Origin: Phallusia mammillata
Lineage: Eukaryota
Direction: 5' to 3'
Assembly (NCBI GenBank): GCA_965637545.1
Contig: OZ281496.1
Span: 21,576,001 to 21,640,000, forward strand
Length of the DNA stretch: 64,000 nucleotides
Part shown: piece by piece, positions 1 through 64,000 of the stretch
How the letters are laid out: every line of letters starts with the position of its first letter
Position numbering within the stretch: position 1 is the stretch's first letter
Translations under genes and position numbers: made by a program
The notes under the pieces: generated by a model
Told to the model about the DNA's origin: nothing
Database searches by the model: none
Seen by the model: the letters and a program-made list of their open reading frames with translations, nothing else

Positions 1-555
1 CATGAATTGCACAACATTTTCGGGCGGGCCAAACATTTTGTTAAATTCCGTGTTATAATATTATAATACAGGTTTATCACTTATTTCGACTAAAAATAAG
101 AGTTTGTCCATTCTTTCTTGAATACCCTAGCTCCATTATATCGATCTGTCTTTTTTTCCAAGAACATATTTAAAATACCAATATAAGGATCCACGCTAAC
201 AGCTCTAAACGCAATTTAAAAAAATACACCACATGGCAAATGATTTATTACTGCAAGCAGAGGCAATCGAGTGACTGTTACGTCACGAATGAAGCAAGTG
301 GTTGAATGTGTAGCAATTTTTAGAAGTTTGGCGTCATAATGTGGATGGGGAGATTACCAGAAGTGTCGAAGTCATTTCAAGGACATATTTGTACATAAAA
401 AGTTTATTGTTTTTTTATACTATGTTGTATACTGTACCTATACTAAAATATGTTGTATACTAAAATTATGTTGTATACTAAAATTGTGACGGGGGCCACA
501 TTAAAAAGGCAAGCGGGCCACATGCGCCCCGCGGGCCGCAGGTTCCCCACCCCTG
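1..555. mobile_element. Non-autonomous hAT-like MITE, right part only (left end lies before the window)
   Basis: Ends in gcgggccgcaggttccccacccctg (TIR reads CAGGGGTGGGGAACC on the minus strand) with gcgggcc subterminal motifs, like the CAGGGG/CAGTGG-ended elements elsewhere in the window. Contains about 3 copies of tatgttgtatactaaaat at ~421-484. Confidence 0.7.
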
Positions 556-626
556 CATTACACAAATAGATACGAAGACAATCGTATTAATATAATTAAA
601 GAGAACAGACAAAAATCGATGCGAGC

Positions 627-3600
627 CTAATGCTTGGATTCGGCACAAATCATACATTCTTTTGGAGATATAACAACTGTAACAAGCTCATTATTAATCG
701 GCGGAATTTCCTTTGCTGGACGAATTTTAAAATGCTGAAGAATCTTTACAAAAAAGATAAAGATTTCAGCCCTGGCCAAACTCTCTCCAATGCAAAAACG
801 AGGACCAACTGAAAACGGGATGATCTTGTTGGAAGCCACAAACTTTCCGTTTTCGTCAATGTGCCTGTGTGGATAAAACTGCTCTGGGTTTTGCCATGTC
901 TCGGGATCCATGTGAACACCGTGGAGGTTGGGAAGTACCTTAAATCATATGAAAGTGTTACAAGATCTATACTATTAAGCCAGTCGTTTCCAACCTAGGA
1001 GGAAAGAAAGTAATTTCAAAACTTGAAGGGAAGAATTTATTTTAACCATTGCACATGTTGTTTTGTAAACACTTAGCTTTCAGAATTTAACCTTAAGATA
1101 TTAAGACCCAACATCAAATAATCTTTGGATGGTTTGGCATGTAGTATGTAGTTTTTTGAGGAGGAATGAAAATGTTCAAATTGTTCATTGCGGAATTCAT
1201 CGATAAAGATTGGGAACCACTATATTATGAGGATTTTAGAGGATTTTAACCTACATTCGATGCAAACATGCAACCCTATGTATTTCCTACACAAAGTTGA
1301 CCGTAATAATTCTGTCTTACAATTGTCCCTTTCGGAATGATGTGACCCATCAGCTCGCACTTAGCGCTTGTAAGATGTTGCAAAGACAACGGAGCAAGTG
1401 TCTTGTGGCGCATAACTTCCTGAAGGAAAGCGCTGGTAAACGGCATTTGGTCTTTTTTCGACATACTTGGGATACCTGACATTCCTGCAAATAGATTATA
1501 TACCTACGTTTCAACAGTTTACCAAACCTTTCTGGTTCACAGCAACCATTTTACCACCAAAATCGAATTTACCGATAAATTTCACCGATAAATATTCCCA
1601 TAAAGCGGTATGAAAGGTATGATATACTTTTGCACAAATATATTGTCCATTATCAATAACCAACCCAAAGGACCTTTATTTACAATCTAAAAGCATTACT
1701 TTTTACTCTGCGTATTTTTTTGTAAACAATTCTACTCAATTTACCTAGTGTTTCGTTAATTTCGTCTTCAATCAACTTGTAATATTCGGGATAGTTTAAA
1801 AGAAACACGAAACACCAAGACAAAGTTGTGCTACTTGTCTCTGTTCCGCCCATGAACATGTCTCGACAGTATACCATTATTTGTTCGTCCTAAAAACAAA
1901 TTAAATACATTACGTAAAGAGAAAAAAAAAAAACCGAAAAAGACTATTATGTTACTTTGCATATAATGCCAACTAAATCAAGAAAATTAAAACCTATAGC
2001 GACCAAAAACACCAATGACAAAAGGTATAGCTGCTTACGGTATAAGTTGGTTTCGTGTGAGGTTTGCCAAACTTTGCTTCGTACAAAAGAGAATCAACCA
2101 AATCATCAACGTTTGACGGATTAAATCTTTCCTTATGTTCTTTGATAGAGGCTTTCATGTAATCTGCCCAAAAATGTTGTTTTATTCGGGCAAAAATTCG
2201 CTTGTTCCTATTTGGGACAAATGTTACCTAAGCAAAATTACACAAGTTGAGCCAAACTATTTTATGACACACTTACCAACGATCAACTGCATTCTCGTAT
2301 TGAGCTTGTCCATTGCGTATTTGAACCAAGGAACGTTTGCTAAAAAGTTATACTGGTTTATTAAGCCAGTTCGTTCAGCTGTTTCTGGGTCTGAAAAACT
2401 GAATGAAAGTAACAAAACTTTGTTATAAATTATTATTCTTCCCATACATTTTGTAGTAAGTAACCGACATTTCGACATTTTAAAAGAAACAGTTCGTTAA
2501 TTCCGTATGCATAAATTTCGAGGCAACTCATTTTTGCAGACATTTCTGTTTTTCGGGGTGTAAAATGCTTTTCATAAAGGTTTTAAAATCTGGTCTACTG
2601 CACCTACGCTATACTCACATCATGGCTAAAGCGTCGAGAAGTTTTGTAAACACGGGATCGTCGTATTCGTGCCTTTTTCCAAATACAACCTTAGAAATTA
2701 TGTTCGAAGTCATCCAGTACAAATAACGCTGAAACAAATAGTGTACTTTGTTTAGATCAGGGGTCGGCAACCTTTTTTGCACTGCGGACCGGCCTTGAAA
2801 AACCACAAATGTTCAGTACTGAAAACTAATTGCAGTTATTACTAGAGATGTACCGAAAATTCGGTTTGCCGAATTTATTCGGCCGAATCGGCCACTTTTG
2901 CAAAGATTCGGTTTCGGCCGAATAATTTGTTGCGATTCGGCCGAAACCGAATCTTTTATGAACATACATTTGAAGCGTTAAGCGTGTCTTTCCTGCTTAG
3001 TACCAACGAAAATCCTGTCAGTTATTATATTTTTTACCACATTATCGTTTTCCCCACTGCAGACAACTAAATAGTAATTCATTGCCGGGTTGGAAATTAT
3101 GCTTAAGGCAATGTTAAACCCCACAGAACTGAAATAAGGACGAAACACAACCATTCTGCACTAATTGCCTGGTAGATAAACTTATGTTTTCATGTCAAAC
3201 GCGTACCGTACGACTTCGCGTGACATCATAAATGATTCGGTTGATTCGGCCGAATTTATTCGGCAAAACCGCCGAATATTCGGTTTCGGCCGAATCGAAA
3301 TTTCGCCGATTCGGTACATCACTAGTTATTACCACTTTGATTCAATGTGCACAACCTTCAGAAAGTTTTCTGCAGTCCGGTAACGAACGTAACGAACCCC
3401 TCGCGGACCGGCACCGGGCCGCGGCCTAATACTGGATTACTGGTATGATATTTCCTTAGCTATATTTTTTAGACATGTTTTTTTCGTTTTGAGTCATCGA
3501 AACGCCTCTTTACCTAATATGGTTTTTGGTCCATATTTTTCAAAAAATGTGAAAAATGATTCTGTACCTTTATGTTCAAAGGTTTGTTTCCATGTTTTCT

Positions 3601-4540
3601 CACAAACTCAACGAACATATCCCCCTCTTCATTGACTGTTTCCTCCATTTTCTTACGCGCCATCCCCTTTCTAAACAAAAAAATGTTGAAAAAGACCACT
3701 TGTTGAAAAAGACATTTTTTGCTTGACACACTACAGAGCGTTTCGCAAGATAAACAAGTTGCATGATCGAATTTCATTTTCTCAACTGTTCAAATAGTGA
3801 AATATTTAAATTATATTACTTACTCTCTCAAAAATTTAAGGCCGAAATGCTTTTGAAACTTAAAAGCATCATCGTATTGCTTAAATGCAATTCCTTTTCG
3901 TCCGGTCAAAGAGCAGAAGATTGTCACGAAAGGACGATCAGAAAACATCGCACTTTGTTTAACAAGGGCCTGAGATAAAAAGTGCACATGTTTTGTACCA
4001 ACCCTCTACTTTGGACTTCTTTTTTGTTTAGGCTTTATCAGCTTTACAGGCGATGATACTTTTTTCGGCTAAGTTTTGCACTCCCCTGCAATCATCCTTT
4101 TTGTATTGTAAGCACTTGGTGTGAGGCAAAAAAAACGTAAAGATTTTTTTACCTTTGACAATAGCATTGTTACTATTATACGACGAGCACCAACTTTACT
4201 TATCCTAAAATATTTTAAAGAAGAAAAAACAAAAACTATTTTGTTGTCATATTACCTGATTAACAGCTTCAAAATTATTTAAAATCACTACTTCTTGACG
4301 ACCAATTCTGGCCGACATGACAGGTCCGTATTTCTCCAGGCTCCATTTCTTGAACTCGGTTGCAGGGTTTTTCCCCATGTAAGGCAAGACCCCTACCAGT
4401 GGTAAACCCCTGGGGCCTGGAGGGAACTTGACATGGGGACGACGCCACCAGTAGATGTATAACAAAGTGACAACAACTCCAAGTAGGTTCCAAAAACTAA
4501 AAACAGCAGAAAACTGTGGCAACATTAACGACACCGACAT
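627..4540 (-). CDS. Cytochrome P450, clan 2 / CYP2-like, copy A, intact, ~503 aa
   Basis: Nine GT-AG exons: 4540-4256, 3969-3824, 3670-3568, 2728-2619, 2398-2277, 2163-2039, 1889-1745, 1484-1321, 938-627 (1512 nt, in frame). N-terminal TM plus PPGPRG hinge, I-helix GGTETSS, K-helix EVMR, heme motif FSVGPRFCIG. Confidence 0.93.
2758..3426. mobile_element. hAT-like MITE (outer element, right TIR lost) in intron 3 of CYP A
   Basis: Starts caggggtcggcaacc. Body (cggaccggcc, cagtactgaaaactaat, actttgattcaa) matches the element at 19242-19447. Interrupted by the nested element at 2843-3324. Confidence 0.7.
2843..3324. mobile_element. Nested hAT-like MITE with TAG(A/T)GATG termini
   Basis: 15-bp TIR TAGAGATGTACCGAA / TAGTGATGTACCGAA (1 mismatch), perfect 8-bp TSD gttattac (2835-2842 and 3325-3332), and clustered ttcggccgaa palindromes near both ends. 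Confidence 0.88.
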
Positions 4541-4578
4541 CTTGATAGCAATATTCCTTGACTCTTGTGTTCACCTCC

Positions 4579-4585
4579 ATTTATA
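4579..4585 (-). promoter_or_regulatory. Possible TATA box of CYP A
   Basis: TATAAAT on the minus strand about 40 nt upstream of the ATG at 4540. Motif match only. Confidence 0.25.
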
Positions 4586-5175
4586 GAAGAAAAAATGGTG
4601 TTGTATGACGTAAGCTTAGGTTTGTTTGAGTTATGCAAGGTTGGCAGAAATGTTTTGCAGGCGCTTCACTAGCATCTTTACCTTCGCTGTTCGCATTTGT
4701 TGATTTCATGTCACATCCACGCACCCCTCATCAAAAAACATGTTTTGCAAACTGACAACGTTAATCAGCAAATCGAGTAGGCAAATACATACGACCGTGG
4801 CCAACGTACGATGCTATTCTGCTCCAGACATATGTAATCTGTTTATGCCAATCTAATAAAGTAAAGTGCAGCATCTCTCATACATGTACTTGCAAACATA
4901 AGTGCATGGTGCAGATATTATTGCTTTTTTACACAGAAAAGGTTAAAGATATAGAAAAGCAAGAACAAATGTCCTACTATTTACACCTCATAATTTTAAA
5001 CTTAGTAAACATGTTTTAAGAAATTCACTTACCATGATACATTAGCCGATTTTGCTTAAATAAGCACATTAGGTATGTGCTAAAAATTTAAAGTACCCAA
5101 GCTTCAAAGCCTTATGGAGAACAAAAATTTACCCGTAACGTTGATAAATTCCGTTACATTTGACTATACATTAGA

Positions 5176-5363
5176 ATAATCGACATGGAAGGTCCGTATT
5201 TCTCAAGACTCCATTTCTTGAACGCTCTTGCAGGACTTTTTCCAAAGTAAGGCAAGACCCCTACAAGTGGTAAACATAAGATATGTAACAAAGTTGCAAC
5301 AAGTACAAGTATGCTTCAAAAACTAATAACAGACGAAAACTGCAACATCGATAAAATTGACAT
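5176..5363 (-). pseudogene. Orphan degenerate CYP exon 1 (paralog of copy A)
   Basis: Translates MSILSMLQFSSVISF*SILVLVATLLHILCLPLVGVLPYFGKSPARAFKKWSLEKYGPSMS: W codon changed to TGA, WWRRP..PPGPRG segment deleted, no donor site. Upstream 5420-5535 resembles 4615-4730 upstream of copy A. Confidence 0.85.
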
Positions 5364-6696
5364 GTTTATTACTGTTGATCATTTTTTGTTGGAAAAATCT
5401 TATATGAAAGTTTTTGTGGTTTACTTGACCTAGGCTGTATTTGAAACATGCAAGGTTGCCAAGAGTGCTTTGCTGGCTTGTCGCTTTGAATCTTCAATAC
5501 CCTCTCTATTCGCATTTGTTGATTTCATACCACACCTCCACAACTCTCAGCAGAAATATGTTTTCCGGAACCTTACTCAGCAGGTATAAAATTCGTGGTT
5601 ATGCTCAACCATTTAAAAATGTCGATGCAAATAGACATGAACCTGACCCTACACATGTTTTTACTATGCTGCAAGCGTTTGCGACTCGTTCAAGTTCATC
5701 TAAAGTTATTTGCTTGCCTCAAAATCGTGCGTTGCAAGGGTCGCTGATAATAAACAAAAAAAATATTGGGTAAACAAGGACAAAAAATGGATAAATGATA
5801 ATAAACGTCACACAACTTTTTTCAACACTTTGCAGCCCAGCAACCAACGCAGTATGAAACTCCGTTTTTATTGGTAAGTATATTCGTTTTAAAATAACAT
5901 GTTTAGAGAGGTCGTTGGTAACACAGAGTCAAACTCCGGGAGGACCAATTTAACACAATTATTTATCACGTGTAAAAACACAAGAATACCTAGAATTCCT
6001 TCAAACAGCTTAGCATCAGCAGCTCTGGTTTGCTGTTTACAGCAGGAAAAGCTACCAAACGCTTCATATTGACTTTTTTGGCGTCCCTGTGATTTGATTT
6101 TCTGTTTCTGGTCTTAATTTCATTGGGAAATTGTTGGCAAAATCATAAGCTTATTATGAACCAGTTCGCGATTATAATGACATATGCAGTTGTAAAATGG
6201 TTCTGGTATCATGGAAAAAACAAATCACCTTTAATCTAATTACTCTTTGTATCGAAAATGCGTGATTGGCATTTTGTTCTCGAGAACGTGGTTGTTCAAA
6301 ACTAATTTGTGCGTATTTAGCAAAACCAAAGACGCTGTGGAATGACGCAGCAATATGTCGGTGCTTGTTGACAAGACTTGAAGGCGCCAACCGAAGTATT
6401 TTCCCAAAACCACGACGAAGCTGAAATTGCAGAATTGCAGCTTTCGTAAACGCATTAAAACGCAGTCAGCTTATAAACTTTCTTGTTACATCCTGCTCAG
6501 GAAAAGTAGTGCAAAAGCTTAAGTCCATCGCCATGGTCCAAGAGGCAATCTCATTCGTCGCGGAGAAATCCATAACAGTTTTAAGCTTTTGAAACCTGCT
6601 TAAAAAAGACCTCACAATAACGAATTAGCTTTTGCACGTATTTTTTTCTATTTGTGATATTCCGATTTTCACACTGCATTTATTGTAACGTTGTAG

Positions 6697-9648
6697 AAAG
6701 GGTCAAGCAAGAGCCAGAATGGAAGAAATTATTAATTTTGAAGGAGATGAATTTGTAAAGTTTCTTCACACATTTCAAGACAAACCCATAGATTTTAAGG
6801 TGAGCTAAAATAGTCCACATTCCCTTTGCTAACAAAACAACAACACAAATATTTATGACTTTAGAAATACTTTTACTGGTTGACATCAAACATCATTTCA
6901 AAAGTTGCTCTTGGAAAACGTTACGACTTTGGCGATCCAAAGTTCCATGAACTTCTAGAAGTTCTTAGCAAGCTGTAAGTATGTGAATAAGTTGAAAGTC
7001 ATTAGATGTGTTATGTGGTCTGTTTAGTTGTCCGAAGTTTAAATCCTTAGTCGCACACCAAATTTCCAATGACTTGATGATAAAGTTGTGCAACATCGTA
7101 GAACACTTCAATTTTTCAATTAACTATGAACAAGATTTGTACAGATGTACTTATAGTACCGATACTGCTACGCAAAAATGTACATATCAGACTTAAAGAG
7201 TTTGTCACATAGCTGGCTAACATGGTTTTGTAAAGACTTTAAGGTTTTAGATTTGTACGTATATTTTGCTTGATGATAAATATAATCGTCAAGGTTGATG
7301 TGAATTCCTGAGTAGACTCATAAACTGATTCGTACATGTATGATGTTTAATTAATTGAGCAATCAAAGGTGACATTTTTTAGCTTCGGGGACGTCGACGA
7401 CGCACCGATGATTGCCGTTATCAATTTGTTTCCATCTGCTTCTCGCGTTCCACCTTTCTCCATGGCCATGAAGAGATTCGATAAGCGGCAGGAGACTGTT
7501 TTGAGTACGTTTTTGTGACCATACGTACTATTCAACTTGAATGTACTACTATCTCTTTAAATGGCCTAAATTAGGGGTGTCAAACTCAAACAACTTTGAG
7601 GGCCAAAAAGACTTTCAAGTCGAGGGCCGCTATCGAAAGAATCCATGATTAAAAAATGAAATGTTCATTAATGCCATTGACTACATTAAAACAATATTGT
7701 AATAAATAACAAACAAATTTACAGTGTAGCAGAGTAAAATAACCGACTATGCTTTTATTGCATACAATGACGCAACTATCGCAATTGATGATTCCAGGAT
7801 GGGCTATTTCGATCACCCTATTAAAGCCGCTACTAGAAAATGATTGTGTTATGTAAACTCACAGGCAGGGTATAAACTTATAACTTCTGAAAGTCACTTC
7901 GCGGGTCGCACAAAAACTCTTGGAGGGCCGCATGCGACCCGCGGACCGCGTGTTTGACACCCCTGGTTTAAATAGTAACAAAAGACCACGACTGACCTAA
8001 CCAATCGTAATTCATTATACATTGCTGAGTATAAAACTTATCCTACAAATTTTGAACTTTCATTAAACACCTCAAGATTGCCCATGTTTTAGCTAAAATA
8101 ATCAACAGTATGTACTCTACAAAAAGCTAATATTTTCAATCTGAACAGAATACCTTCAGCAGTATATTGACGAACATAAGGTGAAATTTGATCCTGACAA
8201 CATCAATGATTTTATTGATGCTTTTCTTTATGAAAACCAGTTCGGGAGAAAAATGAACACTTCTTTTACTGTAAGCTTTGTTTGTTTAGTGATCACCAAC
8301 AACGGCTGTATTCCAATGTAAATTGTAGGCACCTAAGCAAGACATTAAGCTAGAGCAGTGGTTATCAAACTTTTTTATTGTCGGGGCCAAATGGTAGCTT
8401 TTTAAGTGTGTATACGGAGCCGCAAAAAAACGAAAACTTGAGAAAATCACACAAGATTATTACCTTGAAAGCTAAAATAGCAATCTTTGGTGGTTTTCTC
8501 AGGTTTGGTGGGAGCCGCAAAATAAGTAGTTGGGAGCCGCATGCAGGCCGAGAGCCGCGTTTGAGAACCACTGAGCTAATAAAAAGTATACGACATATTT
8601 TACAGGAACGACAACTCAGAGCGTATTGTCGAGATTTGTTTGTTGCTGGATCTGAAACTTCTAGTTCAACTCTTGCATGGTGTTTTGCATTCTTTCTCAA
8701 CTACCCAGAGTACGCTAAGATTATTGAGCAGGAGGTTATTGACGTCATTGGTAAGCATACATCACAAATTTTCTTCAAACAAAGACCGCATTATGATCTT
8801 TAAATACTTACTTGCTGAATTATTTTAATTTTAGTACGGAAACATAAGTTACCATTCCATGAAACAGCATTTAGTTCATCTCATCAAAAATATGTTTATC
8901 TCAAGGCAACTTGTTGAATACCGATTTGAGCTCATTAAGTTGTCAAATATTGCTTGTAGGAACCGACAAACCTTCTATGGCGCATAGAGAACATATGCCC
9001 ATGACTTGCGCCTTCATTCAAGAAGTGATGAGAAACAAAACTTTGGCTCCGCTGTCTGTGACACACCTTACGTCGGAAACAACAGAATTGATGGGATTTG
9101 TGATACCAAAAGGAATCAAAGTAAATGAGTAGAAAATTATCTGACTTTTATTCAAGTACTGTTTAATATGCACCACAACAAATGATGGCGGCTGATGGTG
9201 TGAATGAATACAGACAAGTAATCTGTAAATATTGTTAACTCATCAAACATTAAAGAGGTATCGAGAACTTTCTGGAATGGCAACGACTGTACACCGGGTA
9301 TTTTGTATTTAGGTTATACCAAACCTAGACGGGGCTCACATGGACCCAAATACATGGCCAAATCCGGAAGTGTTTAACCCACGAAGACACATCGATGAAA
9401 ACGGAAAGTTTATGAAATCAAACAAAATTATTCCATTTTCGGTCGGAGCAAGATTTTGTCTTGGAAAAAGCTTAGCCAAGGCTGAGATTTTCATTTTTTT
9501 CACAAAGCTTGTTCAACATTTTAAGATTAAATCGGCCAAAGATTATTTGCCTCCACTGGACCGAGAAATGATGTCAATAGTACTTAGTCCTAGAGAATGT
9601 GAAGTTGTGCTTGAAGCAATTTTTTATGATAGTTTTTATGATAACTAA
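6697..9648 (+). CDS. Cytochrome P450 copy B, 5-prime truncated (exons 3-9 open, exons 1-2 not found); possibly a young pseudogene
   Basis: Exons 6697-6799, 6865-6974, 7383-7504, 8149-8270, 8606-8750, 8960-9120, 9313-9648 with family phases and no stops. AGSETSS, EVMR, FSVGARFCLG present. No exon 1 or exon 2 homolog seen on the plus strand between 4541 and 6696. Confidence 0.85.
7572..7965. mobile_element. hAT-like MITE in intron 5 of CYP B
   Basis: TIR (t)aggggtgtcaaac ... gtttgacacccctg. Flanks gcctaaat / gtttaaat (6/8, degraded TSD). Same TIR family as 49263-49828. Confidence 0.85.
8356..8573. mobile_element. hAT-like MITE in intron 6 of CYP B
   Basis: TIR cagtggttatcaaac ... gtttgagaaccactg (1 mismatch in 15), repeated gagccgc subterminal motif, flanks agctagag / agctaata. 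Confidence 0.82.
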
Positions 9649-9904
9649 TCACATCCATCTAGTAATTTTAAGACGTGTTCGACTCAATGGAAATACAGTT
9701 CATATCTTTTCCATCTGCGTGCATTTGAAAAGTCTATTCTATACATTTTACATATTTTTTCCCCTAAAATTAATTGTTGTCTGTTAAGCTACATTATACA
9801 GTAAGCTATATTTACAATTGTAACTTTATAACACTACCTAAATAGTAAAAAACACTCAGTTATTATCACACAATAGTCTCTTTTGTCATTGGTAACAAGT
9901 ACAT

Positions 9905-9985
9905 GGGTTCGAACCCCGTGAACGACAAATTTCAACAAGGGCAAATTTCAATTCTCGGACTGCCGCCTGATTGTCGAAAAATACA
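9905..9985 (+). mobile_element. 5-prime truncated copy of the tRNA-derived SINE
   Basis: Near-identical to 10300-10380 (gggttcgaaccccgtgaacgacaaatttcaacaagggcaaatttca...gattgtcgaaaaataca). tacatg occurs on both sides. Confidence 0.8.
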
Positions 9986-10221
9986 TGCTGTCTCATAGGA
10001 ATGTTGTAAAATTTGATTTGTTGATGAGTGATTCTCTCTGCGTTCAATGACTTCAAGTTAGATTATGATGTTCTAGATGTCGCAGTAGGTAAAAAATCTT
10101 TTCTACGGAAGATTTTATTTATAAAATATATTTCTGTGCAACAACATTTAATAAAAATTAAAGTTACACTGAATTTAAGGAAAACTGCAAATACAGAAAA
10201 AAATAAACTAGGTTAAAGTTT

Positions 10222-10390
10222 GGGGCGGGAACGTGGCCGAATGGCCTGGCGCGCCTGACCCACATACACCTGATCGGGATTCGTCCCCGGAAGTATGCTG
10301 GGTTCGAACCCCGTGAACGACAAATTTCAACAAGGGCAAATTTCAGTTCTCGGACTGCCGCCTGATTGTCGAAAAATACAATTGAAAAAA
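10222..10390 (+). mobile_element. tRNA-derived SINE, full length
   Basis: Pol III A box TGGCCGAATGG (10234-10244), B box GGTTCGAACCC (10301-10311), unique 3-prime body, A-rich tail and flanking direct repeat aaagttt. No tRNA acceptor stem can form. Confidence 0.8.
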
Positions 10391-10563
10391 AAAGTTTCCA
10401 GCCGATTATAACGTTTTATTCAGAGACCACAGGGTTCAGCTATTTATCACGCAAACACCGTCAGCGCATTTCACTTGTATGACATGTGAAAGGCATGTCG
10501 TAACAGCGCCAGGCAATATTTGACATCTCATTCAATCGAACAAGCACCACATCTCAATTGAGA

Positions 10564-13500
10564 ATGGCCTCGACCGAAGCATTGGTTGGTGTCCTACCAA
10601 ATTTTTCGTCAGTTTTTAGTATTTTTAACCTGGTGTTCGTGCTGATTACTTTTCTGTACGTTGTTTGGTGGCGCAGACCCAATGGAAAATTCCCCCCTGG
10701 TCCCAGGGGCGTTCCAGTGTTGGGCGTTGTCCCGTTTTTAGGGAAATGCCCAACAAAGACAATGAAGCGTTGGAGTGAAGAGAAGTATGGAGATGTGATG
10801 TCGATTAAGATCGGTTTTCAAAACGTTGTGGTATTAAATACATACGAAGCTGTTAGCCAGGTCAGTTTAAGCACAACACTGTGATTTCTAACGATATTTT
10901 AGTGATGCTAGGTTAGACATTTGTACACAATGGACAAGGTTTGAAAATCGGTGGCTTGTGTTTTTAAAAGGATCAGACCCCAATTATAGAGATCAGTGTA
11001 CATTTGAAAAGACTTTTTATTATCTTCTCAAAAAATAGCTAATATATTTTTGTCAAAATATCATTGTAGTCTGTTAACCCACATTTTACAGTCGTTGTGA
11101 CTATAAACACACTACTTTAAAAGTGAAAAAACACGATAATTGTCACACAATAGTCTCTTCGGGCAATGGTGATAAGAACAAGCTGTGGGTCATTGGTATG
11201 TGTTAAAATTTGATCCTAATTTGCCGATGACAGTATTAAGAAAAAAACATAGCAATCATTTATTTCACTGTTTTTGTTAACATGCTAATGGGATTTTAGG
11301 TGTAAAACGGTGTTTCAGCAGCTTTGTGTATGTTTTGCAGGCACTTGTCAAACAGGGAGCCACGTTTTCCGATCGCCCTCGTCGACCTTTGTTGTCAAAA
11401 CTGACTGGTAATGACGGAATTGTGTCGATGCCATATGGAGACGACTTTAAGGCACAAAAGCATTTCGGTCTAAAGTTTCTTAGAGAGTATGTCAAGTCGT
11501 GTTGTGAGCCATAGTTTTAACCAGTGACAATCAAACTGTAGGCCAAAGAAAAAAAAGTGCACCCCGAGAGATTTCCAAGTGCACCGCGAAAGTTTCTCTA
11601 TTTTAATATTTAAGACTTATTTTTTATATATTTAATGCATGACAACGTAATTGAGGTCATGTATTTCTTGTTTGCCATAAAAAGCAATTTCATCCACCAT
11701 AATAAAGTTACAAATTGACTATTTTTAACAACTTTTGTGCTGTTGACCTTGCAAAGTGTGTCGTGGAACAAAAATTGTGTTTGTTAGTGCGATGCATTCT
11801 TGAAAAGTTCTATTGATTTAAACAGTTCTGAAAACGTTTATAATCTGTAGACTTTTCAAATGATTTTATTAAACACCTGCCCGATACCAACTTCAAAAAT
11901 GGAGAATTTTAGATATGTTGAGCGTGGAACTGAACGCAGAATGTCGCACACATTTAGTTATCCACCACCTGTGTCGTGTCACTAACCTTTCCGACGAGTT
12001 GCTTGATTTGAAGTAGAATCAAATAATGTCAAATAAACTAGTTTCTAAACGTAGAAAAGGAATGGGAAGAAAACAGATGGAAGACTTAATAAACGCTGAA
12101 GGCGATCAGTTTGTGGAATTTTTGCGGTCATTTGGAAACACACCAGTCAATATGAAGGTAAATTTGCCATTATTGTGTCAACTGAAAGATTTTTTTTGTA
12201 ACGTACATACAAGGCCGTATTAGAGTGTTTACCGGATCTTTTTCTACAACAGAAATATCTGTACTGGCTGACGAGCAATGTTATATCCCAGACGGCACTC
12301 GGTAAACGATTCGAGTACGGAGACCCAGAGTTTGTCGATATGCTTGAAACCATGAGCCTGCTGTGAGCTTTTTGAAAATACGTTGACTTGACATAAATTA
12401 GCAGTTTGAAACTTGGGGTAACGGTGAATCACAGGGTGCAATCTCAAGGGTTTTTCTAGCTTAACTTATTTTTGAGGAATAGATACTTGGTGGTCAAAAA
12501 TATACTTATCCTCTTTGTCACTTTTAGGCGGTTTAAGTGGTTTAATTTTTAGGTTTAAGAGTTTAAATTTTAAGTGTTAATTTTTGTATGTGGCCAATAA
12601 CATTTGTTTCAAGTTTGTGGAGCTCTTCTGGCAAATAAAGAGCTCTACAAACTTGATATTATGCCTGGCAGCAATAGCTTATGTAAACATTTTTTTTCAC
12701 TGCGGTCTAAAAAGTGCAATCTTCAAACGATTCTGTGTTCCTTCAAATAGCTTTGGAGATTCAAAAGATGGCAACAAACTGGGAATTTTGAACCTTTTCG
12801 AATACCTTGCGTATGTTCCTCCTTTCGCTGCCGCTTTGGAAAGATTAAGAAAAAGAACGAAAAAAATTTTAGGTGAATTTGCAAAACATAATTTGTTAAA
12901 CCCCGTATTTTGAAAAGTTCTTAAATTTGCACAGCAACGATGCAATCCTACATAGACGATCACAAGGCAAAGTTTAATCCCAACCATCTCGTGGATTTCA
13001 TAGATGCTTACATATTTGAGCAAAGGCTCGGAAAAGCTAAAACTAAATCTGCATTTACGGTGAGAAACTTTAGTTAATTTACGTTAGGCAACCACAAGAA
13101 ACATGTGCCGTTTATCTTGATTGTATGTTGAAAAATGAAAGTAGAAATAAAACAAGAACAAAAAAGCTTTAACAAACAAACCATAGGGGTCAACATTTTA
13201 GGACCTCCGTTTAGCTTCATTTGGAGTTGATAACTTAGCAACACCAGAAAAAATGACAAAGTTGCCTGTTTTGCATCAGTTGAACATGTGTTGAAACTAT
13301 AAGCAAAGTTATCAAAAGGCTTGCGTTTTAGGATAATCAGATGAAAGTTTATACACGGGATATGTTCGTTGCTGGCTCGGAAACTAGCAGCTCCACTCTA
13401 AGCTGGTTACTTGTGTTTTGCCTTGATAACCCGGAATACTACAAAATCATTGAGAAAGAAATAGAAGACGTTTTCGGTACGCTGGTTCGAAGCTAGATTT

Positions 13501-14271
13501 TTTTCAGTTTAAGTAAAATACTGATTTTTTATCTGCACCAAAAATAACGTGCCACGAGGTGTAGCAAAACGACAGTTTTTGCAAATGTTACAGGTTTCAG
13601 CGGAAATCCGACAATGTCAAAACGGGAAGACTTGCCTTTCACTTGCGCTTTCATCCAAGAAGCAATGCGAGTCAAGACCCTTGCGCCCACTGCAGCTCAG
13701 CATAGCACATCTGAAACTTCTGAGCTTATGGGTTATATTATTCCAAAGGGAACAACGGTAAATTACATGAGCTTAAAAATGCGACTAAAGAGAAGCGCAC
13801 ATATTTAATTATACAACTAAGGCAGTTGAGTTTCAATCTCACAATGTTTAAACGCGTTTGCATTACCTTGGACTATTTAGCTTTTGTAAATAAACGCAAT
13901 GTCAAATATCTTTTTAGCTACGACCACACCACATGTTTAGGCAAAATTTTCATTAGATAATTCCAAATTTGGAAGGAGTACATATGGATGCAAAGACCTG
14001 GCCCAACCCAGAAGTGTTCAACCCACGAAGACACATAAACGAAAACGGAAAGTTTGTGGCCTCAAACAAAATTATTCCTTTTGGAATCGGGGCACGGTTT
14101 TGTCTTGGCGAAAGTTTGGCTCGGGTTGAAATTTTTGTTTTCTTCGTAAAAATTCTCCAGAAATTCAAAATTCGTCCAGCCAATGCTCAACATCCGTCAG
14201 CAGATCACGAAATTCGTTCATTTGTTACATCCCCAAAAGAGTGTCTTCTTAGTTTAATATATCGTTCTTAA
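10564..14271 (+). CDS. Cytochrome P450 copy C, intact, ~508 aa
   Basis: Exons 10564-10860, 11341-11486, 12055-12157, 12253-12362, 12751-12872, 12935-13059, 13332-13476, 13594-13757, 13957-14271 (1527 nt, in frame). PPGPRG, AGSETSS, EAMR, FGIGARFCLG. Confidence 0.93.
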
Positions 14272-15901
14272 AACCACGGCATTTCAATTTTGAGCAAGTT
14301 CTAAATTTATCCTGCTCAATAATATTTAGCTTCTTTAATTTGCATCATGTATTACATTTTTGCATTGTAATTTCGTTTTTTTCCGGATCTTACGTCGTTC
14401 AAATGTACTTAACAATAAAAATGAGAATAATTGACTAAACAAGTTGGGATCTTGCCATCTTTTGGAGACCGAAGAAAACCAAAAACAGAGGTAATGATAG
14501 ACTTCGGTGACCAAGCGTATCATGTCAATAATTAAAAGCTTCTCTGCATTTCTACAGCAGAGCAGTTTGTGAAGTACACAACTATGAGGTAAATAAAAAT
14601 AAAGATATCTGCCTACTTATGAGTAATAAATAGCTGCTTTGCTGCTGCAAATTGGTAAACGCATCTATAAAAGACTTGCCATTGCGTGACTTGCCGCAAG
14701 CAAAACGAATGCATTTTACTGAATACAATAAGAAATCTGTTTAAATTATGGTTGAACCATATACGGTCCTCAATTCAAAACTTCACAGGAAATGCATACA
14801 AGTATTGGCATCTCATTTTCTATATGATTAGTTTCTGACCTAAAATAACTTGTATGGTCGTAGGTTTCAGGTATTTTTGTTACAAGCCAAGTGTACGAAC
14901 AAGTCGAGCAGCACGCAATTGTTGTTTAGTGGAGGCGTTGTAGAAGCATAAACATGCTGTATAATGCGGCCGGCAACAATGAATTTTAGCCTCATTGCAT
15001 GCATGCAGATAGTGGTTATCTAATTGCATGTACATGATGTCCTGAACTAATTTTTACTCAGTTTGGCAAAGACAAAAAAAAACAATTAAACGAACAAGTT
15101 TAGTTTTTTCGAATTTAAACACCTAAATACGACAACAACAAATAAATTTGATTGCAGCACATCGGCTTGGTATAAGTTCTAATGGCGCAAAATTATTTGA
15201 TGAGCTTTCAACAAAGAGGTGATGCTTCACACAAAACAGATCTGTTTTTGAACAAACTATACGTTTGTACAGCACAAACTTTTATTTTAATCGTGGTTCC
15301 AAATTTACTTTAAAATCAACAGGCGAGACTGAGATTGAAATTATTTCTTCATTGATGCTAGGAATGGGGTGTACAGCAGGGCGAATGCGAAATTTCTGAA
15401 GCATTTTGACAAAGAATAAAAACAGTTCAGCCCTGGCTAAACTTTCCCCAAGACAAAAACGGGCTCCAATAGAGAATGGGATTATTTTGTTGGAAAGAAC
15501 AAATTTCCCGTTTTCATCAATGTGTCGCCGTGGATTAAAAACTTTTGGATTAGGCCAGTCTTTAGGATCCATATTAGCTCCGTACAGATTGGGTATAACC
15601 TATATATAGACCACGTTAAAATAACCACAATTCTTTGCAACCTTCGTCTTCATACATATACATGGTCTAGGTGATTCGTTAGCGTGAAAGGTTTTAAATC
15701 GATGTTTTTGGACAAGGCATGTGTAGGTGAAACCCGTTTGAGGTAACGTTTAAGATTTAAGTTTGTATTGAGATGTTTGAACCGTATCGAAAAAAGGCAG
15801 CTTTTGGGGGAAAATAGACTTAATAGTTCTAGGGGAGTGGACATCGCCATGATCTAAAAGATTTGTGGGCTAATTATCGAAGCTTACTTAATAGTTCCGT
15901 A

Positions 15902-16102
15902 CAGTGGTGGGATTCAAATTTTTTGTCAGTCGGTTCTATCACAAAAATCATGTTTTCCAGCCGGTTCTCAAAACTCGGTGTATAAGACAAGATGCAAAAA
16001 TTCATTGACAGCAACCAGTAATGCTAACCGGTTCGCTGATCTCATAAAATTTTGTGAAACGGTTCTATAGAACCGGTAAGAATCGGCTGAATCCCACCAC
16101 TG
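15902..16102. mobile_element. hAT-like MITE in intron 8 of CYP D
   Basis: Perfect 15-bp TIR CAGTGGTGGGATTCA and perfect 8-bp TSD gttccgta. The matching site in copy E (~21378-21385) is empty. Confidence 0.92.
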
Positions 16103-17690
16103 GTTCCGTACACTTACAACAGTGCCCTTGGGTATCACGCGACCCATTAGTTTTGTGTCATTGGAAGTAAGATGTTGGACAGCTAGTGGGGCGTTCGTTT
16201 TGGTTCTCATTGTTTCCTGGATAAACGCACATGTCATGGGAAGGTCCTCTTTTTTGGACAGGGTAGGAATACCCTCAGAACCTAAGTAAAATTTGCTATG
16301 TAGGTCTGATTTTATATTAAATACAACAAGGTTTATGATAAACTAGTCAGGTACGAATTGGGGGTTATTCAATACTAGTTTAAAGGCAAGTAGATAAAGG
16401 CAATAATCATTTTGTAGACAAAGTGCTTTTTCTGTCAATAAAGTTATTTTTTTACCAACGCAATTACACTTTGCTGTACCTTCCTCATTATCTTACCAAA
16501 AGCTTCATCAATCTCTTTGACTATAATTTTTTCGTACTCAGGATAGTTCAACAAATGTAAGATCAACCAAGAAAGAGTAGTGCTACTGGTTTCTGATCCA
16601 GCCACAAACAAATCCCGACAAAATGCCCTGAGTTGTGTATCCTAAACAAACATAAACATTTTGAAATGAACGATGTTATGCATTTTAAAAAAAAAGGTGA
16701 TTCTTGAATTACTATAATACAGAATACATACTTAAATAACACCATATATAAACAAAAACAAAACAACACCATCCACAACAATAGAAAGCTCACAGCACTC
16801 TCCTATTTGCCAACTAATTTTATGGGGACATAAGAGAAGGGTAGTATTTTACCGAGTAGTCAAGGTCTGTACGTTTTCCGAACTTTCTTTCGTACAAAAA
16901 GACATCGATGAGATCGTCGATATTGTTCGGGTCAAATTTTTTCTTGTGGTCGTCAATATTATCTTGCATTTTGTCTGTGATATATCATTGACAAAAGTCA
17001 TAATGGTTTAAGTTCATAAAAAAACATTAAGTCATTCGTCCTTAAGATTTAAAAATAAGTTTTATATCTTTCGCCTTAACAGCATCATTTCTATCTGTAA
17101 GCAAACATAACACACAGTATCGGTAAAACTGTACGCATAAAACAACCGTAGGAGCTAAGTACAAGTATTGACCTAACTCAGAATTTGAAACTACACTTTG
17201 TTGAAATTGTACACTTTTATGCATTAAACATCAGAGGTCTGTTACCCAGCACAAATTGCATTCGGCTTTCAAACCGTTTCATAGTTGTTGCAAAAGGTGG
17301 AACATTTGCAAGAAAACCGAATAGGTTTACCAATGCCATGTTTGTCGCATCTCTTGGATCTGTGAACCTATTTAGACATCATTGTATAATAGAATAGATG
17401 TTTGTGGATGTTTAAAGCAAATATAACTTGCATCATTCGCATGACATCAAGAAGCTCAATGAAATCATTGTCGCCGTAATCATGTCGTTTTCCCAAAGTA
17501 GTTTGAGATATCACGTTGCCAGTCAGCGAATAAAAATAGGTCTAAAAGTAACACAACACAATTTTGTTTATTTTTATCATACACTTTGCGTTTAAAATCA
17601 ATGTATACTGTTAAGCATTATTTGTGACATCTTCATTGTGTAAATATTTAGCTGTGACAAATTATCTCTTCATGTCCTATTTGGCGATTG

Positions 17691-18039
17691 CAGAGTTGTA
17701 AGTCGGGCCGGGTTCGGGGTCGGGCCGGGTAGTGTTTTTTTTTTTGAATAAATTTAACTAGCCAAGTAGCCGATTGCTGGACCTGACCTAATGCCAAACA
17801 GCCTTGAAACGTTCAAGACAAGTTGTCTATTGTGTTGTCGTTCAAGACAAGTTGTCCTTGTTCAAGACAAGTTGTCTATTGTGTTTGTTGTCTTGGTCTT
17901 TTCTGAGGCTTCAAGTATAAGCCTATCAATAAAACTTTCGGGCCTAAACGAGCTTCTCAAAAACGAATCGGGTTCGGGTCGAGTTTCGTGCTTGTACTTT
18001 TGGGTTCGGGCTCCAATTTCAGGCCCGTTTACAACTCTA
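17691..18039. mobile_element. MITE with (C/T)AGAGTTGTAA termini in intron 3 of CYP D
   Basis: TIR cagagttgtaagtcgggcc / tagagttgtaaacgggcc, tcggg-rich subtermini, flanks ggcgattg / ggtgaatg (6/8). Empty site in E (~23022-23030). Internal triple repeat gttcaagacaagttgtc at ~17811-17878. Confidence 0.82.
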
Positions 18040-19131
18040 GGTGAATGTTCATTGCTTACCTTAAGGTCTAATTTTTTACAAGGATCAGTAAAAACTCACA
18101 CAAAAAAGAGAATCGAAAATTGTACAACAAACTTACTCTCTTAAAAACTTGAGCGCGAAGTGTTTTTGTGCTTTAAAAGCGTCTCCATATTTCTTAAGAA
18201 TGATCCCATCGTGCTTAGTCAGTCTACAAAACAGTTCAACCCAAGGTCGGTCCGAAAATGCAGCGCTTTGCTTCACTAAAGCCTAAAACAAATTTAAACG
18301 CATTTTGTCACATTCAGTAACCAAATAGAAAGGATAGCAGCAAACTACATATTACTGTAGAAGTAGAGAAAATTATAAGGGCATTTTCTATTTAAAAATG
18401 ATTAGCAAACCTTGCAAATTGCTCGTAGCCTACTGTTGGAAACAAACTACACAATTTTTTTTACCTGGTTGATAGCATCAAAAGTATTAAGAAAAATTAT
18501 GTCGTCTCTGCCAAACCGCGCCGACATAACAGGGCCATATTTCTCAACACTCCACTTTTTTAAATCTACGCCAGGTGATGGTCCAAAATACGGAACCACT
18601 CCAAGAAGGGGGATGCCTCTGGGACCTGGGGGAAACTTTGCGTGCGGTCGACGCCACCAGAAGAAGTATAGAAGAATGGCTGCTAAACCAAGGAGATTCC
18701 AAAAGCTAAACATGGCTGAAATTTGAGGCACATAGCTGAAAAGAGTCTGACTCAACATCATATGCTTTTTACAGAAACACCAATCTGCAATCACAAATAA
18801 TAGTGCTATCGTTACCTGGTGGTCGTATTTTAGTAGGCAATACTTCCAACCAACACTAAATAACAGTGCATATAATGGTGCTTCTTAACCTATCGTTGGT
18901 TTTTGCAACCAGAAAACTACTTTTTCGCAAAATTAATGACCAAAAACTGCATACACCGATGAAACATCATTAACAGTTTAGTTCTTAGGTGCGTCTCTAA
19001 GACTGACCAGTCTCTAAGACAATTAACAAGTACAGTGCTGATAAAATATAGCATGCTTACGTGGGGTAGTTCATAGTTTCTTTCCTTTTGTGTAACATGT
19101 TTTGAACAAATATTAACGCAAGATGTGCTGT

Positions 19132-20310
19132 GCTAAACACAACGGTATCGTGTTCTGGGTTATGTAAATATCGGTTTCGTGTTTCGGAAGTCTGGAGCAG
19201 CATTTAAAGCGCAGAAACATTTTGCCGTAAGTACCTTAGAGCAGGGGTTTTGCACTTCGGACCGGTTTGAAACTAAAATTTTATATCACGGACCGGCCTT
19301 TAAAACCCACAAATAATCAGTACTGAAAACTAATGACAATTATTGCAACTTTGATTCAAAGTGAACTTTGAGCAAATGTTATGCGGCCCGGTAACAAACT
19401 CCTCACAGACCGATACCGGGCCGGGGACCAGTGTTTGCCGACCACTGCCTTAGAGAGTGAGTATTGGTGGTCTGCAACCTTTTCTTACACTTTGTGTGCA
19501 TGAAGCTTTACTACTTCGAATTTACGAAGAAGGGAACTAATCTTTCTGTTGAATGCATCTTAATTAGGTGTATGTGCTGTGTTTGTGTCTCTTGCACACA
19601 AAGCGATATTATTTTCGATAATAATTACATCATCACATTAAGAACTAATTTTGCTGTCATTTGTGTACTTTGGTTAAGGGGGAATAGTTATACCTGTTTA
19701 AAACAAAATCGCCTGATTTGAACGTTTTCGCACTTCCACCATCTTGCGTGCTATGTTTGCATCGTCAAGCTGCAATTTGCAGTCTAATCAACCTGGTAGG
19801 TTTGACGATTGGCCGCCAAATGAAATCTTGTGATAAACATTTTAGCTGCAAAAGTGTTCGAAGTTAGTCAAGATGACAAAAATTTCTAAATTTGTTTGCT
19901 TTGAACACCGCTGACTGAACTTTAAACATTGACACGCACTGGCAAAAACGGGTCGGGTCATGTTTGCAGACAATTTTAAACGAAGCTAAATAAGTGCAAC
20001 CAAATAAACTTAAAAAAATAGTTAGTGGTCCATCAGTGAGATGGCAAAAAAAGGATCCCTAAAAAGCAAAAGATGAAAAGTGTTTTAAAGTTCTAAAAGA
20101 AAATAATCGTACATAGGGAGTTGATAAGATTCAAAAAATGGTCCTGTACTACCAATTATGTTGCAAACTTCGTAACAGACCCTATGGTTTTGATCGCCGT
20201 TTCTGCAAGCGTGCACTTTAAAAAGGGCTTCCTTCGTGCGTCTGGTTGGTTTTGTTTTTGATTTTTATATGAAAAGAGTCCGAGTCAGTTGCGACGTTTT
20301 GGAGATTTAA
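19132..20310 (+). pseudogene. Degenerate fragment of CYP F (3-prime half of exon 2, intron 2, part of intron 3; exon 3 deleted)
   Basis: Colinear with 25868-27080 (gtttcggaag...tttaaagcgcagaaacattttgcc...agagagt; gatcgccgtttctgcaagcgtgcactttaaaaa). About 270 nt including exon 3 is missing at gcagtct|aatcaacct (~19785). Confidence 0.85.
19242..19447. mobile_element. hAT-like MITE inserted in the dead exon 2 of the F-like fragment
   Basis: Perfect 8-bp TSD ccttagag, termini caggggtt ... gtttgccgaccactg, same family as 2758-3426. Confidence 0.88.
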
Positions 20311-20805
20311 GAAAACCCCGAAGTTTAATAATGTACTTCTGTAACAAAGCATACCATGTTAATGAAAACGTTAAGTAACTCAGCTTTTTCTACAGCGGCG
20401 CACCTTGTAAACTCATAAAGTTTTCCATTACAGCTAAACAAAAGTAAACATGTGTGACTACATTTGAATAATAAATGGCTGCTGCTATAAGGTAAACGTA
20501 TAGAGTCGTGAATTTTGGTCTCATTCTATGCAGATCGAGGTTTTGTAACTGCATGAACATGATGTCCTAAACTAATTTTTACTCCATTTGGCAAAGACAA
20601 AAACATTTAAACGAACAAGATTATTTTTTTCGAATTAAAACACCTAAAAACGACAAGAACAAACAAATTTGGTTGCAGCACATCGACTTGTCACAAGTTC
20701 CAATGGTGCAAAATTATTTGGTGAAATTTCAAAAAAGGGTGATTCTTCAGACAAAACAGATCTCTTTTGACCAAATTATATGTCTGTACAGCACAAACTA
20801 TTATT

Positions 20806-23800
20806 TTAATTTCGTGATTCCAATGTGACTTTAAAATCAACAGGTGAGACCACGACTGATATAACTTCTTCACTGATACTGGGAATAGGATCTACAGCAG
20901 GACGAATGCGAAATTTCTGAAGCATTTTGACAAAGAACACAAACAGTTCAGCCCTGGCTAAACTTTCCCCGAGACAAAAACGAGCTCCGACTGAGAATGG
21001 AATTATTTTGTTGGAAAGAACAAATTTCCCGTTTTCATCAATGTGTCGCCGTGGATTAAAAACTTTTGGATTAGGCCAGTCTTTGGGATCCATATTAGCT
21101 CCGTACAGATTGGGTATAACCTATATATAGACCATGTTAAAACAACTTGGCCATAATTCTTTGAATCCTTCGTCTTCATACATATACATATGGTCTTGGT
21201 AATTTGTTAGCGTGGAAGGTGTTTAGGTTGATGTTTTAGGACAGGGCATGTGTAAATGAAACCCTTGAGGTAACGTTTTAGATTTAGTGGCAAGTTTGTA
21301 TTGTGATGTTTGAACCGTATCGAAAAAGGGGGCAGCTTGGAGGGTTTGTTGGCTAATTCTCTAATCTTAATTAATACTTCCGCACACTTACAGTAGCGCC
21401 CTTAGGTATCACGTGACCCATTAGTTGTGTGTCATTGGAAGCAAGGTGAAGAACAGCTAGTGGGGCGAGTGTTTTGGTTCTCATTGTTTCCTGGATAAAC
21501 GCACAAGTCATGGGAAGGTCCTCTTTTTTGGACTGGGTAGGAAGACCCTCAGAACCTAAGAAACATATTAAATGTGTTTCTAAAAATGTGATCTGAAGGT
21601 CAAATTTATGACGGATACAACTAGGTTTAAGATAAACTAGTCAGGTATGCAATGAGGGGTATTTGAAACATAAACGTAACATATCCATACGCACACCAAA
21701 TCAATGTATATAAGATGAGTTCCACTAAACTAGTTCTTTGAGAACAACCGTTTTGTATGTAAAGATTTGATTTGTCAACAAAGCTGTTTTTGTTACCAAC
21801 GCAATTACACATATTTTTTATTGTCTTACCAAATGCCTCATCGATCTCTTTGACTATAATTTTTTCGTACTCAGGATAGTTCAACAAATGCAAGATCAAC
21901 CAAGAAAGAGTAGTGCTACTGGTTTCTGATCCAGCCACGAACAAATCCCGACAAAATGCCCTGAGATGTGTATCCTAAACAAAACATGAACATTATGAAA
22001 TGAATGATCTCATGCAAAGTTATTAAAAGAGGATTCTTAAATTAGTATTAAATTTGAAGTTGAAACGGTTTGTAGAGCATTCCCTGCCACAACTACCTAC
22101 AAGACATTACCACTTACAACGAAAAAAGCTCACAACACCCTCCTATTTGCCAACTAAGTGTAAGGTGACTTAGAAGATAGTAGGTATTTTACCGAGTAGT
22201 CAAGGTCTGTACGTTTTCCGAACTTTCTTTCGTACAAAAATGCATCGATAAAATCGTCGATATTGTTCGGGTCAAATTTTTTCTTGTGGTCGTCGATATT
22301 ATCTTGCATTTTGTCTGTGATATACCATTGATATAAATCATATTAATTAAAGTTCACAGTAAACATTAAGTTATTCGACCTTTGAGATAACTGTATATAA
22401 TTGTATTTCGCCTTAACAGCATCATCAATATCAGTAAGCAAGCATAACACATCGTATCGGTACAACTCTATGCATAAAACATCCATACGAGCTGGGAAGC
22501 ATTGGCATAAGTCATATTTTGAAACTACACTTTTTTGAAATTGTACACTTTTGTGCATTAAACATCAGAGGTATGTTACCCAGAATAAATTGCATCCGTC
22601 CTTCAAACCGTTTCATAGTTGTTGCAAAAGGTGGAAATTTTGCAAGAAAACCGAATAGGTTTATCAATCCTATGTTTGTCGCATCTCGTGGATCTGTGAA
22701 TCTTTTTAAATACCACTGTATAATGATATGTTTTGTAGAAGATAAAAGCAAATACAACTTACAACATTCGCATAACATCAAGAAGCTCAATGAAATCCTT
22801 GTCGCCGTAATCATGTCGTTTTCCCAAAGCAGTTTGAGATATTACGTTGCCAGTCAGCCAATAAAAATAGGTCTAAACGTAACACAAAGCCATTTTGTTT
22901 ATTTGTATCATAGATTTTGCGTTTGAAATCGATGTCAAAGTGTCAACTGTCAAACTTTACTGGTGGCATCTTTATAGTGTAAATATTTAGCTGTGACAAA
23001 TTATCTCTTCATATTCTGCTTGGCGATTGCTTCCTTGCTTACCTTAAGGTCTACAGGACCACTGCTTTTGGTTTTCAGAAATTCGACAAAACGATCGCCT
23101 TCATCGTTCAAAACATCTTCAATCTGACGCCTTGCAATGCCTTTACTACAGATTGAAACACAGAACTTTGTGAAAAACTCTAAACAATTTATATTGTCAA
23201 GAATTTACAAGGATCAGTAAAAACTCAAAACAAAAATGAGAATCAAAAATTGTACAACACACTTACTCTCTTAAAAACTTGAGCGCGAAGTGTTTTTGTG
23301 CTTTAAAAGCGTCTCCATATTTCATAAGCACGAGCCCATCGTGCTTAGTCAGTCCACAAAACAGTTCAATCCAAGGTCGGTCCGAAAACGAAGCGCTTTG
23401 CTTCACCAAAGCCTAAAACAAATTTAAACGCATTTTTTGTCACATTCAGTAACCAAATACAAGGGATTGGTGTTTTGTGTTTTCGTCAAAAATGTGAAAA
23501 TGTTTTTTTAAGGGGGTATTTCCTGTGCTTTATATTTTCGGTGTCTGTAGGTAAATGAATTTGGAATCTTTCAAAGATGTTGACAAATTCTAAGAAATAA
23601 GTGCCAAACTACATATTACTGCAGAAGTAAGTCCGCTAAAGAAAAATACAAGTAACACTTTTTATTTAAAAATGATCAGCAAACCTTGCAAACTGCTTGT
23701 AGCCTACTGTTGGAAACAAACGGGGTATAACTGTTTTTACCTGGTTGATAGCATCAAAAGTATTTAGAATAACTACTTCGTCTCTCCCGAACCGGGCCGA

Positions 23801-24037
23801 CATAACAGGACCATATTTCTCAACACTCCACTTTTTTAAGTCTACGCCAGGTGATGGTCCGAAATACGGTACCACCCCAAGAAGGGGAACGCCTCTGGGA
23901 CCTGGGGGAAACTTTGCGTGCGGTCGACGCCACCAGAAGAAGTATAGAAGAGTGGCTGCTAAACCAAGGAGATTCCAAAAGCTAAATATGGCTGAAATTT
24001 GAGGCACATAGCTGAAAAGAGTCTGACTCAACATCAT
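20806..24037 (-). CDS. Cytochrome P450 copy E, intact, ~507 aa
   Basis: Exons 24037-23741, 23412-23267, 23145-23043, 22872-22763, 22701-22580, 22314-22193, 21974-21830, 21555-21392, 21120-20806 (1524 nt, in frame). PPGPRG, AGSETSS, ETMR, FSVGARFCLG. Confidence 0.92.
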
Positions 24038-24125
24038 ATGCTTTTTACAGAAACACCAATCTGCAATCACAAAAAATGTACTATTGTTACCTGGTAGTCG
24101 TATTTTAGTAAGCAATACTTCCAAC

Positions 24126-24302
24126 CAGTGGTGGGATTCAGCCGGTTCGCACGGTTCTATAGAACCAACTCACGAATTTTTTTGAGATAAGCGAACCGGT
24201 TAGCATTACTGGTTACTGTCAATGGACTTTTTGTAACAAAACCGGCTAAAAATATGACCTTTTTTATAGATCCGACTGCCAAAAATTTGAATGTCACCAC
24301 TG
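24126..24302. mobile_element. hAT-like MITE just upstream of CYP E exon 1
   Basis: TIR cagtggtgggattca ... tgaatgtcaccactg, perfect 8-bp TSD cttccaac, same family as 15902-16102 in opposite orientation. The matching site upstream of D (~18843-18850) is empty. Confidence 0.9.
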
Positions 24303-25260
24303 CTTCCAACTAACAACAAGTAACAGTGCATATAATGGTGCTTCTTTAAACTGTACGTTGGTTTAATTGTAACGGTCAGGAAATGATCAGAAAACTACTT
24401 TCTTCACAAACTTACCGAACAAAAATTGCAGACACCGATGGGTGCCTTTAAGACTGAGCCGAAAATCGACTATAGTGCTGACTTTTGAATAAAATATAAC
24501 ATGCTTACGTTGAGTGTTTGTGGTAAATGTCATAGTTTCTTTCCTTTCCTGTCACATGTTTTGAACAAGTGTGAAGGCAAGATGTGTTGTGGACCTAGTT
24601 TCATTGCATGAGAGGAAACACACGGTTTTGTAGACGTGAAAATAGGATTTTACCAAGTCAAACAAAAAATATGAGTCAAAGTTGTTTGTCGATCATGCAG
24701 TTTGTTTCTATGAAATATTTATCGTGTTAATACACAGAAAATAAAACTTAACACATTTTGTTTTCATCAGAAAATGTCCCTTCAGACAAGTCCGACCCAC
24801 AACACAAAAATTCCCACTTGTTTTATGTGTGGTAAATAGTCAAATTTTAAGAGCCATTTCTGCAATCTTGTTCAATATGACATGTCACACTCAATGTACA
24901 CATTCAATATGAAGTTGCCCACTACAATGTTGGCCGCACACACGAAAAGTTAATATTTGACAGTTAGTTCTTGTTAAACTCACATATTGCGTCATTATAA
25001 CTGCATACAGCTTTTGAACAATTGGGTTTGTGGCAACAGATGGTGTGTAGGACAGCCTACACAGAAACGCCAATGCTTATCCTAGCATTTTTCACTGGAT
25101 TGTATGGTTTTGTTTTGTTCGAAACTAGTTGAAATAAGTCCGACATGCAAAATTAAATTAGGTTTAGAAAATAACACAAGGTCGGTACAGAACGTTTTTA
25201 TTGTCAGTGACGACAATTGTACAAAGTTTTGCAGAGAAACAGGAAATTAAAATTTCGTTA

Positions 25261-28200
25261 ATGATGTTGATGGATACCATGGTTCCACAACTCACTGCTA
25301 TATTTAGCTTTTGGAATCTAGTGGGCTTGACAGCTACTCTGCTTTACCTATACTGGTGGCGAAGACCTCACTCAAAATTTCCTCCAGGTCCCAGGGGCTT
25401 CCCTCTGTTGGGAATGGTTCCATTCTTTGGCAAGGCACCAGAACTGGCAATGAAAAAGTGGAGCCTGGAAAAGTATGGACCTGTCATGTCTGTGCGAATC
25501 GGAAGAGATGAAGTAGTTGTTTTAAACACGTTTGATGCAATTAACCAGGTACAAACTTCTAGTGTAAAAATAATGGCAAACAAATGTCAAATACTCTGCG
25601 ATGGTTAATGTTGACGCATTGATCAAACTGAGACTTAAAATAGCAAAGTAATATATTCGTATTTCAAGCTTTGTTAATATGGTAGGAAATTTTCCATCAG
25701 GACCAAACAGTTTTACTGGACAGCTTGAAAAGTGTGAATTGTCTCATGTTTTTATAAAATAAATCGTCCTTGGCGATTTGAACAATGATTTTTTCCTATG
25801 ACAGGCTTTCGTAAAACAAAGTGCTACTTTTTCGGATCGGCCATGGGTCCAAATGTTCTGCTCCCAAACCAAACACAACGGTCTCGTGTTTCGGAAGTAT
25901 GGCGAAACATTTAAAGCGCAGAAACATTTTGCCCTTAAGTACCTCAGAGAGTAAGTATTTGTGGTCTGCAACCTTTTCCCTACACTTTGTGTGTATGAAG
26001 CTTTACTACTTCGAATTAACGAAGAAGGAAACTAAGCTTTCTTTTGCATCGTAATTAGGTGCATGTTTGTGTCTCTTGCACAAAGCGGTATTAATTTCAG
26101 TAATAATTACATCACATTGAGATGTAAATTTGTGGTCTTTGGTTGAAGGGTATAGTGATACTAGCTTAAAACCAAATCGCCTGTCTCGAATATTTACGCA
26201 CTTCCACCATGTTCCGTGCTAAGTTTGCATCTACCAGCTGCAATTTGCAGTCTTTGTGGTTGAAAGTGTTCGTATTATATAATGACCTTGTTAGCCCCGA
26301 AAAATTTAAGAAATCCAGTTATTTTTCAGAAAAGGAGTGGCAAAACGAAAGATTGAACACACATTAAATCAGGAAGGCGATCGATTTCTTGACTTTCTCA
26401 GATCCGTTAGCGATGGACCAGTTGATATTAAGGTAAGCCACAATCGCAAATCTTTTGTACATTTGGTAAATCATCGGTTGATAAAACATCGTTGTAGCAG
26501 AAAATAATTTTATATGCTGATTTGGACTAAGCAACCTATTTGGTTTGACGATTGGCCACCAAAATGAAATCCTGTGATAAACATATTTTCTGTGATAGTT
26601 CGAAGTTGGTCGAGATGACAAAAATTCCTGAATTTGTTTGCTTTGAAAACCGCTGACTGAACTTTGACTCGGGCTGGCAAAAAACGGTCGGGTCATGTTT
26701 GCAGACAATTTTAACTGGGTGTTTTGAAGCTCAAAAAGGAAATATTCGTACATAGGGAATTAATAAGATTAAAAAAAAATGGTCCAATGCTACCAATTAT
26801 GTTGCAAACTACAGCCCAAAATAATTTGTAGGAAAAAGCAAACACTAGTACCAATTTTTATAATTTTAATCAACATTGCCACAATGATATGAATTTAGAC
26901 CTGGACAGTAAACTTCGTCATAAACCAAGCGTTTTTGATCGCCGTTTCTGCAAGCGTGCACTTTAAAAAAATAGCTGACTAGACATCAAATATTGACTCG
27001 TTCGTGCGTCGCGGTTTGTTTGCGACCCATTGATTGTTATTTGCAAAGAGGCGGAGTCATGTTCAAAGTTTGGACGTCTTAAACCACGTATATGCTAAAA
27101 GTGGGTAACCTTTGGCCTATACTTTAGTATGTCAAATATACAGGCTTTTATTATTACTCGTTTAGTACTATGAGTAGTTTTGCGTGGATAAAAAAGGAAT
27201 GATACAATAAGAAAGAACCACCCTGAACAACAACATTGATTTGACCGATTTCCAATAATCGCTATGGTTCTCATTGTTTTCGCTGTAGAAATATTTGTAC
27301 TGGCTTACTGCCAACGTGATATCTCAGACGGCATTGGGAAAACGACATGACTACGGAGACGAAGACTTTCATCGACTTTTGGACACAATGAACGACTTGT
27401 GAGTTCAGATTCTGAAACAACAAATCTTTATTTATCATAAAAGTATGACATTGTGTTTTCTTTAGGTTTGCCGATGACAATCTTTTACTGATAAACTTGT
27501 TTCCATTTTTGGGAAAGTTTCTGCCCCTTAGGAAGACAGTTGAGCGATTCGAAAGCAACATGAAATACATTCTGGGTATTTTTTAACGACGACTTGGCTG
27601 ACTGACAATATTAGTGGCTACGTACATTAAACAGAATTAAGAAGCTGCTTCACTAAAAACGCCATTGATAACAATAGACTATTCAAATGTCACAAAAAAT
27701 GAAGACATTTTATGCCACTTCAAATGCAATTGTGTTTTAGGTAATGGTGGCTGTTAAGTTAAAAACTTCTGAAAAGTCTGAAATTGCATTTTCCGCGTTA
27801 CTAGATACGATGCAGACCAACATCGATGCCCATAGAGAAAACTTCGACTCAGATAACATCGACGACTTTATCGATGCCTTTTTGTACGAACAAAAATTTG
27901 GAAAGAAAAAAGACGTCGATTATTCGGTTAGTTCTTTCAATTGCATACATCATGTAAAAAACCATTGTGAAAGGACAGAGTATAGCATTGATCAAGGTAG
28001 TACACAAATGTGTTTGTCGTTCCTGCAAACTGGCTGTAAATGTTTGACTTTTACCCCACAGCTGCTTTCAAAAGTGTATGGTCTCTGTATGCAAGTTTGT
28101 TTGTTATTGTAGTAATATGTATACATAATACCTCTTTACGTGCTTGGAGTCGTTCACATAAAGCAATGTGCTATATAATGATGTCTGCAATTCGATACTT

Positions 28201-29728
28201 TGTAGAATGAACAATTACAAGCTTTCTGTCGAGATTTTTTCGTGGCCGGATCCGAGACGAGTAGCACGACTTTATGTTGGTGTTTTGTGCTTCTCATGAA
28301 CTATCCAGAATACGAAAAGATCATTCTCAAAGAAATAGACGAAAACCTGGGTAATTTTTTTTTACTTTCAAAAGACGCGTTAGCAAACGACATTTTCACC
28401 ACTTAACTCATCTTTCAGTAGATCAGGTGGTAAATCTCGTAAATAAAGCACAAAAAACGTACGTTGCCTGGCGGACAATGAGCAAACTAAAATGGCAAGG
28501 AGCATACTAATACAGATTTTTAGAAAGAATATTAGGTCGTTTTACCTTCAATACAAAACTGTTTCGCTTTTGATACTGTCGATAATGGCAATGCTGTTAA
28601 ATCGATACATATGCATATGAACATGTACAGATCTGAAGACAAATCGTCTGATTGTAGTCTTGACTCAAATACAATGTTTTAAATCAAAATGAGTTTTGCT
28701 TTCAAAATCAAAACAACTACTCAACATTTAGGATCAGATGGAGTGCCAACTATGGCCAACAGAGAAGACCTGCCAATGACTTGCGCTTTCATCGAAGAAT
28801 GCATGCGATTTAAGACCCTCGTACCCCTCGCAGTTCAACACATGGCAACATCCACAACCAAACTTATGGGACACGTTATACCAAAGGGAACAACGGTATG
28901 ACATACAAAACTAGTATAGTGACTAACTTGCCTGTGGTTTCGTTGGACGTCACAGTTTTTCGACAGAAGTTATGTTGTTAAAGTTGAAGTTTTTACAACA
29001 AACTTGTGGAAGTGTAGAAAGTGAACTAATAGTCTTCCGATATGTCAAAGTAACGTTTTTCCTGATAATAATACATTGTTAAAATGTGATTTTAATTACG
29101 GTCTGAGTCGCTAAAACCGCCCTGCGCAATAGACAATCGTGTACGAATGGCTAGGTACGCCTTGCATCCCTAACGCGTTTGACTTATACTGATCAGTAAA
29201 ATGCAAAACGTTTGTTTGAAACACACTACAGCGTAACACACCATTACATTGTATGTTGTCTGAACGATTCTGTTCCCATTGGGCTTAGATGAAGCAGAAT
29301 AGAATTCAAATGCGTAAACTAATTTTATTTTTGTAATACGTTGACGGGAAAGGACATTCCGTCAAACCTGGGTATAAATGGAGTCCTAACAGAAAAATTT
29401 CCGAAAATTCCAGGTTTACGCCAATCTTCGTGGCGCGCATGCTGACCCAGTGGATTGGCCGAATCCCAAACTATTTAATCCACGAAGATTCATAGATGAA
29501 GGCGGAAAATTCGTTCAGTCAAACAAGCTAATTCCGTTTTCAATCGGCACAAGATTCTGTCTCGGCGAAAGTTTGGCTCGTGCTGAAATCTTTATATTTT
29601 TCGTGAAAATTCTGCAGAAATTCCATGTTACACCAGCAAATGGAGTACCTCCTGATATCAACGATGAAATTGTCTCATTGGTTGTAGCTGCTCGTAGTTG
29701 TGAAGTTAAACTAGAGGCACGGCACTAA
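25261..29728 (+). CDS. Cytochrome P450 copy F, intact, ~500 aa
   Basis: Exons 25261-25548, 25805-25950, 26330-26432, 27289-27398, 27466-27575, 27805-27926, 28206-28350, 28732-28895, 29414-29728 (1503 nt, in frame). AGSETSS, ECMR, FSIGTRFCLG. The exact start Met is uncertain. Confidence 0.92.
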
Positions 29729-31732
29729 TTGAAAGTGGCGCATATATGGAGTGAATGTGTGTCATTCAGACTGCAAGTAAACATTGTATGCTTTGCCAAT
29801 TTTCTACATCGTGTGTAGTCAGGAAAATAGTCATGTACATTTTTAACTACTTTGCCTTCCAACAATTTAGTGTACATTATGTTGGATCTACTTAACAAAA
29901 GGATCATATCAAATATGATACAGTTGACGAAAGTTGGAACAAAGAAATTGCAAATGTGAAATTATTTTTCGTTTGCTGATGCTCAAGCTTTGCTAATAAT
30001 TAAAAGCATATGTAAGCACACTGACTGGTTTTAAGTTTCATTGAACTTCCTTACAGTGCTAGTGTCAAAAATGCCCGAAATCCGATTTACCAAGGTGAAC
30101 ATCCAGCATAAATCTGTGTTGAAATTATACTTGAGGCCGTCCGTGCTCCAAAAAATCGACTCGAACTCTGTATAGTGCTGTATAACTCAGGTACATAGTT
30201 GTGGTGCGAGTCAAATTGCACACACGGGTTGGCGGTTACGGCTTCTGCGTATGTACAGAACGTTAACAAAACCACAAAGCGTTTTACAACGTAAAAATGC
30301 ACCGATCGCATAATATATTATGAGCTTCTTCGACGATTTCCCATTACAGAAAACAGGGCAAACGATTTCGCGTCGTTTCATGCTCCTGTAGATCCGTGTT
30401 AAACACATTAAAGCAGAAAATAACATGTGTATCTAGGTGACAGAAAAACGAGTCAGGCCAACAACAGTCATCTTCCGAATGTTGAAAGGCACCAAAATCC
30501 GCTCTTGCAAAACTTATGTATATTCTGGAAAATAAAATCCGGTTTGCTGTAATTAGTTCTAAACATGATGCAAGAGCAGAAAGTAAGAGTATGCAAACGA
30601 TTTAGGGACACGTAGAATTTAAAACGAACAAAAAATGAACACAAATCGCAGTTAGATAAACCAATGTGATGATGTTTCGTTTTTGTCAAGATTACCTGCT
30701 GTTCTTAAAGTCGATAATGCAATTGTAAAGATTAAAAGATAACTTTACCAGCCAGATTCTCTTAAGTTTTCTATAGCATAATGGTTACACTTAATGGTTA
30801 CATTGAAAAAGGGGCACGATCCAAACAAACTTCTAAAAACCATCCACCATTTTTATTGCCATTCAGAGATAACAAAATATTAATTTGTTGTATGATACAA
30901 GTTCTGGCCAAATTTTAGCAGCTACGCGTTTGATATTTTCAAAAGTGCCCCATATGGGCTACAGACAAATGAGTAAAAGTTTTGCTCTCTAGCGTTACAA
31001 TTTTGTGCTGCTTTGGTTGGCGTTGCACCCGAGAAGGCCTTTGAAGTGACCGCACATGCGTCCTGTGTGAGATTGCTGAACAACTTTACCAGACATATTT
31101 GTGACCCGTAACTGGCTTAGTGAGTCAGCATTTTATGCTAAACCGCATGTAAAAACTTGAGCAACGAGCTGACGTTTTTCTTTTTCTGTATGTGCAATAA
31201 TGTGTGCTGTAGATGAGTTTTTGAAGCTTTATCAGTAAAACGGACAAGCAGCTTTAGCAGGTAAACAAATCCTTACAAGACTTGACTAATTGCAAGTTTG
31301 TTGATTTTCAGCAATAATTTGGGCACAAACGCAAACAAAAACCCTAACTTAATATTACTGATTTTTTCACATCGTTCTAGTCATGCTAAGCCTTGACCAT
31401 CGCTTAAGTTTAGTTGCAGACGAGTAATTGTCAAGATGATGTCGAAACGACTAGACAAGGAAAAAATGCAACGAATGGCAATCTGCCAACGACTCTTCAA
31501 ATACTAACTCTCTAACGCTGAGTTGCGAACGTTGTAACTTGGACTTTCATACAATCTCAATGATTTGAAGTCGTTGGGCAAACAATAGATAGTCAGGTAA
31601 AAGAAAACAGGTCAAAACGCTTTGCTATTACAGTGTCTTCTTTGGAAATACTTAAAACCCTAGCTTGTTACAAAAGGTAAAGCAAAACTATAACCACTGG
31701 CAGGTAACATGTAGGATACCATATCAGGTACG

Positions 31733-34700
31733 ATGTTGCCTGATTTCATTGTGCCACAGTTAGCAGTCATATTTAGCTTCTGGAATCTCTTTGGATTATC
31801 AGTCGCTCTGCTTTACTCATACTGGTGGCGAAGACCTCACCCCAAATTTCCCCCAGGTCCCAGGGGTCTTCCTCTCTTGGGAGTGGTTCCATTTTTTGGC
31901 AAGGCTCCGGGACTGGCGATGAAAAAGTGGAGTGTGGAAAAATATGGACCTGTCATGTCTGTACGATTTGGAAGGGAGGAAGTGGTTGTTTTAAACACCT
32001 TTGATGCGATCAACCTGGTACAATTTGTTCATTTGATACATTTGCGATCAAAACTAAATTGAAGCTCTTACACTACTACATATTTGCTGTATTTCATGCT
32101 TGAAAAAAGTGTGTAGATTCACAAATCATTATTTTTGGTTGCAGGCTCTTGTCAAACGCAGTGCTTCATTTTCGGATCGTCCTTGGGTTCAGTTGTTTTG
32201 CTCACAAACCAACCAGAGGGGAATTGTATTTCGAAAGTATGGGGAAACCTTCAAAGTGCAAAAACACTTTACTCTGAAGTATCTGAGAGAGTAAGTGTGA
32301 AATCGAGTTATGTCGAAGAGCCAACATTTTTGTAATCACCTTAAGTTTAAACGCTTGAATCTTGATAATATTAATCTTGGACGTCTGGACTTAAGATTAC
32401 CGGATCTTATAGACATTACTCGACAGGGTTGAAATTCTGCGGAATTGGTAAAATAACACTTTGTAGCCTGTTTTATTTTTTGGTAAAAAAGCGTAATAAC
32501 AAAGAGATGAATTCAGGCGATGAAACTGTGTTAATTGTTTACAGAAAGGGAGTGGCAAAACGCAAGATTGAAAACATGTTAAATGAAGAAGGCGACCACT
32601 TTGTTGCATTTCTTAACACCATTAACGATGGTCCAATTGACCTTAAGGTACAAGAGACCTTAGCTACACGACAACATGCATGTCTATCGAATAGATTGCG
32701 TCCAAATTATGGCACCAGGCTTTGATATATTGAGAGAAAGCCAGATAAATCAGCCAACCCTGTTACAGTTGACCAAAGACTGCACAACTTAACAAAAAAC
32801 ATTATGTTTGTTGTATAATAAGGGAAACTTAGGCACACTATACACGGACTTGAAAAGTAAATTTATTATGGCTAATTTGTTAATTTTGGTTGCTTAAAGT
32901 TAACTTATTAAACGGCCAGTTTAAAGCTAAACTTTGTCACCGAATAACTAATCTTTTTAATGTAGAAATATTTATTTTGGGTGACTGGAAACGTGATATT
33001 TCAAACAGTATTGGGAAAACGAAACGAATACGGAGATGAAAACCTTGCCAAACTTTTAACGGCTATAAGCAACTTGTAAGTTTATAGTGTTTTAAAGTGT
33101 TGACTATGAGAATTTAGCATTGTAAATCCATAAATATAGCAAATATTTGTGGCAAAATTTTTTTTGTAACAAGAAACTTTTTTTTTGTAACAAGTTTTTT
33201 ATCGTCAATCGCATGGAGGTTACAGTTTACCTAATAAACAAAAGTTCGTCATTTCCAGTTTAAAACGTTTAAACAAGAGAATAACGTTTGATGTGTCTTG
33301 TTGTCTCCCCACATTTCGATTTTAACTTTAAGCGTTTTTTTTGTTCAGCTCTTAGCTCAACTTTTAAGTTTTTATTGTTGTTGTATGATTGTGTGTTCGA
33401 ACATACTTAAAAGTAGTGATCAAACATTAACTGATTTATGATTTGTTTTAGTTGTTCCACATTATCCCTAACTTTGTTCCCGTTGTAGATTTAAGGACCC
33501 ACGCCTTAGTGTTATAAGCCTGTTTCCGTTTTTGGGAAGACTCCCGCCTCTTAGCAAGACTGTGAATAGATTCGAAGAAAACATGAAATACATTCTTGGT
33601 ATGGTTATTGCAATTTAGTTGGCTATACAAGGCTAATCAATACCAATAAAATTGCTGTGTTTGTAGACACAATACAAACCTACATAGACGAGCACAGAAA
33701 AAACTTTGATCCTAATAATGTTGACGATTTTATTGACGCCTTCTTGTACGAACAGAAGTTTGGGACGAGAAAAGACATTGACTATACAGTAAAGTTTTCT
33801 CATATTAAAAAAGGTGGCCATAGCAACGGTGAATAAATACATTAAAAAAGTGATACATTCATTTAAAGAAATTGTTAACGTTTGCAGCTATGACCATCGT
33901 TTTCTATACTTTTCGGTAGGGTACCTTTCTTACCACTACATAGTAATTTGCTACACTGCCTATTTTTCCTTTTAAATTTGGTGCATTCGATTAGAATTTA
34001 CAGCTTATATAATACTTTATTGTAGGACGATCAACTGAAAGCTGCCTGCAGGGACTTCTTTGTGGCAGGGACGGAAACTAGCAGTACTACTCTATGTTGG
34101 TGCTTTGTGCTGCTAATGAACTACCCAGAATACGAAAAGATAATACTCAAGGAAATTGATCAAACGCTAGGTAACGTTTGATTTCCTGTGCTTGTGACAT
34201 ACGTTCACATTAAAAAAAGTATGTTGAGTTAGCATCAGATGGAATTCAATCAACGTACTAGTCGTTTGCAACAAATTAAATACTTCTTTACTATGTTTTT
34301 CATCTCTTGGGTAAACTGTTTAGAAGCATTATTCTTTCCAGCGTGATTGCGCAATCAAAATGTCGAATACAAGCATCTTCCTAATGCAAACAGAGCTTAA
34401 AAGGAAAAAAAATATGTACAAAGCAATGGAGTTGGAAAACAGGACACCAGTCTACTATAAACTCAACAATTTACTTCTATTTTCAGGATTTGACGGAGTG
34501 CCGAGTCACACTAAAAAGGATGAAATGCCTATGACTTGTGCGTTCATTCAAGAAAGTATGAGACTAAAAACAGTTGCACCTCTTGGTGTCAGACACATGG
34601 TAAACTCCACATGTGAACTTATGGAACATATTATACCAAAGGGGACAGCAGTAAGTAAAATTGATTTCAAATCGATCCTATTATATTTCAGGCACACTTC

Positions 34701-35191
34701 TATTTTTTGCAACGAAATGATATTGGAATTTATAATATAGAATTTTAAATTCATTTATCATTGGAAAATAAGTTAAAGCTGCTTTAGGTTATCTAAAAAC
34801 TTTAACAATTTGTTTGTGTTTAACATTTCACTTTTATGTCGCATAACATTTACTGAACGGTGGCCTTTTTATGCAGATAATTGTTAATCTTTCTGGTGCG
34901 CATATGGATCCAGTAGATTGGCCGAATCCCAAAGTGTTTAATCCGCGAAGATTCATAGACGACAATGGAAAGTTTGTTCCTTCAAAAAAGCTCATCCCGT
35001 TTTCTGTTGGAACACGATTTTGCCTTGGTGAAAGTTTAGCCCGAGCTCAGATCTTTATATTCTTTGTCAAAATCCTTCAGAAATTTCGCGTTACCCCTGC
35101 AAACGGTATGCCACCTGATATCAACGATGAAATTGTGTCTACGGTTACTGCAGCCCGTACATGTGACGTTATGCTCAAACCCCGCAATTAA
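31733..35191 (+). CDS. Cytochrome P450 copy G, intact, ~499 aa
   Basis: Exons 31733-32017, 32145-32290, 32545-32647, 32966-33075, 33489-33598, 33667-33788, 34026-34170, 34487-34650, 34877-35191 (1500 nt, in frame). AGTETSS, ESMR, FSVGTRFCLG. Confidence 0.93.
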
Positions 35192-35268
35192 AGGGTGCGT
35201 AAAAGTTTTTTCGTCAATTCCTTTGCTATATCTCTCAAAATCTAACTAAGTAATTTTGTGGTGTATAT

Positions 35269-35750
35269 CAGTGTTTCCCAACCTATGGGTCGCGACCCAA
35301 AGTTGGGTCGCCTGACAATTCTGTTGGGTCGCTTGTTTTTTTTGCAATTGCATTGAAAACCTAAAAGTAGTTGATTTGTTGTATCTTTTAAACAAAATTG
35401 TATGTTTGCAACAGCACACTTTGCTCCTTTAATCCAAAGTGTGGCATAGGCCAGTAGCGGGCGAACTTGTTCAATGAAAGGGTCACAAAAAGAGTCATCA
35501 GCAGCTAGCCGCAAACTCAGTCTGTACAGCTTTATTAAAGCCAGAGCATTACAGTTCATGTTCGGACAACCTTTAAGTTCGAATAAAACGGGTTTGACTT
35601 CCCACATCTGTGTTGTAACTTCACTTCGTTAATTCTAACTTTGCGCATCAATTTAGGGCTTTATTAAAAAAAGATCGGTTTCGGGCTGGGCCCAACTTAA
35701 ACTCGAGCTAGAAAGGTCACAAAACACGTGTTGGCGGGTCGCAGTTTGAG
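35269..35750. mobile_element. Degraded hAT-like MITE between CYP G and H
   Basis: Left end cagtgtttcccaacctatgggtcgcgaccc with repeated gggtcgc motifs. Right end reduced to gggtcgcagtttgag. No TSD found. Confidence 0.55.
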
Positions 35751-36089
35751 GGCAATGTTCGGCTAGTTAATCATTAAATATATGATCTCCTGGTCACATT
35801 ACATAGCGTCATTTGTGTGACACTTGTAATTTGTCAGGCAGGCGTTCCTTATCGTAAAGTGCTACCGTACACGTTTTGTATATTGATGCAATCCTCAGAT
35901 AGTTGAGTTAAAAACTAGTTTTTGTGTGGAAAGAGCAAGGATAAAATACGAACATCAAAGCAATTCCTTTTTACAGACGGTTGGTATAGGAAAAGTAGTA
36001 CATTTGCCACTATTGAAACGTTTTAAGTTGCAGTTGCGTTGCCTGCAAGAAAGTCCGTTGCTAACAAACAGGGACAAAATACATTAGCA

Positions 36090-39000
36090 ATGCTGCTCGA
36101 AGCAGTTTCGAATTTGTCCGCCATATTCGGTTTCTGGAGTCTCCTTGGTTTGGCAGTCACTTTTCTTTACCTTTACTGGTGGCAAAGACCCCATCCAAGA
36201 TTTCCTCCTGGCCCTAGAGGTATCCCTCTTTTTGGGGTGATTTTATTTTTTGGCAAGGCTCCAGGCCTGACAATGAAAAAGTGGAGTGTGGAAAAATATG
36301 GACCTGTTATGTCTGTACGATTTGGAAGGGAGGACGTTGTTGTATTAAACACTTTTGATGCTATTAATCAGGTAAAAAATATTTTGGGTGCTAAGGTAAG
36401 ATTTACAAATTGTTTCTGACCATTTACTAAAGTTTACATATGGATAAAATGGATTTCACGTTTTGTATTGGAACTGGTCTAGTATGTAACAAATGAATCT
36501 AAACAAACCCACTAAAATGAAAATACGTTCATAACTGGGTTGTGTAGCTCGAATATCACTGAAGGATGTAATTTTTCTAGCCTCTGCCTTGTCATATGGC
36601 AATGCTTGGGAAACCGGCTTAACTTGTTAATACCTTTAATAGGGTCAGCTCAGGATGAAATATAATTAAGAGTTGTAATTAAACACAATTTTTTGCTATC
36701 TTTAGGCTTTTGTCAAACAAAGTGCCATCTTTTCGGATCGTCCCTTGATTCCGATGTTTTACGCACACAACAAAAACAACGGCATTGTGTTTCGAAAATA
36801 CGATGAAACTTTCAAAGCGCAGAAACATTTTGCACTCAAGTTCTTGAGAGAGTAAATGTTGTGGACTACTAGAGGCAGTAAAATAATTTTAACATACTTA
36901 ATTCCTTGCAGAAGTGGAATTGCAAGACATAAGATTGAGGGCGTGCTAAACGAGGAAGGGGATCGATTTGTTGAGTTTCTTAAATCTCTTAACAAAGGTT
37001 CTGTTAACTTCAAGGTAAAATAAAGTGGGACTTATTTTACACTTGTTGAACCAGGAGCTGGGTGGAAAATATAAAGTAGTATCTCCCTGATTTTTTCACG
37101 CGCATATAGCGTCCAACTCTAAAACATTAAAGTATGCTAAATACACAGTATGTCAATCGAAGTTATATAGGCTCAAGCGACTTAAAAGCATTACAAATAC
37201 AGATTTACCGTGTTCCGCAACAGTTTGTGAGCAAAGCTTTGACCCATTAGGTTAACACACTAACTGCAGTTAACAATAAACTGTTCTGTTTTCATTGGCC
37301 AAATATGATGGCCAAACATTAAATACGTTGGAAATATATGGGTATATAAAGGCCAAGGATGTTGTCAGAACGTTTGACAGAGTTGTTATGAATCAGCTTG
37401 TTTTTTTACAGAAATGTTTTTACTGGCTGACTAGCAACGTCATTTCTCAGATTGCGCTTGGCAAACGACACGAATACGACGACAAAGATTTTCTTCGTCT
37501 GTTGGACGCAGTGAACAAGTTGTAAGCAACAATATGATTTTACAGTTTCCATTTGTATAAACACGGGGCTAGCTACGCATATGGGAGCCGAATCATTTGC
37601 CTAGGAGGGCAAGTTTTAACACATACAGACGTACACTTACATCGATGGACTACGATGGCATGTAATTTTATGTAATTTAAACCTAAATTACTCTACGATG
37701 AAAAACAAACACGTTTTATTGTACCATTTTTATGTTCGAAATACGGAACGGCTGAGATAATTGAAATAACACCAGATATGCAAAGAAGGTAGACATCGTA
37801 AAACTGGCTTCTTTAGACATACACTGACTTTTTCTCCTTGTATAAGTATAATACTGTTTAATATTTCAAGTAATACTCTTTTTGTTAAGTACAATACATT
37901 CAGTTTTTCCACAATATATGTTACTTATGAGGAAAATTGAAATTCCAGTGGTACTGGCGCAAGTGCCCCCTTTTGCTCTTAGGTGCGGGCGCCCATGGCT
38001 TCACAAAAACAAAATAAACAACACACACATCCAGTTCTTTAAACAGTAGGTTCGGTTGTGCAATGAATCAATGTGGACCTGCACTCATTTCTGATCTCTA
38101 GCTGGTGTATAAAGCAACATTGCCTTCAATACCTTTGTTCAATAAATTAATGAAGTAAACACGATCATGAGTACATTTTAACATAAAGTGCATATGTTTC
38201 AGATTTGCAGATCCAAAACTTCCCATCGTAAATCTTTTTTCTTTTTTGGGAAAAATCCCTCCCCTTAATAAGACTTTAAAATCATTCCTGGAAAATGCAG
38301 CCTTCATTCGAGGTATGTCTAAGCACAAATAGCACATTGGACTTGAAATTTAAATTTCTCGATTTATTAATCACAGATGCCATGAAAGCTTATGTAGATG
38401 AACACAGGACGAATTTCGATGCAGACAATATCGACGATTTTATCGATGCATACTTGTACGAACAACAGTTCGGAAAAACGAAGGGCAAACACTTCTCGGT
38501 TAGATATTATACATGCACCGCGCCTAGTTTAGACCAAAATACTCTCTTGGAGTTACATTCCTAACTTGCAAAACAAGTGTCGGCAAACAGGAATAGTCAA
38601 ATAAAGTAGTACAACGGCAGATTCATGGCAATAAAGTGCATGTTAAATTTTCACCTGCTCCAGTTTTTCTTGTTAGAATTTTTTTGTAATGTGGTCCCAC
38701 GATGTAGAACTTTTTTAGGACATGCAACTGCAATCCGCGTGCCAAGATTTGTTGGTAGCAGGGTCCGAGACAACCAGCACAACATTATGCTGGTGCTTTG
38801 TGTTACTAATGAACTATTCGGAGTACGAGAAGATTATTATGAACGAAATTGACAAATCACTCGGTAAGTTGATTACCAAAGGAACAAAATTGAAAGTTGT
38901 TTTTGATGTGGAAAACAAATTTGTAACTTGCAGATATAAAATCTGTATCACAAAAACATCAGATATATGTGCAAATATACAAAAAAACGAATAGTAAACA

Positions 39001-39837
39001 TCCAAATATATTACTGAGCATGCAACATGTGCCAAAACAAACAATTATACCTATTTAGGATTCATTATTTTCTTTCTGCTATTTAAGGATCAGATGGAGT
39101 ACCAGCCATGGCCAAAAAAGAAGAACTGCCGATGACCTGCGCTTTCATCCAAGAATGCATGCGATTTAAAACCCTTTCACCACTCGCTGTTCAGCACAAG
39201 ACAACCGCCACAACTGAAGTTATGGGGCACGTTATACCGAAGGGAACAACGGTAATTCTACTTAAAAAGAGATGTAAAAATATCCAATATGTTTTTCGCT
39301 GTGTGTTTGAAAGATTTTGAGTGGGAATTAAGGGCCATCTTTTTATAGGTCCAGCTGTTTTTTATTATTCGCGTGTAATGTTAAACATTCATTTTCAGAA
39401 AGCTTAAATTTGCAAAGTGTGAGCTACTGATATCTAGAATTCAACATTAGGTGCTTTTGTTCTTTACAGTGCGGATTTGCCACTTTAATGCAATGTTCAT
39501 CGTAATTGCTGTTTGTCTGCAGGTAATTGCAAATCTTTCTGGGGCCCATAAGGATCCAATAGATTGGCCAAACCCAGAAGAATTTAATCCACGAAGATTT
39601 ATAGACGAAAATGGAAAGTTTGTTCCCTCAAAAAAGCTTATCCCGTTTTCGGTTGGAGCAAGATTTTGTCTCGGGGAGAGTCTGGCTAGGGCTGAGATCT
39701 TCATATTCTTTGTCAAAATTCTTCAGAAATTTCGTGTTTCACCCGCAAATGGTGTGCCTCCTGATGTTAATGACGAAATTGTCTCGTTAGTGACAGCTGC
39801 CCGTACCTGTGATGTCAAGCTGGAAAACCGCATTTAA
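36090..39837 (+). CDS. Cytochrome P450 copy H, intact, ~498 aa
   Basis: Exons 36090-36371, 36706-36851, 36912-37014, 37412-37521, 38203-38312, 38377-38498, 38719-38863, 39088-39251, 39523-39837 (1497 nt, in frame). AGSETTS, ECMR, FSVGARFCLG. Confidence 0.93.
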
Positions 39838-40874
39838 AATATATGTAACAGAAGTTACGAGCATAAAACTTATGTAATTTGGTATGTGCGAGTAGTTTTA
39901 ATTAAAATACATTTTAAGTATGCTAATCCGTATGCAATATAGAATATGTCCACGTACAAAAGATAAAAACCGTAACAACGTGCTATTTTTCTTCGCAGTT
40001 TTCCCCGATTTTACGTTATTACGGGTTTATTTTTCGTGCGCAGTTTTCTCCGTCAAGCTTTCAGTTGAGGGTTAGTCGTGTTTGAGATGCTTGTCTAATT
40101 TTATTCCTTTTTAAGTTGCCGTTTTAGACACGGAAGATGCTTGCATAAGCATAATATATTTGTTCTTTATAAAAACTAATTTCAGTTTTAAACAAACGCT
40201 TGCAAACGGGCATTGTTTGGCTGGTAATCTTCATGCAAAAACGATATAAATGCATAGCACCAATCGAAAAACGTTTTAAAGTTAATTCAAATCCAAATTG
40301 CTTTCAATATTTAGTTTTAACAGCAAAATATGCGACCACTATTCGATGTTGCAGCTTTGTTGACAAGAATCAAACATAAAGGTCTGAGCTCTATGTTAGT
40401 GAGCGAGCATTTAAGTTTAGTTAGCGAAAAGGGAGATCGTCGACCCAAAAACTTGCCCAAACAAGGTCGAGCTGCAATATCGTGCTTTATAAACTCAGCA
40501 TGATATATCGAATTGTCGCCCCCAGGCTAATGGCTCGCGCAAAATTTGTTACCAAACAAATTAATGGTGCATGCCAAAAAGCACTGAGTTAAAAAAAACT
40601 TCCTGTTATTTTGCCTTGGGCAACGTAAAACCACATGTTTTTTTGCATTTAAACTTAAGACAGATAAAATACATACAGTTTTAAATGAAGTGGACTAAAT
40701 AGCGGCTAGTTAGTTAATCATTAAATAGTGACCGAAGCCTTATGTTCCGCTGGTAACTGACACGGTCTGATGTTTGTAGTAGGTCTTGGTCAACATCTGA
40801 TCGTATATAATTTGTAACTTTTCAGGTTTAGCCTCAATAAGCAGTTGATTTCTTATCACAAAATGGCATATGTG

Positions 40875-40882
40875 TATAAAAG
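40875..40882 (+). promoter_or_regulatory. Possible TATA box of CYP I
   Basis: TATAAAAG about 130 nt upstream of the ATG at 41007. Motif match only. Confidence 0.25.
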
Positions 40883-41006
40883 TATCATGAGATGGAATAA
40901 ATATTCAAGATGAGCTATTGTTTCAGAACTTTTGTGGATTTATTGTGACTACAAAACGTTTTGAATTTGCAAATGCGTACAAGAAATAGGGACAAGTGCA
41001 TTAGCA

Positions 41007-43834
41007 ATGCTGCTAGTTTCGATTTTACCTGCAATATTTAGCTTCTGGAATCTTTTTGGTTTGGCTGCCACCCTTATTTACATCTACTGGTGGCGTAGAC
41101 CCCATTCTAGATTTCCTCCTGGCCCTAGGGGTCTTCCCCTTTTTGGGGTGGTTCTATTTTTTGGCAAGGCTCCAGGACTAACGTTGAAGAAGTGGAGTGT
41201 GGAAAAATATGGACCTGTTATGTCTGTTCGATTTGGAAGGGAGGACGTGGTTGTTCTAAACACATTTGAGGCAATTAACCAGGTACCAAATATTAAATGG
41301 CTTGCTAAAGTAATTTGGGCAAGAATAACAAGATTGTGACCTGACTATTTATGTTAATCCACCCGAAAAACATCATTCCCACTTTGACTATTTTGATTGA
41401 TCTGTTGACTAACAAATTAAACTGCACATAAAAATGTCAGTATTTAAAAACAAATAACTCTTTGTAATTACAGGCTCTTGTCAAACAAAGTGCCATCTTT
41501 TCGGATCGTCCATTGATTCAGCTGTTTTACTCACAAACAAAGAACAACGGACTTGTGTTCCGAAAATACGATGAAACCTTTAAGGTGCAAAAGCATTTTG
41601 CACTGAAGTTCCTGAGAGAGTAAATGTAGTTCCTTTAAGAGGCAAAATGATTGTTTGGGTAAATGTATCCTACTTGATTCTGTGCAGAAAGGGAATTGCA
41701 AAGCGTAAGATCGAAGACATGTTAAACGAGGAAGGAGATCGATTTGTTGAATTTCTCAAGTCTGTTAACAACGGTTCGGTAAACTTTAAGGTGAAATCCG
41801 TAAGTGTTTTTACATAAGGACACAAGATCGACGGAATGACCTTCACACTGCGTGAGGTCTGTCATAAATTTGCAAAACGATTTCAGCAGTTTGAAAGCAT
41901 ACTATAAACATAGTCCATCCCGCAGTCATAGCAAATATTGACACATCGCGGTTATCCTCATACAGTGCTCGATTGAAGTTTGTCCTACTAAATCGAGCAA
42001 ACAAATCATAACAGTTCAAGTAATGTAGAATAGGACAATTTAGTCCGACAATATAAGTTAGAATATAGAAAGCCTAAAATCTTGTTTTGAATTTCACAGA
42101 AATATTTGTACTGGCTGACTAGCAGCGTATTATCTCAGATTGCGTTCGGAAAACGCAATGAATATGGTGATAAAGACTTTCTTCGCTTGTTGGACGCTTT
42201 GGGAAATTTGTAAGGAAACTGCAGTTAATTAATAAGCTGATGGAAACTAAGCCTATACCACAAGAGCAAATATTAAATAGTTTAACCATGCAGCTACAGA
42301 CCAACTTATATGATTTAGGTTTGCAGATCCGAATCTTGCGTTTATTAACTTGTTTCCATTTTTGGGAACAATCCCGCCCCTCAATAAGACAAGAAAAACA
42401 TTCGAGAGTTACACAGAATACATGCTTGGTAAGAAAACCTATGCTCTAAAATCGCTGACTCGTAGACAAATGTGCGAGAGTTTAGGTCTTGAAATTTATG
42501 CATTAACTTTATGTTTTCAAGACGCAATGCAAACGTACATAGATGAACATAGAAAAAACTTCGACCCAGACAATATCGACGATTTTATTGATGCCTACTT
42601 GTTCGAACAAAAATTTGGAAAGGAAAAGGGTGCCTTTACGGTTTGATTATTTGGCGGTTTTTGCAATATCGATGCCTTTAAACCAAAAACTGTATTATTT
42701 TTAGGATGACCAACTACAAGCCACGTGCCGAGATTTATTGGTAGCAGGGTCCGAGACGAGCAGCACAACTTTATGCTGGTGCTTTGTGCTATTGATGAAC
42801 TATTCGGAGTACGAGAAAATTATTGCAAAGGAAATTAACAAATCACTCGGTATGCGAGTTTTTTTATGAAAAAATGTAATTGTACGACGTTTCGTAACCT
42901 ATGCCGTGTCTCCAAGTTAAAAAGATAAGACAACAAACAATAAGAACAGCAAACATAGAGGTTTAACAGCAACAGATGCACAGCAACGGTTTAACAGCAA
43001 CAGAAGACAAACCACTACACAAATTTTGTTAAGGATCAGATGGAGTACCCACCATGGCCAAGAAAGAAGAACTGCCGATGACTTGCGCTTTCATCCAAGA
43101 ATGCATGCGATTCAAGACCCTTTCGCCGCTCGCTGTCCAACACATGGCAACCACCACAACTGAACTAATGGGGCACGTTATACCGAAAGGAACAACGGTA
43201 AGAAGTTAGAAAATAGTTCTTACAGTAAACGAGCTCTGTGAAAAGATGGGGCAATATAAATTTAATCAAAGCTTGGTATAAATAAATGTTTTTCAAGATT
43301 AGTTATTCCTGCTTAATCTACAGTGCTCAAAATTTCGTAACATGGCTGTGAACAATTTCTTCTTTTTCAAATCTGCCTGAATCATCTTAGGTAAAGCGAA
43401 ATTAAAGCAGCTACCACCAAGCATATTGCAAAGTGTGAGGTTTAAAAATTTCATTGGCGCCAAGTCTTTGCTGCGCAGAGCTAGTGTATCAGATCGAAGA
43501 CTAATATGCTTTTTTGTAGGTAATAGCAAATCTTTCTGGTGCCCATCGGGATCCAGTGGATTGGCCAAACCCAGAAGTATTCAACCCACGAAGATTTTTA
43601 GATGAAAACGGGAAGTTTGTTCCATCTAACAAGCTTATCCCGTTTTCGGTTGGAGCAAGATTCTGCCTAGGCGAAAGTTTAGCTCGGGCTGAGGTCTTCA
43701 TATTCTTTGTCAAAATCCTGCAGAAATTCCGTGTTGCGTCCGCAAACAGTGTACCACCAGATGTTAACGACGAAATTGTCTCGTTAGTTACGGCGGCCCG
43801 TACCTGTGACGTCACGTTGGAAACACGCTTTTAA
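41007..43834 (+). CDS. Cytochrome P450 copy I, intact, ~495 aa
   Basis: Exons 41007-41282, 41474-41619, 41688-41790, 42100-42209, 42319-42428, 42522-42640, 42705-42849, 43034-43197, 43520-43834 (1488 nt, in frame). AGSETSS, ECMR, FSVGARFCLG. Confidence 0.93.
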
Positions 43835-44700
43835 ATGGAAGTTGTGTCAATGAATACACATTCATCAACTAAATTTTCATCAGATGATTTGTGCGACACG
43901 TTTGGCGAAATCGACATTTATAAATTCGCTACAATTTGTGTACAAAATTCAATAGAGAGAAAAGCTGAATGACTTGGGTTCTCGTGGTGTTGAACTGTTT
44001 GTAACCAATGCCTCCCAAAAAACGAAAATACATATAAGGTATGGAAAGACAGCTGTGCAATACAAACAGAGCCAAAAGTTCGTTACCTATTTGCTTGAGG
44101 TAAAAAAGGGCTAATGGGAAGTAGCAAAGCGTCAGCCAATATCCTGTTTCCTATTACGTACTGCCTGTTATGCAGGCACCCTGCATGCAGCTACTTGCAG
44201 TAAGCTTGAATTCAAACTCTTTGGCTATTAACTAAACTGCCAATGATTGAATACACACATAGTTACCATCAAAACTACGCCAACCAAAAACATTTTACCA
44301 CAAACGTACCTTTGGGGAACACAAAATGTTAGACGTAAAACAACTTTTCACATATCATTGTTTGCAGATGAAACTTAAAACTTTTCAGTAGGTAACCTTT
44401 ACCTACACCTTTTATGTTCGATGATATATACATACGTGACAATCATCCCCTAATTAACCCCTTGCTTGTTATTCTGAACTGCAACGTACGGGCAAGAAAA
44501 CAGATTAATTTGCATTCGCAAGGTAATCAAAAGGACAGGAGTGCAGTATAAGACATGGTGGGTTTATCTCTTAAACCGCCAGATTGTTAACCGCACAAGG
44601 AGTTGTCAACTAATTGGCCTAAAAAAGAACAAGATTGACTGTTCGTGCAAGCAATGTTGCTTTACAGATAGGAGGTGGCTCGGAAGCCGGAACATAAATC

Positions 44701-47700
44701 ATGAAGAAGAGCGCAATACATTTGTTCTGCGTTGTCTTGATAGCTTTTGGTACGCGTCTTTATTAATTTGTTAACTGTAAATTTGTAAATAAAGTTTGCC
44801 TCCGGCGCTCCATAGCACATTTAAAGACATGGCAGCTATGTTTGGGTTCTTGAAATTTCAGAAAAAAAATACTATTTGTAATTTCTTGTCATTTGTTAAA
44901 TATTATTTGTCGAATTTGGAACGTTGTTAGCGTGTATTCAAGACAAGTTTAAAAATTTGATGGATAGATATTCTCGCATAAGTTTAAAGGAGTATTTTGG
45001 ATGTAGCAATTGCGTTAATGAAAATTAATATTTTGGTTTCAATAAACCATGATTGTCACACAGGTTGTACAAAATGTGATGCAATCAAGAAATATGAGGA
45101 CTTTGAAATTCCGGAAACACACCGTACCTGGGCCGGAGACTACAATTCAACTAGTAGAAATCGTCCAATTTACATAGAGCCAGTTTCTGGAGCTCTTGCT
45201 CTCGAAGAATTTTGTTCGGTAAAAACTAATGGCATTTACAATGATACTTTTAATAGCGTTTCTCGAATTGAATTAGTTGATATTTAGATTAGAGACGGCA
45301 ATGATACAATTCTGGGCAACTATGTAGGAAATGGATTGAGCACTGGAATCATAAGAACAGAAAGTTTATCTATCAAGATCGATTGTCAATTGTTCGGCAA
45401 TGGGAGTCGTTTTCACCTGAGAGCTACAGAGTGTAAGCTAATATAATTGTATTTGATAATAAAACTACTGCAAAAAACTAACTGGACAAAAAATACAGAA
45501 ACGAATTTAAGTCCAACGTGTTTTGTTAATATGCAGATGACAAGACCGTATCGTTTTCGAAGACAGTTCTATTAAGGAAAAACGACACATCAACTGTTTC
45601 CTTCAACTATTCAGTATCAAATAATTATGCAATCCAGGAATGGAAATTTAAAAGCGGGACCTGTTGCCAATTTGAGTTGAAATTCAGTGACGTGAATTTG
45701 CCGGGGCAAAACTCTGTGCTAGTAAGTATTTCTACACATATTTGTATTAGGTACACAAGACACGGACTTAAATAGTAGCTTTAATAAAAACCAAATCTGT
45801 TTTAATAAAACGTCTGTATTAATAAAATGAAAACCGTTTACTCTACGTCGCTGGCAATTTGGTTTTTATTAGATATTTGTATTAGTTAGAGAAAAAACAA
45901 CTGTTAAACCTTTTCTCTGTATTTTGAAATATATGTTGCACATTTTCCTTTAAGAAATTCATGTATTGACCAATGCTACAGTTGCTCAACAGTTGCTTAT
46001 GCACCTCAACATTGTTTAGATTCATACGGACATTGACGCAGCTAATGCAGGACGCTGGGCCGGGCCAAATATTACCCGAAACTTTAGAACAATTGGACGA
46101 CAACTCTATGTGCAGCTACAAGGCCTATATGACATCTCAGGAAAATCGAATAAAGCGTTTCAACTCCAAATATCATACGGTAAGTTAGCTTTGTTTCTGA
46201 CAAACATTTTTGATTTAATGTTTGCTGATTTAGATTGCATGGGAAAGATAACGCCGATCCACTGCAGGGCACAACACAATACACCGTAAGTATCTAAATT
46301 ATTTATGAAAGTCTAAAACAACAAATTTGTTCTATTTCTATAATTGAACACCTCTTTTGGCACATTATAAAATTGTAACAATGTTCCTACTCCAAAAAGT
46401 ACGAAAATACCTTCCAAGGTTCGTTCGAACAAACATGTTCAAAACTTGGACATAAAATGCCATTGATTTGAGATTAGTTCGTATACCATATTTTACGAAG
46501 TATCTTGCACAGATACTATCAATGCATTTTTTTCAGGGATAACACTTCCCATGCAAACAAAACAGAGAAAATTCCAACAACCTTGAAGGTGTTCAATGAT
46601 TCATATCACACTACAAAAACATCGGTGGTTGGAAATGTTGTGTATGCTGAAATACGACTGAAAGATGAAAACAGCGGATCCTATGATATATTTGTCAATG
46701 TAAATATTGGCGATAAGATATGGTTGCATGTATATATAATCATAACGGCCTAAGTATACTGTATCACCTAACTGCAATGTTAAACTTTTAGAGCATATTT
46801 TCAAACATTTTACATTATTTGAAACACCAATTCCCACGTTCATTTAATCAATAAGTAAATCATATTAAAATTCAAGTGTTTTCCTGCATAAAGGTATTCT
46901 GTTGGGTTGATGATGAAAATACAAACATAGATGAAAGGTTAATGTATGAATAATGCATGTTTTAGATGCTCGAATGTTCCATAAATGCCACAGCACAAAA
47001 AGCATCGACAGAAGTTCTTTTTGACCAAAAGTAAGTCATGCTCAATGCGCGAATGTTGTGGTTAAGTCATACAGAAATATAATTTGCAGAAACAACTATA
47101 CTGCAAAAGTCACAAGAAACAACCAACCTACATTTGCAACGTTCCAGTTTAGTACTACTCGCTTTAACACGGTTGGGTGGATGGAACTTCAATGCAAAGT
47201 CTCAGTTTGCACGGTAAGGTATTGGGAGTTTGACAAGCGTCTGTTTATTAGTTTGCTGCATATTCTTAGTTGGTGTTGTTTAAACTTCATGGTGTTAATA
47301 TTTAAACAACAATGGCGTTTGAGGCAATCAACAAAATTAAAACATGTCAAAATATCCATCTTTGGATAAATTAGCATTCCCGACCACTGCTTTTGTGCAG
47401 TCGAACAAAAAACTTTACTCTTTTACCATGTGACTTTCAATTTGTTAATGAAAACTGCTTTATGGTGGTTAGGCAAATGAGTGCGGATACGAAAGTGCAA
47501 ACATACAAGTTGTGTCAGCAAGGATGTATGTCTTACCGGCACAAGGTATTTGTTGTTTAGGTTGCAAGTAAAGTAATGTTGAGGATACAAGCGGGGTAAC
47601 AAACAGTACTTGCAAAGATTATTCAACATTCAAGCCTTTTAACACGGGGTATATTACTGTGCCAATTTTGTCAAAATAATTATAACTTCGCGTGCCAAAC

Positions 47701-48017
47701 ATATTTGTGTGTAACTATTGCTTGAATGAGTTGATAAAAACAGTCACCAGAAAGCAGACCATATCGTACCTGTAGGCTAGGTTTAGTATTACATCATGAC
47801 AAACGCAAAACAAACATTGATAACAGTTCAAACTATATCAAAAAGTACTTGAATTCGAACTGCTAAACTATTTGGCGCGCCATGAATAACCACCTCTGTT
47901 GCCGACCCCTGAATTCAATGCGTATGTTTTCTGTTAATATCCTATACTGCTGTTACAGAGACCGACACATGTACTAGTACGCCCGAAGCTGGAAAAATAT
48001 CAACTGAAATGCTGTAG
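44701..48017 (+). CDS. CUB-CUB-ZP-C-like glycoprotein copy 1, stop codon just before the TM (~409 aa; ancestral frame runs to 48176)
   Basis: Exons 44701-44749, 45064-45218, 45288-45432, 45537-45721, 46020-46179, 46234-46285, 46537-46699, 46966-47030, 47090-47213, 47473-47545, 47959-48017, in frame. Signal peptide MKKSAIHLFCVVLIAFG; CUB-like EWKF...FELKFSDVNLP...AFQLQISY; ZP-C-like TLKVFNDS...VGNVVYAEIRL...FATFQFSTTRF...LQCKVSVC. TAG at 48015 aligns to TAC in copies 2 and 3. Confidence 0.8.
45751..45872. mobile_element. 122-bp insertion with 13-bp direct repeats and an internal inverted repeat
   Basis: Flanked by atatttgtattag (45738-45750 and 45873-45885), absent from the same intron in copies 2 and 3, and carries taataaaaaccaaat ... 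atttggtttttatta. Confidence 0.7.
47590..47911. mobile_element. Old hAT-like remnant in the last intron of CUB/ZP copy 1 (ortholog at ~55129-55428 in copy 2, absent in copy 3)
   Basis: Right TIR gttgccgacccctg at 47898-47911 and 55415-55428, with tggc(g/a)cgc-type subterminal motifs. The left end is uncertain. Confidence 0.55.
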
Positions 48018-49262
48018 TTTATTGGCATTACAGCATCTGTTGTTTTTGTCATGGCACTCGCTTGCGTATTGGTAAAGGTGAAAGTGTTGTGTTGCCAGAA
48101 AAATAACAACAATGTGTTGGACAACAACGTGGAAACAAACAATGAAGATGCGGTGTACTATAATGTGACATTGTAGGAAAAGTGTATTACGTGTTCTTCT
48201 TGCACTTCCTGATTTGTGCTAACAGTAATAGTCCAGCCGTTGGTTAGTTTGTTTTATTCAGCACCAACAGTAATGTAATGTAAACGTGGCTTGACGTAGC
48301 GTGATTCTACGCCCAACCGAAATCAAACCGAATAGAATAACGTCACTTCAAAACCGCAGAATATATACACAGATCAAAACAACATAATTAGTCATACGTG
48401 AACAACATCCCGTCACTGGTACGGATGCCCACAACGTTCTCATCCTGTTCCACGCAATAACGAACAATTACATGACATAGCCACTTGTGGTTCCCACGTT
48501 ATAAGTCACATAGCATATGAAAGTTACGTAATGGAAAAGTTACAAGTCATGGCAGCTCTACCCATGACGTGAAAAATATTACATCATTTATGTTACAACA
48601 TGACTGCTATTTTTTAGTGACATGTTTGTTTTTTTCAAAAAAGAAGACAATTAGAACTTTATTTTAAACAAGAAACTTGAGAGAAAAAAATCACGCGAAA
48701 GGCACCTTTATATGAGGGGGCCTAATGACAGAATTTATATAAGCAGAAAGGCTCGTTTAAAGTGCATTGAAATGTATACCAAACTAAAGTAACTAATAAA
48801 ACTGACAGTTTAAAGCAGAATACCAATACAATAATTTGTAGCAGCCATCGACAAACGTCAAATTCGACAATTGCAAACAAGATTTCACATCAACACGTGG
48901 CTGTGTATCAGTTGTCACTATTTCAAGAAAACCAGCATTACACATCATAAGTTGGGTGCAATCTTTTCATTTATCAACTCCTTAACTTAAACGTATTCAT
49001 ATGAAAAAAATAAACATTTTGAACAAGTTACGTAAAAGTTTTCTTCCGCCTTGTGACCGTTTCTATGAAGACCAAAGCAGCGCGTTGACAGTTGTATGTT
49101 TTAGTAGTGCACTGGCGTCGTGCACTCTTTCCATTTTTTGTTATTTTTGTAATCATTGTTAGGACGATCATTACCGACATTTCACAATTGTCAAAATAAA
49201 CAATTTATTTGTAAGATGACTATTTAGTGGTGTGCAAGTTTTGTGTCTTGGGCTATCTAGGG

Positions 49263-49828
49263 CAGGGGTGTCAAACTCGTGGGGTTCGGGGGCCACATTG
49301 CAGTTTGGAAATTATGCCGAGGGCCGCATGTGATTTTTAATCTAGTTTATACACTTAAACAAACTTTTCGCTACGACGGCAGCATTACAGATCCTTATTT
49401 CACCAACAGCTGCCCATTATCTGCTGGTTTTTGTTTTAAAATTACAGATGTAAAGAAAAAGGTTTATATTTTATATATGCCATCTATTAAAAAGCCCAGA
49501 TTGATTTCCAGCTTGATGCACAGATTGAGCTGCACAATGTGAAGATCAGTTTTAACTGTTTATTACGTCACAATCTATATTGTGACGCTTTTTGTACCTG
49601 TTTTTTTGCATTGTTTGTACACAATAGGCCTACAAAAAGTCTGGCAGGTTTAATTACTGTCGTTTCTATTCATAACATATGAATTTGTATTTATAAATTA
49701 AATTTCGGTAAATGTCTGTTTAAATAATAGCTTTCACTTTGAAAAGTAGTATAATTAGATAAAAATCTGACAAAATACTATATCTGTTGTTGACTGTTCG
49801 TGGGCCGCATTGGAAGGCTTCCTGCCTG
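49263..49828. mobile_element. hAT-like MITE in the copy 1/2 spacer
   Basis: Left TIR caggggtgtcaaactc, eroded right end, flanks atctaggg / atctaggc (7/8). The matching site (~56427 atctaggg) is empty in the copy 2/3 spacer. Confidence 0.75.
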
Positions 49829-50475
49829 ATCTAGGCAAGGGTACCGTAAACCAAAATAAGTGAAAACAATGGATTAGTGGTTTGCAACTTTAATACAGTA
49901 ACGAACCCCTTTTAGAACAATTCCTGGGATCGCCATACTTTTACCTACTATTTTAAAAACATGAAAATCCTTGCAATTCTACTGTTTGCAAACCCCCGGA
50001 ACCATATCACTAATCCCTTGGGGTTTCGCCAATGCTAGGTTGGAAACTTCGTGAGTAAACAAATTTTAAAATGTTTCCTTTAACAAAACGCATTGAAACA
50101 ATTTGGTAAAAACTGTGGCTGTTAGAGTGAATAACACAGAAATAGACATCTTGTTCAAACGCAGCGGCAAACGGGGCAATTTTGTTCTGAATTCATCGGA
50201 TGCCAGTTGAAATAAAATGAAACAGAGTTAGAAGTTCATGTACGAAAAGACCAGTTGACAATATGTTAATGAAAGAGTGGAACTACCTGTTGTTGTAAAT
50301 TTATAAATGTTGTATTTGTGATATACGATAACTATAACACTATTTTTAGGTTTGTTTTGTTGCACTTGAAAACACCAGAAAATATATAGGCACCTTTTAT
50401 TTTGTTCAGAGCATGTTAACTTGTCGACTGTATCAAACGTTTGCGGGCAAATTCATGAGAATCGTCACAATATAT

Positions 50476-50714
50476 TAGTAGTTCTCAAACTGTGCGTCGC
50501 GACGCCCTGTTGCGTCGTTTCAATTTTCCAAGGGCGTCGCAGAATATTTCCATTTCGTGGCTTTTTATGGTTGTTTTTGTGGTTTGTTTTTGTTGTATCA
50601 ATAAACACAGCTTCAATAATAAGGTTACTCATTAACTTTTATTTGCTGGTGCGTCGCAAGATTAGAAAACTTTTCCAGAGGTGTCGCAACAAAAAAAAGT
50701 TTATGTGATAATTG
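50476..50714. mobile_element. Degraded hAT-like MITE
   Basis: Starts tagtagttctcaaactgtgcgtcgcgacgccc with repeated gcgtcg(c) motifs and ends gtgtcgcaacaaaaaaaagttt. Absent at the matching site near 57170. Confidence 0.55.
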
Positions 50715-52241
50715 TCTTCTATTTTTAATATATCTTAAGTGAAAATATTATCAAAATAGAATTACTGTTTGCAACCTAACTTCTTTAAACGTTTTTTGTC
50801 AAATATGTGTTTGTTTTTCATGAACAAGTTTCTCACTGACAACCGATTAACGAATAGGTGCTTTTACAAACCAATAAACTTTTATTCATACAGTATTTCT
50901 AATATATCATTAACTGTAATATATCATATTCCATTACATAAATAGGGTGCTGCTAGTAAAAACAGGTTAGAAAACCACTAATTTAACCCTTGCGCCATTT
51001 AAGCGAATTTATAATTCTGAAATTGGTATATCAATCAGTGTGCAACACATTACGATGGTGGTACATGAACTTCCATTTTGGACACTTGGGGAAGGGAAAG
51101 AATTTGTATAACCACTGTCGTATGAGGCAAACAAGACAGCTAATAAGCGTCGTGACCAGGATTCGAACACAACTAACAAACGCTGTGCGTCAGACGAAAC
51201 ATAAAAATAGCCTTCATTGCAGCTGATGAAGTTTAATTATGTTTTCTTTTGGTGTAAAAAAAGTAAAACAAAGCAACATCTGAAATCAATCTTTCCATTG
51301 AAAGTTAAATTGATGAAGGTTTAATCCACCAAAGAGCACATATTAACAATTCTCAGACCTAAATATAAATTTGTTCACTCAAACAACCTCATTTCGTTTT
51401 TTTATCGTAACGGGACTTTGCCTTACGCCACTAAATCTAGTGTCGTATTCCAGAAGTTCGCTACAATTTGTGTGCAACTTTTATTGGTTCGCAAAATCGA
51501 ATCTCGTATGGCTTGGGTTCACGCAAGTGGCGTTGAACCGTTGGTACCCGATGCGTCGCTATAATACGCACATCCAAGGCATGGAAAGGTGCCGGGCGTT
51601 TTCAATAGGCCACGAAATTGGTTATCTATACTTAGTGTAAAAAGGCTAATGGGAAGTAGCAAAGCATAAGCTAATTTCCTGTTTCCTTTTACGGTCGTAC
51701 AGCCTATCATGCGGGCACTGTGCACGCAGCTACTCGCAATTAGCTTGAATTCAAACTGTTTGGCTATTAACTAAACTTCTGATAATGAAATACACAATAG
51801 TTACCATCAAAACTACGCCAAACAAAAACATTTTACCACAAACATACCTTTTGGAAACACATGTTTTTAAACGGAAAGCAACCTTTTTAAATCTCATTGT
51901 TTACAGATGAAACTTAAAACGTTTTAGTAGGTAAACGACATTTACCTACACCTTTTTGTGTCCGATGATATATACATACGTGACAATCATCCTCTAGTTA
52001 ACCTCTGGCGTGAGTTCCTGAACTGCAACATACGGGCAAGAAAACAGATTAATTTGCATTTGCAAGGTAACCAAAAGGACATGAGTGCAGTATAAGTTAT
52101 AGTGGATTTATCTCTTAAACCGCCAGAACATTAACCGCACAAGGAGTTGGTTAACTGATTGGCCTAAAAAAGAACAAGATTGCTGATTGTTCGGGCAAAC
52201 AATGTTGCTTAACGGATAGAAGGTGACCTGGAACATTCATC

Positions 52242-55200
52242 ATAAAGAAGAACGCATTACATTTGTTCTGCGTTGTCTTGATAACTTTTGGTAAGCGTTT
52301 TATTTAATTTGTAAACTTATTTGTGAAGTTTATGTCTGTCGCTTTATTGCACTTTTTAACAAATGTCAATCATGGAAAACGCCTTTTTTGTCATTTGTTG
52401 AACATGAATTGTCCAAGAGGAATGCATTATAAAGTGTTATTTGAGTCTATTAAAAAAGCTGTTTTTAATTGTGTATTATTGTGTGAAAAACGATTTGGAG
52501 TAAGCATTATGTGAATGATAATTAATAACATTTTTCGGTTTGGATAAAACATGATTGTTACACAGGTTGTACAAAATGTGATGCAATCCAGAAATATAAG
52601 GACATCCTAATTCGTGATACATTCCGTAGTTTCAGCGTCTACTATGAATCAACCAGCACAAGCCGTCCAATTTACGTTGAGTCGGTTTCTGGGGGTCTTG
52701 CTCCAGAACAATTGTGTAAGGTAAAAACTCGGTATTTTTATGATACAAATAGATCCTTAACCAAGTTCAAAGCTTTGATGAGTCTACAACAACAAAACAC
52801 GTTTATTTTTTTCATATTTTAGTTACTTTCACATTTGCTTTCAGTTTGCAAACGGTTATTTATGCTAAGGTTTTCATTTAAATGCTTTAATCCATGCCTC
52901 CTCCGAAAAATATAATTTATGTGATATTCAGATTGTAGATGCAAATGGAACGGTATTGGGCAACTACCATGGAAACGGATTAAGTACGGGTATCCTAAAA
53001 ACAGAAAGTGTATCTATCAAGATCGATTGTCAGTTGTCCGGCAATGGAAGTCGTGAGAGCTATCGTGAGAGCTTTCTCCTGAGAGGTACAGAATGTGAGC
53101 CAATATATTTGTATTTGATAATAAAACTACTGCAAAAAACTAGCTGGACAAAAACTACAGAAACGAATTTAAGTCGAAAGTGTTTTTTGTTATTGTGCAG
53201 ATGACAAGACCGTATCGTTTTTGAAGACAGTTCCATTAAGAAAAAAAGACACATCAACTCTTTCCTTCAACTATTCAGTATCAAGTAATTATGCAATCCA
53301 GGAATGGAAATTTAAAAGCGTAACCTGTTGCCAATTCGAGTTGAGACTCAGTGACGTGGATTTGCCTGGGAAAAACTCCGTGCTTGTAAGTATTTTTAAA
53401 CGTGTTTGTATTAGTATGAGAAAGTGTTAAACCTTCTCTCTGTATTTTGAAATATATTTTGCACATTTTGCTTTATAAAATTCCTGTCTTGACCAATACT
53501 ACAGTTGCTCCAGGGGTAAAGAATTGTTTTTAAACATCTCAACATAATTTAGATTCATACGGACATTGACACAGCCAATGCAGGACGATGGGCCGAGCCA
53601 AATATTTCCCGAAACATGACAACCATTGGACGACATCTCTACGTGCAGCTACAAGGTCTATATGACATCTCAGGAGAATCGACTAAAGCGTTTCAACTCC
53701 AAATATCATATGGTCAGTTAGCTTTCATTTCTGACAAACATTTTTTTTTACTTAATGTTTAGATTGCATGGGAAAGATAACGGCGATCAACTGCAGTGCA
53801 CAACACGATACACCGTATGTATCTAAAATATTTATTAAAGGGTGAAACTGCAAATTTGTTCTTTTTCTGTAATTGAATACCTCTGCTTGCACATTACAAA
53901 ATTGTAACAAAGTTACTACTACAAAAAGACCTTCCGAAGCTTGTTGGAAAGAACATGTTCAAAACTTGGCAGTAAATTCCGGTGATTTTAGATAAGCCCG
54001 TATGCCACATGTTACGAAATGTCTTGCACATATACTATCAATGCATTTTTTTCAGGGAAGACGCTTCTCATGAAAACAAGACAGAAAAAATGTCAACAAC
54101 CTTGAAGGTGTTCAATGATTCACAGCACACTACAGAAACATCGGTCATTGGAAATGTTGTGTATGCTGAAATACGACTGAAAAATGAGAACAGCGGATCC
54201 GATGATATATTTGTCAATGTAAACATTAGCGATAATATATAGTTACATAATATAAGTTACATTAATAATAACGGCCTGAGTATTGTAATGTTAAACTTTT
54301 AGAACATATTTTTAAACATTTACGTTATTTGACACACCAAAGTTGCTTTGATAAAAAAGTAAATCATATCAAAATTAAAGTGTTTTCCTACATGATGATA
54401 TTTTGTTTGGATGTTGATGTCAATAGAAATAAGATATCAAAGGTTAGTGTATCGATAATACATGTTTTTAGATGCTCAAATGTTCCGGAAGTACCACAGC
54501 ACCAGAAAGAACGACAGAAGTTCTTTTGACCAAAAGTAAGTCATGCTTAATGATGCGAAAGCTACGGTTCAGTCATACAGAAATATCATTTACAGAAGTA
54601 ACTATACTGCAAAAGTCACAAGAAACAACCAACCTGCATTTGCAACGTTCCAGTTTAGTACTACTCGCTTCAACACGTTTGGGTGGATGGAACTTCAATA
54701 CAAAGTCTCAGTATGTGCGATTAAGGTATTGTGAGTTATGACAAGTGTCTGTTTATTAGTTTGCTGCATATTCTTAGTTGGTGTTGTTTAAACTTCATGG
54801 TGTTGAAGTTTTTATTCAAACATTAATGGCGTTTGAGGCAATCAACAAAATTAAAATATGTCAAAATATCCTTCTTGGGATAAATTAGCATTCCAAATTT
54901 TCTACCACTGCTTTCGTGCAGTTTAAAAAATCAACTTTACTCTTTTACAATGTGACTTTCAATTTGTCCCATTCTAAAACAGTTTAATATCGCAATGAAA
55001 ACTGTTTAGGCAAAAGAGTGCGGATGCGAAAGTGCAAACATACAAGTTTTGTCAACAAAACTGTGGGCCGGACCTAGACAAGGTATTTATTGTTTTGAGT
55101 GCAAGTAAAGTAATGTTGAGGGATTACAAGCGGGGTAACAAACAGTACTTGCAAAGATTAATCAACATTCAGGCCTTTGATATGTTGTATATTACTGTGC

Positions 55201-55631
55201 CAATTGTGTCAACATAATGATAGTTTCGCGTGCCAACATTTTTGTGTGCAAAAATTGTTTGAGTGAGTTGATAAAACAGTCCCCAGAAAGCGTACCTGTC
55301 GGATTATTTTATTATTACATTACAACAAACGCAAAACAAACATTGATAATTCAAATTATACCAAAAGGTGCTTGAAACTCCTGAGTTACTTGGCGTGCCA
55401 TGAATAACCACTCTGTTGCCGACCCCTGAATTCAATGCGTATGTTTTCTGTTTATATCCTATACTGCTGTTACAGAGACAGACACATCTACAAGTACGCC
55501 CGGAAAAAAAAAATCGACTGCAATGCTGTACTTCTTTGGCATCACAGTAGCTGTCATTTTTGTCATGGCACTCGCTTGCGTATTGGTAAAGGTGAAACAG
55601 TTGTGCTTTTAGAAAAATAACAACAAAGTGA
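52242..55631 (+). pseudogene. CUB-CUB-ZP-C-like copy 2, pseudogene
   Basis: Exons 52242-52290, 52566-52720, 52932-53094, 53201-53385, 53553-53712, 53763-53814, 54056-54218, 54472-54535, 54596-54725, 55010-55082, 55476-55631. ATG changed to ATA, upstream acceptor ag changed to gg, exon 8 is 64 nt instead of 65 (frameshift), conserved LQCK changed to LQYK, and there is a tail frameshift. Confidence 0.8.
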
Positions 55632-58430
55632 AGGACAACAACGTGGAAACAAAAAATGAAGAAGCAGTGTACTATAATTTGACCTGATTGCTATTTTTTC
55701 TGTGACATAACAAAAAACTTTTAGAAAAAAACTTTTACATTTTTTATATTTGTTACTGGTTTGTCGCAAACGAACTATTGAAACACAAAACATTGTTTGT
55801 TTTCCAAAAAAACAAGACAATTAGAACTTTATTTTAAAAGGAACTTGAAAGAAAAAACTTAACGCAAAGGCACCTTTATGAGGGGCCCTAATGACGGAAT
55901 TTACAAAAAAGTAAGCAGAAAAGACATGTTGAAAGTGCATTGATGGTAACCAATAAAACCGACAATTTAAAGCAGAAAACCGATACAATTATTTGTAGCA
56001 GCCATCGACAAACGTCAAATTCAAACAAGATTTTACATCAACACGTTAAGATCGGCGTGTGTCAATAGTCCCTATTATTAGAAAACCACTAAAAAAATAT
56101 GCATTGTAAGTTGGGTGCAATCTTTTCATTTATCAACTCCTCAAACGTATTCATAAAAAAATAAAAATTTTGAACAAGTCACATAAAAGTTTTCTTTCGC
56201 CTTGTGATCCTTTCTATAAAGACTAAAGGAGTGGTTTTAAACGGGGTGACAGTTGTATCTTTTAGTGGTGCCGCCGAGCACTTCTGCCATTTTTTATCAC
56301 TTTTGTAACCATCGTTAGAGATTATTACAGACATTTCACTCCAATTGTTAAAATAAACAATCTACTCTTAAGATGGCTAGTTAGTGGTGCGCATGTTTTG
56401 TGTCTTAGGGCCTAAGACTTAGACTATCTAGGGTGCCGTAAACTAAACAAAGTGAAAACAATGGATTAAAACAGTTGTTTCTAACTTTAATACAGTAACG
56501 AACCCCTTTTAGAATTTCAACAATTCCAGGGACCGCCATACTCAATTACCTATTATTTTAAAAACATGAAAATCCTTGCATTTTTTCCCGTTTGCTAACC
56601 CCATGGAACCATGTCACTTATCCCTTGGGGGTCCGACAATGCTAGGTTGAAAACCTCGTGATTAAACAAATTTTAAAACGTTTTCTTTGTCAAAATGCAT
56701 TAAAAACATTTAGGGAAAGACTGTGGCTCTTAAGGTGAATAACACAGAAAAGAAGGTCTAGCTTAAACGCAGCAGCAAAGGGGACAATCGTGTCCTTGAT
56801 TTCAAAGGATGTCAATTGAAATACAATAAAACAGAGTTAGAAGTTCATGTGCGTATGGACCCGTTGACAATATGTTAATGAAAGCGGGTGACACTACCAG
56901 TTGTTGTGAATTTATAAATGCTAACACTATTTTTGGGTATGTTTCGTTGCATTCAAAAACATCAAAAAAATATATAAGCACCTTTTATTTTGTTCAGAGC
57001 ATGATAACTTGTCGACTATATCAAACATTTGCGGGCAAATTTATTTTATGGATACTATAAGAATCTCTCTCTGTTAGCGTAAATTAGTGTCTAAATTGAA
57101 CTATTAATCTACGCTACGGCCTAGTGGTTCCCAACCAGGGCGCCGTTCGAAAAGGTCATGGTGTCGTCACAGTATATGACAATTTTCTTCCATTTTAATA
57201 TACTTTAAGTTAAAACAATATCAAAATAGAAGTGATGTTTGTAACCACACTTCTTTCAACTTATTTTGTCTAAAAATGTGTTTGAGTGTTTTTCATGAAC
57301 AAGTTTCTCACTGACATCTCATTAATGATTAATTATTTTACAAATTAACAAACTTTCAGTATTGACGCATGTTCAATCCACCAAACAGTATCATATCAAC
57401 AAATCTCATACCTAAATGGAAGTTTGTTCACTCAAACAAACTCATTTCGATTTTTATTGTCACGGGGCGTTGGCTTTGCAGCAAAATCCACGAAATTGTC
57501 TCGTTGGTTACAGTTACCCGTGCATTTTTGTTGTAGTAAAATTTGGGTTATTTATGACTGCAATGCATACACATTTATTAAGTACATTCCTGTAGATAAT
57601 TTTGCGCAACACCCGTATTCCAGAAGTTCGTTACAATTTGTGTACAAGTTTTAATCGAATGCAAAATTAAATCTGCGTGTAGCTGGGTTCACACAAGTGG
57701 TGTTGAACTGTTGTTCCCACAATGCTTTGCTAAAATACGCAAATACTCGAGGCACATAAAAGGTGCCGATCGTTTATTTCAGGGCCAGAAAAGTTCGTTA
57801 TATACTTGTTTGAGGTTAAAAAAGATCAACGGGAAGCAACAAAGCAGAAGCGAACTTCCTGTTTCCTTTTACGTTTATGCAACCTATTGAACCCATATCG
57901 TGCACGCAGCTTTTTGCGAATAGCTTAGATTCAAACTGTTTGGCTTTTAACTAAAATGTGCCAGAAAACAACATCAAAAAATACCGTACTCAATACAAAC
58001 AAAAGATAACACAACAAAACTACCAACAAAATCACGCTCACTAAAATTAGTTCAACACAAAGTTACCTTTCGAAAACACATAATGTTAAATCGAAAACAA
58101 CTTTTTAATTGACTTTGTTTACAGATTTAACTTGAATCTATTTATCTACGTCCGATGAATAATGCATATATGACAATCATCCCCTAATTAACCCCTTGCT
58201 TGTTATTCTGAACTGTAAAATATGGACAAGAAAACAGATTAATTTGCATTTGCAAGGTGACCAAAGGGACAGGAGTGCAGTATAAGACATGGTGGGTTTA
58301 TCTCTTAAACCGTCAGATCGTCAACCGCACAAGGAGTTGTCAACTAATTGGCCTAAAAAAGAACAAGATTGCTGATTGTTCGTGCAAGCAATGTTGCTTT
58401 ACAGATAGGAGGTGGTTTGGAACATTCATC

Positions 58431-61400
58431 ATGAAGAAGAGCGCAATACATTTGTTCTGCGTTGTCTTGATAACTTTTGGTACGCGTCTTTATTAATTTG
58501 TTAACTGTAAATTTGTAAACAAAGTCTGCGCTTTATAGCACACTTAAATACCTATCAGCTATGTTTGGGTTCTGAAAATTTCAGAAAAAAAATACTATTT
58601 GTAATTTCTTGTCATTTGTTAAATATTATTTGTCGAATTTGGAACGTTGTTAGCGTGTATTCAAGGCAAGTTTAAAAATTTGATGGATAGATATTCTCGT
58701 ATAAGTTTAAAGGAGTATTTTGGATGTAGCAATTGCGTTAATGAAAATTAATATTTTGGTTTCAATAAACCATGATTGTCACACAGGTTGTACAAAATGT
58801 GATGCAATCAAGAAATATGAGGACTTTGAAATTCAGGAAACACACCGTACCTGGGCCGGATACTACAATTCAACTAGTAGAAATCGTCCAATTTACATAG
58901 AGCCAGTTTCTGGAGCTCTTGCTCTCGAAGAATTTTGTTCGGTAAAAACTAATGGCATTTACAATGATACTTTTAATAGCGTTTCTCGAATTGAATTAGT
59001 TGATATTTAGATTAGAGACGGCAATGATACAATTCTGGGCAACTATGTAGGAAATGGATTGAGCACTGGAATCATAACAACAGAAAGTTTATCTATCAAG
59101 ATCAATTGTCAATTGTTCGGCAATGGGAGTCGTTTTCACCTGAGAGCTACAGAGTGTAAGCTAATATAATTGTATTTGATAATAAAACTACTGCAAAAAA
59201 CTAACTGGACAAAAAATACAGAAACGAATTTAAGTCCAAAGTGTTTTGTTAACATGCAGATGACAAGACCGTATCGTTTTCGAAGACAGTTCCATTAAGA
59301 AAAAAAGACAGATCAACTCTTTCCTTCAACTATTCAGTTTCAAATAATTATGCAATCCAGGAATGGAAATTTAAAAGCGTAACCTGTTGCCAATTTGAGT
59401 TGAGATTCAGTGACGTAAATTTGCCGGGGAAAAACTCTGTGCTAGTAAGTATTTTTAAACATATTTGTATTAGTTTGAGAAAGCCAAGTGTTGAACCTTC
59501 TCTCTGTATTTTGAAATATATGTTGCACATTTTCCTTTATAAAATTCTTGTATTGATCAATACTACAGTTGCTCCGCGGTTGAAGAATTGTTTTTAAACA
59601 CCTCAACGTTGTTTAGATTCATACGGACATTGACACAGCCAACGCAGGACGATGGGCCGAGCCAAATATTACCCGAAACTTTACAACAATTGGACGACAA
59701 CTCTATGTGCAGCTACAAGGCCGATATGACTCAGGAGAATCGACTAAAGCGTTTCAACTCCAAATATCATATGGTCAGTTAGCTTTGTTTCTGATAAACA
59801 TTTTTTATTTAATGTTTGCTGATTTAGATTGTATGGGAAAGATAACGGCGATGGACTGCAGGGCACAACACAATACACCGTAAGTATCTAAAACATTTAT
59901 TAAAGTGTGAAACTGCAATATTTTATGTAATTAAATACCTCTGTTGGAACATAACAAAATTGTAACAATGTTCCTACTCCAAAATGTACAAAAAGACCTT
60001 CCAAAGTTGGTTCGAACAAACATGTTCAAAACTTGGGTAGTAAATGCCGGTGATTTTAGATCAGTCCGTATATCACATTTTACGAAATGTCTTGCACATA
60101 TACCATCAACGCATTTTTTTCAGGGAAGACACATCCCATGCAAACAAAACAGAAAAAATTCCAACCACCTTAAAGATGTTCAATGATTCACAGCACACTA
60201 CAGAAACATCGGTGGTTGGAAATGTTGTGTATGCTGAAATACGACTGAAAAATGAAAACAGCGGATCTGATGATATATTTGTCAATGTAAATATCCCAAC
60301 TGTAATGTTAAACTTTAAGAGCATATTTTCAAACATTTTACATTATTTGACAAACCAATTCCAAAGTTACTTTAATAAAAATGTTTCCTATGATGATATT
60401 TTGTTTGGTTGTTGATGCCAAGAACAAAGATATCAAAGGTTAATGTATCAATGCATGTTTTTAAGATGCTCAAATGTTCAATAAGTACCACAGCACAAGA
60501 AATAGCGCCAGAAGTACTTTTTGACCGAAAGTAAGTCATATATAATGTCGCGAAAGCTATGATTCAGTGATACAGAAATATCATTAAGCAGGAGCAACTA
60601 TACTGCAAAAGTCACAAGAAACAACCAACCTACATTTGCAACGTTCCAGTTTAGTACTACTCGCTTCAACACGTTTGGGTGGATGGAACTTCAATGCAAA
60701 GTCTCAGTTTGCACGAATAAGGTCTTGAGAGTTTCAAAAAGTGTCTGTTTGTCTGTGTGCAGGCATATTCTTAGTATGTGTTGTTTAATGTTTTGTATAA
60801 CAACAAACGTTTACTCTAAAACGAGGCGCTTTTCATGGTGTTTATATTCTAACAACAATGGCGTTTAAGACAATCAACAAATTTAAAACAACTCATAATA
60901 TCCTTATTTGCAGACATCAGCATTCTCGATTATTGCTTTCGCGCAATCGAAACAATTTTCAACTTAAATCTTTTACAAGCTTGCTTGCATTCAATTTATA
61001 TCATTCCAAACCAGCCTCATAGTGCCACTTATTGCTATTAAAACTACTTAATTGTGTATAGGCAAATGACTGCGGACATGAAGGTGCAAACAGACAAGTT
61101 GTGTCAGAAAAGCTGTGGGCTGGACCTGTACAAGGTAATTATGATTTTTGTGTAAGGAAGAGAGTGTTACCGGTACAAGCCAAATAAAAAAATACAATTC
61201 ATTAATGTATACATTCAAATATCTTTATACATAGTTTAATACTGTTTCACTTTAATTACTGCGTTTTATTTACGCTAATACCCTATACCGCCGTTACAGA
61301 CACCGACACATCTACAAGTACGCCTAAAACTGGGGGAATTCCGCCCACAATGCTGTACTTTATTAGCATCACAGCAGGTGTCATATTTGTCATCGTACTC

Positions 61401-61538
61401 GCTTGCGTATTGGTAAAAATGAAACAAAGCGATCGTTTGTGCTTCAAGAAAAAGTACATGTTGGACATCAATGTGGAAACGCAAGAGGCAAAAAAAGTGA
61501 TCCAAAAGAACGAGGAAACAAAGAATAAAAATGCCTAG
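58431..61538 (+). CDS. CUB-CUB-ZP-C-like type I membrane glycoprotein copy 3, intact, ~470 aa
   Basis: Exons 58431-58479, 58787-58941, 59011-59155, 59260-59444, 59617-59773, 59828-59879, 60124-60286, 60466-60530, 60592-60721, 61062-61134, 61300-61538 (1413 nt, in frame). Signal peptide, many NxS/T sequons, TM MLYFISITAGVIFVIVLACVLV, basic cytoplasmic tail. Confidence 0.82.
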
Positions 61539-62039
61539 TTGTGATTTAACACAAATATGACTGTTGTTTTAATTGTTCTTTCGTTTTTCGTAGTTGCATG
61601 ACAAAACTAAAAAAAATTAGCAGCATTTTTTACTCTTTTGTATTTCTATCGGTAGCGGCATATGAAAATCAAATAAAACAGCAAATAATCTTTTTATGCA
61701 AATAAGGAGCTTAAATGAGCCATCGAAGAAAAGGTTACACCAAAGGTTTTTGCATGACTGGACTAATAAAAGAACGTATGAGTGACAGAAATAAAAAAGC
61801 ATTCAAACGATCGACTGAAGTAAAATAAGTTTACTTAAATCAGCAACAGTTTAAAGCAATTAACAATGCAACCCGTGCATAGCTTAAAGCAGCTGGTAAT
61901 AAGCATAGCAATTGAAGAACATTTATTTATGTTGCAATTTGCATGCCCGCCAAAATAATAGGCTTTGAAAGAAAGGTACCCTTTCATAAAAAGCTTTGAT
62001 TCAATGATAGTTCAGGCAAAACTTCGTCGAAGCAAAACG

Positions 62040-64000
62040 ATGGCTGGAAGTTTAAGAAATCTTGTGACGATTCTGGTCTGCTTTAGAACTGGTAAGTCCT
62101 TCAGCTACTTGGCGAAAATAAGAATAGTGAGACAGTTTAAAATTGCAAACTTTCAATGCTTTTGCTGAAACAAAACTTTTGTTTTATGTATACTTAACGG
62201 TTTAGTTAGTTTGCTTCCAAATGCAGTAACAATGACCGTTTAACTCCAAACTATACTTTGAGAAAATGTGTATTAGTCAATAAATCAAAGAGTAAGAATA
62301 ACTATTTAAAAATAACTGTAATATGTTTAAGCCTTGTCGGAAGACACAGCGTGTAGAAGAGGTGATGTTCGGATCGTTACAATAACATCGAACCCAACAA
62401 GTCATGAACAAAGTTTTACGTCAAAGCATCAAGATCGCCATGTATCTGTTGTTCCCATATCAGGAAAACTTGCAACACACGAATTTTGCATTGTAAGTTT
62501 AGTTGCAATCTTTTCCTTGCCAATATCCTTTAAACGTTTTTTATACTAAAAACACAAAAACTAAAGCGGGCACAAAGCCATAAGCAAAGCAAGAATTTTA
62601 AACCAAGTAGCCTACATGGAATTTTATTCTATCATTTAAAATATGAGACCTAGACTAAATTAGTTTCAAAACGTCACTTCAATAAGGCATAAAATCATGT
62701 ATTAAGGCTTGTTTTTAGGTGAAAGATTCAAATGGGAAAAGGATAGAAAAGTACGTTGACGATGGTCTACAAACCGGAGTTGTTAGAGTAAATACTTCAA
62801 GAATGGACGTAGTGTGTGAAGTGAACAGCAGCCGGACCCGCTTTGTTCTTAAATTTGGCGGATGTAAGTTTCAAACAATGCTAGTTAAAGGTTTTAAATA
62901 TGAAGGTTAAAAGGTTATATTGATTCGACTAACTATGTTAACAGACCTTAGAGGGAACCGAATTCACCCAGACTAAAATAGGTTTTTTGATAATGTCAAA
63001 TGTTGCCTTCATGGTGTTTATGAACAGAAGTAAAGTATCTGTGATGACAAAATTAGGTGTTTATAGATCGCACCTTCAGTAAAGCTGTCGCCCGGCGAAA
63101 ACGCATTACATCTGGTAAGTACACAAACTACATGTCAAATGAATGGATAATTCCGAGCAAAACAGCATGCAACTTCTCCTTGACGTTTCTATACCTCGCA
63201 CTCCCTTCCCGTTGTGACATACTACTGGTAAGTTTTTACACGTGTTTGACATTTTAAAAAGTTAAAATGTATGAAGCATCAGAAACAAACACATTTGTCA
63301 GACCAAAGTTACCTTGTACTGAATATTCGCTGGCATTTTGACTTTACATTTTTACATAAGGAAGGTTCTATCCATTTGCCGTACCAAACAATAATCTTTA
63401 GCCCCAGTGGCAATTAGTTTTTTAAATCTAATCTAATCACTTTTTATAGATTCGTTCTGATGATAACTGTTCAAACGCATTACGATGGGACACTAACCGC
63501 CAAATAGGACACTTTAGTGGAAGGAAACTGACTCTTCAACTGCAGTCATATGGAGAGAACAAAACAGCTGATAAACAAAAAGCACAAGGATTTGAGCTTA
63601 AAATCAATAAGCACTGTAAGTCACGACTTTCAAAACTAATAATCTACGATTCTGTCATGTCCAAAAATTGAGCTTTGCTTGTTTGTAAATTCTCAACCGA
63701 AAAGGAGTTTTAATTATAATTATACTTTAATTCTAATGTTTCATGCATTTTTTTAAAAACATATGATGTGACAAAAGTTTTTTGTCGTTACAGCTTGTTT
63801 ACCAAAGAAAACAACGGTAAAATGCAAGAAAACTGTGAACGTTAGGTGAGAGTTTTAAATCACATCTGATTTAGTAATCCAAAGCCATTTGCTTAAACAT
63901 ACAAACAAATCGTTACTTTTTCATAGTTTCGGTGACGAAGATTTGCGCAGACTTAGTGTTTCAATCAGAAATACACTCTACATTACGACAGGCAAAACAT
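62040..64000 (+). CDS. Divergent fourth paralog of the CUB/ZP-like family, truncated by the window end
   Basis: Exons 62040-62091, 62332-62492, 62719-62863, 63067-63227, 63450-63615, 63794-63845, 63927-end. Same phases as copies 1-3 and identical 145-nt and 52-nt exons. Peptides align (VKDSNGK..KY..DGLQTG; FSKAV..RK..TS..NY..NEW..C.F.L.F..LP; QLQ..GFELKI; C..K.T..C). Signal peptide MAGSLRNLVTILVCFRTALS. Confidence 0.8.

What the first reader, a model, noticed from the sequence alone, without database searches (positions are those of the whole stretch)
44701..64000. Tandem family of CUB-CUB-ZP-C membrane glycoproteins that appear to lack ZP-N and the furin site
Only about 32 residues (DCMGKITPIHCRAQHNTPDNTSHANKTEKIPT) separate the end of the second CUB-like domain from an IHP-like TLKVFND that opens a ZP-C-like domain, and the flanking introns are too short to hide a ~100-aa ZP-N. 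An EHP-like KLWAGPV precedes the TM, but no RxK/RR cleavage site does. Established: ZP-N drives polymerisation and occurs alone, stand-alone ZP-C is considered rare, and the betaglycan ZP-C binds TGF-beta-family ligands. Inference: a non-polymerising surface receptor or adhesion family, distinct from CUZD1/DMBT1-type proteins with a full ZP module. This is the best candidate for an undescribed system in the window.
Basis: partly seen in the sequence, partly recalled or inferred. Interest (0 to 1): 0.72.

Follow-up and report, generated by a model that had tools for sequence, protein, structure and literature searches.

The report
Sea-squirt membrane genes lacking ZP-N
A sea-squirt genome holds a short row of related membrane-protein genes whose filament-forming "ZP" part seems to have lost its front half; this state is already described in nematodes, only one of the three close copies is intact, and no RNA was found, so it is a modest curiosity and not a new system.

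Summary
The stretch holds four same-strand paralogs. Three are close copies (c1, c2, c3). The fourth, g4, is older and runs off the window's end. Each close copy has 11 GT-AG exons with the same intron phases.

Only c3 (58431-61538) is intact, at 470 aa. c1 has a TAC-to-TAG stop four codons before the membrane span. c2 has lost its start codon, has a 1-nt deletion in exon 8 and has a Cys-to-Tyr change.

About 32 residues lie between the second head module and a ZP-C-like region. Introns 5 and 6 (54 and about 245 nt) are too short for a ZP-N. There is no furin motif before the membrane span.

- **ZP-C:** exon 9 alone matches Pfam ZP-C (positions 86-125 of 133, E 0.011).
- **CUB:** could not be tested on half-domain exons; it rests on motifs and exon phases.
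- **Whole protein:** the spliced protein has no reference, so it was neither folded nor scanned whole.
- **Selection and expression:** dN/dS of about 0.4 shows past purifying selection. Four transcriptome assemblies hold no transcript.

Standalone ZP-C proteins without cleavage sites are already known from nematodes (Weadick 2020). Earlier scan notes list CUB-CUB-ZP arrays elsewhere in this genome, and none mentions ZP-N loss. Verdict: a new variant of a known kind, of moderate to low interest.

The parts
58431..61538 (+). c3, the only intact copy: 11 exons, 470 aa. Exons: 58431-58479, 58787-58941, 59011-59155, 59260-59444, 59617-59773, 59828-59879, 60124-60286, 60466-60530, 60592-60721, 61062-61134, 61300-61538.
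   Evidence: All introns are GT-AG and the frame is open from ATG to TAG. Exon positions are shared with c1 and c2.
58431..58479 (+). c3 exon 1: start codon and signal-peptide-like hydrophobic leader (17 aa)
   Evidence: Read from the translation. No signal-peptide predictor was run.
58787..59155 (+). c3 head module 1 (exons 2-3, 99 aa). It is CUB-like by motif only, is bounded by phase-1 introns and is split by a phase-0 intron.
   Evidence: There is no Pfam or PDB match on the half-domain exons.
59260..59773 (+). c3 head module 2 (exons 4-5, 113 aa). It is CUB-like by motif only and has the same phase pattern as module 1. The g4 copy keeps a C-D-x-L-x-I-R-x-D-D motif across the mid-module intron.
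   Evidence: There is no Pfam or PDB match.
59828..59879 (+). c3 exon 6: a 52-nt mini-exon encoding a Cys-x8-Cys linker. The same length and Cys spacing occur in g4 (63794-63845).
60124..61134 (+). c3 ZP-C-like region (exons 7-10, about 130 aa after a 15-aa linker). It ends in the EHP-like motif KLWAGPV.
   Evidence: Exon 9 (60592-60721) matches Pfam PF00100 ZP-C at positions 86-125 of 133, E 0.011. Exons 7, 8 and 10 give no match alone.
61353..61421 (+). c3 membrane span within exon 11, followed by a 38-aa basic tail
   Evidence: Kyte-Doolittle 19-residue mean of 2.97, peaking at residues 410-432
44701..48190 (+). c1: same 11 exons, 93.7% identical to c3 over exons 1-10. The open frame ends at 409 aa.
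48015..48017 (+). c1 nonsense codon TAG where c2 and c3 have TAC (Tyr), four codons before the membrane span
52242..55700 (+). c2: a pseudogene copy with the same exon layout
52242..52244 (+). c2 start codon changed to ATA. There is no in-frame upstream ATG after the preceding stop.
54472..54535 (+). c2 exon 8 is 64 nt instead of 65. One T is missing from a T run near 54524, which shifts the frame.
54699..54701 (+). c2 exon 9: a conserved ZP-C cysteine is replaced by Tyr
62040..64000 (+). g4: an older paralog, 25-38% identical to c3 in the head exons. Seven exons are visible (62040-62091, 62332-62492, 62719-62863, 63067-63227, 63450-63615, 63794-63845, 63927-64000+). The phases match c3's, and the gene is cut by the window end.

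Best explanation
This is a young tandem cluster of type I membrane glycoprotein genes derived from the CUB-CUB-ZP (CUZD1-like) stock. That stock is expanded in this sea-squirt genome.

**Layout of the encoded protein**
- signal peptide
- two head modules of about 100-115 aa (CUB-like by motif)
- a Cys-x8-Cys linker from a 52-nt mini-exon
- a ZP-C domain with an EHP-like strand
- a membrane span and a short basic tail

The ZP-N half and the furin site are missing in all three close copies, so the loss came before their duplication.

**Inferred mechanism.** ZP-N is the polymerising element. Cutting at the furin site normally releases the EHP 'lock'. A protein with neither should stay on the cell surface as a closed, non-polymerising ZP-C stalk that presents the head modules as a binding surface (receptor or adhesion role).

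**State of the copies.** Only c3 can make this protein now. c1 would give a secreted, anchor-less form or nothing. c2 is dead.

**Shown:** gene structure, lesions, absence of room for a ZP-N, absence of the furin motif, a partial ZP-C match and past purifying selection.

**Inferred:** the CUB fold, the EHP role, surface retention and any function.
For: - **Gene models:** 11 GT-AG exons and a 470-aa open frame in c3, with the same exon layout in c1 and c2.
- **No room for a ZP-N:** introns 5 and 6 are 54 and 244-251 nt in all copies.
- **ZP-C:** exon 9 matches Pfam ZP-C at profile positions 86-125 of 133, E 0.011 and 0.015. It is the only family hit for any exon.
- **No cleavage site:** no R-x-x-R or R-x-K/R-R before the membrane span. 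The motif definition and the EHP/IHP lock come from PMC8391237.
- **Membrane span:** a hydropathy peak at residues 410-432.
- **Selection:** dN/dS is 0.40 for c2-c3 (Fisher p 1.3e-6) and 0.27 for module 2 (p 0.005). Exons 7 and 9 lie at about 0.2-0.5.
- **Older paralog:** g4 keeps the exon phases, the 145-nt exon 3 and the 52-nt exon 6.
- **Precedent:** nematode standalone ZP-C proteins also lost their cleavage sites and evolve under stabilising selection (PMC7456536).
Against: - No CUB match was found for any head exon, and the two modules show no profile similarity to each other.
- The ZP-C match is below Pfam's cut-off. Junk intron translations gave chance hits at E 0.04-0.2 in the same kind of scan.
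- Exons 7, 8 and 10 match nothing alone.
- Two of the three close copies are broken.
- No transcript contig lies on c3 in four RNA-type assemblies from four studies.
- Exons 8 and 10, which include the EHP-like part, evolve at dN/dS of 1 or more.
- No relative of exon 7 was found among 1.84 billion representatives, so nothing outside the window supports the model.
- The whole spliced protein was never scanned or folded.
Confidence: 0.55

Rival explanations
1. The cluster is decaying. Loss of ZP-N was one step in the death of a CUZD1-like gene, and c3 is intact only because the duplicates are young. No product works today.
For: c1 has a nonsense codon. c2 has lost its start, has a frameshift and has lost a conserved Cys. 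No transcripts were found in four assemblies. c1-c3 dN/dS is 0.71 and not significantly below 1. Exons and introns diverge at similar rates in several segments.
Against: All three copies share the ZP-N-less layout, and c2-c3 still shows dN/dS of 0.40 (p 1e-6), so selection acted after the loss. c3 keeps 11 exons, all splice sites and 470 codons open. The four assemblies are of unknown tissue and stage.
Confidence: 0.25
2. The protein is still processed and joins ZP filaments made by full-length CUB-ZP paralogs. A trypsin-like protease would cut at the single Arg nine residues before the EHP-like motif, and the ZP-C-only subunit would act as a chain end or as a membrane anchor of the filament.
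For: c3 has a single Arg (…ANR|QVVSEKLWAGPV…) where ZP precursors carry their cleavage site. Ascidian HrVC120 is cut by a trypsin-like protease and not by furin (PMC9265791). Weadick proposes that free ZP-C domains may regulate unlinked ZP-N domains (PMC7456536). Scan notes report many full CUB-CUB-ZP genes in this genome (unchecked).
Against: The Arg is not kept in c1 or c2, which have Ile there. There is no evidence that the gene is expressed together with any partner.
Confidence: 0.12
3. The gene model is wrong. Either a ZP-N is encoded by exons I did not find, or head module 2 (exons 4-6) is itself a ZP-N and the protein has an ordinary full ZP module.
For: No RNA data support the splice junctions. 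Module 2 has no CUB match. Module 2 plus exon 6 carries four cysteines, the number found in a ZP-N.
Against: Module 2's cysteines are spaced CC…(71)…C-x8-C, unlike a ZP-N, whose first Cys sits near the start of the domain (my own knowledge of the family). Modules 1 and 2 share the phase 1-0-1 exon pattern, with the mid-module intron just before an I-x-x-D motif. g4's module 2 carries C-D-x-L-x-I-R-x-D-D, a CUB hallmark. Open stretches in introns 6 and 9 gave only chance Pfam hits. Intron 6 is too short.
Confidence: 0.08

Closest known systems
CUZD1 / DMBT1-type CUB-ZP membrane proteins of vertebrates, and the CUB-CUB-ZP-TM arrays noted elsewhere in this sea-squirt genome
   Same: Same order of parts: signal peptide, two head modules of about 110 aa each encoded by two exons, a ZP region, a membrane span and a short tail. 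The genes are arranged in tandem and exchange blocks between copies.
   Different: There is no ZP-N: about 130 aa of ZP region against about 245-270 aa for a full module. There is no furin site. The CUB identity of the heads is unproven here.
Nematode standalone ZP-C proteins (T01D1.8, F46G11.6 and CUTL-19 subfamilies; Weadick 2020, PMC7456536)
   Same: A ZP-C kept after loss of ZP-N, a retained signal peptide, general loss of R/K cleavage sites and evidence of purifying selection.
   Different: The loss here is independent and lies in a chordate lineage. This ZP-C sits behind two large head modules and keeps an EHP-like strand and a membrane span. The nematode proteins are small, and are either truncated before the EHP or GPI-anchored.
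Betaglycan and endoglin (membrane-bound, non-polymerising ZP co-receptors)
   Same: Type I membrane proteins whose ZP region stays on the cell and serves binding and not filament formation. Betaglycan's ZP-C binds ligand.
   Different: They keep both ZP-N and ZP-C and have orphan domains as heads, not CUB-like ones. No sequence relation to them was detected here.

Membership tests
ZP module proteins (full ZP-N + ZP-C) | A ZP-N domain of about 100 aa with four conserved cysteines, upstream of ZP-C | tested here: not met
   Only about 32 residues lie between head module 2 and the ZP-C-like start. Introns 5 and 6 are 54 and 244-251 nt. No Pfam ZP-N hit was found on any exon or on open intron stretches. 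Caveat: exon-sized pieces give Pfam little power.
ZP module proteins (full ZP-N + ZP-C) | A ZP-C domain | tested here: inconclusive
   Exon 9 alone matches PF00100 at positions 86-125 of 133, with 16.2 bits and E 0.011, below the 24.6-bit cut-off. Exons 7, 8 and 10 give nothing alone. PDB sequence profiles gave only chance hits. The whole domain could not be scanned.
ZP module proteins (full ZP-N + ZP-C) | A consensus furin site (R-x-x-R or R-x-K/R-R) between ZP-C and the EHP | tested here: not met
   A pattern search of c1, c2 and c3 found none in that region. The motif definition comes from PMC8391237.
ZP module proteins (full ZP-N + ZP-C) | An external hydrophobic patch followed by a membrane span | tested here: inconclusive
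   The membrane span is clear (hydropathy 2.97 at residues 410-432). The EHP is only a motif resemblance (KLWAGPV in c3 and c2, diverged in c1), and this exon evolves at dN/dS of 1 or more.
CUZD1-like (CUB-CUB-ZP-TM) | Two CUB domains | tested here: inconclusive
   No Pfam CUB hit and no PDB CUB chain was found for any half-domain exon. Support comes only from motifs, the phase 1-0-1 exon pattern and g4's C-D-x-L-x-I-R-x-D-D.
CUZD1-like (CUB-CUB-ZP-TM) | A complete ZP module after the second CUB | tested here: not met
   See the ZP-N row.
Standalone ZP-C proteins (kind described by Weadick 2020) | ZP-C present and ZP-N absent, a signal peptide kept, a cleavage site usually absent, and purifying selection | tested here: met
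   This is a likeness of kind only. Descent from the nematode subfamilies was not tested and is unlikely.

The most novel reading that the evidence does not exclude
This is the first chordate lineage of ZP-C-only surface proteins. A CUZD1-like gene lost ZP-N and its cleavage site but kept the IHP/EHP lock and the membrane anchor. That would make a permanently closed ZP-C stalk that either presents fast-changing heads as a receptor, or caps and anchors filaments built by the genome's many full-length CUB-ZP paralogs.
Probability: 0.15. Interest if true: 0.6.

Novelty: new variant of a known kind. Interest (0 to 1): 0.37.

Why it matters
ZP-C was long thought never to occur without ZP-N. The nematode cases showed that it can, and raised the question of what a free ZP-C does. 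A second, independent loss in a chordate would help answer that. Here the loss comes with the cleavage site also gone, while the EHP-like strand and the membrane anchor are kept. This would give a natural construct for testing whether ZP-C can serve as a binding stalk or as a regulator of other proteins' ZP-N domains. The weight of the finding is limited: one intact gene, no expression data and no fold evidence.

Tried and rejected
- **Pfam, exon by exon.** c1, c2, c3 and g4 exons gave only the exon 9 ZP-C hit.
- **PDB sequence searches.** Exon profiles and single g4 exons gave only chance hits.
- **Module 1 against module 2.** hhalign, with and without g4, found no similarity.
- **Big protein search.** Exon 7 (54 aa) returned 0 hits. 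A 54-aa query needs about 45-50% identity to score, so this does not prove there are no relatives.
- **Public contigs.** Exact look-up of two window ORFs found nothing, so this genome is not in that collection and g4 could not be followed past the window end.
- **RNA.** No listed holder of the stretch is on record as RNA. Laying contigs of four runs at 80% likeness gave only a 33-nt stray match.
- **g4's exon 7.** Its visible 24 residues are not significantly like c3's exon 7. Whether g4 keeps a ZP-N therefore stays open.
- **Joined reference.** A two-part reference was not accepted.
- The spliced proteins have no reference. Whole-protein Pfam, the word search for full-length relatives, structure prediction and fold search were therefore not run. 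The word search was also not run on exons, because it only sees proteins of 0.55-1.75 times the query length.
- **Rejected idea.** I considered exon-specific hypervariability of c2's head. The divergent block includes introns 1-2, so it is a block exchange.
Full report
**What is in the stretch.** A self-comparison shows three repeats of about 6.5-7.5 kb from 43.9 kb onward. A tblastn of the c3 protein finds the same exon series three times on the + strand and nowhere else in the window.

I built c3 by hand from the DNA. It has 11 exons, every intron is GT-AG, and the frame is open for 470 codons from ATG at 58431 to TAG at 61536-61538. Mapping the c3 exons onto the other repeats gives the same layout. 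The intron phases are 1, 0, 1, 0, 1, 2, 0, 2, 0, 1 in order.

A fourth gene, g4, starts at 62040. It is only 25-38% identical in the head exons. It has the same phases, the same 145-nt exon 3 and the same 52-nt exon 6, and it runs off the window after 24 codons of its exon 7. Positions 1-44 kb hold an unrelated array of cytochrome P450 genes. Notes from this scan say the genome is a sea squirt's.

**State of the copies.**
- **c3** is intact.
- **c1** carries TAG where c2 and c3 have TAC, at 48015-48017, four codons before the membrane span. It could at best make a 409-aa protein without an anchor.
- **c2** has ATA in place of the start codon, with no upstream in-frame ATG. It lacks one T in exon 8, which shifts the frame. 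It also has Tyr in place of a conserved cysteine in exon 9.

So the 'family' in this window is one working gene, one truncated gene, one pseudogene and one partly seen older paralog.

- Introns 5 and 6, on either side of exon 6, are 54 and 244-251 nt in all copies. A ZP-N of about 100 aa cannot be hidden there.
- Open stretches inside introns 6 and 9 gave only chance Pfam hits.
- No R-x-x-R or R-x-K/R-R lies between the last ZP-C cysteines and the membrane span in any copy. The definition of the furin site is taken from PMC8391237.
- KLWAGPV lies 20 residues before a strong hydrophobic span at residues 410-432.

- Of the exons of all four genes, the only ones that matched any Pfam family were c3's and c1's exon 9. 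They matched PF00100 (ZP-C) at profile positions 86-125 of 133, at E 0.011 and 0.015.
- The score is below Pfam's cut-off, and intron junk gave E 0.04-0.2 hits to unrelated families. The number alone is therefore weak.
- That the single hit is the predicted family, in the right part of the profile, in the exon just before the EHP-like motif and the membrane span, makes a ZP-C likely. I put it at about 0.9.
- The CUB reading of the two heads could not be tested. There was no Pfam or PDB match on half-domains, and the two modules show no profile similarity to each other.
- What supports CUB is indirect. Each module is a phase 1-to-1 unit split by a phase-0 intron just before an I-x-x-D motif. 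Both end in a hydrophobic F-x-L-x-I/A pattern. g4's module 2 carries C-D-x-L-x-I-R-x-D-D across the intron.
- That these motifs mark CUB is my own knowledge, not a test. I put CUB at about 0.8, and the chance that module 2 is a ZP-N at well under 0.1.

**Evolution.** The copies are block mosaics:
- c1 and c3 are 96-100% identical from exon 1 to exon 3, introns included.
- c1 and c2 are closest in the 3' part.
- c2 is an outlier from intron 1 to exon 3, introns included.

This is block exchange, not exon-specific hypervariability.

Across exons 2-10, dN/dS is 0.40 for c2-c3 (Fisher p 1.3e-6), 0.27 for module 2 (p 0.005) and 0.48 for exons 6-10 (p 0.04). Exons 8 and 10 are at or above 1, and c1-c3 overall is 0.71, which is not significant. 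All three copies share the ZP-N-less layout, so the loss came before their divergence, and selection acted on the shortened protein for at least part of that time.

**Expression and relatives.**
- No run on record as RNA holds the stretch.
- Contigs of four RNA-type assemblies from four studies lie nowhere on c3 except for a 33-nt stray match. Tissue and stage are unknown, so this shows no expression there and does not show silence.
- Exon 7 found nothing among 1.84 billion representatives.
- The genome's own ORFs are not in the contig index.
- No outside sequence therefore bears on the model.

**Comparison with what is known.**
- ZP precursors are held closed by the IHP-EHP pair until they are cut at the furin site. 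ZP-N then drives polymerisation (PMC8391237).
- Weadick (2020) showed that standalone ZP-C proteins exist in nematodes. They arose at least twice by ZP-N loss, keep their signal peptides, mostly lack R/K cleavage sites and evolve under stabilising selection. He suggested that other phyla might have them too (PMC7456536).
- The present genes fit that kind but differ in context. They have two large head modules in front, and they keep an EHP-like strand and a membrane span behind.
- They fail two defining features of CUZD1-type proteins: a full ZP module and a cleavage site.
- Earlier notes of this scan list several CUB-CUB-ZP-TM arrays 16-18 Mb away and on another piece of this genome, and a 'headless' ZP paralog. 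None mentions ZP-N loss. I could not read those loci, so whether they keep a ZP-N is untested here.

**Verdict.** The fold assignments are only partly tested, and the functional reading is inference. The most likely picture (0.55) is a CUZD1-derived surface protein with a closed, uncleaved ZP-C stalk and no ability to polymerise, now carried by a single intact gene in a cluster that is partly decaying. It is a new variant of a known kind. Interest is moderate to low until a fold, a transcript or conserved orthologs are shown.

Noticed in passing
window 1-44000: This is a tandem array of about nine CYP2-like cytochrome P450 genes in mixed orientation. Terminal haem-binding exons include 9340-9648(+), 15282-15572(-), 34871-35191(+) and 39451-39837(+). 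They match Pfam PF00067 at E 2e-29.
   Followed up: partly
window 57624-61600 against 43922-48350 and 51454-55850: The three copies are a block mosaic. c1 and c3 are 96-100% identical from exon 1 to exon 3, introns included. c1 and c2 are closest in the 3' part. c2 diverges by 23-38% from intron 1 to mid exon 3. This points to unequal exchange or conversion with other paralogs.
   Followed up: partly
window 59828-59879 and 63794-63845: A 52-nt mini-exon encoding Cys-x8-Cys is kept in length, phase and Cys spacing between c3 and the distant paralog g4. It may be a stapled tail of module 2 or a remnant of the first strand of a lost ZP-N.
   Followed up: no
window 61539-62039: Only about 500 nt separate the c3 stop codon from the g4 start codon, against 2.7-4 kb between the other copies. 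g4's promoter must be very compact or must overlap c3's 3' end.
   Followed up: no
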